A stretch of DNA of 63,688 nucleotides, counting the filler, from Eremomyces bilateralis CBS 781.70 (lineage: Eukaryota), in assembly GCA_010015585.1 (NCBI GenBank). It is 5 parts of 5 records of this genome, joined end to end, with 100 filler letters (N's around TTAATTAATTAA, not from the genome) between each part and the next. Parts side by side here need not be neighbours in the genome. Positions count along the whole stretch, not along the records: positions 21,095 to 39,390 come from ML975205.1; 4 more parts are not named here. One strand, written 5' to 3'. The notes below the pieces were generated by a model. It made no database searches. It was not told where the DNA came from and was given only the letters and a program-made list of their open reading frames with translations. Positions 1-63,688 of the stretch are shown in pieces. How positions within the stretch are numbered: the stretch's first letter is position 1; each line of letters begins with the position of its first letter. The position numbers were made by a program, and so were the translations under genes.

Positions 1-1770
1 TAATCTAAACACGTTTTAAACACGTTTTAAACACGATATACTCACATTGTTTTTCAATGTCGATGCCATGGTTGTTGATCAATCTAGTGAAAAGGTGGGA
101 AGAGTAAATTTGAAGTCGGTGGAACTATTTGTGGGTGTGCCGAGGTTTACCCGACTCATCCGAAGTTTTCCCTACCTCAGGTGAGCTGCATCCTGCGCCT
201 AAACCCTGGGAACATGTTAGGAACATATTTAAAGAGCGTTTAAAATAGCTACCTTTGAGTTGTTTCCAGCACATATTAACAGTCACTGTTTCAAATCCTT
301 CTCCATCAAGATGGAACCATTTAATAGGTCTTTGGAGGATTTGAGATATTAGATTAAACACCCTTATAAAGCAAAGGGTATAGGTCTAAGGATTACTTGT
401 ATTGACAAGTACTCGAGCGAGTGTAAAAACTATATAAATAGGTTAGAAACAAGGTAGGAATATAATAGAGTAACTACTACCTTTTCCGTGATCTTTCAGC
501 CATGCTGCAAAGATAATTTCGTTTAGGTCTTTCTGTCGAATACGCTTGAACGACATGTTAATCTCAAAATGAGTTTGTTTAAGAAAAACCTCGGCCTGTT
601 GGTTAAGAAAGCAGATCGCTATTATACTATCGCGATTATTATAGATTTTTTGAATATATGCCTGAACATGTTAGGAATATGTTTCTAAAGGGTTTATAAA
701 GGGTTTATACTGTCGTTGGATCTTGGTGACTTTGTCTTTGCTCAAAAAGTAGACCGGCAAAATGTTTGCCCTCTAGATAAGACAACAGCTTCTCCTTCTG
801 GATAAGAACTGATATTCTATCCATAGTAGCAAAGCTATTATGAATTTATACCAGAGATTTTGAGTCATATTTCCGACAGAACTCTTTTAGAGAATCACTT
901 CGAAGGAATTTCGCTAGAACATGTTTAGGAGATATTCAGAAAACGTTTAGAAACGAATTTACCAAGTGTTAAGTCTGGATCCCGAATCCGTCGAATCAGA
1001 TGCGTAATCTCTTCTAGTATCCGCTTTGGAGCCTTATTTGGAGGAGGCGGGACATGAGTATGTACACCATGAGACGTAAATAGAACGTATGGTGTTGTAG
1101 AAAGGTCATCGGGGATAAAGATGTGAAAGGTAACACCACAGGAAGCAGATACTAACTTTCCGGGACCCTGTGGATGATCAATACCTTAGGAAGATAATTA
1201 GAAATCGTTTATATTATGTTCCAAGCGTCTTACATACCACATGTTGGTCTTCGAGTCGACTGCTGCTTAACTACTCCGCACTCCTCTTACTCTACTAGTA
1301 TACTATTCTCGATAAGGCTTCGAAGATGACCAGTATCGAATTCTCCGTTTGGCGGTAAATACTTCATAAAGTGTCTACTTATTGTCTGAATGGTGGAGTT
1401 ACTGCAACTTAGATAAGGATGGCAGATACCAGCCATGTCCTATAGATTTTAGAACTCTTTAGAACGTGTTTAAAATATATTCAAAATATATTTACATACC
1501 GGTGTCACCAATTGACGAAAAACTAGGCTGCACGTATCGTTCTGTTCCTCACACGCAATACCAGTACGGAAACGATGTTGCGCCCCGATAAGAAGACTAT
1601 CTCTAACTATCAGTTTAGTACTAGTTATATTCGGAATATGTTTCAAGCCTATTTGAATTTCGTTTCCTTTTATCAGGTTCTGTTCGATTAATCTAATTTC
1701 TTTTTTGTTAAATTAAGGTCCAGTCATTTTCGGAAAGTGAAATATGCGAATATGATTTAAAGAAATTATA

Positions 1771-3582
1771 AGTTCAACCCCCTGTCAAGTAGCCAACCAC
1801 TCGAGTAGCCAGTATCACTACCTCTATCACCATCTCTCTAACCGCGATATCTCCACCACCGTACAATATCATGATACCAAACTCGGAAGACCCGGTCCAA
1901 CAGGCTATTGATGCCTTACAGACCGGTCAATGCAAATCACAAAACGAAGCTGCGGCGCTATTCAAGGTCAACCGACGCACCCTTCAAACCCGCCTAAAAG
2001 GCCGCCTACCACGCGTAGTAGCTCAACAATCTCGCCAACGCCTTACACCGGACCAAGAATCCTTTTTAGTCGACTGGATACTTGAAAATGACGCTCAAGG
2101 ATTCCCCCCTACTCACGCACGGCTTCGCGAAATGGCATCTCGAGTTCTACGCCTCCAAGGAGACTCAACGCCCCTCGGGAAGAACTGGGTAACGCGTTTC
2201 CTACACCGTAATCCACGCGTTGCGACCTGTATCGGGCGTAGTCTTGATGTTGCCCGACGTCAGGCTGCAACTAAGGATACAATCGACGCGTTCTACACGT
2301 ATTTTCACCAAGTTCAAACTCAGTACGATGTCCACCCCTCTGATACCTGGAATATGGATGAGGTTGGTATAGGACTAGGGATTTGCGCTAATTCTACGGT
2401 TATCGCAGACTCGCAGAAGTCAACGGCCTATATCACTAGTCCTATGGGCCGCGAATGGATTAGTATCGTTGAAACTGTCTCCGCGACCGGCCAGTACATC
2501 AGACCAGCGATTATACAGAAAGGCGCCACGTTACAGTCTTCTTGGTTCCCTGAACAACCTCCAGACTTCCATTATACGGTATCAGAGAACGGCTGGACTT
2601 CAAATCAACACGCGTTGGTTTGGCTCCGTACGGTTTTCCTGCCTGAAACCGCTACACAGCGGCAGTACCGGATTCTGCTAATGGACGGGCACGGGAGCCA
2701 CGCAACCATCGATTCCTTGTACGAATGCAAGATAAACAACGTAATCGTGGTCTTCCTACCTGCACATACCTCCCATATCCTTCAACCTCTGGATCTCGCC
2801 TGTTTTTCGCCTCTAAAACGCTTTTATAAGACCCTCCTCCGCCAAAGCGCGTATATCGACGAGGCCCTACCGATTAAACGACGGAGATTCATTGTCCTCT
2901 ATGCAGAGGCACGTCAGGCACGCCTAACCGACCGTACAATCAGATCTGGGTGGAAGGCTGCAGGACTTGTGCCGTTTGACCGGTCAAAGGGCCTCAGTAA
3001 CCGCTTCGTTGTACCGTCACCGCCTACCGTAACCGCACCACCAATTCCACCACCAAACACGCCTCCACGCACCCCCATACCAGTCCCCTCCGTTCTCCAG
3101 ACGACGCCCTACAAGCCAAAACAGGTACAGAGTGCATTACGCGTTCTTAGCAAGAATACACGCGTGGCAAAGACGACGAAGTCGTATATAGAGAAGGCAG
3201 CCAAGGCGATCGGAGTGCAACAGGCGCGTCAGGCCTCATCAGATCTGAAAATCGCGGGCTTACAGGCACGCTTTGATGCTGCTACAGCACCAAAACGTAA
3301 AAAGAAAGTTCAGATAGATCTTAATCAGAGGTTTGCGCAAGTTCGGGAGATCAAATTGGCACAAGAAGCTGTACGAGCGGTAGAGGAAGATTACCAACGA
3401 AGACATCCAATTTCGGAGGCCAAATCTACATCAGAGTCTCTCCAAGCTGTATCTTTTGAATCATGCTGTATAGATTTCCAAATATAATATGTTTTAGTAG
3501 AGATATTGCTGTCTGACCGATGGAGGTTGAGATGGTGATACTGGCTACTCGAGTGGTTGGCTACTTGACAGGGGGTTGAACT
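1771..3582 (+). mobile_element. Complete pogo/Fot1-type (Tc1/mariner superfamily) DNA transposon
   Basis: 48-bp perfect TIRs AGTTCAACCCCCTGTCAAGTAGCCAACCACTCGAGTAGCCAGTATCAC at 1771-1818 and 3535-3582. TA flanks both ends (1769-70, 3583-84). Confidence 0.96.
1871..3487 (+). CDS. Fot1/pogo-like DDE_1 transposase, 538 aa
   Basis: HTH-psq and CENP-B-type HTH N-terminus. Motifs WNMDEVG, LLMDGHGSH and HILQPLDLACF. Uninterrupted ORF. Confidence 0.95.
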   Translation: MIPNSEDPVQQAIDALQTGQCKSQNEAAALFKVNRRTLQTRLKGRLPRVVAQQSRQRLTPDQESFLVDWILENDAQGFPPTHARLREMASRVLRLQGDSTPLGKNWVTRFLHRNPRVATCIGRSLDVARRQAATKDTIDAFYTYFHQVQTQYDVHPSDTWNMDEVGIGLGICANSTVIADSQKSTAYITSPMGREWISIVETVSATGQYIRPAIIQKGATLQSSWFPEQPPDFHYTVSENGWTSNQHALVWLRTVFLPETATQRQYRILLMDGHGSHATIDSLYECKINNVIVVFLPAHTSHILQPLDLACFSPLKRFYKTLLRQSAYIDEALPIKRRRFIVLYAEARQARLTDRTIRSGWKAAGLVPFDRSKGLSNRFVVPSPPTVTAPPIPPPNTPPRTPIPVPSVLQTTPYKPKQVQSALRVLSKNTRVAKTTKSYIEKAAKAIGVQQARQASSDLKIAGLQARFDAATAPKRKKKVQIDLNQRFAQVREIKLAQEAVRAVEEDYQRRHPISEAKSTSESLQAVSFESCCIDFQI

Positions 3583-4530
3583 TAAACAAATTCATAGTGC
3601 TTTACTGCTGTGCAGCCAAGTTTGATCTTTTTCCCGCGTATATTTCCTAGATAGGTACATATCATGGACTTTGGGGGATGTATTTTTTTGAAGGAATATT
3701 GGATCTAGATAGATTAGAAGTATATTTAAAGCGTTTAAAATAGGATAGGAATATCTTACATCAATGTTAGTTGGATTTTTTTGACCTTCAACATTGATGC
3801 AATATGTGTACCCATGTGGATCCGTTTTAGGGTAGTCTGGTAGGACAGCACAATGCTCTAGATAGAGCGTCGATAGAGGGTAATATACTGCTTTAGATAG
3901 AATAGTGATCTGATCGAGTGATACCTACGATCGATATAGTTGATTAGCTTCAGAACATGTTCTAAATATATTACGCAGGAAGATACTTACTTCACCATCC
4001 TCAATTGCAATATGTGATTCTTTATAGAAATCATCATCAAACATAAGCTGGAGATCTTCTTGGTCGACTTCATTACTCTCATCATCAGAATTCTCTTCAG
4101 ATAGAAGGATTGGAGATTGAGCTACAGCATGGTTATTAATATACATATTTCAAACATGTTTGAAACATCTTACGCATTTTCCATATAGTTAGAGGGAGTG
4201 TGGGGTTGAATTGAGATGTGTGTATCCAGAAAGGTGAGCCGACCAACGTCGATCATAGATATAGGTCAACTGACCTCACGTGATTAACCTAACCCGATTA
4301 GGATGGTAAGCCGAACCTTTTTCAGGGTCAGCCGAGCTGTCACCACGTTGTTCCAGCAGCGAAGTTGTTGTATTGTTGTGAGATCTAGGTATCTGAAAGT
4401 TGCGTTCAAGTTGCGTGTTCTTATGTCAATGCCTGGTCCCCTGGCCCTCAAGATATATGAGATTCGTGGCAAGTTTATTAATGCAGTTTGTAGCCTCGAG
4501 CTCCCTTAGATGAAACCTTGGTCTGCGACA

Positions 4531-4603
4531 CTTCTCCTTCTCTCTTTAGCAATTCAACAGCGTTACCAGCTTACCAAATCCTTCGTGGTTTGGGCCCATG
4601 ACA
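4531..4603 (+). repeat. Partial solo LTR, family A (3' part)
   Basis: Matches the last ~73 bp of the 188-bp repeat at 30546-30733 and ends ...GGGCCCATGACA. Confidence 0.85.
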
Positions 4604-4899
4604 ACACCATCTGTAATAGCTTATACGCTGGGGGATCTATATCGAGTCAGACAGCATTGTCTAAGCTCCGAATTCTCGCTCTCTGGATTGACCGGAGCCC
4701 ACTGTCGGAACTCCGCGGCTATTACTTAGTCACCGCACCTTGTAGATTACATAAGATTACATAAGCCTTGGTATATATACCCGTCAAGGTAAACTGTACT
4801 TCTGACCGAATACAAGCATCTCACTGCCTCTGAACAGGTATCCTATTGTTTCCGTGATTGATTGACACGCCAAAACGATTAACACCCACGGAGACGGCA

Positions 4900-6081
4900 G
4901 AAATGGAAAGAAGTCTGTTAATTCATGAATCTCTCGGAAAAATTCATTGAATATGATGTAGAGACTCGTTGGAACTCTACCTATCGAATGTTAGACGACG
5001 GGTTAAAAGCAAAGGCTCAGATTAATCGATACCTAGCCCTACAGACGGAGATACCTTCCTTTACCGCCGAGGAATGGCAGCACCTGTCTCAGATTCATCA
5101 AGTACTGAGCAAATTCAACGAGCTCACCCTGTTCGTATCAGAGCGAAAGCCACAGATCAGCCTTACTGTCCCACTCTATTATAAGCTACATGATTTACTC
5201 AATAAGGGGTCTGAAGCTCAGGGAGTCTTTTCGGGATTAGATCGTGATATTGCCCGAGCAATTAAGGAAGGAATGAAGAAATACGAGAAATACTACACCT
5301 TTATAGATGAATTAGATACCTACTATACTACTCTAATTCTAGATCCTCGGGTGAAAGGAGACCTAATCCTCAATGAATTAGAGGATAAAGAGGCTAGGAA
5401 TCTAATATTAAGAGCTGTCCGTAACAGTCTTCATCAGAAATATCCACTTCGGAACCGCGAGTCGCCTAGAACGGTATTACAGCAGTCGGCATCAGAAACC
5501 AAGATAGTAGAATCCCGAATGCTCCAACGGCTACAGCCTTAAGCGGTGCCCCTTCTGTCCGATATTGATTGGTACTTTAATAGTCCTCGAGTTAGCAATA
5601 TTGATACTACAGATCTGAATTGGCTTTGTAACTGGTGGCGAGTACACAAGGATGAACTGCCTTAAATGGCAGCAGCAGCAAGAGAGTATCTACCAATTCC
5701 ATCGTCAGAGGTGTCAGTGGAACGATTATTCAATGCGGCAAGAGATATATTAGGTATCCGGAGATATTCGATAAAGGGTGAAACAATGCGGATGTTGATG
5801 TTGATAAATGATCCCTATCCAAAGCCCTAGAATTCCAGCAGCCAAGTTATCTAAAAATCTTTATAGAAATCAGATTAAAGCTAGTCCTAATGAAGTAGTT
5901 TACCGATTCACCGATTTCGCCGATATTGACCAAAATTTAACGGATAAAATATCGGTAGAATAGAAAGCTGCCGATATAAATCGGCGAATCGTATCCGCAA
6001 ACCTGAAAGGTTGACGATATCGTATCCGTGCCGATATCGTATCCGCAAAATCGGGAAATCTGCCAATCGGGAACAGCCCTA
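4900..6081 (+). mobile_element. Degraded hAT transposon, 3' half with right terminus
   Basis: ORF 4925-5542 has DVETRWNSTY and LDPRVK. Past stop codons it continues into the hAT dimerisation domain (WW...AREYLPIPSSEVSVERLFN, to ~5830). CCGATAT/CGTATCCG subterminal repeats lie at 5900-6070, and the terminus ...GGGAACAGCCCTA ends at 6081. Confidence 0.85.
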
Positions 6082-6276
6082 ACTATAGTTATACACTTGC
6101 TACGCCCTAACTAACTCCACAATTTCTTTGCCCCATATAGAATTTAAATATGAGACCAAGGGGAGCAGCTCATTTCCAAACGTCTTGTTTCATCACCCAC
6201 TCAACGGCGAATCCTATGGAACTGTATTATAACCATGACCTTTGTCTCAAACCGTAACGAACTACGACAACCAATT

Positions 6277-7819
6277 TCAAGTCCTATCAACGTCATGCGT
6301 CTCCCTCGGGAAACGACAACGCGTCCCAATACACGCTTTATCAGGACATTCGTGTCCAAGAATGCATTTTGCATCTCTGCACTGGAGCCCAGACCGACAT
6401 GGCGACTGGCGTGCGATCAATCGCCGAGCTTCAAGTCCTTTCTCATCAAGCCTACTTCCATGCACGTAGGTCTTCGTGCACTTAGGATAAGGGCACTCTC
6501 CTAGAATGTGGTACGCGTTACAGAGTTTCTTGTTTCTCTGGGCCTGCACGAGTGATTGAGGTGGGTTGAGGATCTCATCAAGGCGCTGGCCCTTGCTATT
6601 TTGTAGGATGGGGTAGTCCATACGAGCGGGTACAATTATAGTCGTTGAGGAGTGCCGACTTTTGTCTATTGTGACCGCAGTAGCATCGACAGGGCTTGCA
6701 ATTGTGGTAGCGTAGCTAGGTGCCCTTGAGATTGGAGTAGGAGAGGGTGTCGTAGAGAAAGACACTCGCCGGGACGGTAGCTTCGTCCCTCTGAAGACAT
6801 CAGGGAAATGCACAATGAGGAATTTGTCTTTTAGTACTGCCAGCTCCTTGGCAAATGGGGGTCCTTCTACTAGAACGATTCGTTTGCTCTTCGAGTTGCC
6901 TCCAATGTAAGGCTGGAGAAGTCGCGCGTAGCCGTCATCGGCGGATCCGCCGAATATGACCGCCTGGCACTGAACATCGGCCATATCGTGCTCGAACCAT
7001 GCTAAGATGAACGTTAAATGTTGTCTTTCTCCTATGCCACAAGTTTTGATGTTACCTTTCAGCTTGGAATCCGCGCATTCCTTCCCATCGCCAGCATCTA
7101 CGAAATCACACATAGGATGTCCCATGTTGAAACCACGAACGAACATCTGAAGACCATCTGCACTACCCAGAATCTTGTTGTAACAGTATGCGGATGCCAA
7201 ACCCTTTGTGTTTGCATATACACGGACTCGGATTTGGATGTTGCTTGGCAAGTCAAGCTCGGTTGAAGCATACTCGCACACTTTGTTCCTCAGATGGCAC
7301 GCTGCCTCCTTCCCTCCTTGTTGGGCAGATTCGACAAAGTGATCGACGAACTGTGAAGATATTGCAATAAGCAATTATACTCGAAACTGTGCCGATATGA
7401 TGGGTCAAGATATAATGAGTGCTTACTTACCGGCACGCAATCGCCATCGATCAAAACTGAAACGAAGCCGTTAGAACCCTTTGTACTCAGTCAATAAACA
7501 GGTCTTATATTGTCATGTTCTGAGAAACGTACGATCTCCTCTTCCGTCTTCTTCAGCTTAACCTGAACATCATAATGCTTCGTTTGGTATAATTTAGTGG
7601 TCTCCTGTTCACGTTCAAGATGCCACTCTTTCTCTGTAAAACTATGCTGTATCTTCTCAACGCGACTGATCAGGTCCTGTAAATAAAGTGGCCTATTAGT
7701 AACAGTCTGCGAAACAGGGAACAGGCGTGTAAGCAATTAACCTCTATGAGTTGGTCCTTTCCTCCCTCAACTTCTTTCAACCTGTTGAACTGCTCCCGAA
7801 ACGATTCAACAGAAACCAT
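6277..7819 (-). CDS. Multi-exon CCCH zinc-finger protein with coiled-coil N-terminus and NYN/PIN-like (DUF7923-type) domain
   Basis: ATG at 7819 (MVSVESFREQFNRLKE). Exons encode a coiled coil, the FVSVLIDGD motif, FVRGFN..P.CDFVDAGDGKECADSKL and tandem C-terminal CCCH fingers. Stop at 6277. Confidence 0.8.
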
Positions 7820-8295
7820 GGCTGCTAACGTCCACCTGAAATGTTATCACGGATACCTCTTATAGTACAATCAGAGATATGGAGATAAGTGAGGAAGATC
7901 GTGACTCGACGTTTAGATAATTTCTCCTTCGCTTGTAATCATGCGCCGTTGGACAGCTATGCGGCGTTTAAGTGGCTAGAGATCTCTGTTCCAGCAACTT
8001 TGTGACACAGCCAATGCAACCAACAATTTTCGCCCTGTTTGGTCTACGGCCACTGCGGCCTAACGAAACCGTCTACCCACCCTATAGGAAAATTCTGTGA
8101 GAGTGCGATGTATGCGAGCCCGGTGACTCACCAAAAAGTAGGTTACACAGCAAGCGTTTCGTCAAATGGCAGAGGGACACATCGCACTCGCCCAGTGGAA
8201 TGCATTGTTATGGTCCCAGGCCTGCGGCCTGTTCCCTTGGTTGTGGCTGAAGACGTGGCTGGTGGATTATATCAGAGAAGCAAACAAACATGGTA

Positions 8296-9600
8296 CACTA
8301 AGTAGACAAATGTCTGCACACACCCCCGAAAATCACCAAATCTAATCGCTATACACCGTATCTTGAGATACGCTGCAAAACACATACAAATGCAAATTCA
8401 GTCTACTTTTTTGATTTCTTAATTGGGAAATATCTAATATTTCGTATGCCACCCTTTTGCCTTGATTACCGCCCGTAGACGTCGCGGAATTGAGTCGATC
8501 AGCTCTCGGATCGTCTCCTGAGGGATCGCCCACCACGCCTCCTTTAACGCCGCATTCATGGCCTCCCGTGCCTCCTCCGAGGCGCCCATCGTCTTCAATT
8601 CAGGGTGCAGCTCTAGGACCTTTGATTTCAACAGATGCCATATGTGCTCGATGGGGTTGATGTCTGGGGAATTGGCCGGCCAATCGATGACCCAAATGCC
8701 GTGCGTCTCCAGCCATTCTTGGGTGATTTTAGCCGTATGGATCCTTGCGTTATCCTGGATAACAACATCCCCGGGTTCGTACGTAGGGAGAAGTCCCTCC
8801 TCTAACGTAGCGATGTAGGATTTCGCGGAATAGCCCTGTCTTGCGGAGGTTTCGTCGCCGTCCATGATCACCAGGCCTAACCTCCCATCACGCGAGATTG
8901 AGCCCCATATCATCTGTGAAATGGCCTTGCCAGAGGTCTTAGGCTCTACCATTTGCGGATCATATGCCTCGTGGTACAGTCGCCATACCCATACCTGCTT
9001 ACCGCCCGCCCCCTTCTCATACGAGCACTCGTCCGTGGAGTGGGTCCGGGAGAAGTCGAATTCAAGGAATTCGTGGGCAAATCGGAGGCGGTCTTTTGCG
9101 TGGTAGGGCTTCAGGTAAGGCCTCTTCTTCGCTCGCCATTTCGTAAGGTGATATTTCTTAAGGGTTCGGTAGATAGTCTTCCTAGAAATGCGGAGGTACG
9201 AAATACCTGCGAGGAGCTCTCCATACTCCATTTTAGGAAATCGACGCGCGATTTGAACGATATGCCGTTCGTCAGGGCGTGATAGCTTATGGGGACACCC
9301 TTCACGGGGTAAAGATACGGTGGTTTGATGTTCTTCCCACCTCTCTAGAGTCCCATACACCGCGCTTCTAGAGACGCGAAAGTTCCGCGCGATTTCAGTC
9401 TTTGGTTTCCCATCTTCAGCAGCCTGAACAATCCCAACTCTTTGAGCGGCCGATAACTCCTTATTACGCCCTCGATTACCACTTATTTTTGTGCCAAAAG
9501 ACCTCATTTTGGTAAAGTTATTGATTGTCAAAGTAAGGGGTGGGTGTAGAGATATTCAGCTGAGAATGGGGTCTGTGCGCAGACTTTTGGCTTAGTACTT
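8296..9600 (-). mobile_element. Tc1/impala-like DNA transposon (~1.3 kb)
   Basis: TA is duplicated at 8294-95 and 9601-02 relative to the LTR-B sequence. Imperfect ~30-bp TIRs (core AGACAAATGTCTGCACACACCCC / GGGGTCTGTGCGCAGACTTTTGG). Confidence 0.9.
8434..9507 (-). CDS. Tc1-family DD34E transposase
   Basis: Paired-like HTH and motifs STDEC, QDNARIH and SPDINPIE, with 34 residues between the second D and E. C-terminus KAKGWHTKY. First ATG at 9507. Confidence 0.93.
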   Translation of the reverse strand: MRSFGTKISGNRGRNKELSAAQRVGIVQAAEDGKPKTEIARNFRVSRSAVYGTLERWEEHQTTVSLPREGCPHKLSRPDERHIVQIARRFPKMEYGELLAGISYLRISRKTIYRTLKKYHLTKWRAKKRPYLKPYHAKDRLRFAHEFLEFDFSRTHSTDECSYEKGAGGKQVWVWRLYHEAYDPQMVEPKTSGKAISQMIWGSISRDGRLGLVIMDGDETSARQGYSAKSYIATLEEGLLPTYEPGDVVIQDNARIHTAKITQEWLETHGIWVIDWPANSPDINPIEHIWHLLKSKVLELHPELKTMGASEEAREAMNAALKEAWWAIPQETIRELIDSIPRRLRAVIKAKGWHTKY

Positions 9601-9931
9601 TAACACAGCATTAGGGCATTGGAGAGGAGAGTCGCTATCTCGCGCACAAAGGTGCCGGGAGATTTCTTCTCTGTCGACTGTCTCTCTCTTCAGTTTAGAT
9701 TAATGGAACTTCGTAATCGCAGACCTTGCGCATCCAGACCGTGTCATGCATATCCAGGACGCAGGGTGATCTTGTCGCATTACGCGTGGGTGATGCTTAA
9801 GCAGATGGGAGAGAGAGTGTGTTGATAGCTTAGCGTGTCTATCCACACGGAAGCAATAGGTTACGTGACGAAGAATGTAAAGTGCTTGTATTTCTGTAAG
9901 AAGTAGAGTACCGAACGAGGTAGATATACCT

Positions 9932-10007
9932 ATGACTAAGTAATAGCCGAAGAGGGGAAACGAATGACTAAGTAATAGCCGAAGCGGGGAAACAGATGAC
10001 TAAGTAA
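9932..10007. repeat. Short direct repeat ATGACTAAGTAATAGCCGAAG (two full copies, one partial, 32-bp period)
   Basis: Read directly from the sequence. Confidence 0.8.
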
Positions 10008-11107
10008 TGACATCAGATCTTGACATTTCTTTTCCCAGAACCTTTTAAACCCTGTTCTGGGTCCCAAAACTGAGGATATTTCTTTGATAATATTTGGGAC
10101 AAAGTCTATACCTAAATAAATTGATCGAAGCGTTGCTGGATATCCCGAACCAGAGTCGAAACCATCGTTGAAAAATTCGACTTGGATCAAGCCATATCGA
10201 TCTTGGCAGGATATTTCCCGCCAAGATCGAAATCATGTCTTGGCATAAGCCCTCATGCCAAGGTATGGAAGGCAAACCAATGGTAGGTGGTTGATTTGAG
10301 ACCAGGGGGTTCCCTAGAAGGATAAACTGACCCTTTTGATTCCGTCCTTTTCAATATCCAGGGAGGAGAAGGTTTTTTGTGCCTGCCATCCTGTCTTCAT
10401 CCCGCCTTTCATGCTATATACCCGTGACAGCCATCAGTTCCTGGCAGTTCCCGGATGGTCCCGCTAAACGACTGTTCTGCGAAGTTGGTAGCTAATTCCT
10501 ACCTTCAGCCTTGCTTAACATCGATCTATGATAATTTCCTTTAAGAACGGATATTGGCTCCAGTCGGGGATCCAACAACTACTCTGTATTCGGGAGGAGG
10601 ACTGGAGGACATGAGCGATTCGGGAGAGCCCTCTCTCTTCTATGAGCCCTCTCTAATAGGCGTATCCACGACTCTCTGGTTCAAGTATGTGGGAAGGGAG
10701 AGATACATTTCACTAAATCTGCATATGTATGGCACGCAAATGCATGAATTCAGAACCAGTGCACAGAGATCCACTGCTTAACTGAATCCGCCTTGGGCCA
10801 TCCCAGCATTTCCAATCACCGGTCAGTCCACTATGGCCTTTTTAAGGGGATATGGCGGCAGAAGGAGAGTCGAAGAGCTTGGGTACACTTCCGCGATGAA
10901 GCTTCAATGGCTAGTTGAGGCACCATACATGAACCTCCCCGCACCTCCATTATCAAAACATCGCTGACCGGTGCGAGGCTCTGCATACTCATAGTTATAG
11001 TCATTATCTCCGTCACACCATATATAGATTCTATGATACCACGTTCCTATTCTTCCGCCATTCTCTATTTTCGCTTCCGGTTTCGTCTTCGGTCATCGTA
11101 ATCGCAC

Positions 11108-12706
11108 ATGGCAGAAGCGCTCGCGATTGTTGGCGCACTCGCTGCATGCTTGCAGCTCGCCAAAGGATTTTCAGAACTCGGCAAGTCGATTGTCGCAGCC
11201 AGCCAGGGCATACGCTACGTACCAGAATATATTTCGGAACTGAAAGATAGCGCGGAGTTGTTTACGATAAGCCTGAGAAAACTCGTCAGAGCTGCGAAGA
11301 AAGCATATAGCGATAATAAAGAATCTACGGAAGCACGCGAGACTGCAAAAGCGATGGATATTATCAGATCTCAAGGCAGGAAACTGAAACCAAAGATTTA
11401 CGACCTTGTAAGGCAAGTCGAGGGCAGGCTGTTCTCCTCGACATTTTCGCAATTGTTTAGCAAGCTTCGTGTACTGTTCAAGCAGACGGGTGTGCAAAGC
11501 CTTCAGAATTCCTTACACAGGTTGATGCATACTACCCACCTACTCGGGTCGGGTATCATCCTTGACACACTTCTCGCACGAATCAAGAAGCTAGAAGATG
11601 AGGATATTCCTGTTTCAGAGGATTTAAGAGACGAAGTGTAAGTACTATGATTACAAGTCTGCAAATCGATTGTCGCTGATGCTGGCCGTAGATCATTGCT
11701 TAGACAAGAGATTCAAACCCACAGATCCATTGCGAAAGACTTAGAAAAACGACTCAAGGTTCAAATTGAGGGCTCGAGTACTGGAGACAGTCTTTCGCGG
11801 GATATGGCGAAAATGCTAGATGCTTCACAAAAGCTCGATCATTACGTGGAAAGAACAGTCTCTAGGGTCGCCCCCGAATTGGTTGCGACACGTAGACGGA
11901 AGAGGAAGGTTCGCTCGTCTAGACCACCGAGATCTCTACGGGAGTCGTATCTAAGCTCCTACCACGCTTCGCCTCTACATTCTACTCCACCAACCTCCCC
12001 TTCGAGTGCTAGGCATTGGCAGCAAGAGCGAAGTCGGGGCATTCGAGAATTACCTAGAACACGCAGCACTACTCCGCCATCCCAAATGGGGCCTCCACTT
12101 TTTAATGTCCCCGAACGACGGGAAAAACGAATATATGTTTCATCCAATCGTGTAGTGAACAATGCTCCCTCGGAAGGAGTTGAGGCAGAGGAAGCTATTC
12201 TAGAGGTGTCACCATTAAGTACAATTGGACCTGTCATTATTGTGAACGAGAACAATGAAGTCGAGGAGCAGCATAGGGAGTGGCACCTAGACGCAAGTAT
12301 GCTGCGCGACGCAGAAGAAACAAGCCTCCTACCTACTGTTTTGGCCGAGGAGGAAGTAGCCGCCCAGTCGGAACGACGTGTTCAGTTGGAGGCGACCGAC
12401 GATGACCATGATTCCAGAAGTCGAGAGACCGGTTTTGTTGAAGGTCACTCCCGTCCCCGAATCGTTTGCGAAGATGACATCCAGTCACTTAATAGGACGA
12501 ACGATTCATCGTCCTTACAAAGTCATCGTCGACCACGCGCTCATCGAACCAACAGCAACTCTAGATCGGTCGATATTTTCTCGCCGCCTGAGTCTAAACA
12601 AAGACATGAAGATCCGGAAGTGGCTAGAGATGAGCGATATAGGCCCTTGGCTCCATTTGATCGCAACGATAGGAGAAAGTGGGGGAAGCGGCCTATAGGA
12701 CCATAA
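11108..12706 (+). CDS. Hypothetical 2-exon protein (~514 aa) with fungal helical N-terminal (SesA/HeLo-like) domain and disordered C-terminus
   Basis: Starts MAEALAIVGALAACLQLAK. The GT-AG intron 11638-11691 joins ORFs 11108 and 11696 in frame. Confidence 0.7.
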
Positions 12707-12883
12707 AGTCGCACTCTAGGTCCTAGCCGCCCTGCTGGCGGCTATGCAGTGTATAATTATAAATAGGGTGCCCCCGCCCTTCGCTTTCAGAAGTCAAGCC
12801 GTTCCTTGCAAGCTACTTCCTCTTCTGCTCTGAGCAGTTCCACCTAATAGCTTGAATAGTTGTTCTATGTCTATGTACTTGTT

Positions 12884-12976
12884 TGTGACAGTCTTGGGCT
12901 TTGCCCAGTCTGTGTGTTGTGGCCTTGCGGCCTAAGGCAGAAGGGATGGGTAGACCGTTTGCCCATAGATGTAAAT
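12884..12976 (+). repeat. Partial solo LTR family A, running into a gap
   Basis: TGTGACAGTCTTGGGC... matches 30546-30733. Confidence 0.9.
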
Positions 12977-12986
12977 NNNNNNNNNN

Positions 12987-15900
12987 CCAAACATCAAAGG
13001 ATCTTGATGCCTGAGGCATCAAGTTCCACACAGGTTGGAAACAAAGACAACAGCTTGTCGTTGAAGACAGCCATGTCAACACGCCCCCTCAAGCTGTTGG
13101 AGCTTGGGTGCTTGAGCAGAGTTTGCAGAACAATAGAGAAGAACAATAATAAAAGGAAATCCTCCTCAATTTCTCTCTGATTCTCACTAATCTCGAACTC
13201 TGCGTAATCCCAGGTTAGTCCTATGATAAGCAAACTTGCTCAGGACCAGAGGTTTCGTAAACCCATCTGCGATCATCTCATCTGTAGAACAATAGACGAG
13301 GACAATAGACCCGTTAACTACGTGGTCTCGCACAAAATGATACTGAATATCAATGTGCTTATTCCTAAAATGGAACAATGGATCTTTTGCGAGGGCCATG
13401 GCGGATTGGCTGTCAGTCAGAACAATAGGACGAATCGTTACCATTGTTCTGAAATACTCCGGGAGCTCCTTGATAAAGGATTGCAGGAAAAGGGACTCCT
13501 TAACCGACTCCTTGAGTGCCATGTATTCCGCTTCACACGAGCTCAACGCAACAGATTTCTGGAGTTTTGACGACCAAGACACTGCAGTCATATTGCTATT
13601 GTTCCCAATCCGGAAACAATAGCCAGTCGTCGACTTCCTGGAAACAGGATCACCACCATAATCCGCGTCAGAGAATCCGTCAATGACAATGCCATCTGGA
13701 CTAGAACAATAGACCAGACTAAAGTCAATAGTCTCCGCTACGTACGACCAAATTTTATCCAGTAGGATGAAGTGGTCAGGGCTTGGATTGTGCATAAAAC
13801 GAGCACAATAGGAGACACAATAGGTCAAATCTGGTCGAGTATGAACAATAGCATGGATCAATGATCCCACCTGCTCTTGATACGACCTCTTTTGATCCGA
13901 GGTCTGAGCTGGAGATTCCTGTGCGGGCAGGACCTGGAATCCAGGAGGAAAGGGATTTTTCGCCTTACGTATGGTCAATTTACCAAAACGTTCAAGGCAC
14001 TTCCGAAGGTATCCTGACTGATTAAGGGCAATAGAACTGTCGTTACTATTGTTCAGTTCGATGCCAAGGAAGTAATGGATCTGGCCCAAATCTTTAATAA
14101 TCAGGCCTAGACCTAGGAGGTCTTGGAGAACCTTTGTCGCTGTTTCAGTAGAACCAGTCGCAACAAGGATATCGTCAACGTACGTGACGATAACAATAGG
14201 CAAAGTTGGGTGGAAATAGCAAGTGCTATCCGTGGTCAATGCCACAAAACCCAAAGACAATAGCAAGCCATTCAGATAGCGTTGCCAAAGTCGAGGCGAC
14301 TGTTTCAATCCATACAGTGCCTTTTGGAGGAGACACACGTCACTAGACGCGTGTTCAGAATCAGTAAAACCAGTGGGTTGTTCCACATAGATGGTTTCAG
14401 ATAATGGGGCGGAGATGAATGCCTGTTTGACATCCCAATGACGAAGACAATAGCGATTCTGGATCGCTATGGCAACAATAACACGGTATGTTACCGGTTT
14501 TGTCGTCGAGGCAAAGGTATCACGGTAATTGATACCGTATTCCTGTGAAAACCCCTTGACAACCCATCTTGCCTTGAATTTCTCCACAGAACCGTCGGCA
14601 TGCAACTTTTTGGTTAGGACCCAACGCCCCCGCAAGACGGGCGTATTGTCCGGTCTAGGAACAATAGACCAAGTCTTGTTTTCAATCAGACCTCGGTATT
14701 CCTCGTGGATTGCGCCCATATAGGAATCGGTTTCTTCGTGGGTTCTTCGCAACACTGAATTGACTGATTGATTGGTCAAGGTTTCTGTCGCGTTAACCAC
14801 ACCTGTTGGCGCCGCGGCTTCGATAAGTTGCTCAATCCATGACAATGATGATTGATCATGTGAATCTGAGTCAGCAATAGGAGGAACAATAGGAGAGCTC
14901 GTCTCCTCTGGATTATCCAGGTCATTGTCCTCCGAAGGTCTCATATTTTCCGGGATTTCGAGTTCCGTGTCGTCAACATCATTGCGGTTCTTCCAGAACC
15001 TATGTTCAAACACCGACACGTCCCGAGCCCACGTAGTCCTATTGTCTTCGGGAGACAATAGCTTGTATTGATTAGATCCGTATCCAATCAAATACCAACG
15101 AGTTCCGCGTGGATCCAGCTTCCTGACATTATCCTCGCGTTTGTACGCTAAGGATCCCCATACACGTATCTTCGTAAGATCGGGCTGTACTCCAGTCAAC
15201 ACCTCAATAGGAGTCTTGTTTCCTATTGTCCTTGAAGGAGTCCTGTTATACAGGAAGGTGGCAGTAAGAAGAGCATCTCCCCAATTGCGTTTAGGAAGAC
15301 CAGATGAGACGAGCATCGCACGGACCTTATTCATAAGAGTCCTATTGATACGCTCAGCGATCCCATTTTGTTCTGGCGTGTACGGAGCTGTCGTGGTCCC
15401 CTGGATTCCACGTTTCTTGAGGTAATCCTGCAAAGATTTCTTCATATATTGTCTTCCATTGTCTGAATGGAGACGTTTCACGACCCGAGGATTCTCCGAA
15501 GTCCAGGCCTGTTTTTCGACAAATTTGATATGCTCTATCACGGTTTTCTCTATTGATTTCATATCTGTCAATAGATAGATCCAACAATAGCGCGTGTGGC
15601 CATCAACAAAGGTAATAAAATACCGATATTTCGCAGAAGTCCGGGGAGAAATAGGTCCGCAGATGTCCGTATGGAGGACATCGAGATATTGTTCCGGTCG
15701 AACAATAGGAGTCCGACTAACCACGCGAGTCTGATTGGCGGCCGAACAGTCTTCGCACTGAATCGACTGGATTTCTGAGTACGTAAGACTTGGTCCATCC
15801 AATTTCGCGGCGTTGGTAAGGGCTTGAAGGGCTGGTTTTCCCACGTGACCCATCCGTCTGTGCCACGTGATCGCGGTGTCGGAGGTCGCGTTGACCGTCT

Positions 15901-17454
15901 CGTCATGATTTGGGGACGAGGTCAACGTCTGAAGAGAGGAACGATCAACAAGATCGAACAATAGGGCAGCGACATTATCTTCCATTGTTCCAGAAGCAAT
16001 GGCTTCATTTTCTCGGAAAATATAGAAATAGTCGCCTTCAAATTCGGCTCGGAAACCTTGCTTGGTCAATAGACCTAAGGACAATAGGTTGGCCTGGAGC
16101 TGAGGAACAAAGAGGACATTGCGTATACGTAAGATGCGATGGGCAAGCTCAATTCGAACCTCACCAACACCAGACGCCTGAATCGCTTTCCCGCTATTGT
16201 TCCCGCCCCAACGAATCGTCTTGTTTGTAGAGTCAAGACATGTAAACAGCTCGCGTTGCCAACACACGTGGACCGTCGCCCCGGTGTCAACGACCCAATC
16301 GGTCGTTTTTGGCTCAATGGCCGTGAATAGGACCGTCTCAGGCTTCTCAGAACCGTTTGAGGAAGTCATCTGAACAGTCCCATTGTTTCTCTTCCCATTG
16401 TTCCGGAGATGTGGATATTTTTGCCAACACCGCTCTTCCGAATGCCCTTTTCTCTTGCAATAAGGGCAAACGGGCTTAGAGTCTGACGTATGGTCAATTT
16501 CCATTGCGTCTCCGTGTAGGGACGAGGTATTATGGCTCGCATCATTGCCCGTACTGTTCTCGTGGGTCTTATTAAATGCGGCGGGGAAGAAGGCATTGTT
16601 ATTGCCATTGTTGCCGGATTTAGTAGTCTGTTTACTTTTTCCGGTCTTTTTAGAGATGCGACGATATTCATCCAGTAGCTGTGCCTGGATCGACGCAAAA
16701 GAGATAGCTGTATTCCCTCGTATTGTCTGGATCAAAAGAGATGCTATTGTGTCGTATTCTGGGGTTAATCCATTGATAACAAGGGCCAGAATGAATTTCT
16801 CCGGAAGTCCAGAATCTCGTAAGGAGAGCTCATCCTTGATCTCCTGGATCTTGTTGGTATAGATCTCCATATTGCCCTTGCAAGACAATAGGGTCGTGCC
16901 AATAAGGTCCTGGCAGAGGATGAAATCACTAGAGAACCCTCTATGGCCGTAAAGGGTCTCGATCTTGTTCCACATTTCGAAAGGCGTTTCACAGAAACGA
17001 ACCTGGATAAGAGGACCGTCGGCAAGAGTCTTGATAATACAACCTCGAGCCATCCTATTGTTATGGAAAATGGTATTGTATTCCGTAGTATAGGCCGATC
17101 GCTCTTCTTCCGTCGCGTCATTGGAAACAGTTGGATAGACCGTAGGAGTCTCAATACAAGGGTAGTATCCCTTTTCGTATAATAGCTGCTCAACACGGAT
17201 CTTCCACAGACTGTGGTTGTTGGCTCCATAGAGCTTTGGGATCTTCTCCCCATCATTTGAACCCATTCTGAAGAATTGAGGGAACAGTAGTAAGATGAAG
17301 AGGGAGGCAAATGAGGAAGTAAATATAAGAAGTTCCTAGGCTAATTTGGGCTCATAACCTATTGAGATTGGAATATCTGTAGAGGCTCAATCTTCCACGA
17401 TTGGAATATCTACAAAGGCTCAACCTCAGGCACAGTGGGTAAGGAACTCCATAT
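12987..17454 (-). mobile_element. Ty1/Copia LTR retrotransposon; both LTRs run into gaps
   Basis: PBS-like GGTTATGAGCCC (minus strand, 17348-17359) follows a 5' LTR ending ...CTCA. Purine tract GAGGGGG then TGTTGAC starts the 3' LTR at 13081. Intact gag-pol ORF. Confidence 0.95.
13187..17266 (-). CDS. Copia Gag-Pol polyprotein, 1359 aa
   Basis: CCHC knuckle CPYCKRKGHSEERC, protease VVDTGAT, GAG-pre-integrase WHRRMGH, integrase (HTDICGP, HSDNGRQY, NGIAER), RT (KARWVVKG, LYGLKQS, YVDD) and RNase H (FSDADYGG, KHIDIQYH), in PR-IN-RT-RH order. Confidence 0.97.
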   Translation of the reverse strand: MGSNDGEKIPKLYGANNHSLWKIRVEQLLYEKGYYPCIETPTVYPTVSNDATEEERSAYTTEYNTIFHNNRMARGCIIKTLADGPLIQVRFCETPFEMWNKIETLYGHRGFSSDFILCQDLIGTTLLSCKGNMEIYTNKIQEIKDELSLRDSGLPEKFILALVINGLTPEYDTIASLLIQTIRGNTAISFASIQAQLLDEYRRISKKTGKSKQTTKSGNNGNNNAFFPAAFNKTHENSTGNDASHNTSSLHGDAMEIDHTSDSKPVCPYCKRKGHSEERCWQKYPHLRNNGKRNNGTVQMTSSNGSEKPETVLFTAIEPKTTDWVVDTGATVHVCWQRELFTCLDSTNKTIRWGGNNSGKAIQASGVGEVRIELAHRILRIRNVLFVPQLQANLLSLGLLTKQGFRAEFEGDYFYIFRENEAIASGTMEDNVAALLFDLVDRSSLQTLTSSPNHDETVNATSDTAITWHRRMGHVGKPALQALTNAAKLDGPSLTYSEIQSIQCEDCSAANQTRVVSRTPIVRPEQYLDVLHTDICGPISPRTSAKYRYFITFVDGHTRYCWIYLLTDMKSIEKTVIEHIKFVEKQAWTSENPRVVKRLHSDNGRQYMKKSLQDYLKKRGIQGTTTAPYTPEQNGIAERINRTLMNKVRAMLVSSGLPKRNWGDALLTATFLYNRTPSRTIGNKTPIEVLTGVQPDLTKIRVWGSLAYKREDNVRKLDPRGTRWYLIGYGSNQYKLLSPEDNRTTWARDVSVFEHRFWKNRNDVDDTELEIPENMRPSEDNDLDNPEETSSPIVPPIADSDSHDQSSLSWIEQLIEAAAPTGVVNATETLTNQSVNSVLRRTHEETDSYMGAIHEEYRGLIENKTWSIVPRPDNTPVLRGRWVLTKKLHADGSVEKFKARWVVKGFSQEYGINYRDTFASTTKPVTYRVIVAIAIQNRYCLRHWDVKQAFISAPLSETIYVEQPTGFTDSEHASSDVCLLQKALYGLKQSPRLWQRYLNGLLLSLGFVALTTDSTCYFHPTLPIVIVTYVDDILVATGSTETATKVLQDLLGLGLIIKDLGQIHYFLGIELNNSNDSSIALNQSGYLRKCLERFGKLTIRKAKNPFPPGFQVLPAQESPAQTSDQKRSYQEQVGSLIHAIVHTRPDLTYCVSYCARFMHNPSPDHFILLDKIWSYVAETIDFSLVYCSSPDGIVIDGFSDADYGGDPVSRKSTTGYCFRIGNNSNMTAVSWSSKLQKSVALSSCEAEYMALKESVKESLFLQSFIKELPEYFRTMVTIRPIVLTDSQSAMALAKDPLFHFRNKHIDIQYHFVRDHVVNGSIVLVYCSTDEMIADGFTKPLVLSKFAYHRTNLGLRRVRD

Positions 17455-17720
17455 NNNNNNNNNNNNNNNNNNNNNNNNNNNNNNNNNNNNNNNNNNNNNN
17501 NNNNNNNNNNNNNNNNNNNNNNNNNNNNNNNNNNNNNNNNNNNNNNNNNNNNNNNNNNNNNNNNNNNNNNNNNNNNNNNNNNNNNNNNNNNNNNNNNNNN
17601 NNNNNNNNNNNNNNNNNNNNNNNNNNNNNNNNNNNNNNNNNNNNNNNNNNNNNNATAATGATTAGGAAGAAGGAGGTGGGGGCGTAAATTACAATAATAG
17701 GACAGAAGTCTGGGCTGGTC

Positions 17721-17795
17721 AGATTTTCCCCCCCGTATTTGAGATTTTCCCCCCGTATTTGAGATTTCCCCCCCCCGTGAGATTTCCCCCCCCCG
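17721..17795. repeat. Tandem ~21-bp repeat AGATTTTCCCCCCCGTATTTG x3.5
   Basis: Read directly. It is followed by CTGCATCTACATCCC repeats at 17824-17883. Confidence 0.8.
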
Positions 17796-17937
17796 CTAGT
17801 AATGGTAGAAATTAAGGGAGATGCTGCATCTACATCCCTAAAACACTGCATCTACATCCCAATCCGCCCTGTAGCTACATCCCAGCCACGTGACCTAGGA
17901 ATACTGTGCTCTGATTGGTCCATTTTGGGGAATATAC

Positions 17938-18109
17938 TGTGATGGATCAGAGGTCCGCAGACCTGGATGCCTTGTGGCCCTGTGGCCCGTTTGCTCTGTA
18001 AACACCAGAACAGATAAACGCCTCGCACACCTTAGATAGATTCCTCCTTCATAGCAACAATTCAATGTTTGCCTCACGATTGGAGATTCCCGACAGTGAG
18101 ACTCTTACA
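17938..18109 (+). repeat. Solo LTR family C (172 bp, TGTGATGG...CTTACA)
   Basis: TSD TATAC at 17933-37 and 18110-14. Appears identical to 52895-53066. Confidence 0.93.
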
Positions 18110-18288
18110 TATACTAATCGTGAGAGACCTCGTTTTTGGGCCACTCTCGTACAGATCTCATTTGTTGACATGGTTGTAGGGTGACGGGTTGGTCTAGATT
18201 GCTTTTATATACACGAGGCAGATTGATTTATATACAGTAGATTTTGAAGAAGATCAAAAGAAAACAGTTTTTTGAAAAGAAAAGGAAA

Positions 18289-20994
18289 TTAGTTTAAAAG
18301 AAGGTAAGGGCGGGTTCGATACCGTGTTAAGAGAGTAGAGAGTTGTCCGTCTAAGAAATTCGACCCTACGTAGTTCTTCTGTAGGTCCCGGTAGAACTTG
18401 GCCGTTTTAAGCTCGCAGAGGCCGCCAACGGAGAGAACGAGGGGGAAGAAGTCCTTACCGTGAGCCCGATACTTTGCAATCTTGGCCTTGGCTGCCTCGT
18501 CGAGGACCTGAAGGGGCGGCCTAGCTTTGACGGAGCTCGCGTGGACTGAGACGACGGTGAGGTCGTAGAAGGTCTCTCCAGGGGGGCCCAGGACCGAGAT
18601 GTCAGCGCGGTGGCCAGTGGGGTCACGTGAGTCAAAGGGAGGCTCCTCCTTGATAGTCCTCGAGGGGTAAGCCACGCGCATGGCGCGCGCTAAGACTCCT
18701 CGGATCGTATCATGGCGGGTGGCGGTCCCTCGTTGCCTTGTTCGGCATGACTCCGCGTGGAAGGGTGTGTTTTCTATTCCGCAAGGGCAAATGGGCTCTT
18801 GGTCGCCTCCGAGGAGCATTCGAAGTTTCAGGGCCGTAGCTAGCTCTCCGTCCGCAAGAAGAAGTGGTTTTTATGAAGGCAGGACGTTAAGCCAGTGGCG
18901 ACCGAAAAACGACGCGTTTTCCGTCAGGGTAGCGACCCTCGTGGGGTCCTTTTGGTCGCTAAGGGTCTTTTGGACCCGTTCTAGCCGTTGACGGGCCAGA
19001 GATTGCCCGATTTCCCTCTGGGGGGGCGTGGGGGGCCTTGGGGGGTCTGGAGGGAGGTCTGGGGGCGGAGGAGTTCCAACAAAGACGTAGGCGACTGGGA
19101 GGGGCTGAACTGGGTCGTCTGGGTCAATCAAGGGATCCCGGAGGGGCGTAGGCCAGCCAAGGGCGGTCCGGAGGGACTGGGAGGCGAGCTTTGAGGCCGA
19201 TCGGTAAGCTGGGATGCTTAGTTCCTCGTAGAGGGGGAGACCGAGGCCTCCGAGCTTCACCGGCAAGGCGATTAGGTCTCGATCGAGCGGGTAGGACGTC
19301 GGGTCGCCTCGAATCAGGCCAATGGCGCGCTGGATTTCGTCGTCTGCAGTCTGCCAGGTTTCTCCGAGGCCGAATGGGTGTAGAGTTCTTAGGAGGTGGC
19401 GGAGGGTTAGCGACACGCACGTGCGTAGGAGGAGGAGGGCTCCTTGTTTCGGGAGGGCGAGGATCCGGGAGACGGCGGTCTTGAATTCGACGATTTTCGC
19501 TTCTAGGAACTGTTTCCTAGCGTCGTCCGGTCCGATGAAGCTTCCGAGTGCCCGAATTCCCTCATTTCGGACGAAAGTAGTCGAATATTCGCTACTTTTC
19601 GTCTCGTTTAAGATCAGGGGCGCTCGGAGGTTCCGAAGGGTGTCCCGAACGATTCCCCGGGCTCCTTCGTTTGGCGAGAAAAGGTAGATATCGTCGAGAT
19701 AGGCGATCATCTTGACTCGTGGGCCGAGGACTTCGTGGAGGGCGCTGAGGGTATCCCGAATTGCGATCGAGAAGAAGAAGGGGCCGAGGGGATCTCCTTG
19801 GCGGACTCCTTGGGCGGACGTGAGGAGGGGGCCGCCTGTCGTGGCCAGAATGGAGGGTTCTCCGTAGGCCCATTGGGCTAGGCGGTAGAAGTCTGGGGCG
19901 TACTTGTAGATTCCCTTAGCCATGGCGGTCCTATCGACGGTATTGAAGGCGTTTGAGAAGTCCAACGACGTAATTCTGGAGAATTGGGCCTTCTGGTCGC
20001 CGAAAACGGTCCGTTCAATGGCACGCAGGGCTGGTTCCACTCCTCCAGGGGATCCTACGCCAAGCTGGTATGGGAGAAGGGAGCTTGGCGAGTAGTTTTC
20101 CCGCAGGATCGCCTTGGCTACGACTCGGTAGAGGAGATCTCCGACGGCGATTGGTCGAAGGCCTCCGTCTTCCTTTGTCAAGGCCACCAGGCGGGCGGCG
20201 AGGAGGAGGTCTCGTCCGTGGGCGGTCCCTTGGACGATCTGCTTACCGAGGAGTTCGAGAAACGAGGCAAATTGAGGCTCCTTTGTTGCGATTTCCGTCA
20301 GAGCCTTGGTCCATCCGCTCAGTCCTGCCGAGGTTTCCGTGGGAAGGGAGCGTATTGCGGCCCAGATGGTGTCCTTGGATGGGGCACGTCCGGAGCGGGG
20401 CTTGAGGGAGCCTCCAAAGGGGCGGGGCGGGCCAGGGGGGTGTTTTTTCCGCAAGATTTCCAGGTTTTCCGCTGTTAGCGGGGCGGGGCGGGCGTCCGAG
20501 ATCAGAGTCCGAACGGCTCGGGAGAGGTAGCCACGTTTAAGGAGCTTTTGGGCCTTCTCGAGGGTCTTTGGCTGTAGTTCTGATATGTCCTGGGGGATAG
20601 GCGGCGAAGGGGAACGAGGAGGCGTTAGAGGTTCCATGATCGGGGGCGGAAGAGGGGCAGGAGGCCGAATGTTTGGGTATTTCCGGAGGGTTTCCGCGAT
20701 TGGTTGTCCGAGGCCACCTTCTCGAGCTAGCGCGAGGACTTTTGGGAGCAGGAGGATGTCGAGGAGGGACGCGGCGGTTGGGCGGGCCAGGTATACTGCG
20801 GAACAGCGGGCTGCGGCGGTTGCGAAGGCTTTGGCGTATCTTCCGTGCAGAGGGTCTTCGGTTGGGGCGACATGGGCGTAGCTGAGGAGCACTTCGAGCT
20901 CTGGGGAGATTTCCGGGACCGGAGGGGATTCCGTTGGCTGGCTGGGGTTATCCGGGCCTGTAGGAGGCGGCGGAGGGGCGGGGCGGAGATTTTT
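18289..20994 (-). mobile_element. RLE-type non-LTR retrotransposon (CRE/Cnl1/MoTeR-like), one premature stop, 5' end in a gap
   Basis: RT motifs GLRPIAVG, LDFSNAFN, GVRQGDPLGP, AYLDD and LGGLG. These are followed in the same frame by CPCG...HAESC, RHD, RADI, YDLTV and KIAKY (restriction-like endonuclease). ORFs 18871-20892 and 18289-18819 share a frame and are separated by a single TAA. Confidence 0.88.
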
Positions 20995-21411
20995 NNNNNN
21001 NNNNNNNNNNNNNNNNNNNNNNNNNNNNNNNNNNNNNNTTAATTAATTAANNNNNNNNNNNNNNNNNNNNNNNNNNNNNNNNNNNNNNNNNNNNTAGGCC
21101 TCGGATGGGTGCGGGTGGGTTGGGTTGGGGTTCTCTTGGCGTGCGGGTGGGGTGGGGTGGGGTTCTCCAAACCTGGATTCCCAACCCAACCCCACCCGCA
21201 TGCCAAGCAACCCAAACCCAACCCCACCCGCAGGCAACCAGGGACAAACCCAACCCCACCCCATGCCAAGAAACCTTGGGGGAACCGCGGGGTGGGGTTT
21301 TCTGCGGGTTCAACCCCAACCGCAAGATGGGTTGGGTTTCTTGGCGCATCTGATGGGTTTCTTGGCATTATTAAAAGGGCTTTAGACTAGATTAGGCTAG
21401 TAGCATATAGA

Positions 21412-21469
21412 GAGAGAGATTCATACGCCCGTCAGGCCTCTCTGCGAGGCCCATGTGGGGAACTAGCTA
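21412..21469 (-). mobile_element. 5'-truncated SINE/LINE-tail insertion, family D, with (TC)n tail
   Basis: 16-bp TSD GCTAGTAGCATATAGA at 21396-21411 and 21470-21485. Confidence 0.85.
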
Positions 21470-21804
21470 GCTAGTAGCATATAGAAGATGTGGTAGTCAG
21501 ATGTGGTAGTCAGATATGGTAGTTTAGTCACGCGGTATAAAATGTAAGTAGGAAGCTTTCTATTTAATTCTGGCTATAGAAGTTTATCCGGCGCATTAAG
21601 CAGGATCATTAATCTAAGAGTATACGATGCTCACTCACCCATCGTATACCCAAACCTGCGACTTGTTATTCGCCTTAACTGACAAATTGGAGAATTATAA
21701 AAACGCCATCCATTGACACCCATAACTCATGATATACGTTAAGCCATAACTAAAATATATTAGTTTATATAATCATGGTAGGATTCAGACCTTACCTTCA
21801 CGTT

Positions 21805-22346
21805 TTACTTTCGAGCGTGCTTCCTAACCGAAATGAAAGACCCGTCGCACAACCTTTCCACCAGCTCGATATCCTTCGCCTGGAGAGTTACGCGCTTGGC
21901 ATGGATGGCACAGAGGTTGGAATCTACGGTGTGTTAGTTATGTGGTAGTCAGGAGGAAGTAAATAAAAACATACTCTCAAAAAGCTTTACAAGGTATGCT
22001 TCTGATGCTTCTTGGAGCGCCTCGAGCGCAGACCTCTGGAAACGATACCCTCCATCGTAATTGAAGTCACCTGAGATCTCGCGCACAAGTCGAGCAAATG
22101 GCAATTTCGGAATCAGCAGTTCGGTTGATTTTGCCAACTGCTTGATCTCTCGAAGCACAGACACTTAGAGGTTTAGCTACTACTACACCGACTACTACAC
22201 AGAAACTTACTGCCAGGACGTTTGAAGTATGCGCCAGTCTTCGTCTTCCTTACAGGCTTTCTCGAATTCGTAGACCGTTTCCTGGCTGGGGGGCGCTTTC
22301 TGCCAGGAGTGTGCTTTCCGCCGGGGGGGCGGTTTTGAGATGGCAT
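21805..22346 (-). CDS. Divergent histone H3-like protein (147 aa, 3 exons: 22346-22211, 22163-21975, 21923-21805)
   Basis: Spliced product: [147 protein letters not shown]. Clear H3 histone fold with GT-AG introns of 47 and 51 nt. Confidence 0.92.
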
Positions 22347-23117
22347 GGTTATTCGTCGAATCGTTGGTAGAGTTATGACCGTATTGTTTGTTAGGTTTCG
22401 GTTGTAGAGAAGGCTAGGTATGGAGGAGAAAAAGGAAGGTAAAGAGAGAGGACTAGGTTGTTGGTTAGTCGACGTTGTTATGAGTAAAGGTAAGGTTTCT
22501 CACCAGGTTATCACTTCTGAAAATAATTCCAAGTCCTTTTTACCAATAACTCTGGCAAATCTTGATCGTTTTCGACCAAACGAAGTAATCTCAGCGTGGT
22601 AGTACTTGTGGTGGTCACCAAGAGCAATTTCCTCAAGATGGGAGATCTCCTAGGATATATAAAAATTAGTAAGAAGTGAAAATTAATGTCGAAAGTGACA
22701 TTCAAGTGGCTAACCGTCCTGCGAGCTTAATTCTACAAGATTTAAGCTTACTACTGCATTCGAAGTGCGGTAGTATTCGTGGTAGTCGAGTTATGTTATA
22801 AAAGGAAGAAAAACGGGTGAGTTAACGAAAATATCGAGATTTCTAAGTGTTTTGAATTTCTTCGTATTTCACTTCACTTATGAAAACCTAACCAAAATAA
22901 ACTATCCCCCAAACAAAACCTTTACCAAAACAAAACTTTCCTCTTAATGAAACTTTCTTCCCCTTACCCTAACGCCTCCCAATCTTGATTATTTTCCATG
23001 CTAGTTACAAGATTGTAAGAGTTATTAATATTTCAAAAGTGAGAATCTCAATAACTAACTTTCTGCTAGCTTCACCTATCCCATGATCCAGTGACCGGCA
23101 GTCTTAACGAGACGACA

Positions 23118-24547
23118 ATGACGGCTAAGCGGAAGGCGGTGGCCGATCTCTCTACCAATGCGAATACAGCTCGCGAGCGAAAGCGTCGGGATGCCCGGGA
23201 TGCAAGTCGCGTCGAATATGAGAACCGCAAAAAGGCTGATCAGACTGCGGTATCGCGCGCACGGGCAGCTATAGCGCTGTTACCAAATTTCAGGTCGAGT
23301 GGGACCGACAAGCGACAAGAGCTACTTCGTGTAGCGGTCGAACAAGTGACCAACGAAAGGTCAGTTATGTGTACCAGTCAATGTGGTAACTAGTATTTTT
23401 ACTAACTAATCTAGGATTAATCGTGGAGTCCATCACTCGCTCCATCCCCTTGCGGCGGTCCCTGCGACGACTAGGACTGCGCAGGACCCAAAGTTATTTC
23501 TCAATAAGCTCTATCCCGATGCCGATAACGATAGCGATTGGGAAGATCTCCATGAAGATATGGAAACTTCGGTCGATCAGGATTTCGAAATCCTAAACAG
23601 TATGCCCCTCCCGCCAACATTTAATTCGACGGATTTCAGGTTCTGGGCGGAATACAAGCGAACTGTTGCCAAATATGATTTCTATAATCGGATCGAATTG
23701 GGAGAATGGCGTCGCTTTACCAAACGATGGCAACGAGCACGAAAGGCGGTTCTATATAAGAGCCGAGCTATCAACCGAGCGAGAACTTTAGACGGTCGGC
23801 TTAGCCTTGGAAAGCTATGGCTTCTGGTAGACACCGTGGAGATTTTGGTAAGTGTGGTAGTTTATGTGGTAGTCCTATACTAACCGCATTTAGCGATCGA
23901 GTGCCGAACTGCAAAGGCTGATCCGAGCAGATTGGCAATCTTTCGGCTTAAACGCCGAAGACCAAGATTGCGCAGAACTTGAGTGGATAGTTCGTAATGC
24001 CCCGGCGTTGGACGACTGGCTGTCATCTCCGGCGTTCTACTCGAAGGGTCATTTAGATCTTCACCTCGTATGGCCGAAGCTCCCCTTCGCGATTCGATAT
24101 TTTCTCGTAAGTTTAATGCGGTAGTCAGCGTGGTAGTCTCTTTTCGGCTTATTTGACATTTTAAATCAGAACCAGAGCGCCACTTTCTCAACGGCGCCTT
24201 TTGCGCACCAAATTTTCAAGGATCGACACGAGAGAGGCATTTTAATTGGGTTCCTCGCTTGGGCTGGTCGATACCAATATGAATTCCCCTTCCCGGCTTG
24301 CTTGTGGGATGCGCCTGATAACGATGAAAGATGGGGACTTTCTAAGATTAGCGACTCGAAGACGGCTGCCATGATGTATGATGGTTTTAAACTCGTCTTT
24401 AAACCGCCTGGGAACTGCGAAGCCCCCCCTGACGCCTACCGCATCGACTGTCCAATTGATAGAGATGCGATGATCGGAGATGGATACTTGCTATCGCTCC
24501 GCCCTAACGGTGAGCGAGGGAACGCTATTTGGAAAAGGAGGATGTGA
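23118..24547 (+). CDS. Orphan hAT cargo protein ORF2 (~421 aa, 4 exons: 23118-23359, 23415-23847, 23894-24106, 24170-24547)
   Basis: Three GT-AG introns join the ORF-track pieces 23091, 23560 and 24302, plus an intervening exon, into one stop-free frame. Basic helical N-terminus. No recognised domain. Confidence 0.75.
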
Positions 24548-24836
24548 CAAGGCATCTAGCTATTCGATTGATAGGCTGGAACATTGACTACCACACCGAC
24601 TAGTACGCCCTTCGCAGACATAGTTCTGCAGCATATGAATAACGGATTCGGGCAGAATATGGGGGGCTGGTGGACCAGGAATTAATATACATTCTGCTTC
24701 AACCCATTTCCTGTGATGAATTGATAATATTCTATTAAGTACTTCAATCACGATAATACATTACTGCCATACTGACTACCACACTGACTACCACTTTTTA
24801 TCATTACTTAAACCTGTCTTTTACTCTATTTCTAAG

Positions 24837-27738
24837 ATGGCCTCTTTATACACTGATTCAGAGCCGACTGAGCCCCAGTCAAGCTTTACCGAAGCAAGGT
24901 CTGCGATCGAATCGTCCGACGGAATCGGTGTCGATGGTCTCCGGCAGTATACGATCAAAAACACGACATATTATGTTGTTGACCGAGATAACCCCGCGCC
25001 GTTTGACGATTGGTGGAAGAGAACCCAATTCTGCCTTAGGAACAAGGCTAGAGACCCTGACAAGCGGTTTAAGCCAACGTGGGATAGAAAAGTGGTTCGT
25101 TCTGATTACTGGTCCTACTTCGAAGAAATCGCCGAGTCTGCTACAGGGGTTGTTAAGATCCATTGTATCCGCTGTGGTTTTGTTGGGGGCCACCCAGCTG
25201 TAATCACTGAGAGGCTAGACGGCAGTCTCGGATCACGTACTGGCAATTCGACAATGAAGGCGCACCTTCGGTCAGGAAATTGTATGCAGAAAGCTGATAA
25301 CAAGGGCCTAACCCAGTTGACATTTCACGATATTACCGATCCAAGGCGCAAGGTAAGAGACTACTATATGAACTAGTATATACACTTTCCCTAATAGAGT
25401 TTAGGCTAGAGTTGATAGGACCCGAGCTGCCCAATTCCTTGAGGGACAACGGGTTACCTCGAAGCATTTCTTGGATTGTCTGGCTCGAATGATTGTTTCT
25501 CGGGGTATCCCTATGAACTTCTTCGAGGATCCTGAAGTCCAGCGGTCCTATCTCTGCCTAACGACTACTGAACCACCATTTAGTAACCCAAAGAGTCTGC
25601 GGAATCGGATCTTCACTCTCTATGAATCCGCGACGAAGGCAACTCGGGATGATCTTGCCCACCCTGATAGCATCAAACAGAAAATTGGTCTCGCGGTCGA
25701 TGGCTGGTCCGCAAAGTCTGGCCGTACAGGCTATCTTGGAATTCTCGCCTATTGGACCTCGACGGACATGAAATGGCATGAGGCGCTTTTAGCGTTCACG
25801 CCAACTGAGGCTAGGCATTCCGGTCGGGACCTAGCGGAGATGATCATGCAGACACTACTCAAGTTTCGAATTACTGACCGTCTACGCTCAATCACTGCAG
25901 ACAATGCTTCGTCAAATGGCACGATGGTCGCGTCTATCAACGACGAGTTGAAATTTCTGTTGTCGTCACATGGAAGCTTAGACCCGGTCGTATCAATCCC
26001 TTGTATCTCCCATGTTATTCAGCTGGTCCAGGGAGAACTCCTCAAAGGCCTCAAGTGCGTGGCGGAGAATTCGGAGATTATCCGAAACTGGGATGAAAAG
26101 GAGTTTGTGAGGGAGCAGCGCGCAATTGCGTCGTATGGGGCGGTGCCAATTACACTTTGGAAGGTGAGTCTCTACTCCTTGTAAAATGTGGTAGTCAATG
26201 TGGTAGTCATTACTAATATAGTCTAGGCTCGACAGACCGCTAAACACATTGTGGCATCGGAGAAACGACTGAGAGATTTTCTTAAGATCCAGCAGGAGCT
26301 TATCGACCAGGAACACCCGACCCTGGACAAACAGGAGCTCTTCTGGGTTAGCCTGCTCCGGCAACCCCTGCGTCCACTACAAGACGTCAAAACACGATGG
26401 GACTCGACTACGCAGATGCTTGTTCGACTCCGCATTCTTCGCCAACCCCTTGACCGTTACTGGCGTCAGGTTTCGAAGCAGTCGATGGCCCTCGATCCTC
26501 AACAATGGGATATCATCGAATACCTTATTGATATGACCGCTCCACTAAATGCATTTACGCAGTCAATTGGCAGATCGTCGTCCCCATCAATCCACAGAGT
26601 CTACACGATCTACGATACTACATTCGGCCATCTTGAATCTACGATCGATAGACTTAAGAAGAAGCATGCTTCGTGGAAGATTAGCCTCAAGGAGAGCTTG
26701 GTGAATGCCGTAGAGAAGTTGAAGAAGTACTATAGCAGGACTAGTGTTTTTACAGCTCTTGATGAAGCATACGCGTTCTCTTTCCTACTCAGTCCTAGGA
26801 CACGAAATACTGCTTTCACTTCATCGGCTTGGAAAGGGAGGGCTAATAACCGGGGACAAAATTACCGAACAGTCTACATGGGGAGACTGCGGGATCATTG
26901 GGAGGAACACTACAAGGTTGACAACCCAACCCAATCAGAAGAGGGAGCAGCTTATACACGCGGAATTGACTATGTGCGTCAACGGTTGCATCAAGATGTT
27001 CAGCCCACCGAGGGTTCAAACTCTCGATCAATGGACGAGCTAGCAAGATATTTTGACTCTTGTAAGTACATATTCCCCTTTATTCATACTCCGATCTCTT
27101 ACTAATCTTTTAATATAGGCTCGTCAAACAATATTGAACCTCTCGAAGCTTGGCGCGAGAATGGAAACTACATAGCCTACCCAACAGTTGCTCGGATGGC
27201 TCGCGACTACCTTTGTTCTCCGGCAGCATCCGTTGGCGTCGAGCGCCTATTTTTCCTTGCTCGCTGTCAGTCAGAGTTCAATCGGGAGTATAAGAGTGAA
27301 ACACTCGAGGCGATCATGGTGGCCAAGGCGAGGTTGAAGCTTGACTTTCAGATAGAATCCGAGCGTCTCCAAGAGCTGGAGGAAGAGCTAGGTGATATCG
27401 GTGATGCTGATACGTCTACGCTAGACACACTGGTTATAGAATCGGACACTCGTAAGAGGCATACTAATAGTATCCTGCGCGCGACGGGTGAAGGGGAAAT
27501 TCATTTGATCAGCGACGGTGAAGATAGTGAGGATGATGTTGAGGATGACGGGAGGGATAGCGATCCTAATACTGGGGAAGATAGGAGGGACGCTGATCAG
27601 AGCGATGGTCTAGGGGAACCAGACGAGACACTAGATGAGTTAGGTGAAGATTACGATACAGCTGGAGTAGCAAAGAGGACACGAAGTAGTACTATGGCAA
27701 GTGAACCTCAAGACCGTTCGAAGCGGAATAGGTTATAG
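24837..27738 (+). CDS. hAT transposase (~909 aa, exons 24837-25352, 25405-26163, 26227-27061, 27119-27738)
   Basis: BED-like finger (CIRC...HLRSGNC), motifs AVDGWS, ITADNASSN, CISH and TRWDST, and dimerisation domain SVGVERLF. All introns are GT-AG and in frame, with no stops. Confidence 0.93.
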
Positions 27739-28153
27739 ATAGGTTTTCTTCTATTAGAGTACTTTTGAATGAAATTAATTTCTTTCCCTTGACTACCACA
27801 CTTGACTACCACATATGACTACTATATTTAATCCCCTATTCTATCCTACAACCGGATCGTACCTCTAGTTATGCCAAGAAACCCAACCCATCTTGCGGTT
27901 GGGGCTAAACCCGCAGAAAACCCCACCCCGCGGTTCCCCAAGGTTTCTTGGCATGGGGTGGGGTTGGGGCGGGGTTTCTTGGCGTGCGGGTGGGGTTGGG
28001 GTGGGGTTTTGAAATATTGGCTTCCCACCCCAACCCCACCCGCAAACCGGCGGGTGGGGTTGGGTTTGGGTTTGCCAAGAACCCGCACCCAACCCGTTTT
28101 TTGCGGGTTGAACCCGCACCCATCCGAGGCCTAAGATTAACCTTGATCCTGAA

Positions 28154-28307
28154 GAGCCGGATCCTACGAAAACAGGCTGTTCCTGCAGCTATTTTATATG
28201 GTTTAAAATGGTGATCTTTTCCCTAAGAAGGGGAAGAATAGGGGTATAGAATCGAATACGGAATGAAGCCGTGGGGAAACGCCAAGAAACACAGATATTC
28301 TGTGACA
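28154..28307. repeat. LTR-like fragment family E, ending TGTGACA
   Basis: Diverged copy of 55140-55298. It abuts the hAT right end. Confidence 0.75.
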
Positions 28308-28327
28308 AGATAGAAAATGCAGATGGT

Positions 28328-28435
28328 GGCACAAGGCCACAAGGTACCAATGTATGTAATTAGTCAGCTTAGGTAGTTCCCCACATGGGCCTCGCCGAGA
28401 GGCCTGACGGGCGTATGAATCTCTCTGTCTCTCTC
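28328..28435 (+). repeat. SINE-like family D copy
   Basis: ...GGGCCTCGCCGAGAGGCCTGACGGGCGTATGAATCTCTCT, shared with the other D copies. Confidence 0.85.
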
Positions 28436-28451
28436 GTGGCCTTGTATAGTA

Positions 28452-29408
28452 TTAATATACACAGTACGTACTTTTGCATAAAGCACATGCCGCAGCATTA
28501 CACTCCGGACAATGAAAAGTAAATTTAGTGGGAGTCTCTCCACAAAAGATGCAGCTTGCTTCTCCTTTCTTTTTGGGCCAGCCTAGCTGGGGATGAATGC
28601 AATCCCTCGTAGGATGCTGAGTCGCGGGTTGCCCTGGCTTGGCTTGTCGACGCTCCGCGGCTTCTCGTATGCTTGCCCAATTCTGTCGAATTGCGTCCTG
28701 CTTCTCCTCTATCAATATGGACTTAAGCCGCTCCTTCGCAGCCATCTCTCGCTCTTGTCTTGCTCTCTTCGCAGACTCTTCAGACTTTCGTTCCGCCTCC
28801 ATTTCTTTCTGTTTGTGCAACCGTTCTATCGCCGCATGTTCTTGTTCTTCCCTAGCCTTTCGTGCCACCTCCCGTGACCGATATTCCGCCATTCTTTCTC
28901 TCAATTCCCTGTCTCGCGCCAGTCGCTCTTCCTCAGCTCTCCTGCGTGACGCCCTTTCCTCTGCTGCTTTTGCATCCTGCTCTGCTTGTTCCCTAGCGGC
29001 TCGTTGTTCCTCTGCCATCCTACGTGCCCGCTCGGCTTCTCGTCTGAGCTCTTTATTTCGGCGCTGTGTCTCTTGCCATATGCGATATTGGACCCATTCT
29101 CCTCGTAATTGTGGGTAATATGCGTCATATTCCGAGCGCTTTGAAGCATCACGGAGACATTCATAGGCCTCCCTAATCTGACCTGGCGCTTTAGCTTCTC
29201 TCTGCTGTTTAGAATTCTTAGTACTTACCCTGCGAAAATCGTGAGCATCAGTGATCTTCCCTGGAGCTTGTTTGTCTGGATGATGCTTTTTTGCCAGTAA
29301 ATGGTGTGCCCTTTTTATGTCCTGGAACGTTGCTGTTTGCTGTAGACCAAGGGCTAAGTAATAGTCTGACATTTGTGGACGCTCTAGCTCTGGTATAGTC
29401 TCATCCAT
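28452..29408 (-). CDS. DnaJ-domain protein with coiled coil and C-terminal Cys-rich region
   Basis: DYYLALGL...HHPDKQ J-domain. Probable in-frame 51-nt intron after DFRR. C-terminal CxxC pairs. Confidence 0.85.
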   Translation of the reverse strand: MDETIPELERPQMSDYYLALGLQQTATFQDIKRAHHLLAKKHHPDKQAPGKITDAHDFRRVSTKNSKQQREAKAPGQIREAYECLRDASKRSEYDAYYPQLRGEWVQYRIWQETQRRNKELRREAERARRMAEEQRAAREQAEQDAKAAEERASRRRAEEERLARDRELRERMAEYRSREVARKAREEQEHAAIERLHKQKEMEAERKSEESAKRARQEREMAAKERLKSILIEEKQDAIRQNWASIREAAERRQAKPGQPATQHPTRDCIHPQLGWPKKKGEASCIFCGETPTKFTFHCPECNAAACALCKSTYCVY

Positions 29409-29683
29409 ATTTTACAACAAATGCGCATGGCATACCCTAGCAATAACTTTAATCACTGCAACGGTCAAACTTGTGTAGTAGTTAAAACAAGCGTCTATGG
29501 CGGTTCGCGCTTGTTCAGAGTTGATCTGAACCTATTTCTACCGTAAGCAATATCTACTCTACTATGTTTTCTTTTCTGGCTTCTATCCAATCACACACAC
29601 CATATACGTGTATTATCATGATTGGCCGCTGAAGACGCATTCCAGCTTTTCCACAAGCCACTACATATGTATCACCATAGCCC

Positions 29684-29916
29684 TGACACGGTCTGGATGC
29701 GCAAGGTCTGCGATTACCAAGTTCCATTAATCTAAACTGAAGAGAGAGAGAGAGAGAGAGAAGAAATCTCCCGGCACCTTTGTGCGCGAGATAGCGACTC
29801 TCCTCTCCAATGCCCTACTGCTGTGTTACCATGTTTGTTTGCTTCTCTGATATAATCCACCAGCCACGTCTTCAGCCACAACCAAGGGAACAGGCCGCAG
29901 GCCTGGGACCATAACA
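29684..29916 (-). repeat. Solo LTR family B (no matching TSD)
   Basis: Reverse complement of family B. Flanks AGCCC and CTAAA differ. Confidence 0.9.
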
Positions 29917-30269
29917 CTAAAGAACGACTCGTCGAAGAAGATCAGAGTAAACGTAATCACTACGGAGACAATAGATATAGAAGAGTTATGGGACGAGACA
30001 CTTGCCAAGGATGATCAGTACTAGGTTCTCCTTTAGGCCACGAATGAAAAGGCTAGGCGGGTACTATTATAGTACAAGCACTTAAAGCTATCAATTGTCA
30101 TGGGCTGTAAGGACATAAGCCTCCTGTAGTCATGTGACAGGGTCACATGACTAGAACATAGAGAATTAGTATATATGGTTTCCAACCCCAATGACCCCTG
30201 TTTGGGATCATTGTGATCTTTTATGGTCCAATGGTATTAGCGCGGAGGGTTGGTCACGTGTCATTACAG

Positions 30270-30870
30270 TAGAGGAGGACCGTTAAAAAGAGAATTCCTA
30301 TGTAAATGGGAAGGCTATGCGGAACCGACGTAGGAAGCTGCGTAGTATATCGAGGATACAGTAGCGCTAGATGATTACGAACAGAAGACAGGGTGCGATA
30401 TCTTCAATCCTCTTAACCTAGATAATCCCCATTTCTTGCGGAGGAGGGGGCATTGTTATGGTCCCAAGCCTGGGACCTTGGTTGTGGCTAAAGACGTGGC
30501 TGGTGGATTATATCAGAGAAGCAAACAAACATGGTAACAGCAGTATGTGACAGTCTTGGGCTTCGCCCAGTCTGTGTGTTGTGGCCTTGCGGCCTAAGGC
30601 AGAAGGGATGGGTAGACTGTTTGCCCACAGATGTAAATAGCAGATCGCAGTAAGAGAGATCTTCTCCTTCTCTCTTTAGCAATTCAACAGCGTTACCAGC
30701 TTACCAAATCCTTCGTGGTTTGGGCCCATGACACAGTAGGGCATTGGAGAGGAGAGTCGCTATCTCGCGCACAAAGGTGCCGGGAGATTCCTTCTCTCTC
30801 TCTCTCTCTCTCTTCAGTTTAGATTAATGGAACTTGGTAATCGCAGACATTGCGCATCCAGACCGTGTCA
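30270..30870 (+). mobile_element. 3' end of a chromoviral Ty3/gypsy element: chromodomain relic, PPT and 3' LTR family B (30454-30870) with nested LTR A
   Basis: Chromodomain with stops, REFLCKWEGYAEPT*E...ALDDYE. The PPT GGAGGAGGGGG lies just before TGTTATGG. Confidence 0.85.
30546..30733 (+). repeat. Solo LTR family A (188 bp) nested in LTR B
   Basis: TG...CA ends and TSD CAGTA at 30541-45 and 30734-38. Confidence 0.95.
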
Positions 30871-31102
30871 TAGATAGATCAATCAATCACGTATCAATAC
30901 TTCTGCATGAGGCACTGTAGATATAGCGCCGCAGCCTTGCGAACCGACTTAACGTTTCGCCATGCCTCCGACCATAGACAACTCTCCGAAAACACCTGGA
31001 GAATTGGCCACTGATAGGGCATGGTCATAACAGGTCTCCCTAGTGGCAGTGACTTGCCGCTTTCACTAAAGTTGAACTACCAAAACATCGACGAGCGCGA
31101 AG

Positions 31103-31965
31103 ATGGACGGCGAGAACGGGTACGATAGACACCACAGCGAGATCGACGTCGATGGGTTCAATGAGGGTGGACCTGCGAAAACTCCGCTGGCTACGAGCCG
31201 TGCTCAAAGCCCGTATACCCAACACCCTGACATCGATTTCAACGGCTTGAGCTGGCCCAGTAAGTAGCACGCCGGCACGGAGGCAAGATGGCTTACGAGT
31301 ATAAGGCAAGGGCGCCCGTGAGAGGAAGGAAGCTACCGAGCAGGAGAAGGAAGAGCGGCTGTCAAATCTATCCGGTGCCGTAAGGAAAATACTGGACTGC
31401 ATTGGCGAAGATCCCGACCGTGAAGGCCTACGGAATACACCGGATCGCTATGCAAAAGCGCTCCTCTTCTTTACGAAAGGCTACGAAGAAAACTTGCGCG
31501 AAATTGTGAACGGCGCCGTATTCCACGAAGACCACGACGAGCTCGTAATCGTAAAGGATATCGAACTCTTCTCCCTGTGCGAGCATCACCTCGTGCCCTT
31601 CACCGGAAAAGTATGCAAAAAATCACCCCGGTATTTGCGCACTTCATCTAACTCTCAAATAGATGCATATTGGCTATATCCCCAACCGCCGAGTGATCGG
31701 GCTCTCTAAGCTCGCCAGAATCGCCGAGATGTTCTCCCGCCGGCTCCAGGTGCAGGAACGGCTCACGAAACAGGTAGCTCTCGCCCTTTCCGAGGTTCTC
31801 TATCCGCAAGGCATTGCTGTCGTCATGGAGTCTAGCCATCTTTGTATGGTGACGCGTGGCATCCAGAAGACAGGGGCAACCACGACAACCAGCTGCATGC
31901 TCGGCTGCATGCGGTCGATGGCCAAAACCCGAGAAGAATTCTTGAATCTTATCAATCGGAAATAG
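31103..31965 (+). CDS. FOL2: GTP cyclohydrolase I (3 exons: 31103-31259, 31306-31610, 31663-31965)
   Basis: Motifs [55 protein letters not shown] and HLCM. The start codon is uncertain, and this may be a paralogue rather than the housekeeping copy. Confidence 0.92.
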
Positions 31966-33217
31966 AGCGTGTCATTTGTAGTATCATGCAATGGTCTGTC
32001 AGCGTAGTTATTGCTATGAATGGCGTTCGCGCCGGTGTTAATCTACTTAGGTAAGGCCCTTTAAGTCCTGAGAGTGATATACATCCTATTAATATTAGTG
32101 GCAATGGTACTGTCCCACTCTTCAGGCTCTCGATAACATCTACATTCGAACGTTCTGCTTCGCTCCGCCGCTCATCTGTGTGAACTCTTAGCTCAGGTAT
32201 CAGGAAGAGTCAAGCTTCATGCCTCGTTCGACGTATCGTATCTATTTATAAGCGCTGCCCATGCCGCAGGGTGTTCCTGGGGAATGTCAAACATATCCGT
32301 AAGTAGAGCCAGGTTATCATGTATTGGCATGCGGGGTCATACTATCAAGCCTGATTTGTGTCGCCATGCGATTGGACGCGAAATATGCACCCCTCCTTAG
32401 GTCATCTATGTATCATCATCCCATTCCTGACCGGAATTCCACTGCTGGTTTGCACTCTGCGATGACGACGATGAAAGATCGCCGCCAGAAAAGATTTGGT
32501 GTCAACATAGCAATCAACCATCGATTGCTTCTGCTTTTCCGATCAGTTGATTCCCTAGGTACCCAAAGTAGCGTCAGCGGTGAGAGTAGCACTCTTGGAT
32601 GGGGGTTTGGATGTGCGCGATTGGGAAGGCGAAGGTGTGCATTTTCCTTGTAGGACTGAAATCAGGTTGACAAGGTGCTGGAGGTGGGACATTCGACCTT
32701 ATTCGCGCATCACCACGCACAATGCATCAAAAATTACAAGGTCAAATGTGTCGGTCGCTCTTTATGGACGAGGGTCCGTTATGGTGTATCTCGTCAGGAG
32801 ATGCACTCTTTCGGAATTATGTGCCGTAAGGAACAAAGCCTCTTTCGTCGAGGATAGGAAAGACCGATGCCGATACGGTGTACGAGGTCATGTTTCACGC
32901 AGATGTTACTGGGAAAAGATGCTGATGCATAGTAGAATGACGGCTGCTACAATTATCCTGTTGCTTTACTCTGCACGGAAGAATCTGACTGGGCTTCGAC
33001 TGACTACTCACAGATTTATAATGGACGTATGTCTGCTTCAGATCGACATCCGACGAATAGAGCACTAGGATCATAGTATCTGCAATCAGGTATAGTGCCG
33101 CAGGTTTCGCCTCTCGATGTAAACCGCTTCAATACGGCCGTTGACCTCAATAAGGCCCATATCAACCATTGTCGCCATTCCTAATGCGAAATACTCGCAC
33201 ACTCATGCCGAACGGAA

Positions 33218-36200
33218 ATGGCCACCCTTGACTCCCTAAAGCGGGCCCTTCGGCGAAAAACCAGAGCAACGGCATCGTCCTCGAAGCAGCCCTTGTCCGA
33301 CTCACAGTACAGCGCCGGCTTCGATATCTTGCTCCGAGACTCGGGATGGGTGACATACCGGGATTTTATCATCCCTCAACTATCTCAGCTGCTAAGCCTT
33401 CTCGTTAACTCGCGTGTCCATATCTCGGCACTAGAAATCGGACCGGGCCCGAAGAGCCTCCTTGGACATCTTCCCAGCGGTCTAAAACGGAAGGTCAGGA
33501 GATACACTGCATTCGAGCCCAATGGCTTGTTTGCTACGAGGTTGGAAGAATGGCTTAGCTCGGCCCCCGAGTCAGAGTCCCCGCTGCCCTGTCTGGAAAG
33601 GGCGCCCGACATCCACCGAATTCCCTTCGTCCTGGACGACAACATAGGTAGCGTTACCGGTACCGGTACGAGTGATGAGGAAAAATACGATATCATCCTA
33701 TTCTGCCACAGCATGTATGGCATGAAGCCCAAACACAGGGTGATCGAACGTGCGCTAGAAATGCTTGTTAAGCGGCCACAAGGCGGAGTGGTCGCGATTT
33801 TCCATCGCGACGGGGCCCTGGACCTCGACGGCTTGGTGTGCTATCGAACGGCTTCTTTCCCTACCGGAGTCGTTCGCGTGGCAAATGACGACGAGGTACT
33901 AGATAGTTTTGCTCCTTTCGTCGCGGGGTTTGTCGTGCAGGACGTGGACGTGGACAAGGCTATCCGAGTTGAGTGGCGTAAGGTGTGCCGCGCCTTGAGC
34001 CGTCGCGAGGATGCCTATCCAGATCATCTCTTGTTCAGCGCGCCCAACGTCATGGCGGCCTTTACCCAACATGCGACCACGTTGCCAGAGCTGACGGCGC
34101 AGGTGCCATTGGTGAAAGAGGGCAAGATAGTTAAAAACCGGGAGGCTCGCCTTCACCGCCCCGCCTCGATTATTAGGCCGACAGAGGTCCGACACGTCCA
34201 GCAGTGCGTTCAATGGGCTCTTAAGCACGGGGTCGGCCTGACCGTCGTCGGTGGGGGTCACAGCGGCCATTGTCTCTGGCCCAACGTTGTTTCGGTCGAC
34301 ATGGGCGCCTTTGATCAAGTACACATTGTCTCAGCGGGGGAGGATGGAGGGGATTCTGGTTCCGATTCTGGTTCCTTGGTCGTCGCCGAGGCCGGCTGCA
34401 AGACGGTGGATATCGTCCGCAAGGCCATGGCGGCGGGTGTGACAGTGCCCCTAGGGGCTCGCCCAAGTGTCGGTGCGGGGCTGTGGCTACAAGGCGGCAT
34501 CGGGCACCTGGCTAGGTTGTATGGGCTCGCGTGCGACGCCATTGTAGGTGCCATTATGGTTAGCGTCGACTCTAGCCAGGTCCTCTGCGTCGGCCATGTA
34601 CCAAGCCAACACCGGCCGGCCGGTGCCGTTCGCCCAGATAACGAACCCGATCTATTATGGGCGATGAAAGGCGCCGGGACCAACTTTGGCATCGTGGTCA
34701 GTGTGATTTTCAAGGCTTACACAGCTCCGACCTACCTGACTCGAAACTGGGTTGTCCCGCTAAGTGACAACCTCGAGGCCCGGTTCAGACTCAGTGACTT
34801 TGATAAACTCGTCGCCAGGAAGCTCCCCCGGAGCTGTTCTGCAGACGCGTATCTGTACTGGGACGCTGGCCAGCTGCGTCTTGGCATGACCATGTTCGAA
34901 TCTTTCACGACAAGGCTCACCTCTGCAAAACCCACGCTCACGCCTGTAGGTGAAATTTGGGGGCCGGGAGACGATTCCAAGGCCGTAGACGGCATCGGTT
35001 TGTTTGAGGGCGAGATGTACATGTCCGGGATGCACGGCGGGCACGGCAGCGGCAAGACCTCCTCGTTCAAGAGATGTTTATTTTTAAAAAACATCGGAGA
35101 AGCGAACGTCGCCGACCGATTGGTGGCGGCCGTTGGGACTCGTCCCTCGCCACTCTGCTATCTCCATCTCTTGCAAGGTGGCGGAGCGGTCGGCGACGTT
35201 GCGGCCGATGCCACTGCTTTCGGCTGTCGGGACTGGGACTTTGCCTGCGTGATAACTGGTGTCTGGCCCTGCGACCAAGATGGTACCGAAGCCGCACTAT
35301 CTGCCGTGCGGTGGGTTTACAACGTCGCCGGGGACTTGTTGTCCCTGAGTAGCGGAGCTTACGGCGCCGACCTTGGGCCGGACCCCAGAGACGCCGTGCT
35401 GGCGGCCAAGGCTTTTGGACCGAACCGGCCGCGCCTGGCCCGTCTCAAACACAGCTTGGACCCGCGTAATGTACTGGCTTATGCCTGCCCACTCCCGAAA
35501 GTGCAGATGCAACAGAAGCTTATCATTCTTGTCACGGGCGAAAGCTGCGCCGGCAAGGACTATTGTGCCGACGTCTGGGTCTCCGTGTTCATGAAAAGCG
35601 CTCACAAAAGCCTCACGGCGCGTGCGGTCAGCATTAGCGATGCGATCAAGCGAGAATACGCGGCGGCTACCGGTGCCGACTTGAGCCTCCTGCTTGGGAA
35701 CCGTGCCTACAAGGAGCAGCACCGCCCGGCGCTCACGACATATTTCCGAGAACGGGCGCGGCAACGTCCTCGGCTGCCACAGGAACATTTTCTGAGCGTC
35801 GTGTCTGGCGCCGTCGACGTGGACGTGCTGCTAATCACCGGGATGAGGGACGAGGCGCCGGTCGCAACCTTGTCGCATTTGGTGCCAGACAGCAGGCTTA
35901 TCGAGGTTCACGTCCAAGCGAGTGAACAGACGCGGCGGGTTCGCCGAGGGTGCCACATCGGTGACAACGGTGGTGATGACTACGGTGACGACAACAAGGA
36001 CAACAACAGTCGCAAGTCGAGTTCAACAGCTTGGGATTACTGTCATAGTTTCACCATCGACAACGACACGACCGGGAATAAGGCGGCAACACGGTTTGCC
36101 GAACGATACCTGCTTCCCTTCCTCCACGAGGACCTGCAGCGACTGGCCGACATGGTGCGCCAGATACCCGACTACCCGCGCCAAGGCATCGAGTTCTGTC

Positions 36201-36736
36201 ACGTGCTCGGCATCGAGTTCTGTCACGTGCTCGGCATCTCCCAGAAGCCCGGTGGGCTGGCCCTGTGTACGTCGCTGCTGAAAACCCACTTCGCCGGTGA
36301 CTGGGCCAAAGTCGATGCGGTGGTGTGTTGCGAGGCCGGCGGGTTTGTCTATGCGTCGGCGTTGGCCTCGTGGGTCAATGTGCCATTGGTGCTGACTCGG
36401 GGCGCTGGCAAGCTCCCTCCACCCACCGTGTCGGTTATCAAGCTCTCATCGCATATCTCTTCTTTAGAATCCAACGATTCGACGGAGAAGCGGATCGAAA
36501 TGGAACGGGATGTCCTACCCAGGGGGGGTTTCGTGGTAGTGGTAGACGATGTACTCTCCACCGGGAAGACGCTCTGTGCGGTGTTACAGCTTCTGGATAA
36601 AGATGGAATCGGCTCCGATGATGTCAGCATAATGACCGTGGCCGAGTTTCCGGTTCACCGTGGCCGGGAACTATTGCGCCGGCGTGGGTTTGGCAGAATC
36701 AATATTCAAAGCCTTTTAGTCTTTGGCGGTGCTTAG
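33218..36736 (+). CDS. Multidomain enzyme, 1172 aa: SAM methyltransferase-like + FAD-linked (BBE/VAO-type) oxidase + phosphomevalonate/NMP-kinase-like P-loop + type I phosphoribosyltransferase
   Basis: LEIGPGP/FCHSMY (methyltransferase), GGGHSG and GAGTNFGIV...LKHSLDPRNVL (FAD oxidase), VTGESCAGKDY...AYKEQHR (kinase) and VVVDDVLSTGKTL (PRPP-binding loop). Intronless. Confidence 0.88.
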   Translation: MATLDSLKRALRRKTRATASSSKQPLSDSQYSAGFDILLRDSGWVTYRDFIIPQLSQLLSLLVNSRVHISALEIGPGPKSLLGHLPSGLKRKVRRYTAFEPNGLFATRLEEWLSSAPESESPLPCLERAPDIHRIPFVLDDNIGSVTGTGTSDEEKYDIILFCHSMYGMKPKHRVIERALEMLVKRPQGGVVAIFHRDGALDLDGLVCYRTASFPTGVVRVANDDEVLDSFAPFVAGFVVQDVDVDKAIRVEWRKVCRALSRREDAYPDHLLFSAPNVMAAFTQHATTLPELTAQVPLVKEGKIVKNREARLHRPASIIRPTEVRHVQQCVQWALKHGVGLTVVGGGHSGHCLWPNVVSVDMGAFDQVHIVSAGEDGGDSGSDSGSLVVAEAGCKTVDIVRKAMAAGVTVPLGARPSVGAGLWLQGGIGHLARLYGLACDAIVGAIMVSVDSSQVLCVGHVPSQHRPAGAVRPDNEPDLLWAMKGAGTNFGIVVSVIFKAYTAPTYLTRNWVVPLSDNLEARFRLSDFDKLVARKLPRSCSADAYLYWDAGQLRLGMTMFESFTTRLTSAKPTLTPVGEIWGPGDDSKAVDGIGLFEGEMYMSGMHGGHGSGKTSSFKRCLFLKNIGEANVADRLVAAVGTRPSPLCYLHLLQGGGAVGDVAADATAFGCRDWDFACVITGVWPCDQDGTEAALSAVRWVYNVAGDLLSLSSGAYGADLGPDPRDAVLAAKAFGPNRPRLARLKHSLDPRNVLAYACPLPKVQMQQKLIILVTGESCAGKDYCADVWVSVFMKSAHKSLTARAVSISDAIKREYAAATGADLSLLLGNRAYKEQHRPALTTYFRERARQRPRLPQEHFLSVVSGAVDVDVLLITGMRDEAPVATLSHLVPDSRLIEVHVQASEQTRRVRRGCHIGDNGGDDYGDDNKDNNSRKSSSTAWDYCHSFTIDNDTTGNKAATRFAERYLLPFLHEDLQRLADMVRQIPDYPRQGIEFCHVLGIEFCHVLGISQKPGGLALCTSLLKTHFAGDWAKVDAVVCCEAGGFVYASALASWVNVPLVLTRGAGKLPPPTVSVIKLSSHISSLESNDSTEKRIEMERDVLPRGGFVVVVDDVLSTGKTLCAVLQLLDKDGIGSDDVSIMTVAEFPVHRGRELLRRRGFGRINIQSLLVFGGA

Positions 36737-36756
36737 CAAAGGACGGAAAAGATCTT

Positions 36757-36860
36757 AGAGAGAGAGAGAGAGAGATTCATACGCCCGTCAGGCCTCTCTG
36801 TGAGGCCCATGTGGGGAACTAGCTAGGATGACTAATTACATGATGGTTGCCTTGTGTCTA
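36757..36860 (-). repeat. SINE-like family D copy
   Basis: (GA)n followed by TTCATACGCCCGTCAGGCCTC... Confidence 0.85.
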
Positions 36861-39067
36861 GTGCCTGGAGGAACGAAGTGCCTGGAGGAACGAAGTGCCG
36901 TAAGGTCTGAGTGCCTGGAGGAACGAAGTTCCGTAAGGTCTTTGTGGACGCCTGAGGGCCAACTTTTCTCCCAACTCAAACTTAAATCACATGATATTCA
37001 CGTGAGTTTCACGTGATTTCCGTTCCTTCACCCCAACCTTCGTCGACATCGCGATCGCCGCCCGATTTAGCCCGTATGATATGATTCTAACGAGCTATGA
37101 AACTACACGCTCGGCATCGTTCACTCGCCGTTCGCTGACACCGCCTGATTCTGACCCCGCGCCTGACTGAGTCCGATCGTCGGGACTCAATCCGATCGTT
37201 GAGACTTGACTCTGATTGTCAAGACTGACTCCGATCATAAAGACTCGAGAAAAAGAGGAGGGATGCGAGGGAAAAAAAAGAGGCGAAGTCTCCCCATCAT
37301 TAAGCGATCAATGTTACAAAGGGTCGGTTTTCAATGTCTCTCGCTCTATTTGCGCTCTGCTAGCCAATCTACTTTGTATATCTAGGCCGCGTTTACTTCC
37401 CCTTAATGTACCGTCCATCCCTCTTCTGTTGACCAGTCCCAACGTTCCGCGTCTTGAATCATCCCCTCGCTCAGCCGTTCTAGCCTATTCTCGGCGGCGA
37501 CCATAGTCTCGGGCACTCGATTACCGATAATGTCCCTTTCTCGCGCTCGAGACAGAAGCATAATCCCATCTAGGGATGGGCAGCGCGATAGTTGTACGTA
37601 TAGGCCGTAGGCATCGCATTAACTGGGAACGGCCTAGCCATCGATGTTCGTCGTCCTCGCGCCGCGAAGTTCTAGCGCCACTCGGTCTAACGTCTTTCCT
37701 TACACCTTATAATCCGTGGAGGCGAACGCCGCTGCGCACGGTAATCCTCGCCGGCTGACGTCGTGCATCTGCCACGGCCGCTTTCTCTGGGAGTCGATTT
37801 TGACACTGACGGGTGCCAGGAGGATGGTGCCGGCTGGCATGCCCACGAAATCGTAGTCTCTCGTCGTCTCGGACGCCAGCACGATCCCGGCCGGAGGCCC
37901 GAAGTGGAGCATGGTATCGGCGTTGACGCGATGCCCGGGGAATTTCAGGTCGAGGATGACGTCTAACGCCGTATAGCGGGCGCCATTGACCAGCTTCAGG
38001 CCTTGGTGGGTGTTTTGATTTACGGTGATGGGCATCCCCTGGACGAACATAAAGATAGCGGGGACGGGGATGGCGCTGTCGTCCCCCTGACTTAACAGCA
38101 TTAGGGCCTCCTCCTCCGTAGGCTGGCCATCTTTCCACTTGTGCTCGGACATGAAAATCCGAAGCACGCTTTGCCTTTGGCGTTGGAAGGACAGCGTGGC
38201 TTCGACGTTCAGATTCCAGCGGTTCCGATTCAGCGGCGTGATAACCGTGATGCCGGACTCCCATGGGATACGTCGACCTTCCTGGTAGCACGTGTCGTTC
38301 AGAAAATCCATATCGGACTGATCTTGTACGCCGTGCCGGATCCGCCTGAGGAGTTGCTGGAGTCGTGGATCTCCGGCGGCACGGACTTGTTCGTCGAGCA
38401 TCACGACCGTAGTAAACTTGTTCCACAGCGCGTGCGCTTTATCGTGCTGGTGCCTCTGCTCTGCTCGGAAAGCTGTATCGTCGGTCTACGCAATAACTTG
38501 GCTGGGGAGAAGGATGGACCGCTCCTGGACCGGGCGGAACTGGCGGAAATCCCCGCAGAACACGATAATCGGGATCCCGCTAAAGTCGTCCGCATACCCT
38601 CGAAGTCGGTACAGCTGTTCGTTTACTATATATAGCGTCCGCGCACCCAGTATACTGACCTCGTCGATAATGAGCAGGAGCTTTTCCTGCCATACGGCCC
38701 GGCTTCGTCCATCGACGCGGAGATTAGTTGAACTCCTAGGCGCGAATCTCTCCAGGTCCGTACTCCGACCCACCGACCGAGTCGTGTCTTTCGAGAACCC
38801 GCACGCGGAATGGATAGTGACCCCATCAATATTGGCTACCGCCGTTCCCGAGGTCGCTGTAACCAGTAGGCGGTGCGGGATCCCCTTCCTCGCGAACAGC
38901 GCCGCGACCGCTCCGATGATCCGTGATTTTCCCGTCCCGCCCTCACCTCCAATAAATTGGCAGAGCTGGGGAACTCCGGACTCGTCGCGGTGGACCCGGT
39001 CTAGCTGGCGGCAGATAAGTCGAAATACGATACTCTGCTTTCGATTCAAGGTAAACGACTCCTCTGC
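36861..39067 (-). mobile_element. Helitron-like element 3' part: degraded PIF1 helicase and terminal repeats
   Basis: Walker A GEGGTGKS, IIDEVS, GDFRQFRPV, LDEQVRA..D, LVNGA and ASTDYKV, broken by stops. GCCTGGAGGAACGAAG occurs three times at 36863-36928. Confidence 0.85.
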
Positions 39068-39390
39068 TGTGAAGATTCACTACCTGCATGAGCCATTTGG
39101 GCCCTTTGGGCCCAGATCGGATTATCTTTTATCCTTACCCCGCTTTTGAGGTATATAATACCCCGCACGAATCCTACCAACTCTCGACGGTAGCGATTCG
39201 CGCTGTTACACATTTACACGATTACATACAATACAAATACGTTGATACAGACTTCTTGATCTATTCAGTTGCCTACAGCAATCCAATATCACCCAGGACT
39301 ACCAATCCTTGACACTCGAATCGCTCTTCTTGGCTGTACAACGCTGAGCAGAGTAGAGAATGTCTGACAACACCATCAATCCCCGGGAGA
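39068..39390 (+). mobile_element. Probable 5' LTR and gag start of a retrotransposon truncating the helicase
   Basis: Helicase homology stops abruptly at TGTGAAG (39068). A possible LTR end CCTTGACA lies near 39313 and an ATG near 39360, then the gap. Confidence 0.45.
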
Positions 39391-39490
39391 NNNNNNNNNN
39401 NNNNNNNNNNNNNNNNNNNNNNNNNNNNNNNNNNTTAATTAATTAANNNNNNNNNNNNNNNNNNNNNNNNNNNNNNNNNNNNNNNNNNNN

Positions 39491-40228
39491 ATAGCTCTCC
39501 TCCGAGGCGAAAATCAGGGCCTTAGACATGCCATTATGCACGAAAGGAGGAAGCGTAAGCGTGGCAGACCCTTATTTGAAGAGCTACGTGCTGAATCGGG
39601 TTCCAAATCACAGTTCTACAGTCCTAAAAAGATCGAGCGAGCTCGTGAGCTCCAGCGAGAGAAGGATCAGGGTAAACGCGATAAGAAGGCACGGAAAGCA
39701 CAGGCAAAACTGAATAAAGCACTTCAGAGGGCAGAGAATGATAGGCTACGAGCGGAACAAGTTGCTCAACGGGCACAGGACCGTCAGATTAGGGCGGCAG
39801 AAAGAGAGGTAGAGCTTGCTCGACGTAGGGCCATTCGACAGGCTGATCGTGAAGCAAGATCGGCACAGGCACAGCTTCTCCAAGAGTTAAAAACACCTCG
39901 AAACACCAGAAAACGAGCAAAAGAAGCCTCTCCACAGCAAATTGTACAGCCGCAGGTAATCAGCAGCGATGTGGAGGAGCTAGATAGCGATGGGGAGGAA
40001 TCTAAAGGAATGGAGACTCAGACGCGGCGAGGTCGCATTTCCCGGCCACCACGATACCTTAAGGGCTTCGATTTGGGCCCTAAATAAGCTTATAGTATCT
40101 CAGAATCTCACAACAACAATTTTTTCTAAATCTCTATTGTGTATGGGCACGAATGGCTTCAAAACTGAGTGCCCATCGCGAGCGCTTATGACGCGGTGGA
40201 CCGTGCAAGGAGTGGTGCCGTGCACGTT
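39491..40228 (+). mobile_element. 3' end of a pogo/Fot1-like transposon (transposase C-terminal coiled coil)
   Basis: ORF 39536-40087 KRKRGRPLF...FYSPKKI...TQTRRGRISRPP is typical of fungal pogo C-termini. Putative terminus ...GCCGTGCACGT. Confidence 0.65.
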
Positions 40229-40532
40229 GTGGGGAAAACCCATACATCTATAGCGCAGAAGCCGAAAACCATCCGGAGGCTAATCTACAGCAGCAAACCA
40301 TACGTAACGACCAATAGCAAATAATGGACGCAGATGGAACATTGATTGTGGTATCCTCTAACCATCGCATCAGGGAGTGCATGTGGTGTCATCCCCGCAC
40401 TTCATGTTGGACCACGCACAGTACGCCGCACAGCAACATCAATCAATAACGGGATATCAAACCCATCGCACCCTGATGCTCATTGTTCATTATTCTTGAG
40501 AGTACCTCTTAGATAGGAGAGACGGAATCGCA

Positions 40533-43488
40533 ATGGCCCGCGTCAGCCTCATTCCTGCACTTCTAGTATCACCAAACTCTAGCGACGCCTTCGAATGGAG
40601 CTTCCCTCCTAACCTGGAGTCTGAGATAACCACCCTAGCCGCCTGGTGTCAAGTCAAGCAGAAGCAGAGGGCCCCCCTTTCTTTTTCCATCGAGGATAGT
40701 AAAGATGATCTGGAGGAGTCCACTGACGACGAAGAATGCACTAATCTGCTCATTCCACCATCCCTAGATGGCGACACGCGAATTAAAAAGGACTTTCTCG
40801 ACCGACTCGCAGAACTACTTTGCTATAGAAAAGACCCTTCATTGATCACGAGCACGGCGTTCATCTATAGTGAGATGGAGGTGACTATTGTGGCTGCTCG
40901 AAACTCGACCTCGGGCGGGAAAGCTTGGTCGGACGAGGATATCAAGATGCTCGAATACTTGGCCGAAGTCCTCGAGAGAGTTTCAGCTGACGGTTGGTGT
41001 CTCTGTCGAAACCTGCCTCCCGTGTCGATAAACTGACTTCTTGCATAGACACTTTCGAGCCTCACCCGCTTCCGGCGCTGCAGAGCACCTTAGTGGAATA
41101 TTACAGTCAAAGAATTCGGCACCACGCGCAGAATGCCATGTCTATCGAAAAGGGAAACACGGGATTGAATTTCTTCAAAGACGGCGTGTGTAATGACGTC
41201 GTGTCCGGCAATCTAGCTGTATACGACTTTGCTAGGGGTGTTGAGGCCATATCCTATAGTACGGACTTTTATACCGAACTGAAGGTCAACCTGACACCCG
41301 AAAACCTTGGTCGCGTCGTGGAGGAATTGGCGCATATTCGAAGGCCGATGCAAGGTGCAGGAGCCTTTTTGCATGTCGCTCAGCAATGCCCTGGCTTTCG
41401 CAACGTTAAAATCGTCTTACTCAATAGTCTCCCGGCAAGGAAGGTCAAGATATGGCCGTTGCCCAAGGAAGAGTTTCCAGTCACCCCGCGGTTAGAACGG
41501 AAATTCCGCAACGAAGTTAAGAAGCGCAAGAACCTCCATGCCGAGATGGTGCTAATGGCCTATCTTCTTGGCTCTAGGGGTCTCTGCTCGGAAGTTTTCC
41601 CGTATCTTGGGGTTAGCAAGAAGACGTGCCTTCTTTGCGGGTACTTACTTCGGGAAATAGGCTTTTTCGAAACTCGAGGGAACCACGGGAAATGTTATTC
41701 GCAATGGACATTTCCCCGCACACTACGGACGAACCCTGAGGTAGCCGAGAGACTACGGAGGGCTGTTCAGCGTCTGAGAGACATTCTTTGGGATGAAGGG
41801 ATAAAGTGCGACGTGTCTCACCGGGGTGCAGAGAAGGAATCAGTGATGGCGGTCCCGGTTCCGACCAGCGACAGGAGGAAGACGACGCTTTTTAATAGCA
41901 TAGTCGAGGACCCTAGATTTCTTGCGAGAGAGACAGAGTGGTTGGCCATGTCTTACAAGCGCGATAGAGAAGCCAAGTAAGTGGGAGAGATTGCTTGTTA
42001 GTTCGCCCTTGGTTATCCTCGATGCTAATATGGACTAGCATGACTCCTAGCTACGACAAACACATTGTTGAGTCCTCTCATGCACGGAATGGCGCCAGTG
42101 TACCAGAAGTTAATACTGGAGGGCTCAAAGGAAAAAAAGCCGACGCTGTTAGCCCAACAGTCTGCGCTTTCTGCAAGGCCACCTGCGAATTCGCCCATAT
42201 TTGTAAAAAATATGGGGTTGCCGCCTACTGTACTCCCGATTGCTACCGATCCGACTGGCATCGACACAAATTTTCTTGCAGCTTGGGCAGACCGACCGAC
42301 GCCACGGATTATTTGGTGCTCGCTTGTCACGCAAACAAGTTTCCCCTTGAAGACGACGTAGCGAATAGGTATGGCTTTATGTACTTTGCTTCCGGGCATG
42401 ATCGGTGGAGGCTCTTTAAGCTTTACCGCCGGCTTGTAGTCGACTGGAGGATTAACGAAGACGAGCTGCGCAGTGCGGTAGAGCGGAACAAGCTTCAGGA
42501 GATGCTTACGTTTCGATGCTTGCAAACCGGGGACCCTGGCATGCTAAGAGACATGCAGTGGCTTAAGAGCGAGGAGGGATTTGGAACCAACAGCAAGGGG
42601 CCGGAACTTGCTGTTATCTTCGAGGCGGCCCAGAGGGAGCTGTTAAGTCCTGACGAAAATGAGGTGCCGATCGTTGAACTTCAGCCTTTGGAAAAGAGAA
42701 AGGCGTTTGTCTTCTACGTTCAGATCCGGAATGGATTCAAGCCTGATGTGGATGAGGATAATTGGATCTCATTGGGATTTTGTACGGCCGCGGACCCCCA
42801 ATCAGAACAGCGACTCGTTTCCGTATATGGATGGCTTGTCGAGCGATGCCCGTTTGATGAGTTCTGGAATGCCATGGTAGAGTCGAGGATGGTGGAATTG
42901 TTTAGGAAATATGGGCTTGCGGACCGAATATTGCACCTGCGCAATTTCAAGAACTTCATGGCCATTGTCAAGAAACGGCATCAGAGCGTGTGGGAGCTTA
43001 AGCGATTTACACTCATGAACGTAGCTGATCCGTTCCGAGCCGTTGTAGTCGACTACGGATTCATGAACTGCAAGGATGCACGCCAACGGATGCAGCTTCG
43101 AGCGATATATCAGGAATACTTTGAACGGGGAGAGGATGAGATGAGACTCCATGAAGCATGCATTGCCGGAAAACTGGGGAGCTTCCTAGAGTCGGTCTTA
43201 GGAAGTCTTGCGGTGCGCCCGGACCTTCTTCGGAATTCTTATCCCTTGGAAAACTGCCCTCTTATGGGCATGGTGACCGATTCTGTTATAGTGTGCCCAA
43301 AGTCTGTTTTGGACCAGGTGAATGCTTTTGAGAGGGGTGATGGGGAGGAGACAATGGTAATTCCGGATGCCGAGGACGAGGCGATGATAAGATGTATTTA
43401 CGATCGTGCTGCGTTTCTAGGGACGGAAGTGAGAAAGCGGTATTATTCTGGATCAGACGGCAAAGTTGTTACCCAGTTGGCGTGGTAG
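40533..43488 (+). CDS. OTT_1508-like deaminase-fold + MYND zinc-finger protein (~945 aa, exons 40533-40992, 41049-41976, 42039-43488)
   Basis: FLDRLAELL, deaminase signature LHAEM...YLGVSKKTCLLC and MYND-like CAFC...YCTPDCYRSDWHRHKFSC. Both introns are GT-AG and in frame. Confidence 0.8.
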
Positions 43489-43492
43489 GTAC

Positions 43493-43645
43493 TAGGGCTG
43501 GACACGAATAAGGATTTTGGCTATTCGTATTCGACTTTTCCTCTTGAACGATTATTCGTATTCGACTAAGTTTTGGGACTTTTTATTCGTATTATTCGCG
43601 AATATTCGTAAATAATGCCAAGACTTATTCGGCAAAAGCCGAGCC
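43493..43645 (+). mobile_element. hAT-type terminus fragment
   Basis: Begins TAGGGCTG, like the reverse complement of the 6081 end, and has many TATTCG subterminal repeats. Confidence 0.6.
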
Positions 43646-43711
43646 TATGAATGAATGCCCAGCAGTCGCGACTTTTGTTTACCCGAACACGATCTGGAGG
43701 ATTTGAGCTCT

Positions 43712-43801
43712 AAGAGAGAGATAGATTCATATGCCCGTCAGGCCTCTCGGCGAGGCCCATGTGGGGAACTACCTAAGCTGACTAATTACATACATTGGTG
43801 C
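43712..43801 (-). repeat. SINE-like family D copy, cut by LTR C
   Basis: Matches the family-D sequence. Confidence 0.85.
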
Positions 43802-43973
43802 TGTGATGGATCAGAGGTCTATCGACCTGGATGCCTTGTGGCCTTTTGGCCCGTTTGCTCTGTAAACACCAGAACAGATAAACGCCTCGCACACCTTAGA
43901 TAGATTCCTCCTCCATAGCAACAATTCAATGTTTGCCTCATGATTGGAGATTCCCGATAGTGAGACTCTTACA
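43802..43973 (+). repeat. Solo LTR family C (diverged, no TSD)
   Basis: Matches 17938-18109 with several substitutions. Flanks differ. Confidence 0.9.
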
Positions 43974-45292
43974 CTTTGTTGCTATCTTCCCTATAAGTAT
44001 TAACTTATTCGGAATATATTGATTAATTAAGAATCATTAAAATCAGCAGTTAAGCACTCTGATTAGTTACGCTATAACTAGGACCTATCGAAAGAAAGAC
44101 CTATAAAGAACCGGAATTGCCGAACCGACAAATCAAGGTATTAGAACCCTATCGATCCTTGTTAGCGTATAGATCGAATAAATACGAGTCGGAATTCGAG
44201 CCGCAGGCTTAGCACGAGTTACAAGTTATAGCGGATACTCCGTAGATAAAATACGCGGGAGTATACCCAGAAGACAGGCGGCAAGAGATCCGTTAAGAGA
44301 AAAAGCCTATTAAAGTAGGCACTTGTTATGGTCCCAGGCCTGTGGCCTGAGCCCTTGGGTGTGGCTGATAGCCACTGAGGTGTGGCTGGTGGATTGCATA
44401 GGGATTATCAGAAAAGCAAACATAGTTACACTGCATTAGGGCAGCAGAGGGGAGAGTCGCTACTTCACGCACAAAGGCGCCAGGAGATTCTCTCTTTCCC
44501 TCTCTCTTCAGTTTAGATTAATGGAACTTGGTAATCGCAGATCTTGCGCATCCAAACCGTGTCAGCACTAAGAGAAAGATCCTGAAGTTGGATCCGAAGA
44601 ACCACTACCTTCGATTTAAAGAATCCGTAGTCCTCGATAATAGAGGTGCGCTAACGAAGGCAGCTTCCGTAGGACTTCGAATCTTCCTTCGAAATCCTTA
44701 TAGAGGAGACGCCGTTACTAGGCCGGAGCGCCTTACGGCCTTTTACACCGGCGATACTTTCTTGCGTCACGTTTAAGATGACCCAAAGGGATAGTTTACC
44801 CTCGTTCTTCGTGCGGCGAAGAACTACTAAGACGAGCAGGAAACTATCACCGAATTATTAGTACTAGTACGAGAAATTCGGGCGACGCCGACTAAGAAAA
44901 TGATAAAGCCTACTAATGCTTCCCCTGTTAAAAGAGAGGAGAAGTATATAGCGATAAATGATAAACTAATCCGTATACGAGCTTAGAGAAATAAGTATAA
45001 GTCTTAGTAGAAAGACCTCTAAGCCGAGATCGCAGAACTTAAAAATAAGGTTAAAAACCTTAAGACCGAAAAGAGCCAGGCAGACCCTATAGAACGACGA
45101 TATGCTGGCTTCTACGAATCTGAAGAGGAAGATCCCCTAGAGCTGCCTCTACTAAGGCCCCGAGCTCTAGCATCCTCCCTAGCAGTCGTCGAGTCTCGTT
45201 ACACGACTCCTAGTACTAATGCCTCGATGTCTATCTCTACTAAGAAGCGTGCTGTAAAGCCTTTTTAATTCAAAGGCACCGATGCAGACAAG
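43974..45292 (+). pseudogene. Heavily mutated (RIP-like) transposon relics
   Basis: TpA-rich, stop-riddled sequence with no long ORF. Family not assignable with confidence. Confidence 0.45.
44324..44564 (+). repeat. Solo LTR family B (diverged subfamily)
   Basis: TSD GCACT at 44319-23 and 44565-69. Confidence 0.9.
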
Positions 45293-45480
45293 TGTCATGG
45301 GCCCAAACCACGAAGGATTTGGTAAGCTGGTAACGCTGTTGAATTGCTAAAGAGAGAAGGAGAAGATCTCTCTTACTGCGATCTGCTATTTACATCTGTG
45401 GGCAAACGGTCTACCCATCCCTTCTGCCTTAGGCCGCAAGGCCACAACACACAGACTGGGCGAAGCCCAAGACTGTCACA
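45293..45480 (-). repeat. Solo LTR family A (no TSD)
   Basis: 188-bp reverse complement of 30546-30733. Confidence 0.93.
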
Positions 45481-45866
45481 TATAGTATCTATATTTTTTT
45501 AAACGCCAATTAGTTGTCGAAAAGCAGCAGAATGGCCTTCAATATATTCGTTATCGTGATTTCGGTTGGGAAAGCTACACCAAATCCTGGGATTTTGGCT
45601 CAGACGCTGTTGGTAGTGGCGCCAAGTCTTCGGATCTTCCTTGTCACGTGCCTTTCAGCGGCTGAGGTATCTGAGACAAGAGATGCGAACCCGCAAGCGG
45701 GTTTCGCTGAAAGAGTGCGTGAATCATATTCACAGAAGCATCATAAAAGGCTTGCTTTTTATCAAAGATCAGAGGTTATCACTTAGTCATTATACAAGAT
45801 TTCTTTCCTTTTTCTGTACCTTACGTAATCCTGGGTAGTCACGCCACGCGCCCAACATATCCCCCA

Positions 45867-46008
45867 TATAGATTCCTCCTTCATAGCAACAATTCAATGT
45901 TTACCTCACGATTGGAGTTTCCCTACAGTAAGGTCCTTATACTTACGATTAGGGTGTCCGATATGGGCCTCGGTGAGAGGCCTAACGGGCGTATGAATCT
46001 CTCTCTCA
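45867..46008. repeat. Adjacent diverged fragments of LTR C and SINE-like D
   Basis: ATAGATTCCTCCTTCATAGCAACAATTCAATG (C), then GGGCCTCGGTGAGAGGCCTAACGGGCGTATGAATCTCTC (D). Confidence 0.75.
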
Positions 46009-46468
46009 CAATTAGGATCAATGTTACTGGTAGATCTAAGGGTATAACATTGATTAAAAACATACTAGCCATTCCTCGGGCACTGTCATCGCTGTATAGT
46101 TAAGAAGAGGCCTCGCACTTCGGTAAAATTGACTCCTCCTTTTAATCAGATTTGACATTCCGAATAGAGTATCTTTCTCTTAAATGGGCTCACTCTTATC
46201 TTTAACCGACTCTTCGTCCTAAACCGGCTCCGCTTTGTCCTAAACCGGCTTCCCATCGTCAACGAACTCTCGATTTTACACAGGCTGTACGTCCTAAATA
46301 GGCTCCTTTTTAGAGTACGAATAGACGAAGGATTTTTCCCACTCTGTCGTGTTTTATTGCTCTCCCAGCGATTGTGGTATTTGCTAGCCCTGAACAGAAG
46401 TTTAACTTGAAATATTTTCCCGCATTGCTGTTCGCTTATAATTATACCAGTACTCGACGGTGTGAACA

Positions 46469-47323
46469 CTACAGGTCGCTTTGTCTCTTCCCTGTGACAG
46501 CCCAGGCCTCGAACTTGACGCCACCCTCTCTAGAAACCTCTTCCTTGACAGCCTCATTAACAGCGGCTGGCCAGCTGGCAATCTCCTGATCATTCCACCC
46601 CTCTTTGGCGCTGCGTGTGAAGTCACTGAGCATAAACCCGCGTAGACCATCGATCTCGTCGCCTTCGCATATTACACTGACAACTTCCTGCTTGACATCT
46701 ATAAAACCCGTAGCGCGTACCATTTCAGCAACAAAGCCATCATGCATGAATTCTGTCCGAGGGACCTTCATCGGTTCGGAATCGGCGCGCACCTTCTTCT
46801 GGGCGGCATGGATGATTTCTGCCGCGCCGAAGCGCTTCCAGACAGTCACAACAAGTGTACCGTTAGGCTGGAGAGTGCGATGCATCTCCTTGAAGCAGAC
46901 TAGGGCGTCTGTGAATGTGAAGGCGCTGATATTGGAGATGCTGACCGTGAAGGTTTTGTCCGTATACGGAAGCTTGTGGCTATCGATGACGGCCGCATGG
47001 ACGTGCTGCCAACCTTGGCCCTTGATGCGAGCCTCTGCAGCCTCAACCATGGCCGGCACGTTGTCGTTGGCATCGATGCGGTTGGGCTCATGACCTAGGT
47101 GCGCGATGACAGCCGCTGCTGCTATGGCTGGCCCACAGGCATCGTCGTTAATGATGCTACTTGTATCAAGAAGGCTAGGGTTCTGCGCGAGGTACTTGGC
47201 AATAACCTTGGCAGTACTGTTTCCTGTCGAAAGAGTGTAATTTGTAGCCAGCTCTGTAAAGTATTTGGGGAAAGTACGACGCGGTGAGTGACCCTCCATA
47301 AACTTGCTGGCAGCGGGATTCAT
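46469..47323 (-). CDS. Class I SAM-dependent methyltransferase (UbiE-like)
   Basis: Motif I DDACGP, IDANDNVPAMV, LPYTDKTF and EMHRTLQPNG. First plausible ATG at 47323. Confidence 0.85.
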   Translation of the reverse strand: MNPAASKFMEGHSPRRTFPKYFTELATNYTLSTGNSTAKVIAKYLAQNPSLLDTSSIINDDACGPAIAAAAVIAHLGHEPNRIDANDNVPAMVEAAEARIKGQGWQHVHAAVIDSHKLPYTDKTFTVSISNISAFTFTDALVCFKEMHRTLQPNGTLVVTVWKRFGAAEIIHAAQKKVRADSEPMKVPRTEFMHDGFVAEMVRATGFIDVKQEVVSVICEGDEIDGLRGFMLSDFTRSAKEGWNDQEIASWPAAVNEAVKEEVSREGGVKFEAWAVTGKRQSDL

Positions 47324-47556
47324 CTTGGGATTCTTTGTGTTATAGTAGGTAAGCAGTTTGTGTGAGTTTAGGCGAACGGCGATGGTCAAATACGAGGCTG
47401 CAGGTGTGAGATAAATAGCGGTTTCGCTCAATCAGGTGATTGGGGCAGCGACATAGTGGGAAAATACTGTTAAATTCCAAAAGAGCGTAGATAGATTGAC
47501 CTTAGTCTTAATAAGCGTAAAAACTTCGAGAATACGCCCATATTTAATTAAGTTCT

Positions 47557-48259
47557 GTTGACAACTTGACATGACTGTCTTCAACAATGAGCGATTAATA
47601 ATATTGTCTTGTTTCTAACAAACCTGCGTGGAACTTGATGCCTCAGGCATCCAAACCCGGCTCGCAATCTCCACGGTCAAACCGTCTCAGAGCTGGGGAA
47701 TTCCGCGCTCGTTGCCTCGGATCCGGTCTAGCTGGCGACAGATCAGTCGAAGTGCGATGCTTTGTTTTCGATTCAAGGTGAACGTTTGCTCCGCTAACTG
47801 CCTCCCTACCACAGAGAACGACGTAGAGTGGCCGAGCTGGATACGCATGAATGGGTCTACACTCTACAGTCTACACCCCCGCCCCCGCCAGGGCTTTCTA
47901 TGTCCGACTCGACCGTCGTAGATTGGACCTCGTGCTCCTCGAAACCGTTCGGGACCCTGAAGTCGGCGGACCTGTCCTCAGCTCCGTCGTTCTCAACCGT
48001 GCCTTAGATCCCTTGGATCCTCCTCCCCCTCTCTCTGGAGTCTGTTTCATCTCATCTCGTCTTCTCTTGCCTTATGCAACTATTCTACAGATATTGGACA
48101 GTAATTCTAAGATCAGTAAGCTACAGCTAGTTAGTATTGTTCTTAGTCTTATACTTTTCCTTGAATCATGTGAACTTCTATCCCACTATGCTAGACATTA
48201 AGCCTCTGTAGATATTCCAATCTTGGAAGATTAAGCCTCTGCAGATATTTCAATCTTAA
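47557..48259 (+). repeat. Diverged Copia LTR (related to 12987-17454) split by an inserted PIF1-helicase fragment
   Basis: 47557-47652 matches the 3' LTR start (TGTTGAC...GTGGAACTTGATGCCTCAGGCATC). 48170-48259 matches the 5' LTR end (AGCCTCTGTAGATATTCCAATC). 47686-47795 is paralogous to 38960-39067. Confidence 0.75.
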
Positions 48260-48349
48260 TAATCCTCCATTCCAACCAATGAACCGTAAACCTTTCGTGA
48301 TGCTTCTGTGAAAGATTCGAGTGCCGTTTTAGAATTCAAAATCGCCCAC

Positions 48350-48600
48350 TCGAGCTTCGTTCCTCAAGGCTCTTTTTGGGCGAACCGCTTGCCGGTTCGC
48401 ATCTACTCTTGTATAGTTGCCCGGGTAGTGGGCACACCTTTTGGGTAGTCGACGAAGGTTGGGGTTGAAGTGGGACAAATCACGTGAAACTCACGTGAAT
48501 GTCATGTGATTTAAGTGCATAGTATTTCGATCCTCGCGGGGCACAAGGGATGCGAACCCGCAAGCGGGTTCGCTGAAAGAGAGCCTGGAGGAACGAAGCT
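48350..48600. repeat. Helitron-like terminal structures: hairpin GCGAACCCGCAAGCGGGTTCGC + GCCTGGAGGAACGAAG
   Basis: Plus-strand copy at 48552-48598 and inverted diverged copy at 48353-48402. 48445-48515 is an inverted copy of 36981-37050. Confidence 0.7.
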
Positions 48601-49019
48601 AGAGTTTACAATTTTCGAACGTCCTTTTAAAAAAGGGGTCGAATTATAATCACATAAGCATCACAAAAGGGTTGTTATTCTATTGGTGTTCTGGGGAAAC
48701 AGAGAATTAAATTTGATACGTATGTCAGAGCTCTAACTAGGTCGATCAATTTAGTACCCATAGGACTATCACCACTCGAATGCTAATAAAAGAGAAAAGG
48801 GATTCGTACACTATGTTCATTACCAAATCCTCCTAATTCTTGTCTTATAATCGCTTCTGTATTGCGTACGCTCGATGTTTTTAGTCTAGTCAGCTACCTC
48901 AATTTTTTAGGAGGATAACGGTTACGATGTGGCCGAGATCCGCTATTCAAGTTCGATAGTAGAGCCGATATATTCGAGGAGCCTTCGGGGTATGCCGTAG
49001 TAGAGGGAGAAGTAGGAGT

Positions 49020-49900
49020 AGATTACGAGTCTACGGTGCCGTCTGGGTGCGGTGGATAGAGGTCATGTAGGCTCGAGTCCGATAGCGTTAGTATTTCATC
49101 GACCGGCCCCGTAAGGCGCGATCTTTTCGAAGGGGTCGATAGAGTAGGCCGGCCCTCCCAACGACTTAGTCGTTTCGACGGCGAGGAAGTGGTCGGGGTC
49201 GTCGTGAGTCCGGCGGACGTAAGTTTTGGTAAATAGGCCAGATCCAGGATTCGGACGGCCAGAAGGTTCGTATTAGTCGTACGACCTACCACCTTTGCGG
49301 TAAGGGTGATGAATGTTCCTGCTTAAGGGATCTTCACCTTTGCCCAACGTTTAGAATCCTCTAAGAAGCAGGCCATAGAATATGGAACCGGTGCGGCGTT
49401 AGAGGCGTCATAGACGGAAGTGTCAATCACGAAGCGGCGAGCGTGGGCAGGGTCTAGGGAGTTATCGTTATTGCGAGACGACACGGAGCCAACGATGGTT
49501 ACCATTAGACACCATTAGTCTAGCAAACGTTGGCGGTACTCGTCGAAGTTCGAAACGTCACCCGGATGTCTAGACCGGTTTAGTCGAGTCATAATACGAG
49601 TATAGGTAGACGAGCCTTATCAGACTGAGTGCCTGGACGTTTATCTCTAAAGTATTATCTACAGATAAGGTAGTAGAAAAGCGACCGTCTGCGTAGAAGA
49701 AAGCGTTAGGGATAAACAGTTCCCGCTACTCTTAGGTTAGATAGGCACGAATCCGCGCCCGAATAGGCTTAACGACGACATCCGAATAGTAGAAGCCGTC
49801 TTCCTCGAAGATATTAAAGTCGGTTTAGATCTTAACGTAGTTAGATGAGCCTTATCGAGTCGGGTCATTCGCAACGGTATCAATAAAATCACGAATATGA
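49020..49900 (-). pseudogene. Degraded accessory gene of the Helitron-like element (possible OB-fold ssDNA-binding protein)
   Basis: Fragments MVTIVGSV...RRFVIDTSVYD...LAVRILDLAYLP between the terminal hairpin and Rep. Many stops. The fold is an inference. Confidence 0.45.
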
Positions 49901-50599
49901 ATAATATTCGAGAGTGAGGGCAGTCGAGACATATTGGGTAAACACAGTTAGGGGAGGGATATCAGGGGTGATCCAACGGTCGCAGTATCGAGGTAAGAGT
50001 TGATTGATATGGCGGTCGAGAGGAGCACGAGGTAGGGATGGAATTCCCACTTTATCTAATGTTATGAGGGAAATAAAAGGCAAAGAGGGGTCGGCTGATC
50101 AATTAATGAAGAGGGAAGAGAGGGAAAGAGGGGAAAGGACGGGAGAAAGAAAGAGAAGTTGACGTAATATTGGAATAGATTCTATAAGACAGGTTACACA
50201 ATAGAGCGCGGAGCGCGGGTTGGTGATATGTCATGCACGTTGCCGTGTCACGGGGAGCGAATTTCGCGGAAGATGAGTCGTAGAAGATAGATGAGAATAC
50301 GAGCTCGGACTGGTATGATGGGGGAAAGTTGGAAGTCGTAGATTGATAGGCTGGTTGATCAAGTTTCGTAGCGTTCAAGGTGAAGGGATCCAGGACTTAG
50401 GGGGCGATCGTGTCTGCGGTTGAACGGTGGTAGAGTGGGGGAGGGATTGGGATCGTAAGTAGTCTACAGAGCCAGGACGGGATAAGGGATACTGTTCGGT
50501 CGACTGATTAGTTCGAGTTTTAAGAGGATAGCCTGTATATCGCGACAGGAGTTACGAATCTAGATAAGCCGGTACTTCAATTAATTCGAATCCGTTATA

Positions 50600-53500
50600 G
50601 AGGGCTACTGTTAAGGCGAGGGGAGTTTATCCGACCGGTTCCGTCGTTGGAGCGCATTATATCGGGAGCGCATGGCGCAGGCGGGTATAGAGTTGCGGAC
50701 ACCTGCTAGTGTCCTTAACACGATAGAGCGGGAGTTCGAAGACGGTCAAGAAGGTCGAAATCCGAACCGGGATGGATCAGTGCTCGCAGGCCTAGGTCTT
50801 CGGACGTCAGTAGATATTACTGAAGAATTCGAGAGAGAAGACGAGTAGGCCAGAATAGATAGGAGATCCCGCCGCCGGCGGACTCAGACGCCGAGTGCGA
50901 TGCCGAGGGCGACGTCGTCCGGCGAGGTAGCTGGTAGTACTAAGCACGGTTCGAGCGAGATCAGCCCTGCGGTCGTAGCGAACCGATCCCATTTAGGACG
51001 GAGGAGGTCCGGGTCGGCCATTTCTCGTGAGACGCCCTCCAAACGCGTCCGAAGAGCGGACCGTTCGGAGTGGAGTGAAGAGGAGCAAAGGAGAGAGCTC
51101 GACGGCGTTATGCGTGGATTGGATAACGAATTTGCCGAGAAAGAGCAGCTCTCTTATAACCAGGCGTGGTATACGCCGATCCCAACCAGGAGCAAGGTTA
51201 ATACCGTCCAGGAGTTCTATAAAGCGTTCCATGATGTGAACACGTTACCGATACTCACTTACATGTTTTGTTATGGCAAGTACGGTCGGATCGAGCTACA
51301 GGAAGTAGCATAGCAGCGGTAGATCGGTAGTCCTATTAAGAAGCGTCAAGATTCACCTTTTCAATATATCAAGTATTTCCCTATCGGGAAGAGCATTAAC
51401 GGGTATAGTTCCTGTCTAAAGCACTTAGAGAAAGGTAGTCTATCTCCAGCCGCCCAGTTACACGACCGACTCGGGTGCGAGCATATATTCCCCGGTAAAT
51501 TAAAGGATCTGACGCCGATCGAGGAGAAGCTTATCGCGCTGAATTCGTGCTACGGCTTTATCGCCCAGTATAGTATCCCTAATGGTCCGAGGCAAGGAGT
51601 GAGGTATAGAAGGCATGTCAAGGGGCATATCACCGTCTTCCCAAATAACGTGCAGGAGCTGGTGGCCAACGTCCTCCCGCATCCGCTCCTGAAGGTAGTC
51701 GACGAGATTCATGTATCCTGGTAGGGGTCGGAGAAGCCAGTACCAAGCGATCTATCGGTCCTTCTATCGGTTCGGCGTCGGGTGGTAGAGAAAGCACTGG
51801 TGTGGCTAAAGCGGCATAATCCGCTATATAGGCACATCGAGATCGACGTGGCGGAATTGGACAGCTGGGATGCGCCCTTACACGGGGTACCATCTCGAGT
51901 ATATGAGCGGTTAAGACGGGACGAGCCGTCGGCGCAGGAGAAGGCACGAACCGGGCAGGTAGTCCCGTCTACGGAGCGTGGCCTAGACGAGGGAGAAGCA
52001 GTAGATATTCGAGAAGTACTGGCTACGTTAGGTTAGGGGGACNNNNNNNNNNCGTTCGTGACGCACTAGGCCAACAGGATCCGGGCAATAAACGACGGGG
52101 TGGGACGGCAGAGGTGCGGCGTTGGAACGGTGCCGAGCCGTATATCGTGGTAAACCGGGGCGAGGACTTTGCCGATCCGTTCGATGCACGGTTTTTCGCA
52201 AAGACGTTCCCAACGCTGTTCCCTCTCGGTCGTGGGGGCCCACTTCAGGCGGATAAGAGCATCCAGGACGTCGCTGGGGCGAGGGACGTAGGCATCGAAG
52301 CGGCTGATCGGCTGAGGGGCCTTATTATATCACGGAACATGAGCCTCGAGACGTAGGCTAAACTAGTCCTCCAGCGTCACGGTGGTCGATTCGCGTCACA
52401 CCACATCTTTCCCTTTCTTGTTTTTAATGTAGGCGTCCGGTCAAGGAATCGCCGTGCCAGCATGGCGAGTGTCGCAAGGAAAGATTTCCCCGCAGTCGAG
52501 CGCATCGTACGTTCGCTGAACGCGGAGCGGCTAGAGCGTGCCAAGGGCGAATTAGAGGTCTCGCGAACGACGAGCGACGAGGACGTTAATAGGCTCTTAA
52601 GGAGCCTATCGCTGTATGGATATCGCCAGCCGATGTCGAGGGAGAGTCGTTTAAGCATGCGGCGCAAGATCCAGTCCCTCATCATTCGGGATGGTATTCC
52701 GGCAATCTGGTTCACGCTGAATCCGAACGATATAACCAATCCGATCAAGCTCCGGCTTGCTGCGTATCGGACCCGGGATCCAGAGGTGGCTGAAGCCTTC
52801 TTAACGAGTCTAGATCTAGCGTACAAGCGAGCACGGCTGGCGATCTCGGACCCGCTCAGTTCGGCAATCTTCTTCCACCGGGAGATTTCCCTATTGTGAT
52901 GGATCAGAGGTCCGCAGACCTGGATGCCTTGTGGCCCTGTGGCCCGTTTGCTCTGTAAACACCAGAACAGATAAACGCCTCGCACACCTTAGATAGATTC
53001 CTCCTTCATAGCAACAATTCAATGTTTGCCTCACGATTGGAGATTCCCGACAGTGAGACTCTTACACCTATTCTTTAAGCACTACGTAAAGATAGGGGAG
53101 GACTCGGTATTCGGGCGGATTAATCGATACTTCGGAGCCGTGGAGACTAACGAGCGCGGGTCACTACATGTCTACGGACTCCTCTGGCTTCAGGGAAATA
53201 TGCAGCTGAGTTCTATTTCGCAAGACGATAATGAAGAGGATCGGGAGGCATATCGGGAGCGGGTTGCCCAGTATATAGATAGCGTATTTACCGAGGTATG
53301 TCCGCCCTATCGTAACCATATAAAGCAACGGTAGTCGAAAGTAAGGCTAAACGATGTAGGATCTCGATTACGAGGCATTTTCCGCCGTTCGGGCGGAACG
53401 GTCCGTAACGTCGGACATATCGCCATTGCTAGCTAATCGCGAGCAATTCGCCGCCGCGTTTAAAGAGGAGGCCAACCTCTGCGCTGGGGCTACGCAGATC

Positions 53501-54876
53501 CACACCCATAGCCCGACGTGTGTAAAGTACTCTATTAACGGGCAAACACGAAGGAATCAGGACCTGTGCCGGTTTAAGGCGCCGTGGAAATTGGTAGAGA
53601 GGACGGCGTTTACCGAGGAGGGAGTGTTGCAGATTCGGCGGACGCATAGCATGGTGAATCGATGGAATAAGGCGATCGCGGTAGGGCTGCGTCATAACCA
53701 TGATATTTCGTTCATCGGAACGCAGTGTAAGACCATGGCTCTCGTCTTTTACCTGACGAACTATGCAACCAAAGTCGAGGATCCGGTGTCAAAACGGGTG
53801 GCCGCAGCGGCAGAACTCATCTCGGCTCATAACGGTGCGACGGCGGAGCGGCAGGAGGGCGCAACGGATGGCCCGATAACGGGCAACGGTAGTGAGAACC
53901 AAACACGCCAGTTTTTGATGAGAATCGCGAACCGGATCTTCACGGAGCGGCCGTTATCACAGGTAGAAGTCGTCTCTAACCTGCTGGGCTACCCCAGGGA
54001 ATTTACTAGTAATGATGCCTGGTCGTTCGTTAACGTCAGTTCCCTATACTGGCAAATTTTCCGCCGATGGCCGCATCTGCAACGCGAGAGTGGTATAGAC
54101 TCTAGAGACGAGGTAGTTAAGGAGACGGTATTCTTGCACGAGGCGGGGGTAAGAATATCTCTAGTGCAGGCATACCCATTCCGTGGCCGAGTCTTCCAAG
54201 AGCTTTGCCTCTATGATTATATGTCGGTAGTCAAGTTGAAGCGAAAGGGTAAGGGCGTAGGTACGTGGGGGGAGATACCATTAGACCATGCCTGGTCTCC
54301 GTCGCGGTCGTGGGTACAGGTGCTACGAAAGTCCGGCGAGCATGCGATGGTCTGCTTTGACGGTTACCTAAGCAGGAACCTGACTGAAGAAAGTGAGGAC
54401 TACTATAAGAGGTATGTGCAGCCCCGCTCTCGGCATGATCGGACTCGTCTCTATATTTATGTGAGAGACAAGACACAATGATGCTTAGGAAGGTTGACGT
54501 TTTGGTATACGTAGGGCGGCTGTTCAGCATCTTGCCATTTTTGTGCCGTGGGAGTCCTTTTGGGGCGATACAACGGGTGACATCAACACCATTTGGGAGA
54601 GTCGAAAGCAGGCCCTGCCTCAGCGGATGGCATTTGTCGCCGATAATATCCAACTACTACACCGGTCGGCCGAAGATGCAAAGCGGGATGCCAAACAGTG
54701 GGCTGCGATGTCCGGAGAAACAGATCCTTTCGCCGATACGGCCGATTTAGAAGATAGGGGAGATGATGGGAATGAAGGACCAAGGGCAACGTACCGGTCG
54801 GACAGTCTCGGCAACGCGATACGACTCATTGACGTCTTAAGGAACGCAATAGGGGCCAATCAGGTTACGGCCGGCT
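50600..54876 (+). pseudogene. Helitron-like Rep (HUH/Y2) gene, RIP-mutated, interrupted by LTR C and truncated by the gap
   Basis: Motifs HVKGHITVFP, FPTLFPLGRGG, PAIWFTLNPND, YFGAVETNERGSLHVYGLLW (HUH), QIHTHSPTCVKY, NHDISF and YLTNYATK (Y2), with TAG/TAA stops. Confidence 0.88.
52895..53066 (+). repeat. Solo LTR family C inserted in Rep
   Basis: TSD CCTAT at 52890-94 and 53067-71. Confidence 0.95.
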
Positions 54877-54976
54877 NNNNNNNNNNNNNNNNNNNNNNNN
54901 NNNNNNNNNNNNNNNNNNNNTTAATTAATTAANNNNNNNNNNNNNNNNNNNNNNNNNNNNNNNNNNNNNNNNNNNN

Positions 54977-55057
54977 AGAGAGATCTTCTCCTTCTCTCTT
55001 TAGCAATTCAACAGCGTTACCAGCTTACCAAATCCTTCGTGGTTTGGGCCCTTGACA
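54977..55057 (+). repeat. Partial solo LTR family A at a contig start
   Basis: Matches the 3' part of family A. Confidence 0.88.
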
Positions 55058-55139
55058 ACGCGTCGTAGATAGCTCTTCTTCTTTAGCTTTGCAATAAATG
55101 AAAGTGGTTCTCGTAACTTCTGCGATCAAACCGTCTCAC

Positions 55140-55298
55140 GAAGAGCAGGAATCCTACGAAAGCAGGCTGTTCCAGCAGCTATTTTATATGATTTACAATG
55201 ATGATCTCTTCCCCAAAAAGGGAGATAAAAAGGAGTATAGAATCGAATACAGAATGAAACAGTGCTGAAATACCAAGAACCAAAGATATCCTGTGACA
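55140..55298. repeat. LTR-like fragment family E
   Basis: Homologous to 28154-28307 and ends TGTGACA. Confidence 0.75.
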
Positions 55299-56466
55299 AA
55301 AAGGTCGTTACAACATGCTCTTCCTTCCGTTCCCGCAGCGTTAGCAACAGTATCCGTTGAGTTTGGTTGGACCGGGTTGGTACCAAAGTTAGGTGGAGGA
55401 ATGTTTGGATCTGGGCCACTATTCGACTTAGAGTCTCCCGCTCCCGCTCGGCGTGGATCAGGGCCAACGGGTTCTTGAATCCAATCGCGCGGTATCTGGG
55501 TAATGAAGTCATACCAGTAGTGACCCATTTCGCGATAGCCTTCGTCTGCTGGGTGAATGCAGTCGCGAAGCTGGCTAATGGGAAAGGTTGTAAAATCCAC
55601 AGCAATGACCTTGTGGCCTTTAGAAGAATACTGCTGAGCGATTTTGGCAACTAATAATTGATATCTCTGAGTCTGAGGGGCTTGACTTGGATCGCAAGTA
55701 TTGATGATCATTGCAACCATGATTATAGCATCTGGGCATAGCGCAATCATCTGGTCAATAAGGTTTCCTAGGCGCTGAGCGGCACCGGAGGGATCATTGC
55801 CTTCCGTTGAGATTGCAGAATTTTCGGTCATATCATTAGTCCCCAGATGTAGGAGAATGATATTTGGTCGTTGTTCCAACGAAGGTTTAACATGATCAGT
55901 GACATATTGAATAGTTTTCCCTGTCCAGGCCGCCTAAGCGAACAGCGGAGTTAGTCGGCTTCTTCTGGGCATATCCAATATCAGTACTTAAGTAAGAATT
56001 GTCACATACAAAATAACCATCAGCCATGCCGCCAGAAAACTCTGTCCCAGCAAAAACAACATTGTCGTCTAGAGGAACTTATTAGCTGGGTACATTATCT
56101 TATGAGTAGCCAGATATTTCACTTACTAGATAAATTGTTACGGAGCTGAAGTCTATAACCGTTCCCATCACCACTCGCGGCTCCTACGGTAATTGAGTCA
56201 CCAACGCAAAGGATCCGAAGCTTTGTGCCCGGCTTGACCCCCTGGCCGGGTGTAATACCCGTTCGTTCTAATAGAAGTGGCACTACGGACGTGTTAAGAG
56301 ACAGTTCCACGTCTCTTCTATCGTGTTTAGTTAGCACTGCTAGAACTGACTGAGAGACCGTAGTATTGCGCGGTTGAAGTCGAGCATCGATTACACGTAG
56401 GGACACCGCTTTAATAGTAGGACAAAGGAGACAAAGGACTGCTATAGTATTAAGTAATGCCTTCAT
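55299..56466 (-). pseudogene. Secreted SGNH/GDSL (CE3-like) esterase gene, 3'-truncated by repeat E
   Basis: Signal peptide MKALLNTIAVLCLLC, block I VGDSITVG, block III LHLGTND and block V DCIHP, over three exons. The reading frame runs into repeat E at 55298. Confidence 0.8.
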
Positions 56467-56538
56467 TCTGACAGCGACTGGGCAAATTTTTTAAATAATG
56501 ATGACTAGTAGAACTGATTGTCAACTCTTGCATAACAT

Positions 56539-56642
56539 GGGCGTGGTGGGCGTGGTAGGCGTGGTGGGAGTGGTAGGCGTGGTGGGAGTGATGGTAGTGA
56601 TGGTAGTGATGGAACACTAACATCGAGGCGTGGGCGTGGTAG
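56539..56642. repeat. 9-bp minisatellite GGCGTGGTR / GTGATGGTA
   Basis: Read directly from the sequence. Confidence 0.8.
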
Positions 56643-57149
56643 GAGAGGTCGTGGGAGCGGAGAGACAGTAATTATAGCGAGAAGAGGGCGGCTTTCATTA
56701 GATTGATCTGACCAATTAAATCGGTAGAAATGCTGTATCCCGTGGAGATGTAGCTTGACGCTGAAACAGGGGCATCACGATGCATCTCAGTGGCTTAAAA
56801 GTGGCTTAAAAACGCAGGCATGTCGATTAGCAGATTTTCCGAATTGGACCAATCAGTGCGCAGAATTTTGGAATCGCGTGATCTATTTCGCCCAAGGAGG
56901 CCATAGGAGGGATTGGGGGGGCCATTATAGCATTTCCCTAATTAAATTGTATTACAGGTACGAGGCACGAAATCCATCCTGTATCTTAATCCTTGTCCAA
57001 GGGATTCGTGTCTAGACTACCATAATCCGGCTTTCGTATTCGTGCCCACCGGCAGGACTGTAGGGCATCCTTACTTCGTGCACGGTCCCCAATAATGCAC
57101 GATTCGGTATCGCGAGATTGAGATGGAAATTAGAATATCTTCACCAATA

Positions 57150-57286
57150 TGAATTAAATTATGCTCGCTCTTGCTGCGTTAGCATTAGATAAGAAACTTA
57201 ATTATACTAAGATTGTAAATGAGTTTAGAATCAACCGTACGACGTTGTCTAGGAGGCATCGTCAGATTACCACCTCAAGGACCACA
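57150..57286 (+). pseudogene. pogo transposase N-terminal HTH relic
   Basis: NYTKIVNEFRINRTTLSRRHRQ resembles the HTH-psq. AT-shifted sequence. Confidence 0.6.
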
Positions 57287-57458
57287 GAGTGTTACGGCAC
57301 GGTAGCTGGATGCACACAACATACGCGTAGCCAAAGATATTCTAGATTGAGATGAAGAGTACAAGGTAGCTGTGACAGAGGAATCTTGATGAGGTTCCAT
57401 CTCTACGCTAGGTTTGATTAGGATTAGGCTCTCAGCCTATGCCAACCATGGGCCATGC

Positions 57459-57618
57459 GAGAGAGAGAGAGAGAGATTCATACGCCCGTCAGGCCTCTCG
57501 GCGAGGCCCATGTGGGGAACTACCTAAGCTGACTAATTACATACGTTGGTGCCTTGTGGCTTTGTGCCCCATTTTTCTATCTCCTTCTTCTATCTTCTCT
57601 AATTATCTGCTTCTAACA
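57459..57618 (-). repeat. SINE-like family D, longest copy
   Basis: (GA)n-TTCATACGCCCGTCAGGCCTCTCGGCGAGGCCCATGTGGGGAACTACCTAAGC... Confidence 0.85.
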
Positions 57619-57805
57619 GTGACAGTCTTGGGCTTCGCCCAGTCTGTGTGTTGTGGCCTTGCGGCCTAAGGCAGAAGGGATGGGTAGACCGTTTGCCCAC
57701 AGATGTAAATAGCAGATCGCAGTGAGAGAGATCTTCTCCTTCTCTCTTTAGCAATTCAACAGCGTTACCAGCTTACCAAATCCTTCGTGGTTTGGGCCCA
57801 TGACA
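57619..57805 (+). repeat. Solo LTR family A
   Basis: 187-bp match lacking the first T. Confidence 0.92.
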
Positions 57806-58219
57806 TTGGTGTCTAAAACAAATCATTTGCTAAATTAGATGCTATTTAACAGAGCCCGTTTTGGCAGAGCCCGTTTTGACAGACCTGTATACATGAAAAT
57901 CGTACATAACATCGGAACTCCTAAGCTGCTTGCCTATCATTATTAAGGTAAGAGTTTTTCTAGGGTTAGGCCTTGTCTACTTCGCAGCTGGCAGGTTTAA
58001 GAAGCAGGGACCAGGTGGGCGTTTTGGCTTTTCTATTATTAGAAATCTGCCAGAACGGCCAATGTCTACTACTCACTGGCAGGTTCGGAAGCTGCAGGTT
58101 CTTACTCTGTAGTCATGTTGCCAAGTCAAGATGTGTGACTTCGCGTAATAGCTTCAAGTTCCAAACTGACCTCTCTTATTAGCCATCCACCCTTCCCTTT
58201 TCATAACTATTTTATCATC

Positions 58220-59653
58220 ATGGGCGCAAAACGAGCCATCAAGAAGATCCAGGCCCAGATCGAGTTCGAGAATATGGATCCAACGTCTGAGTCGGATGCT
58301 ATGGCGGAGGAGAAGTCATTATCTCGTCGAAAGAAGAATCATACTCCGAAACCTACCAGAGCTACGAAAGCGGCGAATAAGAGGAGGAAAACACCAACTC
58401 CAGAGCCACCTATATCTCCCGAAGTTAATGATGAATCTGAGGCAGGAAGCCGAAGGTCAGATAGTGAAGTCCCGTTTGAAAGCTGGAGTCAAGAGGAGTC
58501 GCCTTCACACCCTCCACTACAGCGACCTCAGCAGCAAAATGAGGCCAAATCAACGCAATTACGACCTTCGAGTTCTCCTCCTCCGAAACGCAAATTTCCT
58601 CTTCCGATTACAGTACACCGTCTGCCTGACCAGCTATCGGCTTCGCAAATTATCGACCGCGGGGGCTCTGCTACACCAGCTCCCAACAATGGCAAGGCTC
58701 CGAGACTGCGCTGGACTGTCACTATGGAGGAGGAGATGTTGCAGGAGCTAAAAGTTGTCAATCAGGAAGGAAAAGGTTCAGATGGCGGCTTTAAGAAGAC
58801 GATTTGGGAACAGGTTGCTAGACGTGTGGGTAAAGCATATTCCGGCCCTGCGAAGGTTGAGTTCAAGAACTGCAAATCGAAGTTTGAAGATACTTACAAG
58901 GCAGATTGGTCTAAATGGCAAGAGCACCTTGGCAACGGACTTAGCGGATGGGGTGACGATGGTGAAGGGCTACCTCAAGCTGATCCTGAGACGATGGATC
59001 GTTACTTTAATGCCCGTCCTCATCTAAAGAAGTTGCGTCATAGCAAACCGAAGTTTCACGATTTGCTACAGGATATTCTTGGTGATAGGATGGCGACTGG
59101 GGCCTTTGCAAAGGCGTATGACGATGAAGCCTTTCAGGTGGATTCTGACTCTATGGAAGAGCGCTCGGATGAGGAAGGTAACAGTGAGAGCGATTACGGT
59201 ATATTCGGGTCGGCTGAAGCTTCACGGTCGTCATCAGTTTCGACTGAGCTATCGAAGTCCACTTCTGGATCGTCCCAGAAGATTAAGAAACGTTCAGAGG
59301 ATGCTAAGAGCTTTCGAAAGTCGATTGCAGAGAAGGAGGCAAAACGCCGCAAGCTAAAGCAATCGAAATCGTCTCAGATTATTAACAGCCTCGGTAACTT
59401 TAAAGACGAGGCAGAGGAGCTTGTAAATAGTATGATGAAGGAGTATAGGGCGGCGAACGAGAATCTAATTCGAAAGGCAGTTGCTTTAGCAAAGAAAGAG
59501 CTTAGTTCAAAGTGGCGAGATACGCAGCTATTTCAAGTTTTTGACCTGCTTCAAAATGAGGCAAAAGCAGACACGTTTCTAGAGTTAGATGATGCTGAAC
59601 AGAGGGTTAGCTGGGTTGAATACGAGCTACAGAAGGCCGGCGTACAGTTCTGA
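58220..59653 (+). CDS. Myb/SANT-like DNA-binding protein, 477 aa (PIF/Harbinger accessory-type)
   Basis: RLRWTVTMEEEML...SDGGFKKTIWEQVA...NCKSKF...LSGWG matches the Myb/SANT-like pattern. No Harbinger transposase is visible in this contig. Confidence 0.75.
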   Translation: MGAKRAIKKIQAQIEFENMDPTSESDAMAEEKSLSRRKKNHTPKPTRATKAANKRRKTPTPEPPISPEVNDESEAGSRRSDSEVPFESWSQEESPSHPPLQRPQQQNEAKSTQLRPSSSPPPKRKFPLPITVHRLPDQLSASQIIDRGGSATPAPNNGKAPRLRWTVTMEEEMLQELKVVNQEGKGSDGGFKKTIWEQVARRVGKAYSGPAKVEFKNCKSKFEDTYKADWSKWQEHLGNGLSGWGDDGEGLPQADPETMDRYFNARPHLKKLRHSKPKFHDLLQDILGDRMATGAFAKAYDDEAFQVDSDSMEERSDEEGNSESDYGIFGSAEASRSSSVSTELSKSTSGSSQKIKKRSEDAKSFRKSIAEKEAKRRKLKQSKSSQIINSLGNFKDEAEELVNSMMKEYRAANENLIRKAVALAKKELSSKWRDTQLFQVFDLLQNEAKADTFLELDDAEQRVSWVEYELQKAGVQF

Positions 59654-60358
59654 GGTCTAGAAGAAGAGATCTATTGAGTTATACTTTGTATATTGTTAGA
59701 TTTTTCTCGTCAGATTCTATCGACGGTATTGAAGGCGTTTGAGAAGTCTAACGACGTAATTCTACTGTAAACAAAATGGTTTGAACGGACTTTGGTAGAT
59801 CCGTTCAAAATTGTATGGGAGCATGGCATTTGGTCCGTGCAGGTTTGTATGTAGGTCCGTTCAAAACTTCAACTTGAACGGATGTACACCGAAACTGGGT
59901 CAATTCAGCTTAAATTTAGTAGACTCGCCTGCACCAATAAGGGCTTCTAGTTGGCCAAGTTTCGAGGTAAATAGTCATAGTTTCATTGAAATATAAGCAG
60001 TCAATGTTATTGCCGAGTTTGATGGGGTTCCGGGACGATTGGTCTAAGCGTAGAAGTAACAGCCACTGCCCACTGCCCACTACTCACTAGCCACGCCCAC
60101 GGCCTACCCCATCACATCAAGGGGCGCGGGCCGAGTCTAAAAGCGTGCCCGGGGAATCCATCCGACTGTGATACAATGTGATAGATGCTATGATATTCAG
60201 AGGAGGCGTCGATACGAAAATAAGTAGAGAAATAGTAATATAGTAGGCGCTGCGTCCCGTCAGTACAGGTAAGCGTTCAATTTCTATCCATCCATTTTAT
60301 TTTGCGCCAGTTTCCCGTTTATTCAGTTCATCGCATTGAGTATCCCGTTATAAGAGCA

Positions 60359-61226
60359 ATGGCGAGTCCCAACGAGTATTTTATACGTGTCCGATTCGGA
60401 TTAATCGCGTATAAGGAATGTAGGTATACTGTATGGCCGAGTGACGTCGTAAGCCATTTAAGCGGGCCGTACCACCGACTAAAGGGCACAGAAAGTCAAG
60501 AGATCGCAAGAGCGGTTCGTCGTTGGCGCGGATTAGTCCATGGCCATCGAGAATTCCAGGTTCCCGATGCCATTGAGGAGCCCATCGCCGCGTTACCGTT
60601 ATATGAAGATGGGTTCATATGTCGGAAAGACGGGTGTAAGCGAGTTTTCCGGGGACGGGATACTATAACCAAACATTGGCGGACCGAACACGGTTGGACT
60701 ATTAGTGGGAAACATGGACGAGGGCAAGCCGGTCGGCAGAATTAGGCTGCGAATATAGCGGCACAGAAACGGTTCGACGAGGCGGCCGAGAGGGTATTAT
60801 GTCAGCGGTTTTTCCCCAGCCGTCATTATTCACAGTATTTCCGCATTACCCCACACGTTCTAAGCCAGACGCCGCAGGAACGGATCGATTCGTAGAAGCG
60901 GATTCAATAGAAGGCCGAGCAAAAGTTCCAGGAGATCGAAAAGCGTATTCGAACTAATATCGAGGCCGGGGAGAAGGACGAGGCGAATCCATAGTTAGCG
61001 TGCAGTGGATGGCAGAAGTATTTGGGTGACTTAGACCGGGAGGATTTGATGGCGTCGGTGGCCAAGCCCGGCGATGGTGGGGAAGAGGCGGATCCATTAG
61101 AGTAAACGGTATGGAAGGCTATGACGGACGTTGCCCGGATCAGTCAAGAAACCGTGTTGAAAACCGGCATGTTTATCCGGCTAGAAGCCGTTCGGACGGA
61201 GGAGCATCAGACAAAGTACGTGCCGC
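60359..61226 (+). pseudogene. DUF3505/OrsD-like N-terminal fragment of a RecQ-associated mobile gene, truncated by LTR A
   Basis: C..C...SHL...H, PIAALPLYEDGFIC...KHWRTEHGW, VLCQRFF and EANP*L...GW..YL, with TAG stops. Confidence 0.65.
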
Positions 61227-61414
61227 TGTCATGGGCCCAAACCACGAAGGATTTGGTAAGCTGGTAACGCTGTTGAATTGCTAAAGAGAGAAGGAGAAGA
61301 TCTCTCTTACTGCGATCTGCTATTTACATCTATGGGCAAACGGTCTACCCATCCCTTCTGCCTTAGGCCGTAAGGCCACAACACACAGACTGGGCAAAGC
61401 CCAAGACTGTCACA
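61227..61414 (-). repeat. Solo LTR family A (no TSD)
   Basis: 188-bp reverse-complement match. Confidence 0.93.
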
Positions 61415-62195
61415 AAAGGTCTCTCCTCCCTTTTAAGGAGGCCGTCTATCTCCTGCCCTTAACGCTTCGGAAGCAATGTTTCGGCCCGTCTGAGCTTCGT
61501 AGTCATCTAATGCGACAGTATCTTAAACCATTGCGATATCCTCCTACGTCGGGTCTACGTAGCCGGTCTATTGGCACAGGCATTAGCGCTTCAGAGGTCC
61601 TCCTCGGCCTCGGCCGCGGCCTCGAACGACTCGGTCCGCCAGGATCTTTTCGAGCTCCTACTCTTTTTCGCTATCTACCAGTATTAGGTCTAGTTAAACA
61701 TCGTCTTAAACTTAAGTCGGGAAGGGATTATCTAACGTAGGGCGGAGAAGCGACTCGTGGAAAACGTTATAACGTTCCCCTGGTGTGTCAAGCCGATAGG
61801 CGCTTCCTCCGATGGCTTCTAAAACCGTGAACCGGTGGTGGAGCGGGCTAAGCTTTTTCTTTCGTAAACGGTCACTCTTCTAGTAGCGGATGTCGAGCCA
61901 AACTTTATCTCCTACTTAGTATTTCGGGGCTAGGTCCCGTCTCCGATTCGCGATATCTTCTTATCGTTATTACGCGTGAGCTATTATAGTCGATGCGAAC
62001 TCGTGGTACTATTTCAGTTTCCGGACTATCTCTACTCCTTTCTATTCCTTGCTAGTTAATAGCGCGTTATCGTTAGGGTTCGGGTCTGGCAGCTAGAGAG
62101 AGTCTCCTAAGTTCGGGTGATACCCATGGCTTAAGAAAAACGGGCTTATTGCTGTCGATGAGGCCGTTCGTGCGAGCACGGAGGCTTGAAGAGTT
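61415..62195 (-). pseudogene. RIP-degraded Ty3/gypsy integrase C-terminal relic
   Basis: SSTAISPFFLSHGYHP-type motif near 62120-62170. Stop-riddled. Confidence 0.55.
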
Positions 62196-62296
62196 NNNNN
62201 NNNNNNNNNNNNNNNNNNNNNNNNNNNNNNNNNNNNNNNTTAATTAATTAANNNNNNNNNNNNNNNNNNNNNNNNNNNNNNNNNNNNNNNNNNNNT

Positions 62297-63688
62297 GGCA
62301 AAGCCCAAAAACACTCTGACTTCATGTACTGTGGTTGGTTCAGGCCAAGACGTTATTGTCTCGGTCTTTCCGACGTCCATTTGAATACCCTTTTCGGTAA
62401 TTCGGTAGCCAAGGAAGTCTATTTCCTTCTGATGAAAGCTACATTTCGACACTTTGCAGTACAACCGCCATTGGCGTAGCCGTTCCAGCACGGCACGCAC
62501 ATGTTGCACGTGATCTGCCTCGTTCTCCGAGAAGATCAGTATATCATCTAGATATACAATCACAAACGTGTCCAACAAGTCCGCAAGGGCCTCGTTGATG
62601 TAAGCTTGAAACGCAGCTGGAGCGTTGGCTAAGCCGAAGGGGACGACGACATATTCAAAGTGACCATAACGGGTCCGAAAAGCTGTCTTTTCTTCGTCTC
62701 CCCTACGGATGCGCAACCGATGGTACGCATCACGCATATCCAGGGCTGTAAACCGTCGGCCTCTTACCAGGCGGTCTAGGGACTCCTGAATCAGGGGCAA
62801 TGGGTGCCGATTCTTCTTGGTCACCGCATTTAAGCCCCGGTAGTCGACGCATAAGCGGAGACTACCATCCTTCTTCTTCACAAAGAGGATTGGTGCCCCT
62901 GCTGGGGACTTTGACCGCCGAACCCAACCTCTCTTCAGGTTGGTATCTATATATTCTCTCAATACACGGAGTTCCGTCTCTGAGAGATTGTATATAGGGC
63001 CCCATGGCGCTTTCTTGCCCTCTTCGAGCTCAATCGCGAAGTCATTAGGGCCATGCGGTGGTAATTCAGACGCAAGCTTGTCTGAGAAGACATCCGAGTA
63101 GTCTTCATACTCCGCCGGGAGCGTACCTGGCCTGTTCGGTACCAAAAGGTCCAGAATCTCCAGCGCTCCGGCAAAGAAGGCACTTCCCAATGAAGCAGAG
63201 AACTTCTCAGGGTCAATCATACCAACTTTATAGAATCTACGACGATTCCTTTCATTTCTCCAGCGCAATGTGCGCTGTGCGAAGTCAATATCAGGGTTCC
63301 AGGCTTCTGCCCACGGAAAACCTAACACGACGTCATATTTGTATAGGTTCGCGACCCAAAATTGTACCTCGCCAGTACGGAGCGACTCATAAGAGTCCTT
63401 TACTCCTATGGCTAGGGTGCATTTCCCCAAAATGGGCACAATTTGACCGTTGATTGACTTCGCAGTCATCGATGGAGTAGGCTCAATGGCCAACCCCATC
63501 GCATCGGCTATTCGTTGGGACAGGAGAGTGTTCTCACAGCCCGTATCGAATAGCCCTGGAACCTCTTCGGACCCCTTCGGGCCCTTCAGGTTCACATCTA
63601 TGAGGAGTCGGTTCCTACCGTCCTCAAAGGTGACTGCGCCGACCACGTTATCATTATCGGCGTTTTTGGGGCACTTACGCGTCCAGTG
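62297..63688 (-). mobile_element. Ty3/gypsy pol fragment (end of Gag knuckle, protease, RT), cut by the gap and the window edge
   Basis: HWTRKC in frame, then LFDTGC (protease), KKKDGSLRLCVDYRGLN, PFGLANAPA and VYLDDIL. Confidence 0.93.

Follow-up and report, generated by a model that had tools for sequence, protein, structure and literature searches.

The three-gene hAT element and its copies

The analysed stretch of DNA (the window, 63,688 nucleotides from Eremomyces bilateralis CBS 781.70) consists of scaffolds chained by N44-TTAATTAATTAA-N44 linkers, and the linker before the element ends at 21094. The element spans 21095–28133 (7,039 bp), is closed by perfect 22-bp inverted ends and carries an H3-like gene (H3L), a second gene (ORF2) and a hAT transposase gene (Table 1). 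The terminal 22-mer matches the window only at these two ends (up to three mismatches allowed; none expected), and its length is in keeping with the short terminal inverted repeats of hAT elements (about 10–25 bp). The scaffold opens with the left inverted repeat, which leaves no left flank; therefore, an 8-bp target-site duplication is unreadable and the right junction alone is visible. This right boundary lies exactly after 28133: in runs X2, X3 and X4, contigs agree with the window from 28134 on and have different letters before it. The flank repeat has an uninterrupted relative at 47463–47510 (reading ...GAGCGTAGAT/AGATTGACC), and homology to it ends, to the base, where the inverted repeat ends.

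Both subterminal regions are hairpin-forming. The first 150 nt of the left end (21095–21244) give, as a single strand, a long hairpin of -63 kcal/mol (z -10.55, with 0 of 200 shuffles as good), and 27984–28133 on the right gives a z of -6.62. The 61-bp dispersed-repeat piece at 21409–21469 is bordered by a 16-bp direct repeat, GCTAGTAGCATATAGA, and has five further copies in the window; contig depth in its bin is 7,942, compared with about 880 for the element body.

Runs X1, X2 and X4 are DNA, and run X3 is RNA-like. Two X1 contigs, of 3,520 nt (21441–24960, spanning H3L and ORF2; depth 883.6) and 2,187 nt (24992–27178; depth 876.7), match the element with 0 differences, and the X1 flank has a depth of 162.4. 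In X2, the element-body contigs have depths of 1,142–1,370, compared with 251–274 for the flank. DNA contig depth is thus ~5.4-fold the flank depth and stays level over cargo and transposase from 21441 to 27968. With contig depth as a proxy for copy number rather than a strict count, the whole 7 kb, cargo included, is present at about five near-identical copies.

The X3 contigs skip all nine predicted coding introns and four UTR introns. Twelve GT..AG joints within the element are confined to these contigs, and none of the splice joints of the three genes was found in contigs of the DNA runs X1, X2 and X4. All three genes are therefore transcribed and spliced. One X3 contig of 2,555 nt shows minus-strand introns to the left of 22715–23014 and plus-strand introns to its right, and this interval is probably a two-way promoter. 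An earlier note, made from the sequence alone, had proposed matching inverted ends, intact spliced frames, cargo belonging to the element, and divergent H3L and ORF2 genes around a spacer of ~770 bp (771 bp from ATG to ATG); all four are borne out. Its description of the neighbouring old elements as riddled with stops does not hold for a reverse-transcriptase ORF at 18874–20994 (minus strand), which lies on another scaffold and is open for 707 aa.

Table 1. Features of the element, in window coordinates ("motif" denotes GTGGTAGTC).
Feature	Position	Strand	Basis or remark
Left terminal inverted repeat, TAGGCCTCGGATGGGTGCGGGT	21095..21116	+	22 nt, 100% complementary to right end
Left subterminal region, GGGTGGGGTTGGGG-type repeats	21095..21345	.	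inverted-repeat comparison
Fragment (61 bp) of a highly abundant dispersed repeat	21409..21469	.	nested in left subterminal region
Left subterminal tandem ATGTGGTAGTCAG, 3 copies of motif	21483..21525	+	mirrors 27790-27827 (36 nt, 83%)
H3L UTR introns	3'UTR 21750-21795; 5'UTR 22453-22503, 22650-22714	-	X3 contigs
H3L coding sequence (147 aa), interrupted by 2 introns	22346..21805	-	gene model, Pfam, X3 contigs
H3L coding introns	22164-22210, 21924-21974	-	skipped in X3 contigs
Motif copy, H3L intron 2	21942..21950	+	word search
Motif copy, 1 mismatch, H3L intron 1	22190	-	word search
Motif pair, 1 mismatch each, H3L 5'UTR exon	22596..22616	+	word search
Unspliced 300-bp meeting zone of divergent H3L and ORF2 transcripts	22715..23014	.	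X3 contig
Motif pair in meeting zone	22767 and 22779		word search
ORF2 coding sequence, 421 aa, 3 introns	23118..24547	+	gene model, X3 contigs
ORF2 introns	coding 23360-23414, 23848-23893, 24107-24169; 5'UTR 23015-23069	+	X3 contigs
Motif pair, ORF2 intron 2, filling 5' splice site to branch point	23854..23874	+	word search
Motif pair, ORF2 intron 3	24118..24138	+	word search
Motif copies between ORF2 stop and transposase start (24586, 24774, 24786)	24586..24794	-	word search
Transposase coding sequence, 909 aa, 3 introns	24837..27738	+	gene model, Pfam
Transposase introns	25353-25404, 26164-26226, 27062-27118	+	3/3 spliced in X3 contigs
Exact motif pair, transposase intron 2	26188..26208	+	word search
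Right subterminal motif tandem, inverted	27790..27827	-	mirrors 21483-21525
Right subterminal G/C-rich repeats	27873..28133	.	inverted copy of left region (97 nt, 84%; 21 nt, 100%)
Right terminal inverted repeat	28112..28133	-	22 nt, 100% complementary to left end

The encoded proteins and a recurrent non-coding word

The three coding sequences are alike in GC content (0.50–0.52), and a Pfam scan of their 11 exon translations gave a match for three. Exon 4 of the transposase carries the C-terminal dimerisation domain of hAT transposases (Dimer_Tnp_hAT, PF05699; E 1.8e-09; score 37.7 bits, cut-off 21.4). The RNase-H-like DDE core gave a weak match to PF14372 (hAT-like RNase-H; E 0.095, 13.4 bits) under the cut-off of 27; neither a BED finger nor a catalytic core was found above the Pfam threshold, and exon 2 has no PDB sequence match. 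By eye, the transposase contains DGWS, DNASSN, CISHVIQL, TRWDS and VERLF, which we take to be motifs typical of hAT transposases.

H3L matches a protein record of 147 aa named 'histone-fold-containing protein' at 100% over its exon 2, and the Histone family (PF00125) was detected on exon 2 (1.9e-16) and exon 3 (9.9e-07). Among 177 PDB sequence matches, the best 60 all bear the name H3 (top E-value 1e-32), with an alignment covering residues 22–133. H3L is ~70% identical to H3 within the histone fold, including an 11-residue stretch that presumably corresponds to the H3-H3 contact site; since this stretch and the fold are kept, H3L is predicted to assemble with H4 into nucleosomes. No alignment was possible between its N-terminal tail and the tail of H3, which carries K4, K9, K27 and K36; loop 1 is longer (NYDGGY compared with KTD), and the C-terminus is extended. 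The long loop 1 and the divergent tail are also traits of CenH3/CENP-A, but H3L is closer to canonical H3: it has identities of 53–58% to four H3s versus 44% to a wasp CENP-A, and the best 60 of 177 PDB matches carry H3 names. Unlike CenH3, its gene also lies within a transposon of about five copies.

ORF2 is identical to hypothetical protein P152DRAFT_463103 (100%, 421 aa), and its exon translations, when scanned, gave no Pfam family match. A phmmer search of 1.84 billion representatives returned 17 relatives beyond ORF2 itself, at 28–43% identity, several of which start or stop near its exon borders (residues 3–80, 81–224 and 305–420). The structure model has a mean pLDDT of 59; at this confidence, no recognisable DNA-binding or chaperone fold was seen in it, and its structure matches are confined to a helical hairpin at residues 28–102 (Z of at most 6.1, all generic).

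An exact search of the window for the 9-bp word GTGGTAGTC gave 13 matches (0.30 expected), every one of them within the element and none in the remaining 56.6 kb. When one mismatch is allowed, each of the 18 sites is non-coding, although non-coding sequence makes up 37% of the element; these sites form 11 clusters, for which the chance is 0.37^11, or about 2e-5. The copies are paired, about 12–13 bp apart, in mixed orientation relative to transcription, and are found in the two subterminal regions, in spacers and UTRs, and in five of the nine coding introns, with a two-mismatch copy in one further coding intron. None was found in transposase intron 3, ORF2 intron 1 or the four UTR introns. The claim that all genes share the same intronic word thus stands at the level of the gene, since each of the three has at least one intron holding it, but does not extend to every intron. 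An element-specific short word concentrated in non-coding parts is a trait of VANC-type, sequence-specific anti-silencing systems, and GTGGTAGTC is distributed in this way.

Published relatives in Dothideomycete fungi

Elements of this kind, hATs that combine an H3-like gene and a central ORF with the transposase, have been known since 2013. Manning et al. (2013; PMC3538342) describe such an element in Pyrenophora tritici-repentis, ~5.6 kb in length, with about 10 near-identical full copies and reported ESTs; its H3L counts as neither true H3 nor CenH3, and these authors judged an effect 'possible, though unlikely'. Dhillon et al. (2019; PMC6710886) reported H3-carrying hATs in Pseudocercospora fijiensis and five other Mycosphaerellaceae. 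These elements (~9.5 kb, hundreds of copies) have 18–20-bp inverted ends, 8-bp target-site duplications and an H3-like sequence; in the authors' view, the cargo derives from the capture of a transcript, and every element-borne H3 copy in the six species is dead from repeat-induced point mutation (RIP). The premise of novelty in the earlier note is not supported, given these publications of 2013 (PMC3538342) and 2019 (PMC6710886). In the Eremomyces element, a single pair of inverted ends likewise encloses both an H3-like gene and a hAT transposase, and the X1 and X2 depth ratios indicate multiple near-identical copies that include the cargo. It is an intact member of the H3-like-carrying hATs of Dothideomycete fungi.

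Three consensus sequences (Ptr_cons, Smu_cons and Pfi_cons; supplement 2 of PMC6710886) were compared with the element by eye, without an aligner. Gene order and orientation in Pyrenophora Ptr_cons are as in Eremomyces, the H3L introns lie at the same two positions and in the same phases, and the ends share the form TA.GC...ATGGGT, followed by G-rich, GGGTTGGGG-type subterminal arrays. Ptr_cons also has its own paired word, TTATCACAG in place of GTGGTAGTC, in introns and spacers. The supplement file contains TGTGATAA eight times and TTATCACA six times, and the 12 located matches all fall in the Ptr_cons part; the reverse complement of the Eremomyces word, CTACCACA, is like TTATCACA at six of seven core bases by eye. 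The two elements differ in length (~5.6 kb versus 7.0 kb), in the H3L tail, which still begins ARTK in Pyrenophora and does not in Eremomyces, in the short recombinant form, which was not seen in Eremomyces, and in their host fungi, which belong to different orders. The pattern RERK..AD..A.......L.....Y..A....R..L is common to ORF2 and the Pyrenophora central ORF; the latter is not among the 18 phmmer matches of ORF2, and their homology, seen as a by-eye pattern, is putative. What is possibly new, from this by-eye reading of the supplement, is that the Pyrenophora element shares the gene order and has a paired word of its own in introns and spacers, where the VANC target words also lie (see below).

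The Mycosphaerellaceae consensus Smu_cons shares the terminal CGAGGCCTA with the Eremomyces element at nine of nine bases by eye. By eye, Pfi_cons has dense arrays of its own word, TAGCCGGC (17 + 19 matches in the file), which is also found inside an intron-like gap of its H3-like copy. In contrast to these RIP-dead elements, the Eremomyces element is intact and spliced, with undamaged frames.

Role of the cargo genes and of the word

Passive transduplication, by which a host H3 and another gene would have been captured, would have no role and would owe their open frames to a recent burst, is a serious though unlikely alternative. Both papers frame the cargo in this way (PMC6710886; PMC3538342), and ORF2 has no function assignable from Pfam or structure matches. 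Since the copies are near-identical, as seen in the two contigs with 0 differences, intactness within the genome says little, and all of the element-borne H3 copies in the six Mycosphaerellaceae are dead (PMC6710886). However, H3L is distant from any H3, with its tail replaced, and yet is still open in frame and expressed, with both splice sites retained; its divergence is concentrated in the tail and spares the fold, which is the pattern of a selected variant and not of drift. ORF2 has exon-sized relatives elsewhere at 28–43% identity, the element's own word lies within introns of the cargo genes, and the three-gene order recurs, by eye, in Pyrenophora. H3L and ORF2 are probably maintained element genes rather than dead passengers. 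That two separate hAT ends merely flank host genes, with H3L as a host H3 variant or centromeric H3, is very improbable: the missing left flank leaves no target-site duplication joining the ends, and loop 1 and the tail do resemble those of centromeric H3s, but the even depth from 21441 to 27968, the spread of GTGGTAGTC through every part of the element and its absence from the rest of the window, its mirrored tandems just inside both ends, the right homology boundary, which coincides with the end of the inverted repeat, and the H3 rather than CENP-A names of the best 60 of 177 PDB matches all argue for one element. The same arrangement was published as a single element in Pyrenophora (PMC3538342).

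The paired copies of GTGGTAGTC are putative DNA docking sites for an element-encoded protein, a reading that we consider evenly balanced. Several introns consist of little besides a 5' splice site, a GTGGTAGTC pair, a branch point and a 3' splice site, and two relatives of ORF2 read Val-Val-Val through the matching intron, as GTGGTAGTC would in one frame (a hint only); the word could thus be a signal for splicing or intron birth, such as a splicing enhancer or an introner-like insert. This RNA-level alternative appears improbable given the mixed orientation (plus at 21942 within the minus-strand H3L, minus at 22190), the splicing of four of four UTR introns and two coding introns without the word, and the flanking DnaJ gene, whose spliced intron (29178–29228) has no exact copy. 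The mirrored tandems in both subterminal regions also speak against it; hAT transposase-binding repeats are typically mirrored in this manner. On the docking reading, the protein would be the transposase, through its putative N-terminal zinc finger, or ORF2.

As a whole, an intact H3-like-carrying hAT with maintained cargo, docking words and possible shielding is the explanation that we cautiously favour. Docking along the full length of the element, combined with a tail-less H3, might let the copies escape silencing based on H3K9 or H3K27, although this step is doubtful. Such an escape would, speculatively, parallel the protection of VANDAL transposons by VANC in Arabidopsis. VANDAL21 (Hiun), of the Mutator superfamily, has the anti-silencing protein VANC (Hosaka et al. 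2017; PMC5735166); according to the accessible part of that paper, the VANC target words lie in introns and spacers of VANDAL transposons, and the word varies between related families. The likeness is one of design only, a three-gene DNA transposon with element-specific short words. The two belong to different transposon superfamilies and kingdoms, ORF2 matched no Pfam family, and the accessible part of the VANDAL account mentions no histone gene. Word binding and loss of methylation belong to VANC in that account; for the Eremomyces element, both are hypothetical.

A broader and still more doubtful proposal is that the H3-hATs of Pyrenophora, Mycosphaerellaceae and Eremomyces form one old three-gene lineage with a core of tail-divergent H3 and ORF2, in which lineage-specific paired words, present in every non-coding part and in introns of all three genes, would be docking sites; there, an element protein would load or hold the variant histone on the element's DNA and so shield it from H3K9/H3K27-based silencing. 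If true, the captures would not be independent accidents, and these elements would constitute a fungal analogue, built on a histone, of the VANC system of plants.

Structure and surroundings of the element

The three-gene hAT transposon with a histone H3-like gene that had been observed from the sequence alone was confirmed by its ends, gene models, Pfam matches and splicing. The element carries the histone H3-like gene (H3L) and ORF2, together referred to as the cargo, and a transposase. The splice models built here agree with the three gene models proposed earlier, and for two of them there are matching public protein records: P0001 ('hypothetical protein P152DRAFT_463103 [Eremomyces bilateralis CBS 781.70]', 421 aa) for ORF2, and P0020 ('histone-fold-containing protein', E. 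bilateralis, 147 aa) for H3L. Coordinates are collected in the table.

Features of the element and its surroundings (positions along the window)
Feature	Position	Strand	Description
Element	21095-28133		7,039 bp; 22-nt terminal inverted repeats, 100% complementary
H3L	22346..21805	minus	147 aa, 2 coding introns
ORF2	23118..24547	plus	421 aa, 3 introns
Transposase	24837..27738	plus	909 aa, 3 introns
Word clusters, subterminal			Mirrored tandems just internal to both ends
Word clusters, intergenic and UTR			H3L 5'UTR; probable shared promoter; ORF2-transposase spacer
Word clusters, intronic			Coding introns, 5/9
Abundant dispersed repeat	28134-28478, 21409-21469, 36760-36865, 43713-43799, 45963-46007, 57461-57582		
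Linkers	20995-21094, 39391-39490, 54877-54976, 62196-62295		Sequences either side of a linker not truly adjacent

The terminal 22-mer, TAGGCCTCGGATGGGTGCGGGT, has no further copies in the window at up to three mismatches. Internal to each end, GGGTGGGGTTGGGG-type repeats extend over about 250 bp and are mirrored between left and right (97 nt, 84%). As single-stranded DNA, the subterminal regions form long, G-rich/C-rich hairpins (left, 21095-21244, z -10.6; right, 27984-28133, z -6.6). The window consists of separate scaffolds strung together by four identical N44-TTAATTAATTAA-N44 linkers, and the left inverted repeat starts at base 1 of the 18,296-bp scaffold (21095-39390). Consequently, the left flank is missing, and the 8-bp target-site duplication that a hAT element should have is unreadable. 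The right boundary is sharp: contigs from three runs match from 28134 on and carry differing letters before it, and homology to the flanking repeat restarts exactly past the last base of the right inverted repeat. An uninterrupted relative of this repeat at 47463-47510 reads ...GAGCGTAGAT|AGATTGACC..., which, together with the sharp boundary, places the element within one copy of a highly abundant repeat.

This dispersed repeat adjoins the right side of the element and reaches contig depths of 4,000-12,700, compared with a depth of 162 in single-copy DNA. The left subterminal region contains a nested 61-bp piece of the repeat, with 16-bp direct repeats on either side. Neighbouring old elements had been described as stop-riddled, whereas a reverse-transcriptase ORF (18874-20994, minus strand; RVT_1, 5.4e-15) is open over 707 aa up to the end of the preceding scaffold; this retroelement looks intact, not decayed. 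Directly to the right of the element is a DnaJ-domain gene (28455-29411, minus strand; PF00226, 1.1e-14), whose intron at 29178-29228 is spliced out in contigs of X3, a run taken as cDNA-derived. No second copy of the element was found within the window. A stop-containing relic at 4955-5803 (plus strand), 22% identical to transposase residues 478-771, represents a distant, dead hAT. Indices of repeat-induced point mutation were borderline (TpA/ApT 0.92) and were not used.

The three gene products

A Pfam scan of 11 exon translations gave matches for three, with H3L exons 2 and 3 both assigned to Histone (PF00125). Across its histone fold, H3L is similar to canonical H3. Of 177 PDB matches, the 60 best all carry the name H3 (top E-value 1e-32). 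Exon 2 is ~70% identical to many H3s. In an alignment with four H3s and one CENP-A, H3L retains an 11-residue H3 stretch and is 53-58% identical to the H3s, compared to 44% for CENP-A; on these identities and the PDB matches, assignment as a centromeric H3 (CenH3) was rejected. Loop 1 is longer (NYDGGY vs KTD), a C-terminal extension is present, and the N-terminal tail is unalignable with the ARTKQTARKS...KAPRK tail. H3L is therefore neither a canonical nor a centromeric H3, and Manning et al. likewise describe the Pyrenophora H3L as neither, in the available part of their paper (PMC3538342). An argument from shared derived residues (RSALEALQ) was dropped, as these residues also occur in a Tilletia H3 variant.

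No Pfam family was matched by the ORF2 exon translations scanned. An exhaustive phmmer search against 1.84 billion representatives returned 18 proteins at E <=0.001, ORF2 itself among them; the other 17 are 80-237 aa in length and 28-43% identical, which establishes ORF2 as a real, conserved coding family. Several of these relatives start or end near ORF2 exon borders (residues 3-80, 81-224 and 305-420), and they have the appearance of exon-sized ORFs called in fungal DNA that lacks annotation. The single metagenome locus (L001) from a scan with the ORF2 exon-1 alignment was discarded as spurious (29-aa match, E 0.038, no H3 or transposase match). The AlphaFold2 model of ORF2 has a mean pLDDT of 59 and is confident solely for an N-terminal helical hairpin. 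A wide VIA-align search with this model found nothing beyond generic helical hairpins (best Z 6.1), and no function was readable from the ESM Atlas (best feature score 0.77, structure TM all <=0.34). Prediction of an ORF2-H3L complex was uninformative either way (scores 0.00 and 0.00).

The transposase is divergent. Exon 4 matches the hAT dimerisation domain (PF05699, 1.8e-09), and a lenient Pfam scan added solely a sub-threshold hAT-like RNase-H match (E 0.095). Searching PDB sequences with exons 2 and 4 gave nothing useful, and none of the 1,328 candidates from a word-based search with exon 3 qualified as a relative at E <=0.001. By eye, the protein contains motifs typical of hAT transposases and, near its N-terminus, a CxxC...HxxxxxC stretch.

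Transcripts, copies and the shared 9-bp word

Contigs of X3 skip all nine predicted coding introns with joints at the predicted bases, as well as four UTR introns (H3L, 21750-21795, 22453-22503 and 22650-22714; ORF2, 23015-23069). None of these joints occurs in contigs from the DNA runs X1, X2 and X4. The label of X3 as RNA was a guess, no run being on record as such; the run is taken as cDNA-derived because the GT..AG joints are confined to its contigs. X3 contigs leave ~24503-25070, including the transposase start, uncovered. In a single X3 contig, the introns on the left are minus-strand and those on the right plus-strand. The H3L and ORF2 transcripts, which diverge, therefore meet within 22715-23014, a probable two-way promoter.

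Two X1 contigs lie in the element body, one of 3,520 nt (21441-24960, depth 883.6, no differences) and one of 2,187 nt (24992-27178, depth 876.7), compared with 162.4 for a flank contig (ratio ~5.4). The X2 depths are 1,142-1,370 for the element body and 251-274 for the flank. The element body is therefore present at about five near-identical copies, with contig depth serving as a proxy and not a strict copy number. Depth shows no step between cargo and transposase; the other copies thus carry the cargo, so one outcome that the earlier note named as refuting is not seen. X4, a DNA run from a different study and labelled as another organism, contains 19 pieces of the element (17 at >=99% identity; 21/30 bins of 21095-29600), among them H3L, the ORF2 start and the transposase, and the flank repeat is present as well. 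These pieces could stem from a close relative or a mislabelled sample, or from contamination or transfer.

Exact copies of the 9-bp word GTGGTAGTC number 13 in the window (0.30 expected), and every one is inside the element. Allowing up to one mismatch, the 7.0-kb element contains 18 sites, compared with 15 for the remaining 56.6 kb. All 18 element sites are non-coding, non-coding DNA making up 37% of the element, and they form 11 clusters, mostly pairs spaced 12-13 bp. The claim that all three genes share an intronic motif thus stands for its presence in introns, but not for every coding intron (see table). Several introns consist of a 5' splice site, a word pair, a branch point and a 3' splice site, with little else. 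The orientation of the word relative to transcription is mixed, which points to a role at the DNA rather than the RNA level. Two ORF2 relatives (P0003 and P0014) read Val-Val-Val across the stretch matching ORF2 intron 1, and GTGGTAGTC translates so in one frame; this hints that the relatives may keep a similar word in that intron.

Relation to published elements and possible roles of the cargo

The premise that a histone-carrying hAT was new does not hold. Our literature searches on such elements returned only two papers. The available part of the first (Manning et al. 2013, PMC3538342) describes a ~5.6-kb element of Pyrenophora tritici-repentis with ESTs, present in 10 full and 16 short copies; its authors called this the first transduplication in a fungus. 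The available part of the second (Dhillon et al. 2019, PMC6710886) reports elements in six Mycosphaerellaceae, all of them killed by repeat-induced point mutation. The latter judged the Pyrenophora event independent and, in the part available, found no other structural features identifiable in P. fijiensis. Word searches of PMC5751038 and the preprint 10.1101/2025.11.13.688278 found no mention of histones. The Eremomyces element is an unusually well-preserved addition to these known elements, and it belongs to a third order of Dothideomycetes.

Transposon-borne histone H3 genes, in print since 2013, have been filed as accidental captures. The Eremomyces copy is intact, multi-copy, undamaged by repeat-induced point mutation and transcribed, with its coding introns all removed. 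Comparison with the Pyrenophora consensus Ptr_cons (available part of supplement 2 of PMC6710886), made by eye as for the other consensus elements, shows a common gene order and motif-in-intron design: H3L, a central ORF and the transposase lie in the same order and orientation, the two H3L introns have identical positions and phases, and a paired word of its own, TTATCACAG, is found in the spacers and within introns of each of the three genes. Should alignment bear these readings out, both the three-gene layout and the placing of a word in every non-coding part would be traits of the family, and the cargo would be an old, integrated component rather than a recent accident. In the P. fijiensis consensus (Pfi_cons), the GT...AG segments of the H3-like copy would sit oddly with the paper's reading of an intron-less captured transcript.

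On balance, we favour the view that the cargo genes serve the element. Whether the word marks candidate docking sites is an even call, and that the system would counter silencing, an idea by analogy, is unlikely. The nearest worked-out parallel is VANDAL21 of Arabidopsis, in which the word varies between families according to the available part of PMC5735166. With candidate docking words and two candidate binders (the transposase N-terminus and ORF2) now defined, the question of whether a transposon manages its own chromatin via its own histone variant becomes directly testable. If a chromatin role proves false, the element is still a clean, well-annotated example of a known family.

Further similarities were seen by eye in the same partly available supplement. 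The ends of Ptr_cons take the form TA.GC...ATGGGT and are followed by GGGTTGGGG-type arrays, with alternating G-rich and C-rich blocks similar to those of the Eremomyces ends. Its word core TTATCACA resembles CTACCACA, the reverse complement of the Eremomyces word. TGTGATAA and TTATCACA occur eight and six times in the supplement, and the 12 of these 14 hits with a displayed location lie in the part holding Ptr_cons. Pfi_cons contains TAGCCGGC arrays (17 + 19 hits), some within an intron-like gap of its H3-like copy. This copy has GT...AG segments at the two H3L intron places, the first filled with TAGCCGGC arrays. In a third consensus, Smu_cons, the terminal nine bases, CGAGGCCTA, are those of the Eremomyces element.

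Follow-up and report, generated by a model that had tools for sequence, protein, structure and literature searches.

The DNA analysed here, a window of 63,688 nucleotides (filler included) from Eremomyces bilateralis CBS 781.70, raises the question of why one short word recurs, mostly in pairs, through the non-coding parts of a single transposon, and of what might read it. The transposon is a hAT of 7,039 bp, of which 4,440 bp are coding, and its parts are given below in the positions of the window.

21095..28133, unstranded: complete three-gene hAT (H3-like gene, ORF2, transposase), with terminal inverted repeats (TIRs) and the Pfam domains Dimer_Tnp_hAT and Histone
21095..21390, unstranded: left subterminal region of G-rich units and TTCTTGGC repeats, with inverted similarity to 27873-28044
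21805..22346, minus: coding sequence of the H3-like gene, H3L (147 aa; exons 22346-22211, 22163-21975 and 21923-21805; intact frame)
23118..24547, plus: ORF2, the 'central ORF' (421 aa; exons 23118-23359, 23415-23847, 23894-24106 and 24170-24547)
24837..27738, plus: hAT transposase (909 aa; exons 24837-25352, 25405-26163, 26227-27061 and 27119-27738; intact frame)
27870..28133, unstranded: right subterminal region, with G-rich and TTCTTGGC repeats as on the left

The TIRs are 22 bp long and perfect (21095-21116 and 28112-28133); the left end adjoins a contig linker, so there is no left flank to compare for an 8-bp target-site duplication. PF00125 Histone matches exons 2 and 3 of the H3-like gene, and PF05699 Dimer_Tnp_hAT matches exon 4 of the transposase (E=1.8e-09). 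A C-terminal dimerisation domain in the transposase, and TIRs that enclose an H3-like gene as well as a central ORF, place the element in the H3-like-carrying three-gene hAT family. The gene model of ORF2 is identical to the database protein P0001 (source: Eremomyces bilateralis). Searches of Pfam (up to E=5), PDB sequences, Foldseek and the ESM Atlas returned for ORF2 neither a family or fold match nor a recognisable DNA-binding domain, and its predicted fold is confident only at residues ~20-95, as helices. In run X1 the hAT contigs have 5.4x the depth of the flanking contig, and variant letters are absent at 21441-27178. With three intact genes, raised depth and no variant letters the element looks active, and its word sites would therefore be under current selection.

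The word, TGTGGTAGTC (complement GACTACCACA), exists as a distinct unit, is restricted to the element's non-coding DNA and is arranged in tandem. At no more than one mismatch it has 19 matches window-wide, 17 of them within the hAT (21095-28133), none in the hAT coding sequence (4,440 bp) and 2 in the host DNA of the window (56 kb, the sole host DNA compared). One hundred dinucleotide-preserving shuffles of the window gave a mean of 2.70 matches and a maximum of 8, so that 19 was reached in 0/100. When two mismatches are allowed there are 78 matches window-wide and 27 within the hAT, of which 24 are non-coding and 3 lie in coding exons (23823, 24434 and 25958, with two mismatches each). The octamer GTGGTAGT ranks first among the 8-mers of the non-coding interior of the hAT, with 15 occurrences per 1,954 positions, and is found 0 times per 4,363 coding positions and once per 55,993 positions outside the hAT. 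The word is enriched in the introns and in the intergenic and terminal non-coding DNA of the hAT and is rare elsewhere, as judged from the window's 56 kb of host DNA. Its core GGTAGT is retained in 24-27 of the 28 tabulated sites (one tabulated row is one base off), and the variants among these sites are mostly transitions. The word forms 13 clusters, in which tandem copies are spaced 11-13 bp.

21489..21524, plus: left inner-end triplet, 13-bp period, mismatches 0, 0 and 2
21930..21950, plus: pair in H3L intron 2 (21924-21974), mismatches 2 and 0, 11 bp apart
22178..22199, minus: pair in H3L intron 1 (22164-22210), TGTAGTAGTA and TGTAGTAGTC, 12 bp apart, with neighbours oriented oppositely
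22595..22616, plus: pair in the H3L 5'UTR exon 22504-22648, whose flanking minus-strand introns are skipped in X3 contigs
22766..22787, plus: pair in the divergent spacer between H3L and ORF2, with TATAAAAG ~10 bp further on
23370..23391, plus: decayed pair in ORF2 intron 1, TGTACCAGTC and TGTGGTAACT, 3 mismatches each, 12 bp apart
23853..23874, plus: pair in ORF2 intron 2, downstream of the 5' splice site and upstream of the branch site; intron skipped in X3
24117..24138, plus: pair in ORF2 intron 3; intron skipped in X3 contigs
24586..24607, minus: pair 40 bp past the ORF2 stop codon, mismatches 0 and 3
24774..24795, minus: pair ~45 bp ahead of the transposase ATG, which matches the pair in transposase intron 2 in inverted orientation
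25359..25380, minus: decayed pair in transposase intron 1, mismatches 2 and 4
26187..26208, plus: perfect pair in transposase intron 2; intron skipped in X3 contigs
27791..27826, minus: right inner-end triplet, 13-bp period, mismatches 0, 0 and 2

A preliminary description of this DNA had placed the word in introns and spacers of the element, and at each position that it gave a mismatch scan finds the word or a close variant. Its statement that copies are usually paired 12-13 bp apart is borne out, given that 12 of the 13 same-strand pairs found in the window (11-13 bp apart, at most two mismatches per copy) lie inside the hAT; block shuffles (n=100) contain 0.08 such pairs on average and never more than 1. 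The period is 12 bp in the internal pairs and 13 bp in both terminal triplets, which are inverted images of one another. It was also right to separate the word from the subterminal repeats, since the ends carry TTCTTGGC and G-rich units instead; the two ends hold 7 of the 10 TTCTTGGC copies and all 13 GGGTGGGG copies of the window. The outermost copies of the word stand 395 bp (left) and 308 bp (right) inside the tips, with 11 of the 13 clusters deeper. Relative to the nearer end, 11/13 clusters read TGTGGTAGTC inwards (p=0.022, post hoc). The word is present in both orientations relative to transcription; in the RNA sense GACUACCACA is read by all six UTR and spacer clusters and UGUGGUAGUC by five of the seven intron clusters (p=0.021, post hoc). 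A purely strand-blind reader of DNA does not predict this orientation bias.

All word sites are transcribed, and the contigs of a probable RNA run (X3) skip every predicted intron that they cover, including both coding introns of H3L, the three introns of ORF2 and, in contig 18, introns 2 and 3 of the transposase. The pair at 22595/22607 falls in the H3L 5'UTR exon, as the introns at 22453-22503 and ~22650-22714 are skipped. X3 contig 17 extends over the left triplet, beyond the 3' end of the H3L coding sequence, and X3 contig 18 over the right one, beyond that of the transposase. Word clusters therefore occur in UTR exons, and the rule is 'non-coding' and not 'intron'. This narrows two claims made for the word at the outset. 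Its absence from exons holds for coding exons at no more than one mismatch and fails for the UTR exon pair and for the terminal triplets. Its presence in nearly every intron holds for the coding-region introns, 6/8 of which carry it at no more than two mismatches, with a further decayed pair in ORF2 intron 1 (3 mismatches per copy), and fails for the UTR introns (0/4) and for transposase intron 3.

Relatives of the element were compared by reading published consensus sequences and by word counts, in which words split by line ends are missed; several of these sequences are RIP-degraded. The H3-carrying hAT consensus sequences (PMC6710886, Additional file 2) have the same layout and lineage-specific words, TAGTCGG[C/T], TAGCCGG[C/T] and CTGTGATAA, whereas TGTGGTAGTC has 0 matches in the seven published family consensus sequences of that file. 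Across the five parts of the file the relatives carry tandem arrays of their own word at a 12-13-bp period, placed in GTAAGT...TACTAAC...TAG introns, leaders and inner ends and reaching 6-16 copies. The count for TAGTCGG[C/T] is 54 matches, on both strands, in Czm, Smu and Spo, and for TAGCCGG[C/T] 43 matches, mostly in Pfi; TGTGATAA/TTATCACA has 14 matches, and all 12 among the matches listed belong to the Ptr part (PMC6710886, Additional file 2). Reading and word counts together give four lineage-specific words across the family. The six leading bases are similar across lineages (YGTGGT in the window's element, CGTGGT or CGTAGT in Spo). The H3L intron ahead of '...LREI' holds the local word in Ptr, in Pfi and in the window's element, in an orientation that differs between the last and Ptr. 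By eye, nearly all Ptr copies have one orientation relative to their own gene. The outer-end repeats (G-rich, TTCTTGGC-like) look conserved across lineages by eye (Peu, Ptr), but the inner word varies, which argues for two readers.

Further relatives are found among database proteins that are 37-43% identical to ORF2 and are read through introns. Their tails back-translate to the word in pairs 11-13 nt apart, as in P0003, which has the insert LVFVVVFVVVHTNKFR at the position of intron 1, and in the similar tails of P0014 and P0013. In total these read-through tails hold 7 word-compatible sites, versus 1.3 per 1,000 residues in shuffles. An ORF2-like N-terminus, KRK..YST..N..R.RERK, was seen by eye in the Pfi consensus. 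The lineage-specific words of the relatives are an observed feature of the family, and neither a host factor nor a splicing signal readily accounts for a separate word per lineage at a common 12-13-bp period.

The word may be a private, cis-acting address label that is read by a protein of the element, with ORF2 as the likeliest reader; we give this reading about an even chance. The tandem arrays would be candidate ~10-bp binding sites on double-stranded DNA, repeated every 12-13 bp, and would occupy practically all the parts of the element that can vary freely, namely introns, UTRs, spacers and inner ends. We infer the protein reader, its identity, the reading of the word as DNA and its effect. 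The reader would be a sequence-specific protein encoded by the element, most probably the conserved orphan ORF2, and the transposase would more likely read the distinct repeats found within 300 bp of either tip. Between lineages the word and its reader would change jointly, so that each lineage recognises itself alone. The element would most likely use the label to govern its chromatin or its expression from end to end, in the manner of VANC in VANDAL, and the label may also help in the assembly of the transposition complex.

The explanation that competes best with an address label read by ORF2, although we consider it unlikely, is that the arrays are extended binding sites of the transposase, read by a BED-like N-terminal finger, with the internal arrays gathering transposase or pairing the ends. 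The mutual inversion of the inner-end triplets and the inward reading of 11/13 clusters are what end-related sites should show. In the sections of PMC10368747 covered here, hAT transposases use the BED domain to bind subterminal repeats that are short and lineage-specific, and need 150-250 bp per end, but the Hermes transposase sites are 4-bp words gathered at the tips. The class of hAT subterminal repeats, which lie within ~50-250 bp of the tips, does not accommodate a word that starts 395 and 308 bp in and has 11 of 13 clusters deeper. Sites this far inside would titrate the transposase or make false ends, and the outer 300 bp already carry a separate, dense TTCTTGGC/G-rich system that by eye is conserved while the inner word changes.

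A more elaborate form of the address label, to which we give only a small chance, has ORF2 as an adaptor that would read the arrays and load or hold the element's H3 variant on them, so that the whole element would lie in private nucleosomes that the host heterochromatin machinery handles poorly. Word and reader would then drift together and each lineage would protect itself alone. In logic such private nucleosomes would be similar to the point centromere, at which a variant H3 is deposited by a chaperone that a DNA word attracts; in purpose they would be VANC-like.

Two further explanations are both improbable, and to the same degree. If the pairs were promoter or enhancer modules of the three genes, read by a transcription factor of the host or of the element, their presence in both intergenic spacers would be expected, and TATA-like strings do follow three clusters by 10-40 bp (TATAAAA at 21534, TATATAAAAA at 22657 and TATAAAAG at 22798), although such strings are frequent in AT-rich spacers. 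Seven clusters are nevertheless intronic, and both triplets, at 3' ends of convergently placed genes, are distant from promoters. A host factor site, moreover, should not vary with every element lineage, and at no more than one mismatch the window's host DNA (56 kb) holds just 2 matches. The word might instead act in RNA, as a private splicing or retention signal, as a dock for an RNA-binding protein or through pairing of complementary copies in the pre-mRNA. This would fit the transcription of all sites, their orientation bias relative to the transcript, the way in which an intron pair fills the stretch from the 5' splice site to the branch site, and the occurrence of both complementary forms in each pre-mRNA, for example 24770-24800 against 26212-26182, an inverted match of 90% over 31 nt. 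Five introns that lack the word are nonetheless skipped in the X3 contigs (27062-27118, 23015-23069, ~22650-22714, 22453-22503 and 21750-21795), and copies stand in UTR exons and spacers, so the word is not needed for splicing. An intronic splicing signal was rejected on these five introns, on the 6/13 clusters that lie outside introns and on the inversion of two of the 7/13 that lie inside. The orientation in the homologous H3L intron differs from that of Ptr, a signal that addresses the conserved host spliceosome would not be expected to be swapped per lineage, and the G-to-A variants of the word would disrupt RNA pairing. It is very improbable that the arrays have no function and are slippage-prone 12-13-bp units spread in neutral DNA by gene conversion and barred from coding sequence, for although the 6-16 copies in relatives are typical of slippage and the variants are mostly transitions, one word stands at 13 separate places with coding exons between them, the layout is kept in homologous introns and in lineages with ORF2 only 37-43% identical, and neutral introns would not retain a common word, period and placement across such distances.

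The word arrays provide a testable handle on the retained H3 gene and the conserved central ORF, namely which protein binds them and whether the H3 variant is found there. They also suggest that a very short intron in a fungus can serve almost wholly as the carrier of a DNA signal. If a reader of the address label were found, this would be the first case of sequence-specific self-recognition in a fungal DNA transposon, a second and independent invention of the VANC principle, and a possible tool for sequence-targeted chromatin change.

Fungal transposons with a histone H3 gene have been known since 2013. In the sections of PMC3538342 and PMC6710886 covered here, the H3-like hAT 'transduplication' elements of Dothideomycetes have the same layout of transposase, central ORF and H3-like gene as this hAT, and the same G-rich subterminal repeats. 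Short introns packed with tandem word arrays are also common to both (PMC6710886), and the Smu consensus shares by eye the terminal letters ...CGAGGCCTA. Compared with the Dothideomycetes elements, the present copy is intact, spliced and multi-copy, and belongs to another fungal order (Eremomyces bilateralis). The same sections of these two papers do not mention the word arrays, the main text of PMC6710886 has 0 occurrences of 'motif', 'subterminal', 'binding site' and 'tandem repeat', and a description of the arrays was not found in the literature searched.

Among better known systems, the maize element En/Spm encodes a non-transposase protein, TnpA, that binds a repeated ~12-bp motif, aids transposition and reactivates the silenced element. 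Its motifs are known only from the subterminal 180-300 bp of a member of the CACTA superfamily, unlike the word found throughout this hAT. In Hermes, itself a hAT, the repeat is AAGT or AAGC, 4 bp long, bound by the BED domain and concentrated in the first tens of bases (PMC10368747, in the sections covered). The Hermes repeats and the present word are alike in being short, repeated, element-specific and present in both orientations, but those of Hermes lie near the ends and are needed beyond the TIRs, whereas this word has 10 bp and runs from 300-400 bp inside the ends through the whole interior.

The closest counterpart is VANDAL21 (Hi) of Arabidopsis, whose protein VANC21 binds a word and causes loss of DNA methylation; the word is tandem, is found in introns, between genes and in terminal non-coding DNA, and changes from one related element to another (PMC5735166, in the sections covered, as for the comparisons that follow). 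VANDAL21 is a plant Mutator-like element, and the present one is a fungal hAT that also carries a histone H3 variant; binding by VANC is established, whereas ORF2 is a candidate reader and is unrelated to any known family. The tandem arrays of VANDAL21 are of high density, and those of this hAT are strictly spaced at 12-13 bp and mostly pairs. Given that the element is a hAT and that ORF2 has no Pfam family up to E=5, the likeness to VANDAL is one of analogy and not of membership by descent. The proposal of a VANDAL-like self-recognition in the preliminary description stands in its anatomy (non-coding placement, tandem arrays and a word that differs among relatives), with the amendment that the word is also found in UTR exons. 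In both systems the word is absent from the coding parts, repeated in tandem and replaced in relatives, and its arrays expand and contract.

The contig at 21095-39390 begins with the element itself, its first base being the first base of the 7,039-bp H3-carrying hAT (21095-28133); contigs in the window are separated by N/TTAATTAATTAA linkers. The element ends in perfect 22-bp terminal inverted repeats, the subterminal sequence at each end is about 290 bp long, G-rich and inverted, and three intact genes, with introns that are all GT-AG, lie within it:

H3-like gene (H3L), minus strand, 147 aa
ORF2, plus strand, 421 aa
Transposase, plus strand, 909 aa

Pfam places a Histone fold in exons 2 and 3 of H3L and a hAT dimerisation domain in exon 4 of the transposase. 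The ORF2 model and the database protein P0001, which its source lists as a hypothetical protein from Eremomyces bilateralis CBS 781.70, are identical at every residue. In the public sequencing run X1, contigs of the element reach depths of 877-884 versus 162 for the flanking single-copy contig, and no variant letters are found in them across 21441-27178, which suggests, without proving it, that about five near-identical copies of the element exist.

The sequence directly to the right of the hAT (28134-28519) is itself a high-copy repeat, with 5-13 times the depth of the hAT and many variant letters, and the element therefore sits within other repeats. On the neighbouring contig, a 723-aa open frame on the minus strand (18871-21042), cut by the linker, contains by eye a YLDD-type reverse-transcriptase motif and is probably a non-LTR retrotransposon. 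The hAT carries an insert of about 59 bp (21412-21470) with a 15-bp direct duplication, CTAGTAGCATATAGA, on each side (21397-21411 and 21471-21485). In X1 and X2 this insert is covered about nine times as deeply as the hAT. It is a member of a dispersed 61-bp repeat, also present at 28370-28430, 36765-36826, 43715-43775, 45963-46007 and 57466-57526, that could be a mobile or recombining element of very small size. The G-rich subterminal regions at 21110-21232 and 27985-28044 have one internal palindrome each; Rfam returned no match at gathering score, and miRNA-precursor-like matches far below it fell only on these palindromes. Pieces of the element with 99-100% identity were also found, at a depth of 3-5, in run X4, which carries the label of another organism (B); these could be carry-over, a mislabelled relative or a recent transfer.

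The interior of the element is marked by a ten-letter word, GACTACCACA, and its close variants. Allowing at most one mismatch, the window contains the word 19 times, and 17 of these copies belong to the element (shuffles: mean 2.70, maximum 8). With at most two mismatches, 27 of 78 window matches are in the element, 24 of these being non-coding and three, all weak, falling in coding exons. An unbiased count returned GTGGTAGT as the most frequent 8-mer of the non-coding interior, with 15 occurrences in 1,954 positions, compared with none in 4,363 coding positions and one in 55,993 positions outside the element; confinement to the family was judged against 56 kb of other DNA in the window. The copies form 13 clusters, two triplets and 11 pairs when decayed ones are included, and 12 of the 13 same-strand pairs in the window with copies 11-13 bp apart belong to the element (shuffles 0.08). 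Within clusters the spacing is 12 bp in ten cases, 13 bp in four, found only in the two terminal triplets, and 11 bp in one. The core GGTAGT is almost invariant, and variation, mainly by transitions, is concentrated at positions 1-4 and 10. The coordinates that the preliminary description gave for the word are all correct, as is its separation of the word from the subterminal repeats, given that the subterminal zones use TTCTTGGC (seven of ten window copies) and G-rich units. When metagenome contigs were scanned for the pair in its exact form, 48 loci came up. By tblastn, none of them matches the transposase, ORF2 or its relatives, or the exons of H3L; open frames of at least 100 codons contain 44 of the loci, and 35 read as Thr-rich coding repeats. 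These loci are chance or coding look-alikes, with no weight for or against.

The H3-carrying hAT family is known from Manning et al. 2013 (PMC3538342) and Dhillon et al. 2019 (PMC6710886), and the parts of their main texts available to us contain no discussion of internal motifs. The seven consensuses in Additional file 2 of PMC6710886 (Czm, Peu, Pmu, Smu, Spo, Pfi and Ptr) were compared by reading and by word counts; the counts miss words split at line ends, and several consensuses are RIP-degraded. Neither GTGGTAGT nor ACTACCAC has a match in these seven sequences. Instead, each lineage in the file has a word of its own, laid out as in the present element. For TAGTCGG[C/T] the two strands together give 54 matches, in Czm, Smu and Spo, with an array of about 16 units of 13 bp each in Spo, and TAGCCGG[C/T] has 43, chiefly in Pfi. 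The Ptr word is CTGTGATAA/TTATCACAG, mostly in pairs with a 13-bp spacing; the 8-mer at its core, TGTGATAA/TTATCACA, gave 14 matches, and the 12 places shown are all in the Ptr part of the file. The short-form recombination site 'gactat' described for Ptr (Manning 2013, PMC3538342, as far as its text was available) was considered as the word and rejected, the Ptr word being CTGTGATAA.

In the relatives, arrays are flanked by GTAAGT on one side and TACTAAC...TAG on the other, which places them inside short introns; others occupy gene leaders and inner ends. In the H3-like gene, the intron right before '...LREI' contains the word of the respective lineage in Ptr and Pfi as well as in the present element. 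The words of the lineages resemble one another in their 5' half (YGTGGT here, CGTGGT/CGTAGT in Spo) and diverge in their 3' half (AGTC, CGGC). Judged by eye, the terminal letters of the Smu consensus are the same as those of this element, and G-rich and TTCTTAGC-like subterminal repeats are common to Peu and Ptr. Also by eye, the Pfi consensus (P. fijiensis) has about seven copies of its word packed into an element-type intron of the H3-like copy, at the position of H3L intron 1 here and in Ptr, and also encodes an ORF2-like N-terminus followed by an intron with a long word array; the available part of PMC6710886 reports for the P. fijiensis H3-like copy only the absence of the introns of the host gene.

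Transcription of the element was followed in run X3, a public run with the same organism label. Its RNA nature is a guess, made on the ground that exact GT..AG segments, on either strand, are left out of its contigs, whereas no intron-skipping joints were seen in the DNA runs X1 and X2. Seven of the eight modelled coding-region introns are skipped exactly, which indicates that the gene models are right; transposase intron 1 is not among the pieces listed. Four further introns, all in UTRs, are skipped by X3 contigs only:

21750-21795, intron in the H3L 3'UTR
22453-22503, intron in the H3L 5'UTR
about 22650-22714, intron in the H3L 5'UTR
23015-23069, intron in the ORF2 5'UTR

One assembled X3 contig joins H3L and ORF2 transcripts, suggesting that their divergent transcription overlaps. 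The claim that the word occurs in nearly every intron can be put in numbers: with at most two mismatches it is present in six of eight coding-region introns, ORF2 intron 1 having a decayed pair besides, and in none of the four UTR introns. Likewise, its reported absence from exons applies to coding exons (no match with at most one mismatch) but not to UTR exons, given that the X3 contigs place the pair at 22595-22616 within one. RNA-type contigs also span the two terminal triplets, in sequence 3' of the coding regions of H3L and the transposase. What the copies share is thus a "non-coding" position, not an "intron" one. Five introns without the word are nonetheless skipped in X3, and the word is dispensable for splicing.

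All sites of the word are transcribed, which makes a reader acting on RNA possible. The orientation of the clusters is not random, which would not be expected of a DNA reader blind to strand. Eleven of the 13 clusters read TGTGGTAGTC inwards from the nearer end, with the switch adjoining the element centre (p=0.022), while all six UTR and spacer clusters read GACUACCACA in RNA and five of seven intron clusters read the complement (p=0.021); both tests are post hoc and mutually confounded. The orientation in leaders has one mundane reason, namely that the opposite orientation often makes ATG-TGG-TAG mini-ORFs. In Ptr, by eye, almost all copies are aligned with their gene, unlike in this element, and for this reason no common RNA logic is apparent. 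Host readers, whether a transcription factor or the spliceosome, fit poorly, since neither would require a new word in each lineage and the spliceosome, as the X3 contigs indicate, does not need the word.

ORF2 has no family in Pfam, no match below E=4.5 in a PDB sequence search and none in Foldseek at E up to 0.001; its AlphaFold model has a mean pLDDT of 59 and its Atlas matches are all below 0.8. A bZIP-like reading of its basic N-terminus, weighed by eye, was dropped, the spacing of the conserved residues being at odds with the bZIP signature. A word-index protein search found nothing with ORF2 exon 1 and, with the ORF2-matching protein P0003, only P0003 itself. An exhaustive profile search with ORF2 returned no more than 17 further proteins, most of them ORF fragments the size of an exon, at 37-43% identity. 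Some of these stop at the conserved intron-1 position, while others continue into the intron. In P0003 this position carries an insert of 16 residues, the back-translation of which is compatible with a 5' splice site, two TGTGGTAGTC copies 12 nt apart and TACTAAC; P0014 and P0013 are compatible with pairs 11 and 13 nt apart, and P0015 with one site. Compatible 8-mer sites number seven in the intron-reading tails versus three in or near the ORF2-aligned parts (shuffles: 1.3 per 1,000 residues). These tails may thus give a second, independent hint of the word, compatibility being no proof of the bases.

The word is confined to non-coding sequence, keeps a fixed period of 12-13 bp, recurs in 13 places, occupies homologous introns of distant relatives and is replaced from lineage to lineage. 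It therefore has the behaviour of a target for a sequence-specific reader that the element encodes and that co-evolves with the word. We put at about even the chance that the arrays are docking sites on DNA for such a reader, serving self-recognition; if they are, the likeliest purpose is control of chromatin or expression. The tips hold their own repeat system, apparently conserved across lineages, which suggests separate readers: the transposase for the tips and, for the inner word, a different protein that evolves faster. For this second role the obvious candidate would be ORF2, the conserved orphan of the family.

That the inner word represents ordinary hAT subterminal repeats is improbable, because true repeats of this kind, in the part of PMC10368747 available, are shorter and placed at the tips, which here are filled by a separate repeat system. 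The element family is already known, and so is the VANC principle in plants; as far as searches of the published literature reach, a description of the word arrays in H3-carrying hATs was not found. One or other of the two 10-mer forms occurs in 148 papers, and the 15 of these that were screened, by title and opening of the abstract, concern unrelated subjects. The closest described system is that of the Arabidopsis transposon VANDAL21 and its anti-silencing protein VANC21, the analogy proposed in the preliminary description, where, according to the part of PMC5735166 available, a motif has the same distribution and is likewise tandem and lineage-specific.

What the first reader, a model, noticed from the sequence alone, without database searches (positions are those of the whole stretch)
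21805..22346. H3-like protein has a rewritten tail and partial CenH3-like features
Seen: the histone fold is conserved ([37 protein letters not shown]), but the tail lacks ARTKQTARKS and the canonical K4/K9/K27/K36 contexts, keeping only an ARKRS echo. Loop 1 is two residues longer ([11 protein letters not shown] versus DFKTDLRFQ), Q68 is A (PFARLVREI) as in many CenH3s, F84 is retained, and there is a basic C-terminal extension. Inference: it could form nucleosomes refractory to DIM-5/PRC2 marking, act as a decoy, or mimic CenH3 for targeting or drive.
Basis: partly seen in the sequence, partly recalled or inferred. Interest (0 to 1): 0.8.

Follow-up and report, generated by a model that had tools for sequence, protein, structure and literature searches.

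The report
Histone H3-like gene carried by transposon
The odd histone H3 gene is real, but it is the passenger gene of an intact jumping gene (a hAT DNA transposon) in the fungus Eremomyces bilateralis, a kind of element first described in a wheat pathogen in 2013, and what such transposon-borne histones do is still unknown.

Summary
A three-exon gene on the minus strand (22346..21805) encodes a 147-aa H3-family histone. It is identical to an annotated Eremomyces bilateralis protein. The tail is rewritten, loop 1 is two residues longer, Q68 is A, F84 is kept, and the C-terminus is extended and basic.

It is not a host core gene. It lies inside a 7,039-bp element (21095-28133). [quoted passage not shown]

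In two DNA runs the element's contigs carry about five times the depth of the unique flank. cDNA-like contigs show the H3-like 3' part and the transposase spliced.

This layout (H3-like gene, central ORF, hAT transposase) matches the "H3L" element of Pyrenophora tritici-repentis (PMC3538342). RIP-killed relatives are described in PMC6710886. I therefore call it a new member of a known kind.

Descent from CenH3 or from canonical H3 could not be resolved (AU p 0.43 and 0.50). Pezizomycotina CenH3 hallmarks (RWQ, the C-terminal AWG) are missing.

Function is untested. My best guess is a nucleosome-forming H3 that lacks the K4, K9, K27, K36 and K79 contexts. Neutral drift remains a strong rival.

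The parts
21095..21116 (+). Left terminal inverted repeat (22 nt, TAGGCCTCGGATGGGTGCGGGT). It is also the first base of this scaffold piece.
   Evidence: Perfect inverted match to 28112-28133 (pair I13). There are 2 matches in the window against 0 expected. The N-run and linker end at 21094.
21095..21373 (.). Left long, imperfect inverted end, rich in GGGTGGGGTTGGGG / CCCAACCCCACCC repeats.
   Evidence: pairs I1, I4, I5, I9 and I22 (84-96% complementary to 27866-28133).
21488..21523 (+). Left subterminal run of three GTGGTAGTC-type repeats, 13 nt apart.
   Evidence: family D6; pair I7, inverted against 27792-27827.
21750..21795 (-). Intron in the 3' UTR of the H3-like gene (46 nt, GTAAGG..TTTTAG).
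   Evidence: Skipped in the cDNA-like contig X3 record 17 (joint 21749/21796, ends CT..AC on the + strand). Sequence.
21805..21923 (-). H3-like gene, exon 3 (end of alpha-2, alpha-3, C-terminal extension, stop TAA).
   Evidence: The X3 contig piece ends exactly at 21923.
21924..21974 (-). H3-like gene, intron 2 (51 nt, phase 1, codon 109). It holds one GTGGTAGTC in antisense.
21975..22163 (-). H3-like gene, exon 2 (alpha-N, alpha-1, the longer loop 1, most of alpha-2).
   Evidence: Pfam Histone 1.9e-16 on this exon alone.
22164..22210 (-). H3-like gene, intron 1 (47 nt, phase 1, codon 46). It holds a degenerate repeat pair directly after GTAAGT.
22211..22346 (-). H3-like gene, exon 1 (start ATG at 22346; the rewritten basic tail).
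23118..24547 (+). Central gene of unknown function, read divergently from the H3-like gene. It has about four exons (ORF pieces 23118-23393, 23410-23848, 23894-24108, 24169-24547). The splice sites were read by eye, and two introns are filled by the repeat pair.
   Evidence: ORFs; sequence. No Pfam family at E<=1 for the 3 pieces scanned (23118-23393, 23410-23850, 24137-24547; the piece 23894-24108 was not scanned). No Atlas hit for the one piece searched. The gene model is not confirmed by RNA.
24837..27738 (+). hAT transposase gene, intact after splicing. Introns lie near 25377-25402, 26162-24 and 27062-27118; the last one removes an in-frame stop.
   Evidence: Dimer_Tnp_hAT 1.2e-9, 38.3 bits against a cut-off of 21.4. 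Exon 2 hits two hAT transposases with zf-BED, hAT RNase-H and dimerisation domains (E 1e-6 and 1.2e-5). The cDNA-like contig X3 record 18 joins 25403-26161 | 26225-27061 | 27119-27902. Intron sequence.
27792..27827 (-). Right subterminal run of GTGGTAGTC-type repeats, inverted relative to the left run.
   Evidence: pairs I7 and I12.
27866..28133 (.). Right long, imperfect inverted end.
28112..28133 (-). Right terminal inverted repeat (22 nt).
   Evidence: Contigs of runs X1 and X4 match from 28134 onwards and carry unrelated sequence before it, as expected at an element boundary (table 7).

Best explanation
The H3-like gene is the cargo gene ('H3L') of an intact, recently amplified, autonomous hAT-superfamily DNA transposon of Eremomyces bilateralis (window 21095-28133, 7,039 bp).

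Shown:
- Between perfect 22-nt inverted ends the element carries three genes: the H3-like gene, a central gene of unknown function, and a spliced hAT transposase gene.
- Short GTGGTAGTC repeat pairs sit at both subtermini and in every non-coding stretch.
- The element's contigs have about five times the depth of the neighbouring unique DNA, without a mismatch over 3.5 kb.
- cDNA-like contigs show splicing of the transposase and of the 3' part of the H3-like transcript.

Inferred:
- The protein folds as an H3 and pairs with host H4. The four-helix-bundle and core residues are kept.
- It would form nucleosomes that offer none of the usual methyl-lysine contexts (K4, K9, K27, K36, K79) and have altered DNA-end contacts (R40/Y41 region, R63P).
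- My preferred reading is that the element keeps the gene because such nucleosomes blunt heterochromatin-type silencing wherever they are deposited. I put that functional step at only about 0.3.

The confidence given here is for the identity: a transposon-borne H3L of the Manning-2013 kind.
For: Transposon structure:
- A perfect 22-nt TIR pair, with 2 matches in the window against 0 expected.
- Imperfect inverted ends of about 280 bp.
- A hAT dimerisation domain above Pfam's cut-off.
- Distant hAT transposase hits.
- The left TIR is the first base of an 18,296-bp scaffold piece.
- Contigs break at 28133/28134 (table 7).

Multi-copy and near-identical (table 8):
- Run X2: contigs 21441-24960 (depth 883.6, 0 differences) and 24992-27178 (876.7), against the unique flank 31117-36019 (166.5).
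- Run X1: 1142-1288 inside the element, against 188-280 in the flank.

Transcribed and spliced:
- X3 record 17 skips 21750-21795, and its piece ends at the exon-3 border 21923.
- X3 record 18 lacks two transposase introns.

Intact H3 fold:
- The spliced CDS equals P0005.
- Pfam 1.9e-32.
- 23 invariant alignment columns are kept, including the LQE and H113 positions.
- AF2 helices at 46-57, 62-82, 85-118 and 124-134, although confidence is low.

Lost mark sites.

Repeat motif: all 13 exact GTGGTAGTC copies in the window lie within 21490-27812. None of the 18 copies with one mismatch or fewer lies in a coding exon, although exons make up 61% of the element.

Same architecture in print:
- PMC3538342 (passages and Table S10 rows read) describes a 5.6-kb hAT element with transposase, central ORF and H3L, in near-identical copies, with ESTs.
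- PMC6710886 (abstract, Results part 1 and the section on occurrence read) describes hAT-borne H3 copies in six Mycosphaerellaceae.
Against: - The 8-bp target-site duplication of hAT elements cannot be checked, because the left flank is missing.
- The tool warns that contig depth is not a copy number. No second copy with its own flanks was seen directly.
- The joints across the two coding introns of the H3-like gene were not in the printed part. Only the exon-3 border and the 3'-UTR intron were.
- Homology of this transposase and central gene to the Pyrenophora element was not tested. By my hand count on Table S10, the two H3L proteins are only about 57% identical in the fold, which is less than each is to canonical H3. 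Independent capture is therefore possible.
- Nothing here shows that the protein is made, enters chromatin, or helps the element.
- The very long branch (1.27 against a median of 0.18) fits drift as well as it fits adaptation.
Confidence: 0.8

Rival explanations
1. Neutral passenger. A histone H3 copy was picked up by the hAT element and is simply carried along and transcribed. Its odd tail, loop and C-terminus are drift, and the protein has no role for the element or the host.
For: - The branch is very long and its placement is unresolved.
- No relative is closer than generic H3 among 1.84 billion representatives.
- Manning et al. themselves suggested drift for the Pyrenophora H3L (PMC3538342, passage).
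- In six Mycosphaerellaceae the captured copies are all dead (PMC6710886).
Against: - The frame, both coding introns and their splice signals are intact, despite about 35% change in a fold that hardly varies elsewhere.
- The changes spare the hydrophobic core and the H3-H3' bundle residues.
- The same three-gene layout is reported in a different order of Dothideomycetes.
Confidence: 0.35
2. CenH3-derived cargo. The element captured the host's centromeric H3 (hH3v), and the protein steers the element, or chromatin carrying it, to centromeres (targeting or drive).
For: - Loop 1 is two residues longer, Q68 is lost and T107 is S, as in many CenH3s (recalled criteria; residues).
- Fungal CenH3s score as high as canonical H3: Neolecta cnp1 122 bits, Exophiala hH3v 117 bits.
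- The AU test does not reject a clade with six CenH3-like rows (p 0.43).
Against: - It keeps RFQ, not RWQ, and EAYLV, not EAFLV. It lacks the ..RLR[GA]AWG.. end shared by the Exophiala CenH3 and the two Pleosporales CenH3s in Table S10 of PMC3538342. Those Pleosporales CenH3s keep Q68, so Q68A is not diagnostic in this class.
- A clade with Pezizomycotina canonical H3 fits slightly better (lnL +0.41, p 0.50).
- All 60 PDB rows shown are H3 or H3.3, with no CENP-A or Cse4.
Confidence: 0.07
3. It is the fungus's own single-copy CenH3/hH3v, or another host H3 variant, that merely sits among transposons.
For: - Filamentous fungi usually have one CenH3 with a divergent tail (PMC3538342, passage).
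- The host CenH3 could not be located, because no genome is held.
Against: - The gene lies between matched TIRs, together with a transposase.
- It lies in contigs at about 5x depth.
- It lacks the Pezizomycotina CenH3 signatures.
Confidence: 0.03

Closest known systems
hAT 'transduplication' element with H3L of Pyrenophora tritici-repentis (Manning et al. 2013, PMC3538342)
   Same: [quoted passage not shown]
- Several near-identical copies, with H3L transcripts present.
- An H3L that matches neither H3 nor CenH3 (passages read).
- By eye on Table S10, both H3Ls share R52K, loss of Q68, RFQRSA[IL]EALQEA, loss of T107 and a rewritten, longer C-terminus.
   Different: - This element is 7.0 kb, not 5.6 kb, and sits in another order (Eremomycetales).
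- This H3L has lost ARTK4 and K79 and has a two-residue loop-1 insert. The Pyrenophora H3L keeps ARTK and K79 and has no insert.
- Fold identity between the two is about 57% by my hand count, which was not run through a tool.
- Homology of the transposases and central genes was not tested.
hAT element with captured histone H3 in Pseudocercospora fijiensis, Cercospora and Sphaerulina (Dhillon et al. 2019, PMC6710886)
   Same: A hAT DNA transposon in Dothideomycetes that amplifies an H3-derived sequence between TIRs.
   Different: - Those copies lack introns (capture of a retrocopy), number in the hundreds, and are all inactivated by RIP.
- Here the gene has two coding introns, is intact and spliced, and is present at only about five-fold depth.
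- GC is 0.476 and the RIP indices are borderline (TpA/ApT 0.92).
Pezizomycotina CenH3 (hH3v / CenpA)
   Same: A divergent tail, a longer loop 1, and loss of Q68 and T107 in many members.
   Different: - No RWQ, no EAFLV and no AWG-type C-terminus.
- Multi-copy and transposon-borne.
- Clade membership is unresolved.
Canonical fungal histone H3
   Same: - Same fold and same tail length.
- 60 of 92 residues identical from G44 onwards.
- K56, K64, K115, K122, C110, H113 and D123 are kept.
   Different: - The tail is rewritten, and the K4, K9, K27, K36 and K79 contexts are gone.
- R63P, loop 1 two residues longer, and the C-terminus replaced and extended.
- The gene is not next to an H4 gene: only one H3-like locus is found in the window, and the divergent neighbour is the central gene.
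Histone H3 genes of giant viruses (review PMC9145170, seen in a search listing only; scan notes)
   Same: A mobile genetic entity carries its own H3 with altered mark sites.
   Different: A virus, not a cut-and-paste transposon, and no sequence kinship beyond the H3 family.

Membership tests
Histone H3 family (Pfam PF00125, H3-type fold) | A significant match to the core histone profile and to solved H3 chains. | tested here: met
   PF00125 E 1.9e-32, 112.5 bits against a cut-off of 26.4. All 60 PDB rows shown are H3 or H3.3, E about 1e-32.
Histone H3 family (Pfam PF00125, H3-type fold) | An alpha-N plus alpha1-L1-alpha2-L2-alpha3 layout, with the H3-H3' bundle residues kept (C110, H113, D123, L126). 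| tested here: met
   The residues are kept. AF2 helices lie at 46-57, 62-82, 85-118 and 124-134, but mean pLDDT is only 60.
Canonical H3 | A conserved tail with ARTK4, ARK9S, ARK27S and VK36K, plus K79 in loop 1. | tested here: not met
   None of the five contexts is present. Only ARKRS is found, at residues 21-25, and K79 is N.
CenH3 (centromeric H3) | Loop 1 longer than in H3, with Q68 and T107 replaced (criteria recalled from the literature). | tested here: met
   Loop 1 is two residues longer, with Q68A and T107S. Among the 270 of 381 session proteins that the script could parse, the combination A/10/F/S occurs twice, counting this protein.
CenH3 (centromeric H3) | F84 replaced by W (RWQ), and the Pezizomycotina CenH3 C-terminus (..RLR[GA]AWG..). 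| tested here: not met
   This protein has RFQ and ..ERLCDGSF... The Exophiala hH3v P0368 has RWQ and ..RLRGAWGG... The two Pleosporales CenH3s in Table S10 of PMC3538342 have the same features (read by eye).
CenH3 (centromeric H3) | Falls in the CenH3 clade. | tested here: inconclusive
   The branch is 1.27 against a median of 0.18 and its placement is open. AU p is 0.43 with six CenH3-like rows and 0.50 with Pezizomycotina H3. The tree had 36 rows that I chose, and no E. bilateralis H3 or CenH3 was available.
CenH3 (centromeric H3) | A single-copy host gene whose protein sits at centromeres. | tested here: not met
   For copy number, the gene lies between TIRs in contigs at about 5x the depth of the flank. 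Localisation cannot be tested with these tools.
hAT superfamily DNA transposon | A transposase with the hAT C-terminal dimerisation domain. | tested here: met
   PF05699 E 1.2e-9, 38.3 bits against a cut-off of 21.4, and 1.8e-9 on the exon alone.
hAT superfamily DNA transposon | An RNase-H-like catalytic core and a BED-type zinc finger. | tested here: inconclusive
   PF14372 reaches only E 0.095. Exon 2 hits 2 of 3699 candidates, both hAT transposases with zf-BED and hAT RNase-H domains (E 1e-6 and 1.2e-5). A C-x2-C..H-x5-C pattern in exon 1 was seen by eye only.
hAT superfamily DNA transposon | Short terminal inverted repeats. | tested here: met
   A 22-nt perfect pair at 21095-21116 and 28112-28133.
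hAT superfamily DNA transposon | An 8-bp target-site duplication. | not testable with these tools
   The left TIR is the first base of the scaffold piece. No genome is held.
hAT-H3L element (Manning 2013 kind) | H3-like gene, central ORF and hAT transposase between one pair of TIRs. | tested here: met
   The description in PMC3538342 was read.
hAT-H3L element (Manning 2013 kind) | Near-identical multiple copies with H3L transcripts. | tested here: met
   The depth ratio is about 5.3 (X2) and about 4.6-6.9 (X1), with zero differences over 3,520 nt. A cDNA-like contig is spliced at the H3L 3' end.
hAT-H3L element (Manning 2013 kind) | Sequence homology of the transposase and central ORF to the Pyrenophora element. 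| not tested
   No Pyrenophora element protein was available as a session sequence.

The most novel reading that the evidence does not exclude
The element encodes its own 'mark-blind' histone. H3L, made from about five active copies, is loaded with host H4 onto the element's chromatin. It may be guided there by the transposase or the central protein, bound to the GTGGTAGTC repeat pairs that fill every non-coding stretch and four introns. Because H3L offers no K9, K27, K36, K4 or K79 context, it would keep the element out of heterochromatin. That would make it a transposon-borne anti-silencing histone, conserved as a three-gene module across Dothideomycetes.
Probability: 0.12. Interest if true: 0.85.

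Novelty: new member of a known kind. Interest (0 to 1): 0.35.

Why it matters
Transposon-borne H3-like genes have been in print since 2013, yet nobody has shown what they do. Most reported copies are dead.

This copy is intact, spliced and transcribed, and it sits in an element that looks recently active. The host is a non-pathogenic fungus from an order (Eremomycetales) where the element had not been reported. 'Eremomyces' occurs 0 times in the main text of PMC6710886. Thirteen papers name the species, and none of the 10 titles listed concerns histones.

The protein is also the more extreme case, because all five classic methyl-lysine contexts are gone. That makes it a clean test object for two questions: whether mobile elements use histone variants against chromatin silencing, and whether the three-gene hAT-H3L module is one old lineage or a repeated capture.

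Tried and rejected
- Own genome: none is held. The host H3 and CenH3, the other element copies and the target-site duplications could therefore not be looked for.
The '2 contigs' listed for P0005 stay ambiguous: two loci, or one scaffold filed twice.
- Scan notes: nothing for this genome or for look-alike stretches. The sequence look-up gave only algal, viral or red-alga H3 notes.
- Relatives of the variant: the exhaustive HMMER search gave 14,986 hits at E<=0.001, but none closer than generic H3. The 23 hits at E<=1e-30 other than the protein itself are mostly multi-stretch concatenated gene models. Two ENA groups with long N-terminal domains share some residue states but did not group with it.
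- Central gene: no Pfam family for three exon pieces at E<=1. No Atlas hit for the largest piece.
- Atlas on P0005: only generic H3 clusters.
- AF2 monomer: mean pLDDT 60 and pTM 0.32. That is too weak for a fold search, so none was run.
- Complex prediction with H4 was not run.
- The look-up of sequencing runs listed no holder on record as RNA. Run X3 ('RNA?', a guess) was laid, and its contigs lack introns.
- Run X4 (another organism label) holds element pieces with 0 differences at depth of about 4, but has no cover on the unique flank. I read this as a trace of the same fungus, in which only repeats reach assembly depth. I make no claim of horizontal transfer.
- The RIP indices are borderline (0.92 and 1.02) and I do not use them either way.
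- My first exon coordinates were off by one. One search printed a wrong translation, and one search corrected it.

Full report
**What is there.**
- On the minus strand, 22346..21805 holds a three-exon gene with exons 22346..22211, 22163..21975 and 21923..21805.
- Its introns are 47 and 51 nt, with GTAAGT/GTATGT donors, CTAAC-type branch sites and AG acceptors.
- The spliced 444 nt give a 147-aa protein. It is identical to P0005, which NCBI names 'histone-fold-containing protein [Eremomyces bilateralis CBS 781.70]'.
- Pfam Histone scores 112.5 bits (E 1.9e-32). All 60 PDB rows shown are H3 or H3.3.
- Additional changes are D106N, T107S, K79N, T80Y and R63P.
- The tail has the same length as an H3 tail but shares almost no residue with it. 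It stays very basic, with 15 K/R in 44 residues.
- K56, K64, K115, K122, C110, H113, D123 and L126 are kept.

**Where it sits.**
- The window is not one stretch of chromosome. It is five small scaffolds joined by N44-TTAATTAATTAA-N44 linkers.
- The gene lies on the 18,296-bp piece 21095-39390.
- That piece begins exactly with a 22-nt sequence whose perfect inverted copy lies at 28112-28133. There are 2 matches in the window against 0 expected.
- About 280 bp at each end are imperfectly inverted and G-rich.

**What lies between the ends.**
- (i) The H3-like gene.
- (ii) Read divergently from it, a gene of about four exons (23118-24547) with no Pfam or Atlas match.
- (iii) A hAT transposase gene (24837-27738). 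It has a hAT dimerisation domain above Pfam's cut-off and distant hits to BED/RNase-H/hAT transposases. An intron removes the only in-frame stop.

**The short repeat.**
- GTGGTAGTC usually occurs as a pair 12-13 nt apart. It occurs 33 times in the window with one mismatch or fewer, against 10 expected and a maximum of 19 in 100 shuffles.
- All 13 exact copies lie between 21490 and 27812. They point inwards at the two subtermini.
- None of the 18 copies inside the element touches a coding exon, although exons fill 61% of it.
- In four introns the pair follows the donor site directly.

**Copies and expression.**
- In DNA run X2, single contigs cover 21441-24960 and 24992-27178 with no difference, at depths 883.6 and 876.7. 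The contig over the unique flank (31117-36019) has 166.5.
- In run X1 the figures are 1142-1288 against 188-280.
- The tool warns that depth is not a copy number. I take the ratio of about five only as a strong hint of several near-identical copies.
- This fits the scaffold breaking exactly at the TIR. It also fits contigs that match from 28134 onwards with unrelated sequence before that point.
- Run X3 was listed as RNA only by a guess, but it gives contigs without introns.
- One X3 contig joins 25403-26161, 26225-27061 and 27119-27902 (transposase).
- Another runs 21441-21749, skips a GT..AG intron in the 3' UTR (21750-21795) and ends a piece exactly at the exon-3 border, 21923.
- The joints over the two coding introns were not among the rows printed.

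**Relatives and ancestry.**
- An exhaustive HMMER search of 1.84 billion representatives found 14,986 H3-family hits but nothing closer than generic H3. Single-stretch hits reach at most 121 bits at 52-69% identity.
- In the word-based search, fungal CenH3s (Neolecta cnp1 122 bits, Exophiala hH3v 117 bits) score like canonical H3s.
- I built a tree of 36 rows that I chose: 19 H3-type rows, about 10 CenH3-like rows and some variants. No E. bilateralis H3 or CenH3 was available.
- In that tree the protein sits on a branch of 1.27 changes per site, against a median of 0.18, with open placement.
- AU tests reject neither a clade with six CenH3-like rows (p 0.43) nor one with Pezizomycotina canonical H3 (p 0.50, slightly better likelihood).
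- Fold identity is 62-65% to canonical H3s and 54-63% to CenH3-like rows.
- The protein lacks the RWQ, EAFLV and AWG-type end shared by the Exophiala CenH3 and the two Pleosporales CenH3s that I read in Table S10 of PMC3538342.
- Those Pleosporales CenH3s keep Q68, so Q68A says little in this class.

**What is known.**
- Manning et al. 2013 (PMC3538342; passages and Table S10 rows read) described a 5.6-kb hAT element in Pyrenophora tritici-repentis. [quoted passage not shown]
- That element is present as 10 long and 16 short near-identical copies, with ESTs. Its H3L matches 'neither H3s nor CenH3 completely'.
- Dhillon et al. 2019 (PMC6710886; abstract, Results part 1 and the occurrence section read) found hAT elements with captured, intron-less, RIP-killed H3 copies in six Mycosphaerellaceae.
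- 'Eremomyces' occurs 0 times in the main text of PMC6710886.
- A search for later work on H3-like genes in fungal hAT elements found 2 papers and listed only PMC6710886.
- Thirteen papers name E. bilateralis, and none of the 10 titles listed concerns histones.
- Two earlier notes of this scan report dead hAT-H3L copies in other genomes.

**Comparison with the Pyrenophora H3L.**
- This comparison was made by eye on Table S10. It was not run through a tool, because outside sequence may not be entered.
- Shared features are R52K, loss of Q68, RFQRSA[IL]EALQEA, loss of T107 and a rewritten, longer C-terminus.
- The Pyrenophora protein keeps ARTK4 and K79 and has no loop insert.
- I count only about 57% identity in the fold.
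- Whether the two elements are one lineage or two captures is open.

**How it most likely works.**
- Shown: the gene is the cargo of an intact hAT element that is present in several near-identical copies and is transcribed.
- Inferred: the protein forms H3-H4 dimers and tetramers, since the core and bundle residues are kept. Nucleosomes made with it would lack the K4, K9, K27, K36 and K79 contexts and would hold the DNA ends differently.
- I favour, at about 0.3, the view that this helps the element escape heterochromatin. Neutral drift of a passenger gene is nearly as likely (0.35).
- CenH3 mimicry (0.07) and 'host CenH3' (0.03) are poorly supported.

**Verdict.** It is a new member of a known kind, and its interest is moderate to low.

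Noticed in passing
window 20995-21094, 39391-39490, 54877-54976, 62196-62295: The window is five small scaffolds joined by N44 + TTAATTAATTAA + N44 linkers. Neighbours across these points are not physically linked.
   Followed up: yes
window 21490-27812 (for example 23849-23893, 24109-24168, 26162-26224, 22164-22210): The element's subterminal repeat pair (TGTGGTAGTC-N3-TGTGGTAGTC) also fills four short introns in all three genes, directly after the donor site. It avoids every coding exon. The pairs could be protein-binding sites, or the introns could derive from the element's own repeats. The Pyrenophora paper mentions recombination at a 'gactat' sequence, which resembles the reverse complement of this motif.
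   Followed up: partly
window 21409-21469 and 28370-28430: A 61-nt inverted pair (95% complementary) does not nest with the element's ends. The left copy is flanked by a 16-nt direct repeat (21396-21411 / 21470-21485). Many contigs with different neighbours start at 21409/21410, so it belongs to a separate high-copy repeat.
   Followed up: partly
window 21095-28133 in run X4: A 2016 DNA run with another organism label holds pieces of the element with 0 differences at a depth of about 4, but none of the unique flank. This is probably a trace of the same fungus, not evidence of transfer.
   Followed up: partly
window 33185-36736 (+): One 1,183-codon open frame in a 60% GC stretch combines FAD_binding_4, phosphomevalonate-kinase and phosphoribosyltransferase domains. 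It is covered by a cDNA-like contig (33153-36019). This is an unusual fusion.
   Followed up: no
window 40991-41980 (+): An ORF with an OTT_1508-like deaminase domain (E 5.6e-17), followed by a 506-codon ORF without any family, on a separate small scaffold.
   Followed up: no
window 6277-7374 (-): An ORF with DUF7923 plus tandem CCCH zinc fingers, lying between a pogo/Tc5-type and a Tc1-type transposase ORF.
   Followed up: no
window 13187-17335 (-), 18871-21042 (-), 62240-63688 (-): A copia-type polyprotein frame of 1,382 codons without a stop, a LINE-like RT frame in a 60% GC stretch with strong GC skew, and a gypsy-type RT at the window's end. These small scaffolds are mostly transposons.
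   Followed up: no
window 21095-21373 and 27866-28133: The long inverted ends consist of GGGTGGGGTTGGGG-type runs and their complements, spaced about 32 nt apart. They could form G-quadruplexes or hairpins.
   Followed up: no

Follow-up and report, generated by a model that had tools for sequence, protein, structure and literature searches.

Why does a transposon carry a histone gene, and what is the function of the gene that stands beside it? The question is raised by a stretch of 63,688 nt from the genome of Eremomyces bilateralis CBS 781.70 (the window, filler included), in which a four-exon gene, ORF2, is found next to a gene for a histone H3-like protein (H3L). The analysis shows that ORF2 is a genuine gene, selected and transcribed, which serves as an accessory in a lineage of DNA transposons equipped with an H3-like gene of their own. 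To judge from comparative sequence data, ORF2 and H3L probably form a functional module, while the part that each protein plays in it can be described only with less assurance.

Contigs linked in series through N44-TTAATTAATTAA-N44 linkers make up the window, and ORF2 lies within the piece at 21095-39390 (18,296 nt). The coordinates of the element and its genes are given in Table 1, along with the modelled regions of the ORF2 protein. The outermost 22 nt of the element (21095-21116 and 28112-28133) are 100% complementary, and complementarity between its G-rich arms (21249-21345 and 27873-27969) is 84%. No convincing 8-bp TSD accompanied by a short TIR was found close to the subterminal motif triplets, so the G-rich arms were taken as the element ends. 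The left end coincides with the start of a contig, directly after an N44-TTAATTAATTAA-N44 linker. At the right end, a DNA contig from sequencing run X1 (record 4, 27210-27968) extends from the interior motif region into the arm at element depth, and DNA contigs of runs X2 and X4 that cover 28134 onward are preceded there by other sequence (loose ends at 28134). In X1 the element had a k-mer depth of ~880, compared with 162 for the flanking gene, and in X2 the values were ~1,150-1,290 and 251-280, a ratio of ~5 in both DNA runs that serves as a rough guide and does not give a copy number. No variant was listed within ORF2 and the copies of the element in this genome look near-identical, so selection is unreadable inside the E. 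bilateralis genome.

ORF2 sits between the H3L and transposase genes, divergent from the former (head to head) and upstream of the latter, inside a single inverted-repeat-bounded element. The genes on its two sides are recognized by PF00125 and PF05699, and the proposal in the initial annotation of a real gene within an H3-carrying hAT element was borne out. For the transposase, a single open exon set was found, and splicing at 26162-26224 and 27062-27118 is seen in an RNA contig (record 18). Exon 1 of the transposase gene holds a C-x2-C...H-x5-C pattern, recognized by eye, and Pfam zf-BED gave no match to the protein. No Rfam families were found in the element, and no second copy of ORF2 was found within the window.

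Table 1. Positions of the hAT element, its genes and its repeated motif in the window, and regions of the AF2 model of the ORF2 protein (numbered by residue).
Feature	Position	Strand	pLDDT	Details
Whole hAT-type element carrying ORF2	21095..28133	.		7,039 bp, inverted-repeat ends
Span of 15 exact GTGGTAGT copies	21490..27812	.		mostly pairs 12-13 nt apart
Histone H3-like gene H3L	21805..22346	-		147 aa; CDS 22346-22211, 22163-21975, 21923-21805; PF00125 Histone E 1.2e-16
Putative ORF2 5'-UTR intron	23015..23069	+		55 nt, GTAAGA..AACTAAC..TAG
ORF2 exon 1	23118..23359	+		residues 1-80 and 2 further nt; N-terminal domain, basic and conserved
ORF2 intron 1	23360..23414	+		55 nt; two degenerate motif copies; RNA piece begins 23413
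ORF2 exon 2	23415..23847	+		residues 81-225; linker of low model confidence, acidic Trp segment (113-140, conserved) and a helical region of basic character; RNA piece 23413-23846
ORF2 intron 2	23848..23893	+		46 nt; GTAAGT + GTGGTAGT-TTAT-GTGGTAGT + TACTAAC + AG
ORF2 exon 3	23894..24106	+		residues 226-296; matched by 0/17 relatives
ORF2 intron 3	24107..24169	+		63 nt; holds GCGGTAGT and GTGGTAGT
ORF2 exon 4	24170..24547	+		residues 297-421 plus stop; conserved C-terminal domain without assigned fold
hAT transposase gene	24837..27738	+		909 aa; exons 24837-25352, 25405-26163, 26227-27061, 27119-27738; PF05699 hAT dimerisation domain E 1.2e-9
ORF2 AF2 model	residues 11-90		83-98	helices 15-26, 29-53, 63-84; last two form an antiparallel hairpin
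ORF2 AF2 model	residues 100-133 (acidic Trp segment)		below 50 (41-48 for 101-130)	unstructured
ORF2 AF2 model	residues 150-240		73-86	helical
ORF2 AF2 model	residues 300-410		below 50	no usable model

Joining the four exons gives 1266 nt, which is 421 codons and one terminal stop, and all three introns have GT..AG borders, with TACTAAC present in the first two. The product is identical in every letter, by script comparison, to the public protein P0001, 'hypothetical protein P152DRAFT_463103 [Eremomyces bilateralis CBS 781.70]'. The exon join and this identity confirm the four-exon, canonically spliced model of a 421-aa stop-free protein missed by the ORF track, and ORF2 is a previously annotated gene that is split only in stop-to-stop (bacterial-style) ORF lists.

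Of the six public runs, three contain half or more of the words found at positions 21400-28200. None of the six is on record as RNA, and X3 is presumed to be so from the tool's guess ('RNA?'). A 2,555-nt contig of X3 spans 21441 to ~24475, and a spliced model of it in ten pieces totals 2,556 nt. Five of the joints listed are H3L introns (CDS introns 21924-21974 and 22164-22210; UTR introns 21750-21795, 22453-22503 and 22649-22713), all absent from the contig, and the removal of the ORF2 introns is read from depth arithmetic and from one piece that corresponds to exon 2 within an alignment ambiguity of 1-2 nt. The spliced model matches the X3 depth to within 0.6 in eight of nine bins. If retained, the ORF2 introns predict a depth of 113.8 across the six bins from 22750 to 24404, against the 94.9, 98.0 and 92.1 that were seen; the latter two values belong to the bins of introns 2 and 3, and each equals the depth expected on removal. 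Intron 1 falls in the ninth bin, where the depth exceeds the spliced model by 7.3, possibly through some intron retention. An additional intron in the 5' UTR (Table 1) was placed upstream of the start codon because the depth arithmetic needs a 55-nt gap in the bin 22750-23080, and the chosen segment is the sole GT..AG or CT..AC stretch of 53-57 nt in 22715-23080 with a standard plus-strand 5' site and branch point. The DNA contigs of X1 are unspliced across 21441-24960. There is no cover by X3 contigs over 24476-24547 and the ORF2 3' UTR, or by X4 over 23743-24404, and no conclusion is drawn from either gap. The splice model had been put forward as refutable by RNA data, and the X3 contig, in its depth and its exon-2 piece, fits intron removal.

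ORF2 is almost certainly a real functional gene. That the reading frame might instead be open by chance, or the gene an artefact of annotation, could be argued from the lack of a known domain, the poor C-terminal AF2 models and an ESM Atlas model with a pLDDT of 0.39, but this is already refuted by the spliced RNA contig, the conserved exon ends in relatives and the purifying selection described below, and its probability is close to nil.

A phmmer search of 1.84 billion representative proteins retrieved 17 relatives of ORF2 (E<=0.001), all of them 80-237 aa long and so exon-sized. Exon 1 is covered by 13 of the 17 and exon 2 by five (exon 1 only, 11; exons 1-2, two; exon 2, three), while exon 4 is covered by one and exon 3 by none. 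The exon 4 relative, P0002, shares 41% identity with ORF2 residues 305-420 (E 1.9e-19). Eleven relatives end at or shortly past the exon-1 boundary, five exactly there and six continuing into an apparent intron; among the read-through tails are '...RLVFVVVFVVV...' in P0003 and NYH in P0015. Translated back, the P0003 tail suggests two copies of GTGGTAGT, that is, the same motif-bearing intron as in Eremomyces. Metagenome contigs were scanned for an exon-2 pair, and two of 397 pattern matches were confirmed, L001 (2,287 bp) and L002 (6,209 bp); a scan with an exon-1 pair confirmed none of 595. A scan of prokaryote genome contigs confirmed 0 of 280, and none of the 121 loci retrieved from viral contigs by a motif-pair scan encodes a relative of ORF2 or H3L. 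The description of ORF2 as an orphan therefore holds only in part, given the 17 exon-sized relatives and two metagenome loci.

Both metagenome loci encode a three-exon ORF2 homologue without a counterpart of exon 3, and introns 1 and 2 of these genes lie at the same alignment positions as those of the window gene. Similarity to ORF2 is found in exon 1 (34% identity, E 1e-9), in the acidic segment (43% identity, E 2e-5), and between exon 4 and the last exon of the homologues (hhalign probability 67.7%, E 4.9e-5, 80 columns). In both of the loci found, an H3L gene is positioned head to head with the ORF2 homologue (PF00125, E 9.7e-17); the H3L of L002 is 58% identical to that of the window, and the IPK..FAR changes are common to both. 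As L001 and L002 share 79% identical DNA they were counted as one lineage, so that the linkage is seen in the window and in one further lineage. Between them, the ORF2 genes differ over 340 codons with dS 0.57 and dN 0.061 (dN/dS 0.106, Fisher p 2e-32), and the ORF2 protein of that lineage is therefore under strong purifying selection. No hAT transposase was found in L002; one of its ORFs instead encodes an rva_4 integrase core (PF24764, E 3.5e-29), and near both ends of the locus lies a perfect 42-nt inverted repeat flanked by ATA. The idea that homologues always lie in hAT elements with H3-like genes is thus upheld for the H3-like gene, which is head to head with ORF2 in both loci, but not for the hAT element, as L002 illustrates.

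The second feature that accompanies the gene pair is the 8-base word GTGGTAGT. There are 16 copies in the whole window compared with 1.22 expected, a number reached in none of 100 shuffles, and 15 of these are inside the element, six being intronic, nine in other non-coding sequence and none in coding sequence. They are located in both subterminal regions, in the promoter region shared by H3L and ORF2, and in introns. L002 has 13 copies (0.15 expected) and L001 has seven. Pairs of the motif are carried in the introns of both homologues, and the ORF2 introns of L002 consist of hardly more than a 5' site, a motif pair, CTAAC and AG. Of ten L002 copies, seven are unaltered in L001, against a non-coding identity of 0.65 (binomial p 5e-9). 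The word is accordingly under selection, and it accompanies the H3L-ORF2 pair.

Within the ORF2 protein, residues 1-80 are basic (19 K+R, pI 10.9) with KRK at positions 4-6, an acidic patch at 113-140 contains 12 D+E and no K+R, and 8 of 13 tryptophans fall in residues 226-421. K4, R5, S12, N14 and T17 are invariant across 14 aligned exon-1 sequences, as are D39 and W42 of exon 2 in seven sequences. The alignments indicate a family with three conserved parts: a basic N-terminus, an acidic Trp segment and a C-terminal domain. The KRK, the basic N-terminal region and the acidic patch noted in the initial annotation are all present by residue counts, and the acidic segment is among the conserved parts of the family. 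Of the 'Trp-rich globular C-terminal half', the richness in tryptophan was substantiated, but a globular fold was not, the AF2 confidence being low over residues 300-410 (Table 1). The AF2 model was built with 21 aligned sequences and has a mean pLDDT of 62; folding of the exon-4 domain alone gave an unusable model (pLDDT 42).

Searches for a known family or fold gave little. Pfam returned no families for ORF2 (P0001) at E<=10 and none for 24 members of its family at E<=1, and the best hit of sequence and profile searches against PDB was to Atg3 (E 0.087). Foldseek, one of the checks initially suggested, found no matches to the ORF2 model at E<=0.001. With VIA-align the best Z was 6.1, to generic helical hairpins, in what was effectively a test of residues 21-102 only, and the ESM Atlas offered nothing usable (feature scores up to 0.77, structural TM no higher than 0.36, pLDDT 0.39 for its own model). 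Histone chaperones (ASF1, NAP, Scm3/HJURP, DAXX and others) showed no sequence-family match to ORF2 in the Pfam and PDB searches, and the suggested likeness to a histone chaperone found no support in sequence (Pfam, PDB) or in the fold searches (Foldseek; VIA-align, in effect over residues 21-102). An H4-like origin of ORF2, an idea arising from the H3-H4-like gene layout, was also considered and rejected, as no histone-fold family was detected at E<=10 by the same search that finds H3L at E 1.2e-16.

The basic helix had been likened to the basic region of a bZIP protein, and as a bZIP-type transcription factor ORF2 would have this region followed by a dimerising zipper. The signature face of bZIP proteins is N-x2-AA-x2-S/C-R, and by eye N14-x2-T17-x3-R21-K22 of ORF2 is spaced like it. 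However, neither bZIP nor any other Pfam family matched ORF2 or its 24 family members at the thresholds given above, leucine heptads are lacking (the best of seven registers over residues 21-80 has L/I/V/M at 4 of its 17 a/d positions), and the AF2 monomer is a folded-back helical hairpin with pLDDT 90-98 for residues 21-90, although a monomer model cannot exclude another state. The bZIP reading is already largely refuted, and we regard it as highly improbable.

The strongest functional clue is the pairing with H3L, and a chromatin role coupled to H3L is favoured because this pairing is steady across ORF2 proteins of about 34% identity. It is a matter of gene linkage only, seen in the window and one further lineage. 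ORF2 would be a nuclear protein that acts as one module with H3L on the chromatin of the element. Its basic N-terminal helical domain would serve in nuclear import, DNA contact or both; KRK, a spacing of 12 residues and then RERKRR fits the consensus of the two-part nuclear-import signal, and the stretch may be an import signal alone. The conserved and probably disordered acidic Trp segment (D-W-E-D-L...E-D-x-E...D-F-E) would hold the basic histone, and the conserved C-terminal domain would contribute some further activity. The mechanism as a whole, with ORF2 in the nucleus and joined with H3L in one module on element chromatin, is put forward tentatively, its chances being slightly less than even. 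Direct binding of the histone by ORF2 is more doubtful, and the acidic stretch with W-x-x-L might act as a short motif that binds another partner. A more far-reaching version, which we consider rather improbable, is that H3L, ORF2 and the GTGGTAGT pairs are one portable chromatin module, in which ORF2 reads the motif pairs and loads or anchors H3-variant nucleosomes there. The pairs may then be parked in promoters and introns so as to spare coding sequence, each copy may have a private chromatin state by which it escapes silencing or is marked for the transposase, and the module may be exchanged between superfamilies, being found with a hAT element in Eremomyces and, in L002, with a unit that has a 42-nt inverted repeat and an rve-type integrase.

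The main rival to a role coupled to H3L is that of a transposition cofactor that reads the GTGGTAGT repeats through its basic N-terminal domain, in the manner of En/Spm TnpA or the PIF/Harbinger Myb-like protein. ORF2 would then help the transposase to find or pair the element ends, or would control the element promoters, and H3L would be a separate passenger. This would account for a motif that is specific to the element (15 of 16 window copies, 1.22 expected), that occurs in the two subterminal regions, within the promoter region common to H3L and ORF2 and within introns but never in coding sequence, and that is the same 8-mer in L001 and L002 even though their ORF2 proteins are only about 34% identical to that of the window. 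The intactness of 7/10 L002 copies in L001 (p 5e-9 at a non-coding identity of 0.65) and the retention in L002 of the motif array and ORF2, with no hAT transposase found, agree with it, as do the invariant S12, N14 and T17 within a basic, helix-forming stretch. Against it, no DNA-binding family or fold was detected in ORF2, L002 may be a non-autonomous copy that is served in trans, and the steady pairing of ORF2 with H3L is left unexplained. In addition, the subterminal repeats of hAT elements are usually read by the BED finger of the transposase itself, as described in the accessible part of PMC10368747, and that finger would by ordinary expectation be the likelier reader of GTGGTAGT; transposase exon 1 has the cysteine-histidine pattern noted above, to which Pfam zf-BED gave no match. 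On balance we find the cofactor role unlikely.

ORF2 could also be a captured or passenger gene with no role in the element, retained only through the youth of its copies or through some use to the host. Dothideomycetes hAT elements are documented to transduplicate host genes (PMC3538342; PMC6710886, in the parts available of both), and since the E. bilateralis copies look near-identical and no ORF2 variant is listed, selection is unreadable within this genome. Yet no full-length host-type homologue turned up in the 1.84 billion representatives, only exon-sized fragments, and the read-through tails of P0003 (VVVFVVV) and P0015 (NYH) suggest, at the peptide level, the same motif-bearing introns. 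The dN/dS of 0.106 between diverged element copies signifies selection on the protein, and the positions of introns 1 and 2 and the H3L pairing have been kept across about 34% protein identity. A passenger gene is accordingly an improbable explanation, and the H3L-coupled role remains the one we prefer.

A transposon-borne histone H3 was reported in 2013 and again in 2019, and in 2013 the neighbouring gene was left as one of 'unknown function'. For this central type of ORF, what is new is a verified gene structure with evidence that it is expressed, a family conserved in three parts and purifying selection, together with linkage to H3L across about 34% protein identity and an exact 8-base word that is kept in introns. 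The question of why a transposon carries a histone becomes a testable problem of two proteins and one motif. If it is true that the ORF2-H3L pair marks element chromatin, the pair would be a transposon-encoded counter to host silencing, and if it does not, ORF2 would still be a rare hAT accessory protein.

The first of the earlier reports (Manning 2013, PMC3538342) describes, in the part available, a ~5.6-kb H3L-carrying hAT element of Pyrenophora tritici-repentis with a central ORF whose function is given as unknown. Like the Eremomyces element, it encloses three genes within inverted repeats, one H3-like, one the central ORF and one for a full hAT transposase that has a dimerisation domain, and both elements are present in several near-identical copies with transcribed cargo. 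By position, ORF2 would be the Eremomyces counterpart of the Pyrenophora central ORF, for which the accessible text gives no function, family, motif array or relatives. The H3-like proteins differ by eye in the helix-1 region, IPKLPFAR in Eremomyces and LRKLPFSR in Pyrenophora, and their tails differ too. The second report (Dhillon et al. 2019, PMC6710886) concerns a histone-H3-carrying hAT family in Pseudocercospora fijiensis and relatives, likewise a Dothideomycetes hAT with an H3-like sequence. Its copies are RIP-killed, about 9.5 kb long and contain intron-less H3 fragments, with no other domain or ORF reported in the part available. Exact GTGGTAGT has no matches in the P. fijiensis consensus file available from that study. 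The RIP-type variants GTAGTAGT and ACTACTAC occur in the same file 5 and 7 times, respectively, as raw counts. Full-text searches turned up no study of H3-carrying hAT elements other than these two, and none that treats the central ORF apart from the 2013 mention. Unlike the P. fijiensis copies, the Eremomyces element is intact, its H3L has introns and ORF2 is present.

To our knowledge, hAT elements normally encode a transposase alone. Second proteins are encoded beside the transposase in other superfamilies, examples being En/Spm TnpA, the PIF/Harbinger Myb-like protein and MuDR MURB, and the first two bind repeated motifs within their elements. ORF2 is like these three in being a second protein encoded beside a transposase inside the element, but is unlike them in sequence and domains, having neither a Myb/SANT nor any other Pfam DNA-binding domain. 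It appears to be tied to the histone gene rather than to the transposase, because L002 has ORF2 and H3L without a hAT transposase. The remaining comparison is with the variant-specific H3 chaperones, such as Scm3/HJURP and DAXX, and with acidic histone-binding segments. No family or fold match connects ORF2 to these proteins, and its binding of a histone is putative; what it has in common with them is a conserved, acidic and aromatic segment, probably disordered, in a protein whose gene adjoins that of a divergent H3 with a changed loop-1 region.

Exact copies of GTGGTAGT, most of them paired at a distance of 12–13 nt, lie between positions 21490 and 27812 of the window and are also found in L001 and L002, two metagenome loci in which a homologue of the four-exon accessory gene ORF2 lies head to head with a histone H3-like gene (H3L). 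The sites fall within introns, the common promoter region of H3L and ORF2, and both subterminal regions of the hAT element, with none in coding sequence, and several of the motif-bearing introns consist of splice signals and one GTGGTAGT pair, with little else. The word is retained in the two metagenome relatives despite protein identity of only ~34%. Motif copies within ORF2 intron 1 are degenerate. In run X3 (guessed to be RNA), the depth in bin 23081–23411, the sole bin holding this intron, exceeded the prediction of the spliced model by 7.3, an excess that hints at partial intron retention.

In L002 (1–6209), the H3L-ORF2 pair and the motif array lie inside a unit bounded by a perfect inverted repeat, together with an rva_4 integrase-core ORF and a K/E-rich ORF, and no hAT transposase was seen there. 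Either a transposon of another type houses the pair, or L002 contains a nested hAT fragment. In the window element, exon 1 of the transposase gene (24837–25352) carries a C-x2-C...H-x5-C pattern that could represent a BED-like zinc finger; zf-BED gave no Pfam match to this exon, even at E ≤ 10.

Pieces of the element were also recovered, at identities of at least 99% and within 22355–27785, from a DNA sequencing run (X4) labelled as a different organism (B). Depth over these pieces was ~4–5, and 17 of the 21 aligned contigs were at 99+%. They could stem from contamination, from a mixed sample that included the same species, or from a recent horizontal transfer.

The presence of linkers shows that the window is several contigs in series, and the sequences on either side of a linker are not genomic neighbours. 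The contig before that of the element closes with a long open frame whose content resembles reverse transcriptase and was judged by eye to be of the non-LTR retroelement type. The dispersed repeat copy in the left subterminal region of the element is flanked by two copies of the 16-nt GCTAGTAGCATATAGA, and looks like a small secondary insertion.

Coordinates of features in the window and in L002
Feature	Location	Remarks
Contig linkers	window 20995–21094, 39391–39490, 54877–54976, 62196–62295	paired 44-N runs flanking TTAATTAATTAA
Dispersed repeat, ~61 nt	window 21409–21469 (left subterminal), 28370–28430, 36765–36826, 43715–43775, 45963–46007, 57466–57526	
Open frame	window 18871–21042 (-)	
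Inverted repeat, perfect, 42 nt	L002 106–147, 6063–6104	ATA at both outer sides
rva_4 integrase-core ORF	L002 226–1836	
K/E-rich ORF	L002 4414–5691	425 aa

Among described elements, the consensus sequences of RIP-killed, H3-carrying hAT elements in PMC6710886 supplementary file 2 lack exact GTGGTAGT, words split by line breaks being missed. The same set holds GTAGTAGT five times and ACTACTAC seven times, as raw counts with the same loss of split words; these are the forms that RIP would produce from GTGGTAGT. The first transposase intron of the window element (25353–25404) contains GACTACTAT. Manning 2013 (PMC3538342) trace the short Pyrenophora element to a recombination event at 'gactat', which the central ORF shares with the transposase ORF, and this word is similar to the reverse complement of the window motif (GACTAC...).

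Follow-up and report, generated by a model that had tools for sequence, protein, structure and literature searches.

We propose that two neighbouring genes of Eremomyces bilateralis CBS 781.70, one encoding an accessory GTP cyclohydrolase I (GCH I) and the other a four-domain fusion protein (methyltransferase, FAD-linked oxidase, kinase and phosphoribosyltransferase), make an oxidised pterin that is methylated on nitrogen and bears a ribose taken from PRPP; we put the probability of this reading at roughly 55%. Together they would form a small accessory pathway diverting GTP to a modified pteridine riboside. Both lie in the window, i.e. the whole stretch of 63,688 nucleotides that was analysed (Table 1), on the plus strand, with GCH I upstream and 1,252 nt between them. 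A preliminary description had seen there an intact, co-oriented pair about 1.25 kb apart among transposons, and this is confirmed by the open frames and the flanking repeats.

Table 1. Features of the two-gene locus, in positions of the window.
Feature	Position	Strand	Size and basis
High-copy repeat elements directly upstream of GCH I	29684..30870		
Accessory GCH I gene	31103..31965	+	254 aa; Pfam, spliced frame, X1 contig
GCH I exons	31103-31259, 31306-31610, 31663-31965	+	
GCH I intron 1	31260..31305	+	46 nt, GT..AG; joint 31259-31306 in X1 contig
GCH I intron 2	31611..31662	+	52 nt, GT..AG; joint 31610-31663 in X1 contig
5' UTR intron upstream of the ATG of the fusion	33090..33154	+	65 nt; X1 contig joint
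Fusion gene, four domains, intronless	33218..36736	+	1,172 aa; ORF, Pfam, X1 contig cover, model
Class I SAM methyltransferase domain	33218..34102	+	aa 1-295; profile, fold
FAD-linked oxidase, VAO/BBE fold	34103..35503	+	aa 296-762; sequence, fold
Phosphomevalonate-kinase-like P-loop kinase, animal-type	35504..36112	+	aa 763-965; Pfam PF04275; PDB 7xnd, 3ch4
APRT-like type I phosphoribosyltransferase (PRT)	36113..36733	+	aa 966-1172; profile, alignment
Perfect 24-nt tandem duplication, base-binding hood of PRT	36185..36232	+	8 extra residues
(AG)n-led high-copy repeat, 20 nt past the fusion stop	36757..36858		

Both genes are transcribed, judging from the spliced contigs of a single run, X1, which is a presumed RNA run (no run is recorded as RNA) whose contigs show splicing. 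In the contig spanning 30875-32144 both GCH I introns are removed at exactly the predicted borders, and the fusion gene is covered by an X1 contig with no intron in its coding part. Another X1 joint, 29719-36860, was set aside as lying between repeats. The flanking repeats have 50 and 129 matches in the genome, and after the one that follows the fusion gene comes another repeated element, which extends towards a remnant of a PIF1/Helitron helicase. Among the window ORFs, Pfam recognises transposon remnants of hAT, PIF1/Helitron, copia, LINE and DDE type; no NRPS domain was found among 30 window ORFs, and no tRNA gene in the window. The ORFs 32303-32650 and 32559-33065 have no Pfam match.

The spliced frame of the GCH I gene runs without any internal stop to a stop codon at 31963-31965, and it matches the Pfam family GTP_cyclohydroI (PF01227) in exon 2 (E 1e-26) and exon 3 (E 5e-39). 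The protein carries CEHH and HLC, the zinc-ligand motifs of GCH I. It is not the sole FOL2 of this genome: a separate GCH I of housekeeping type is encoded on contig C23, close to an MCM gene. Both copies belong to the same family with the same catalytic motifs and are 70-83% identical over the core (75% over exon 2). The housekeeping protein has a long N-terminal extension, whereas that of the window is short, its alignment with the fusion-linked GCH I of other fungi beginning at residue 1. This second gene on another contig, with the linkage and fusion found elsewhere, supports the accessory, backbone-less pathway put forward in the preliminary description.

The model of the fusion protein has a mean pLDDT of 84, and Pfam recognises FAD_binding_4 (E 3e-12), P-mevalo_kinase (E 1e-19), Pribosyltran (E 4e-17) and, weakly, BBE. 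The methyltransferase has no Pfam match in this copy, its homologues matching Methyltransf_23/12; its AlphaFold model is that of a class I methyltransferase, and the SAM-binding fold and motifs of this class are present. Histamine N-methyltransferase comes out on top by profile (first of 5 matches, with a weak E of 0.42), by VIA (Z 16.5, rmsd 4.0, 243 aligned; rank 1, only 1.0 above rank 2) and among the Foldseek rows (highest TM-scores, 0.58-0.61), with O- and S-methyltransferases scoring close behind. These comparisons tentatively place the domain closest to a ring-nitrogen methyltransferase, through a match that is weak by sequence and does not fix the substrate. The oxidase has a complete two-domain VAO/BBE fold with the flavin-bearing histidine motif; its relatives are 6-HDNO and EncM by sequence, and EncM by fold (TM 0.80 over about 500 columns). 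His348, in the motif GGGHS, is kept in 68 of the 69 rows that have a residue at this column.

In the kinase the residues G779-K780-D781 are invariant (67/67 rows). The domain passes the Pfam cut-off and scores 27.9 bits against TIGR01223, whose cut-off is 188; it has kept the phosphomevalonate kinase (PMVK) fold and probably taken another substrate. Likewise the PRT scores 79 bits against the APRT equivalog, for a cut-off of 125. Its PRPP motif is intact, while the Glu-Tyr-Gly catalytic loop of APRT has become Ser-His/Asn-Ile and the Arg of the DSRG motif of APRT, like this loop, is replaced across the family; such a changed loop beside a kept PRPP motif suggests, from the sequence, an acceptor other than adenine. 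Among the PRT matches is PDB 7f06, an adenine phosphopsicosyltransferase presumably of the angustmycin pathway. In both proteins the APRT fold is reused in specialised metabolism, but PDB 7f06 keeps adenine and changes the sugar, whereas the window PRT has a changed base-activating loop and is fused to a kinase. Split forms of the fusion divide at the oxidase/kinase linker, the kinase-PRT half also existing as a protein of its own.

The copy of the window shows 18 changes at highly conserved columns, for a median of 9 (as many are found in 5 of 119 relatives), and 6 of them lie in the PRT domain. In the same domain the tandem duplication adds a loop modelled with low confidence (pLDDT <50 at 989-998) and present in 1 of 72 alignment rows; the A. 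cristatus homologue SI65_05071 is free of it. Owing to these changes and to the eight-residue insert, the PRT of this copy may be impaired. This copy has a pN/pS of 0.29, and 10 relatives have 0.24-0.42.

The co-localisation of the two genes recurs: GCH I is linked or fused to the four-domain protein in many other organisms. Of 77 related loci, 22 have it within 2.7 kb of the fusion gene (16 divergent, 4 tandem and 2 convergent), or 17 of 52 groups once loci are collapsed at 97% DNA identity. With 1-2 GCH I genes in some 30 Mb, we estimate that chance would give about 4 in 10,000 per locus, far below what is observed. The other 55 loci, many of them on short contigs, showed no GCH I close to the fusion, and of the 24 loci that extend at least 3.5 kb upstream and at least 1.5 kb downstream, 14 lack it. 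Within one 97%-identity group it is optional, present at L017 and L021 and missing over 10 kb on each side at L014 and L044. On the fusion tree, where many unlabelled rows have unknown neighbours, the GCH-linked label does not cluster (128 of 500 shuffles were as low).

Three distant homologues carry an N-terminal GCH I on the same polypeptide: P0236, P0288 and P0284/P0313, the latter from the diatom Odontella aurita, with a full-length sequence from a transcriptome set. Their mutual identity is only 38-44%. In gene models of Rutstroemia and Aspergillus glaucus, too, GCH I and the fusion form one protein, perhaps through the merging of neighbouring genes; the search for long GCH I proteins, which found only the Rutstroemia model and missed that of A. 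glaucus, was not exhaustive. A fourth homologue, P0289, carries FolB, i.e. dihydroneopterin aldolase (Pfam E 2e-10, above the cut-off), and the PDB matches of its first 225 residues are all dihydroneopterin aldolases (7/7), each weak (E 0.09-0.64). GCH I and FolB are the only extra fused domains identified among the 150 representatives listed, the aldolase in one of them. These aldolase and GCH I fusions point to pterin and not to 7-deazapurine chemistry. A modified nucleoside or pterin had been envisaged in the preliminary description: the pterin branch is strengthened by the homologue with the aldolase, and the 7-deazapurine analogy found no support in the QueD and QueC searches described below.

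As for the additional partner genes also envisaged, none emerged as a third conserved partner in an all-against-all comparison of 5,943 flank ORFs, where only GCH I and the 5' UTR recur widely. The 100 nt before the ATG of the fusion are 74-90% conserved in 29 related loci; a cluster of conserved upstream “ORFs” was rejected as a gene, being this 5' UTR sequence. A Pfam scan of the neighbours covered 274 of 303 candidate ORFs, all of at least 140 aa and not split by introns, at 52 representative loci; it found mostly unrelated accessory genes, and no NRPS domain or radical SAM family among the 274. A kinase-HAD-UPRTase gene lies near the fusion in two locus groups.

In the pathway that we envisage, GCH I would convert GTP to dihydroneopterin triphosphate, a step established for the family; the extra copy would raise the flux and be optional. 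An aldolase would then trim the phosphates and the side chain to give 6-hydroxymethyl-dihydropterin; this enzyme, built into one distant homologue, would here presumably be borrowed from folate metabolism. A FolB family search of this genome gave no match, and an HPPK-bearing FOL1-type gene is present. The methyltransferase would, going by its fold, methylate a ring nitrogen; the histidyl-FAD oxidase would oxidise the carbon beside this nitrogen, giving an isoxanthopterin-type oxo-pterin; and the APRT-derived domain would move ribose-5-phosphate from PRPP onto the pterin. The kinase, which forms one module with the PRT, is the least clear actor: it might phosphorylate the ribosylated product or supply PRPP.

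The best named candidate for the product is asperopterin A/B (glycoside and aglycone), a tentative choice, with the odds clearly against this exact compound. Its structure presumably combines a ring N-methyl (8-methyl), a 7-oxo, a 6-hydroxymethyl and a beta-ribofuranoside, and would need GCH I, an aldolase, a methyltransferase, an oxidase and a ribosyl transferase. Asperopterin is a compound and not a set of genes, and this scheme gives the kinase nothing to do, leaving it unaccounted for. Asperopterin A is described as an isoxanthopterin glycoside of A. oryzae (PMC6208954), and the passages devoted to asperopterin (PMC6208954, PMC6080641) name no genes and give the producer strain as unavailable. 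The formula C8H9N5O3, listed under the asperopterin name (PMC11796263), equals by our own arithmetic isoxanthopterin + CH2OH + CH3. A bolder and rather improbable version would give the kinase a role: on an isoxanthopterin base built by the oxidase and the methyltransferase, the PRT would set ribose-phosphate on a ring nitrogen, and the kinase would make the diphosphate. The result would be a pteridine mimic of guanosine nucleotides, a nucleotide-analogue weapon or antiviral defence spread horizontally among fungi, chytrids and algae. Synthetic 6-methyl-isoxanthopterin N8-deoxyribosides are described as guanine analogues (PMC3273825); in the literature we found no account of such mimics as a class of natural products, and no paper on a system of GCH I and the four-domain fusion.

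The penilumamide (plm) system of Aspergillus flavipes is proposed to convert GTP to a methylated, oxidised pteridine by means of GCH I, dihydroneopterin aldolase, an FAD-dependent oxidoreductase and SAM methyltransferases (bioRxiv 10.1101/2022.08.30.505926). A dedicated GCH I, an FAD oxidoreductase and a methyltransferase are thus common to plm and to the window locus. However, plm has three NRPSs and separate enzymes, whereas the window has no backbone enzyme and its tailoring enzymes are on one polypeptide; plm has the aldolase in its cluster, whereas the window has none by Pfam, the fused domain being found in one distant homologue only. The kinase-PRT module is added in the window system, the term “phosphoribosyl” being absent from the plm supplement (PMC10549243).

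Several other explanations have to be weighed. The same pterin pathway might operate with the kinase-PRT module doing no more than feed it, either with PRPP or, through purine salvage, with GTP; what comes out would then be a methylated, oxidised pterin without ribose, like asperopterin B. The best matches of the PRT, which are all APRTs, the separate kinase-PRT protein and the UPRTase gene mentioned above would fit this scheme. We nevertheless think it unlikely: the loop and the Arg that mark APRT are replaced family-wide, the kinase is PMVK-like and not guanylate-kinase-like, and a more distant PRT match elsewhere in the genome (C2, 33% identity) could serve salvage. Resistance duplicates are common in fungal clusters, and the linked GCH I might be such a self-resistance copy instead of a pathway enzyme, the fusion making an analogue of a purine or nucleotide to which GCH I is sensitive. 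Its optional presence, even among nearly identical loci, and the position of the linked copies in several parts of the GCH I tree agree with this idea, but the tree is poorly resolved, and a shared pathway would lead one to expect just such fusions as were found, of GCH I in three distant homologues and of the enzyme that follows it in pterin synthesis in a fourth; we regard self-resistance as improbable.

Bacterial clusters for toyocamycin and tubercidin have GCH I and a phosphoribosyltransferase as their core, and need QueD, QueE and usually QueC. This shared core would argue for a 7-deazapurine nucleoside pathway. Such a pathway is very improbable here: the genome gave no match for PTPS/QueD (control 10/14) or QueC (control 13/14), in searches that can miss intron-split genes, neither QueD nor QueC family matched any of the 274 neighbour ORFs, and the only extra fused domains identified in the 150 representatives are GCH I and FolB. 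Instead, the window system has a methyltransferase, a BBE-type oxidase and the aldolase link. Toxoflavin- and azaguanine-type bacterial pathways also combine GCH I, methyltransferase, oxidase and PRT activities, and by their logic GCH I might release a ring-opened aminopyrimidinone, then methylated and oxidised to a non-pterin heterocycle. To this we give very little credence, the GCH I active site being canonical, with a core close to that of the housekeeping copy, and the aldolase fusion implying a completed pterin ring. Lastly, the two genes could have come together by chance, or be cargo decaying among accumulated transposons, and share no function. The transposon-rich setting, the excess of changes at conserved sites in this copy and the broken copies elsewhere (the fusion of L060 and the GCH I of L087 both have stops) go in this direction; the conserved linkage and fusion, the open frames, the spliced contigs and the pN/pS go against it, and this explanation, largely refuted by the linkage counts, is scarcely credible.

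If the ribosylated pterin that we favour is the true product, a fungal pterin riboside would have genes assigned to it for the first time, and this riboside might be asperopterin, an orphan of 50 years; the APRT and PMVK folds would have found a new use, and a branch off folate metabolism would be moving between fungal classes. Cluster finders have no PKS, NRPS or terpene backbone to recognise in this system, and testing the pathway in another host would take no more than one or two genes.

The fusion protein has 1,069 database matches, bearing automatic domain names only, and the homologue of L060, used as a query to reach Aspergillus, has 1,221. The family occurs in lichen fungi, in Aspergillus and Penicillium species associated with food and, further afield, in a chytrid, a green alga, a diatom and an ichthyosporean. 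The Aspergillus species named are A. cristatus, A. chevalieri, A. glaucus and A. thermomutatus, and no protein of A. oryzae or A. flavus is among the best 120 of the 1,069 or the best 120 of the 1,221, the latter having none from section Flavi at all. In pattern scans of genome and viral contigs, which miss split or distant forms, none of 96 and none of 44 candidate stretches was confirmed as a prokaryotic or viral relative; a look at the ESM Atlas yielded no clusters but those of the family itself. DUF3435 (Starship captain) has 46 matches in the genome of E. bilateralis, none on contigs C56 or C57. At locus L023, a DUF3435 captain lies about 7 kb from the fusion homologue.

GTP cyclohydrolase I (GCH I) and the fusion gene beside it are a real, transcribed and conserved two-gene unit, of which the four-domain enzyme is uncharacterised. 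The window is made of contigs joined through N linkers, but both genes lie on a single contig of the genome (C57), with high-copy repeats on both flanks of the pair, and the window is full of transposon proteins. In contigs of X1, one public run guessed to be RNA, both GCH I introns are skipped at the predicted borders, as is a 65-nt GT..AG intron 5' of the fusion ATG; this is taken as evidence, on the basis of this single run, that both genes are transcribed. They are found on different X1 contigs, with 32170-32436 devoid of cover, which does not prove separate transcripts. Should the X1 contigs belong to a single transcript, 20 ATGs would precede the fusion's start codon within a 5' leader of ~700 nt (window 32455-33217). 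Among the other non-transposon ORFs of the window that were tested, none is recurrent beside the fusion in related loci.

Features of the window
Feature	Position	Strand	Remarks
GCH I	31103-31965	+	two GT..AG introns; 254-aa protein, catalytic motifs intact
Fusion	33218-36736	+	intronless; 1,172 aa
Transposon proteins	1793-3487, 8434-9555, 13187-17335, 18871-21042, 27106-27738, 37700-39076, 52357-52899		Pfam; types: pogo/Tc5-type and Tc1-type DDE transposases, copia polyprotein, LINE-type reverse transcriptase, hAT, PIF1/Helitron helicase
DUF7923/CCCH zinc finger ORF	6277-7374	-	Pfam
DnaJ fragment ORF	28452-29411	-	Pfam
OTT_1508-like deaminase ORF	40991-41980	+	Pfam; past an assembly gap
SAM methyltransferase ORF	46469-47431	-	Pfam; past an assembly gap
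GDSL hydrolase ORF	55193-55933	-	Pfam
OrsD-like ORF	60239-60745	+	Pfam
Long open frames (351-506 aa)	11651-12706, 41968-43488, 53360-54481, 58139-59653		no convincing Pfam match

The AlphaFold model of the fusion displays four folded domains (mean pLDDT 84), and the cofactor motifs of all four are conserved in a 72-row alignment with identity down to 27%. A class I methyltransferase occupies residues 1-295. Its first match in the profile search, a weak one (E 0.42), is histamine N-methyltransferase, which also leads the structure comparison VIA (Z 16.5, rmsd 4.0, 243 aligned) and, in Foldseek, is the highest by TM-score and 7th by E-value. Residues 296-762 are a complete VAO/BBE oxidase, nearest to EncM and 6-hydroxy-D-nicotine oxidase. 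Residues 763-965 have the fold of animal-type phosphomevalonate kinase, with a score far under the equivalog cut-off; the mevalonate pathway of fungi employs an unrelated kinase instead. Residues 966-1172 are an APRT-like phosphoribosyltransferase (PRT) that keeps the PRPP motif, its catalytic loop and one conserved Arg being altered family-wide. The methyltransferase-oxidase half occurs alone in 2 database proteins (750-751 aa) and the kinase-PRT half in proteins of 392-402 aa that begin with the linker Met; both kinds could be naturally split forms or come from broken genes.

The word index gave 1,069 matches to the fusion, of which the 120 listed are 75-85% identical; the named homologues among them are spread over six ascomycete classes, and the representative search adds the chytrid Blyttiomyces, the green alga Mesostigma, the diatom Odontella and the ichthyosporean Pirum. 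The preliminary description called for a search for GCH I co-localisation in other organisms, and it is indeed found: GCH I lies at most 2.7 kb from the fusion in 22 of 77 metagenome loci (16 divergent, 4 tandem, 2 convergent), in 17 of the 52 groups formed at 97% identity, in 17 of 41 loci that have 3 kb or more of upstream sequence and in 10 of 24 that are well flanked on either side, and three distant homologues carry it in the same polypeptide (P0236, P0284/P0313, P0288). The link, from these proportions, is strong yet optional. Gene models of Rutstroemia and A. glaucus also join GCH I and the fusion, but may be annotation merges. No further partner gene is widely recurrent beside the fusion across the related loci. 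A kinase-HAD-UPRTase fusion gene was observed in four of them (L029:13429-15582, L083, L035, L063:19457-21718); in two unrelated locus groups it lies ~6-6.5 kb from the four-domain fusion, GCH I being there too, and a relative 35-41% identical occurs elsewhere in the window genome (C24, L095). The phosphatase step that is otherwise missing could come from this gene.

The window GCH I is not the housekeeping gene. The check for a separate FOL2 yields a second, housekeeping-type GCH I on contig C23 (75% identity over exon 2, 72% DNA identity to the window copy), which is extended at length on its N-terminal side and has an MCM gene close by, while the window protein aligns from residue 1 with the fusion-linked GCH I of other fungi. 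The window copy has no firm placement in the GCH I tree, where the linked copies are scattered among several groups; this may point to recurrent recruitment. An unrelated 779-aa protein, P0137, has domains of a short-chain dehydrogenase, a PTPS and a GCH I in one chain and resembles a one-gene tetrahydrobiopterin pathway.

Pterin synthesis has GCH I and dihydroneopterin aldolase among its early enzymes. Both occur fused to fusion homologues, the latter as FolB-like domains in a single one (P0289), which points to a pterin as the substrate and favours the pterin branch of the metabolite initially proposed. The 7-deazapurine analogy, on the other hand, is not supported: QueD and QueC had no match in the genome family searches, with the reservation that the FolB search was equally empty in a genome that does have an HPPK-bearing FOL1-type gene. 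A ring nitrogen of the pterin would be methylated, the adjacent carbon oxidised and ribose added from PRPP. The kinase is the loose end of this pathway; its pairing with the PRT suggests that its substrate is the ribosylated product or that it restores PRPP, and keeps alive the idea that it takes a pteridine riboside-phosphate to the diphosphate, as a mimic of guanosine nucleotides. Asperopterin A, N8-methylated and bearing a beta-ribofuranosyl, is a candidate product, of low probability. Reference titles in a review present asperopterin A as an isoxanthopterin glycoside of A. oryzae, and that review gives the producer strain as unavailable (PMC6208954; PMC6080641); among the database matches listed, the fusion was not placed in A. 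oryzae. The formula C8H9N5O3, given under the asperopterin A name in a tentative LC-MS table (PMC11796263), fits a methyl-hydroxymethyl aglycone.

In its mode of action the two-gene unit resembles a pathway for pteridine natural products, but it belongs to neither the penilumamide nor the deazapurine families. For the fungal penilumamide cluster, GCH I, an aldolase, a FAD oxidoreductase and methyltransferases were proposed to yield a methylated pteridine (bioRxiv 10.1101/2022.08.30.505926); no phosphoribosyltransferase appears in its supplement (PMC10549243), from which the term "phosphoribosyl" is absent. The literature searched, mostly outside subscription journals and judged by title and the opening of the abstract, gave no account of a GCH I-fusion system.

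Identity between fusion copies from separate classes reaches 89%, and AU tests on a 33-row quick tree (LG+G4) rejected the monophyly of 7 Lecanoromycete (p = 1e-4) and of 5 Leotiomycete copies (p = 4e-5). Together these would fit horizontal transfer, though the same pattern could arise from hidden paralogy or from metagenome bins with wrong labels. Three copies occur in A. chevalieri, and one homologue (L023) has a Starship captain at a distance of ~7 kb. Captain (DUF3435) sequences near homologues are at L023:20375-22325 and L021:11112-11630; further genes nearby look like ones with accessory or immunity roles (NACHT-ankyrin, HET, TPD, DEDDh, OTT_1508, dsrm, T5orf172). On the contig of the window cassette no DUF3435 captain was found; the genome is rich in captains of this type, with 46 matches over many contigs, several with open frames >400 aa.

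The window fusion lineage has a pN/pS of 0.29, within the span of 10 relatives (0.24-0.42). Across 531 highly conserved columns it shows 18 changes (median 9), a load matched in 5 of 119 relatives, and its PRT hood is 8 residues longer through a 24-nt duplication, so that this copy may have a weakened PRT; the case made for the family as a whole is independent of its state. A 99% identical partial duplicate of window 35990-36858 lies behind transposon sequence on contig C8 (995396-996262; L011:4897-5763), with the PRT part only and the same duplication; X1 contigs carry four of its alleles, so that it seems transcribed. Broken copies also occur, with a stop within the kinase domain (L060/L061:12446) or stops inside the linked GCH I (L087).
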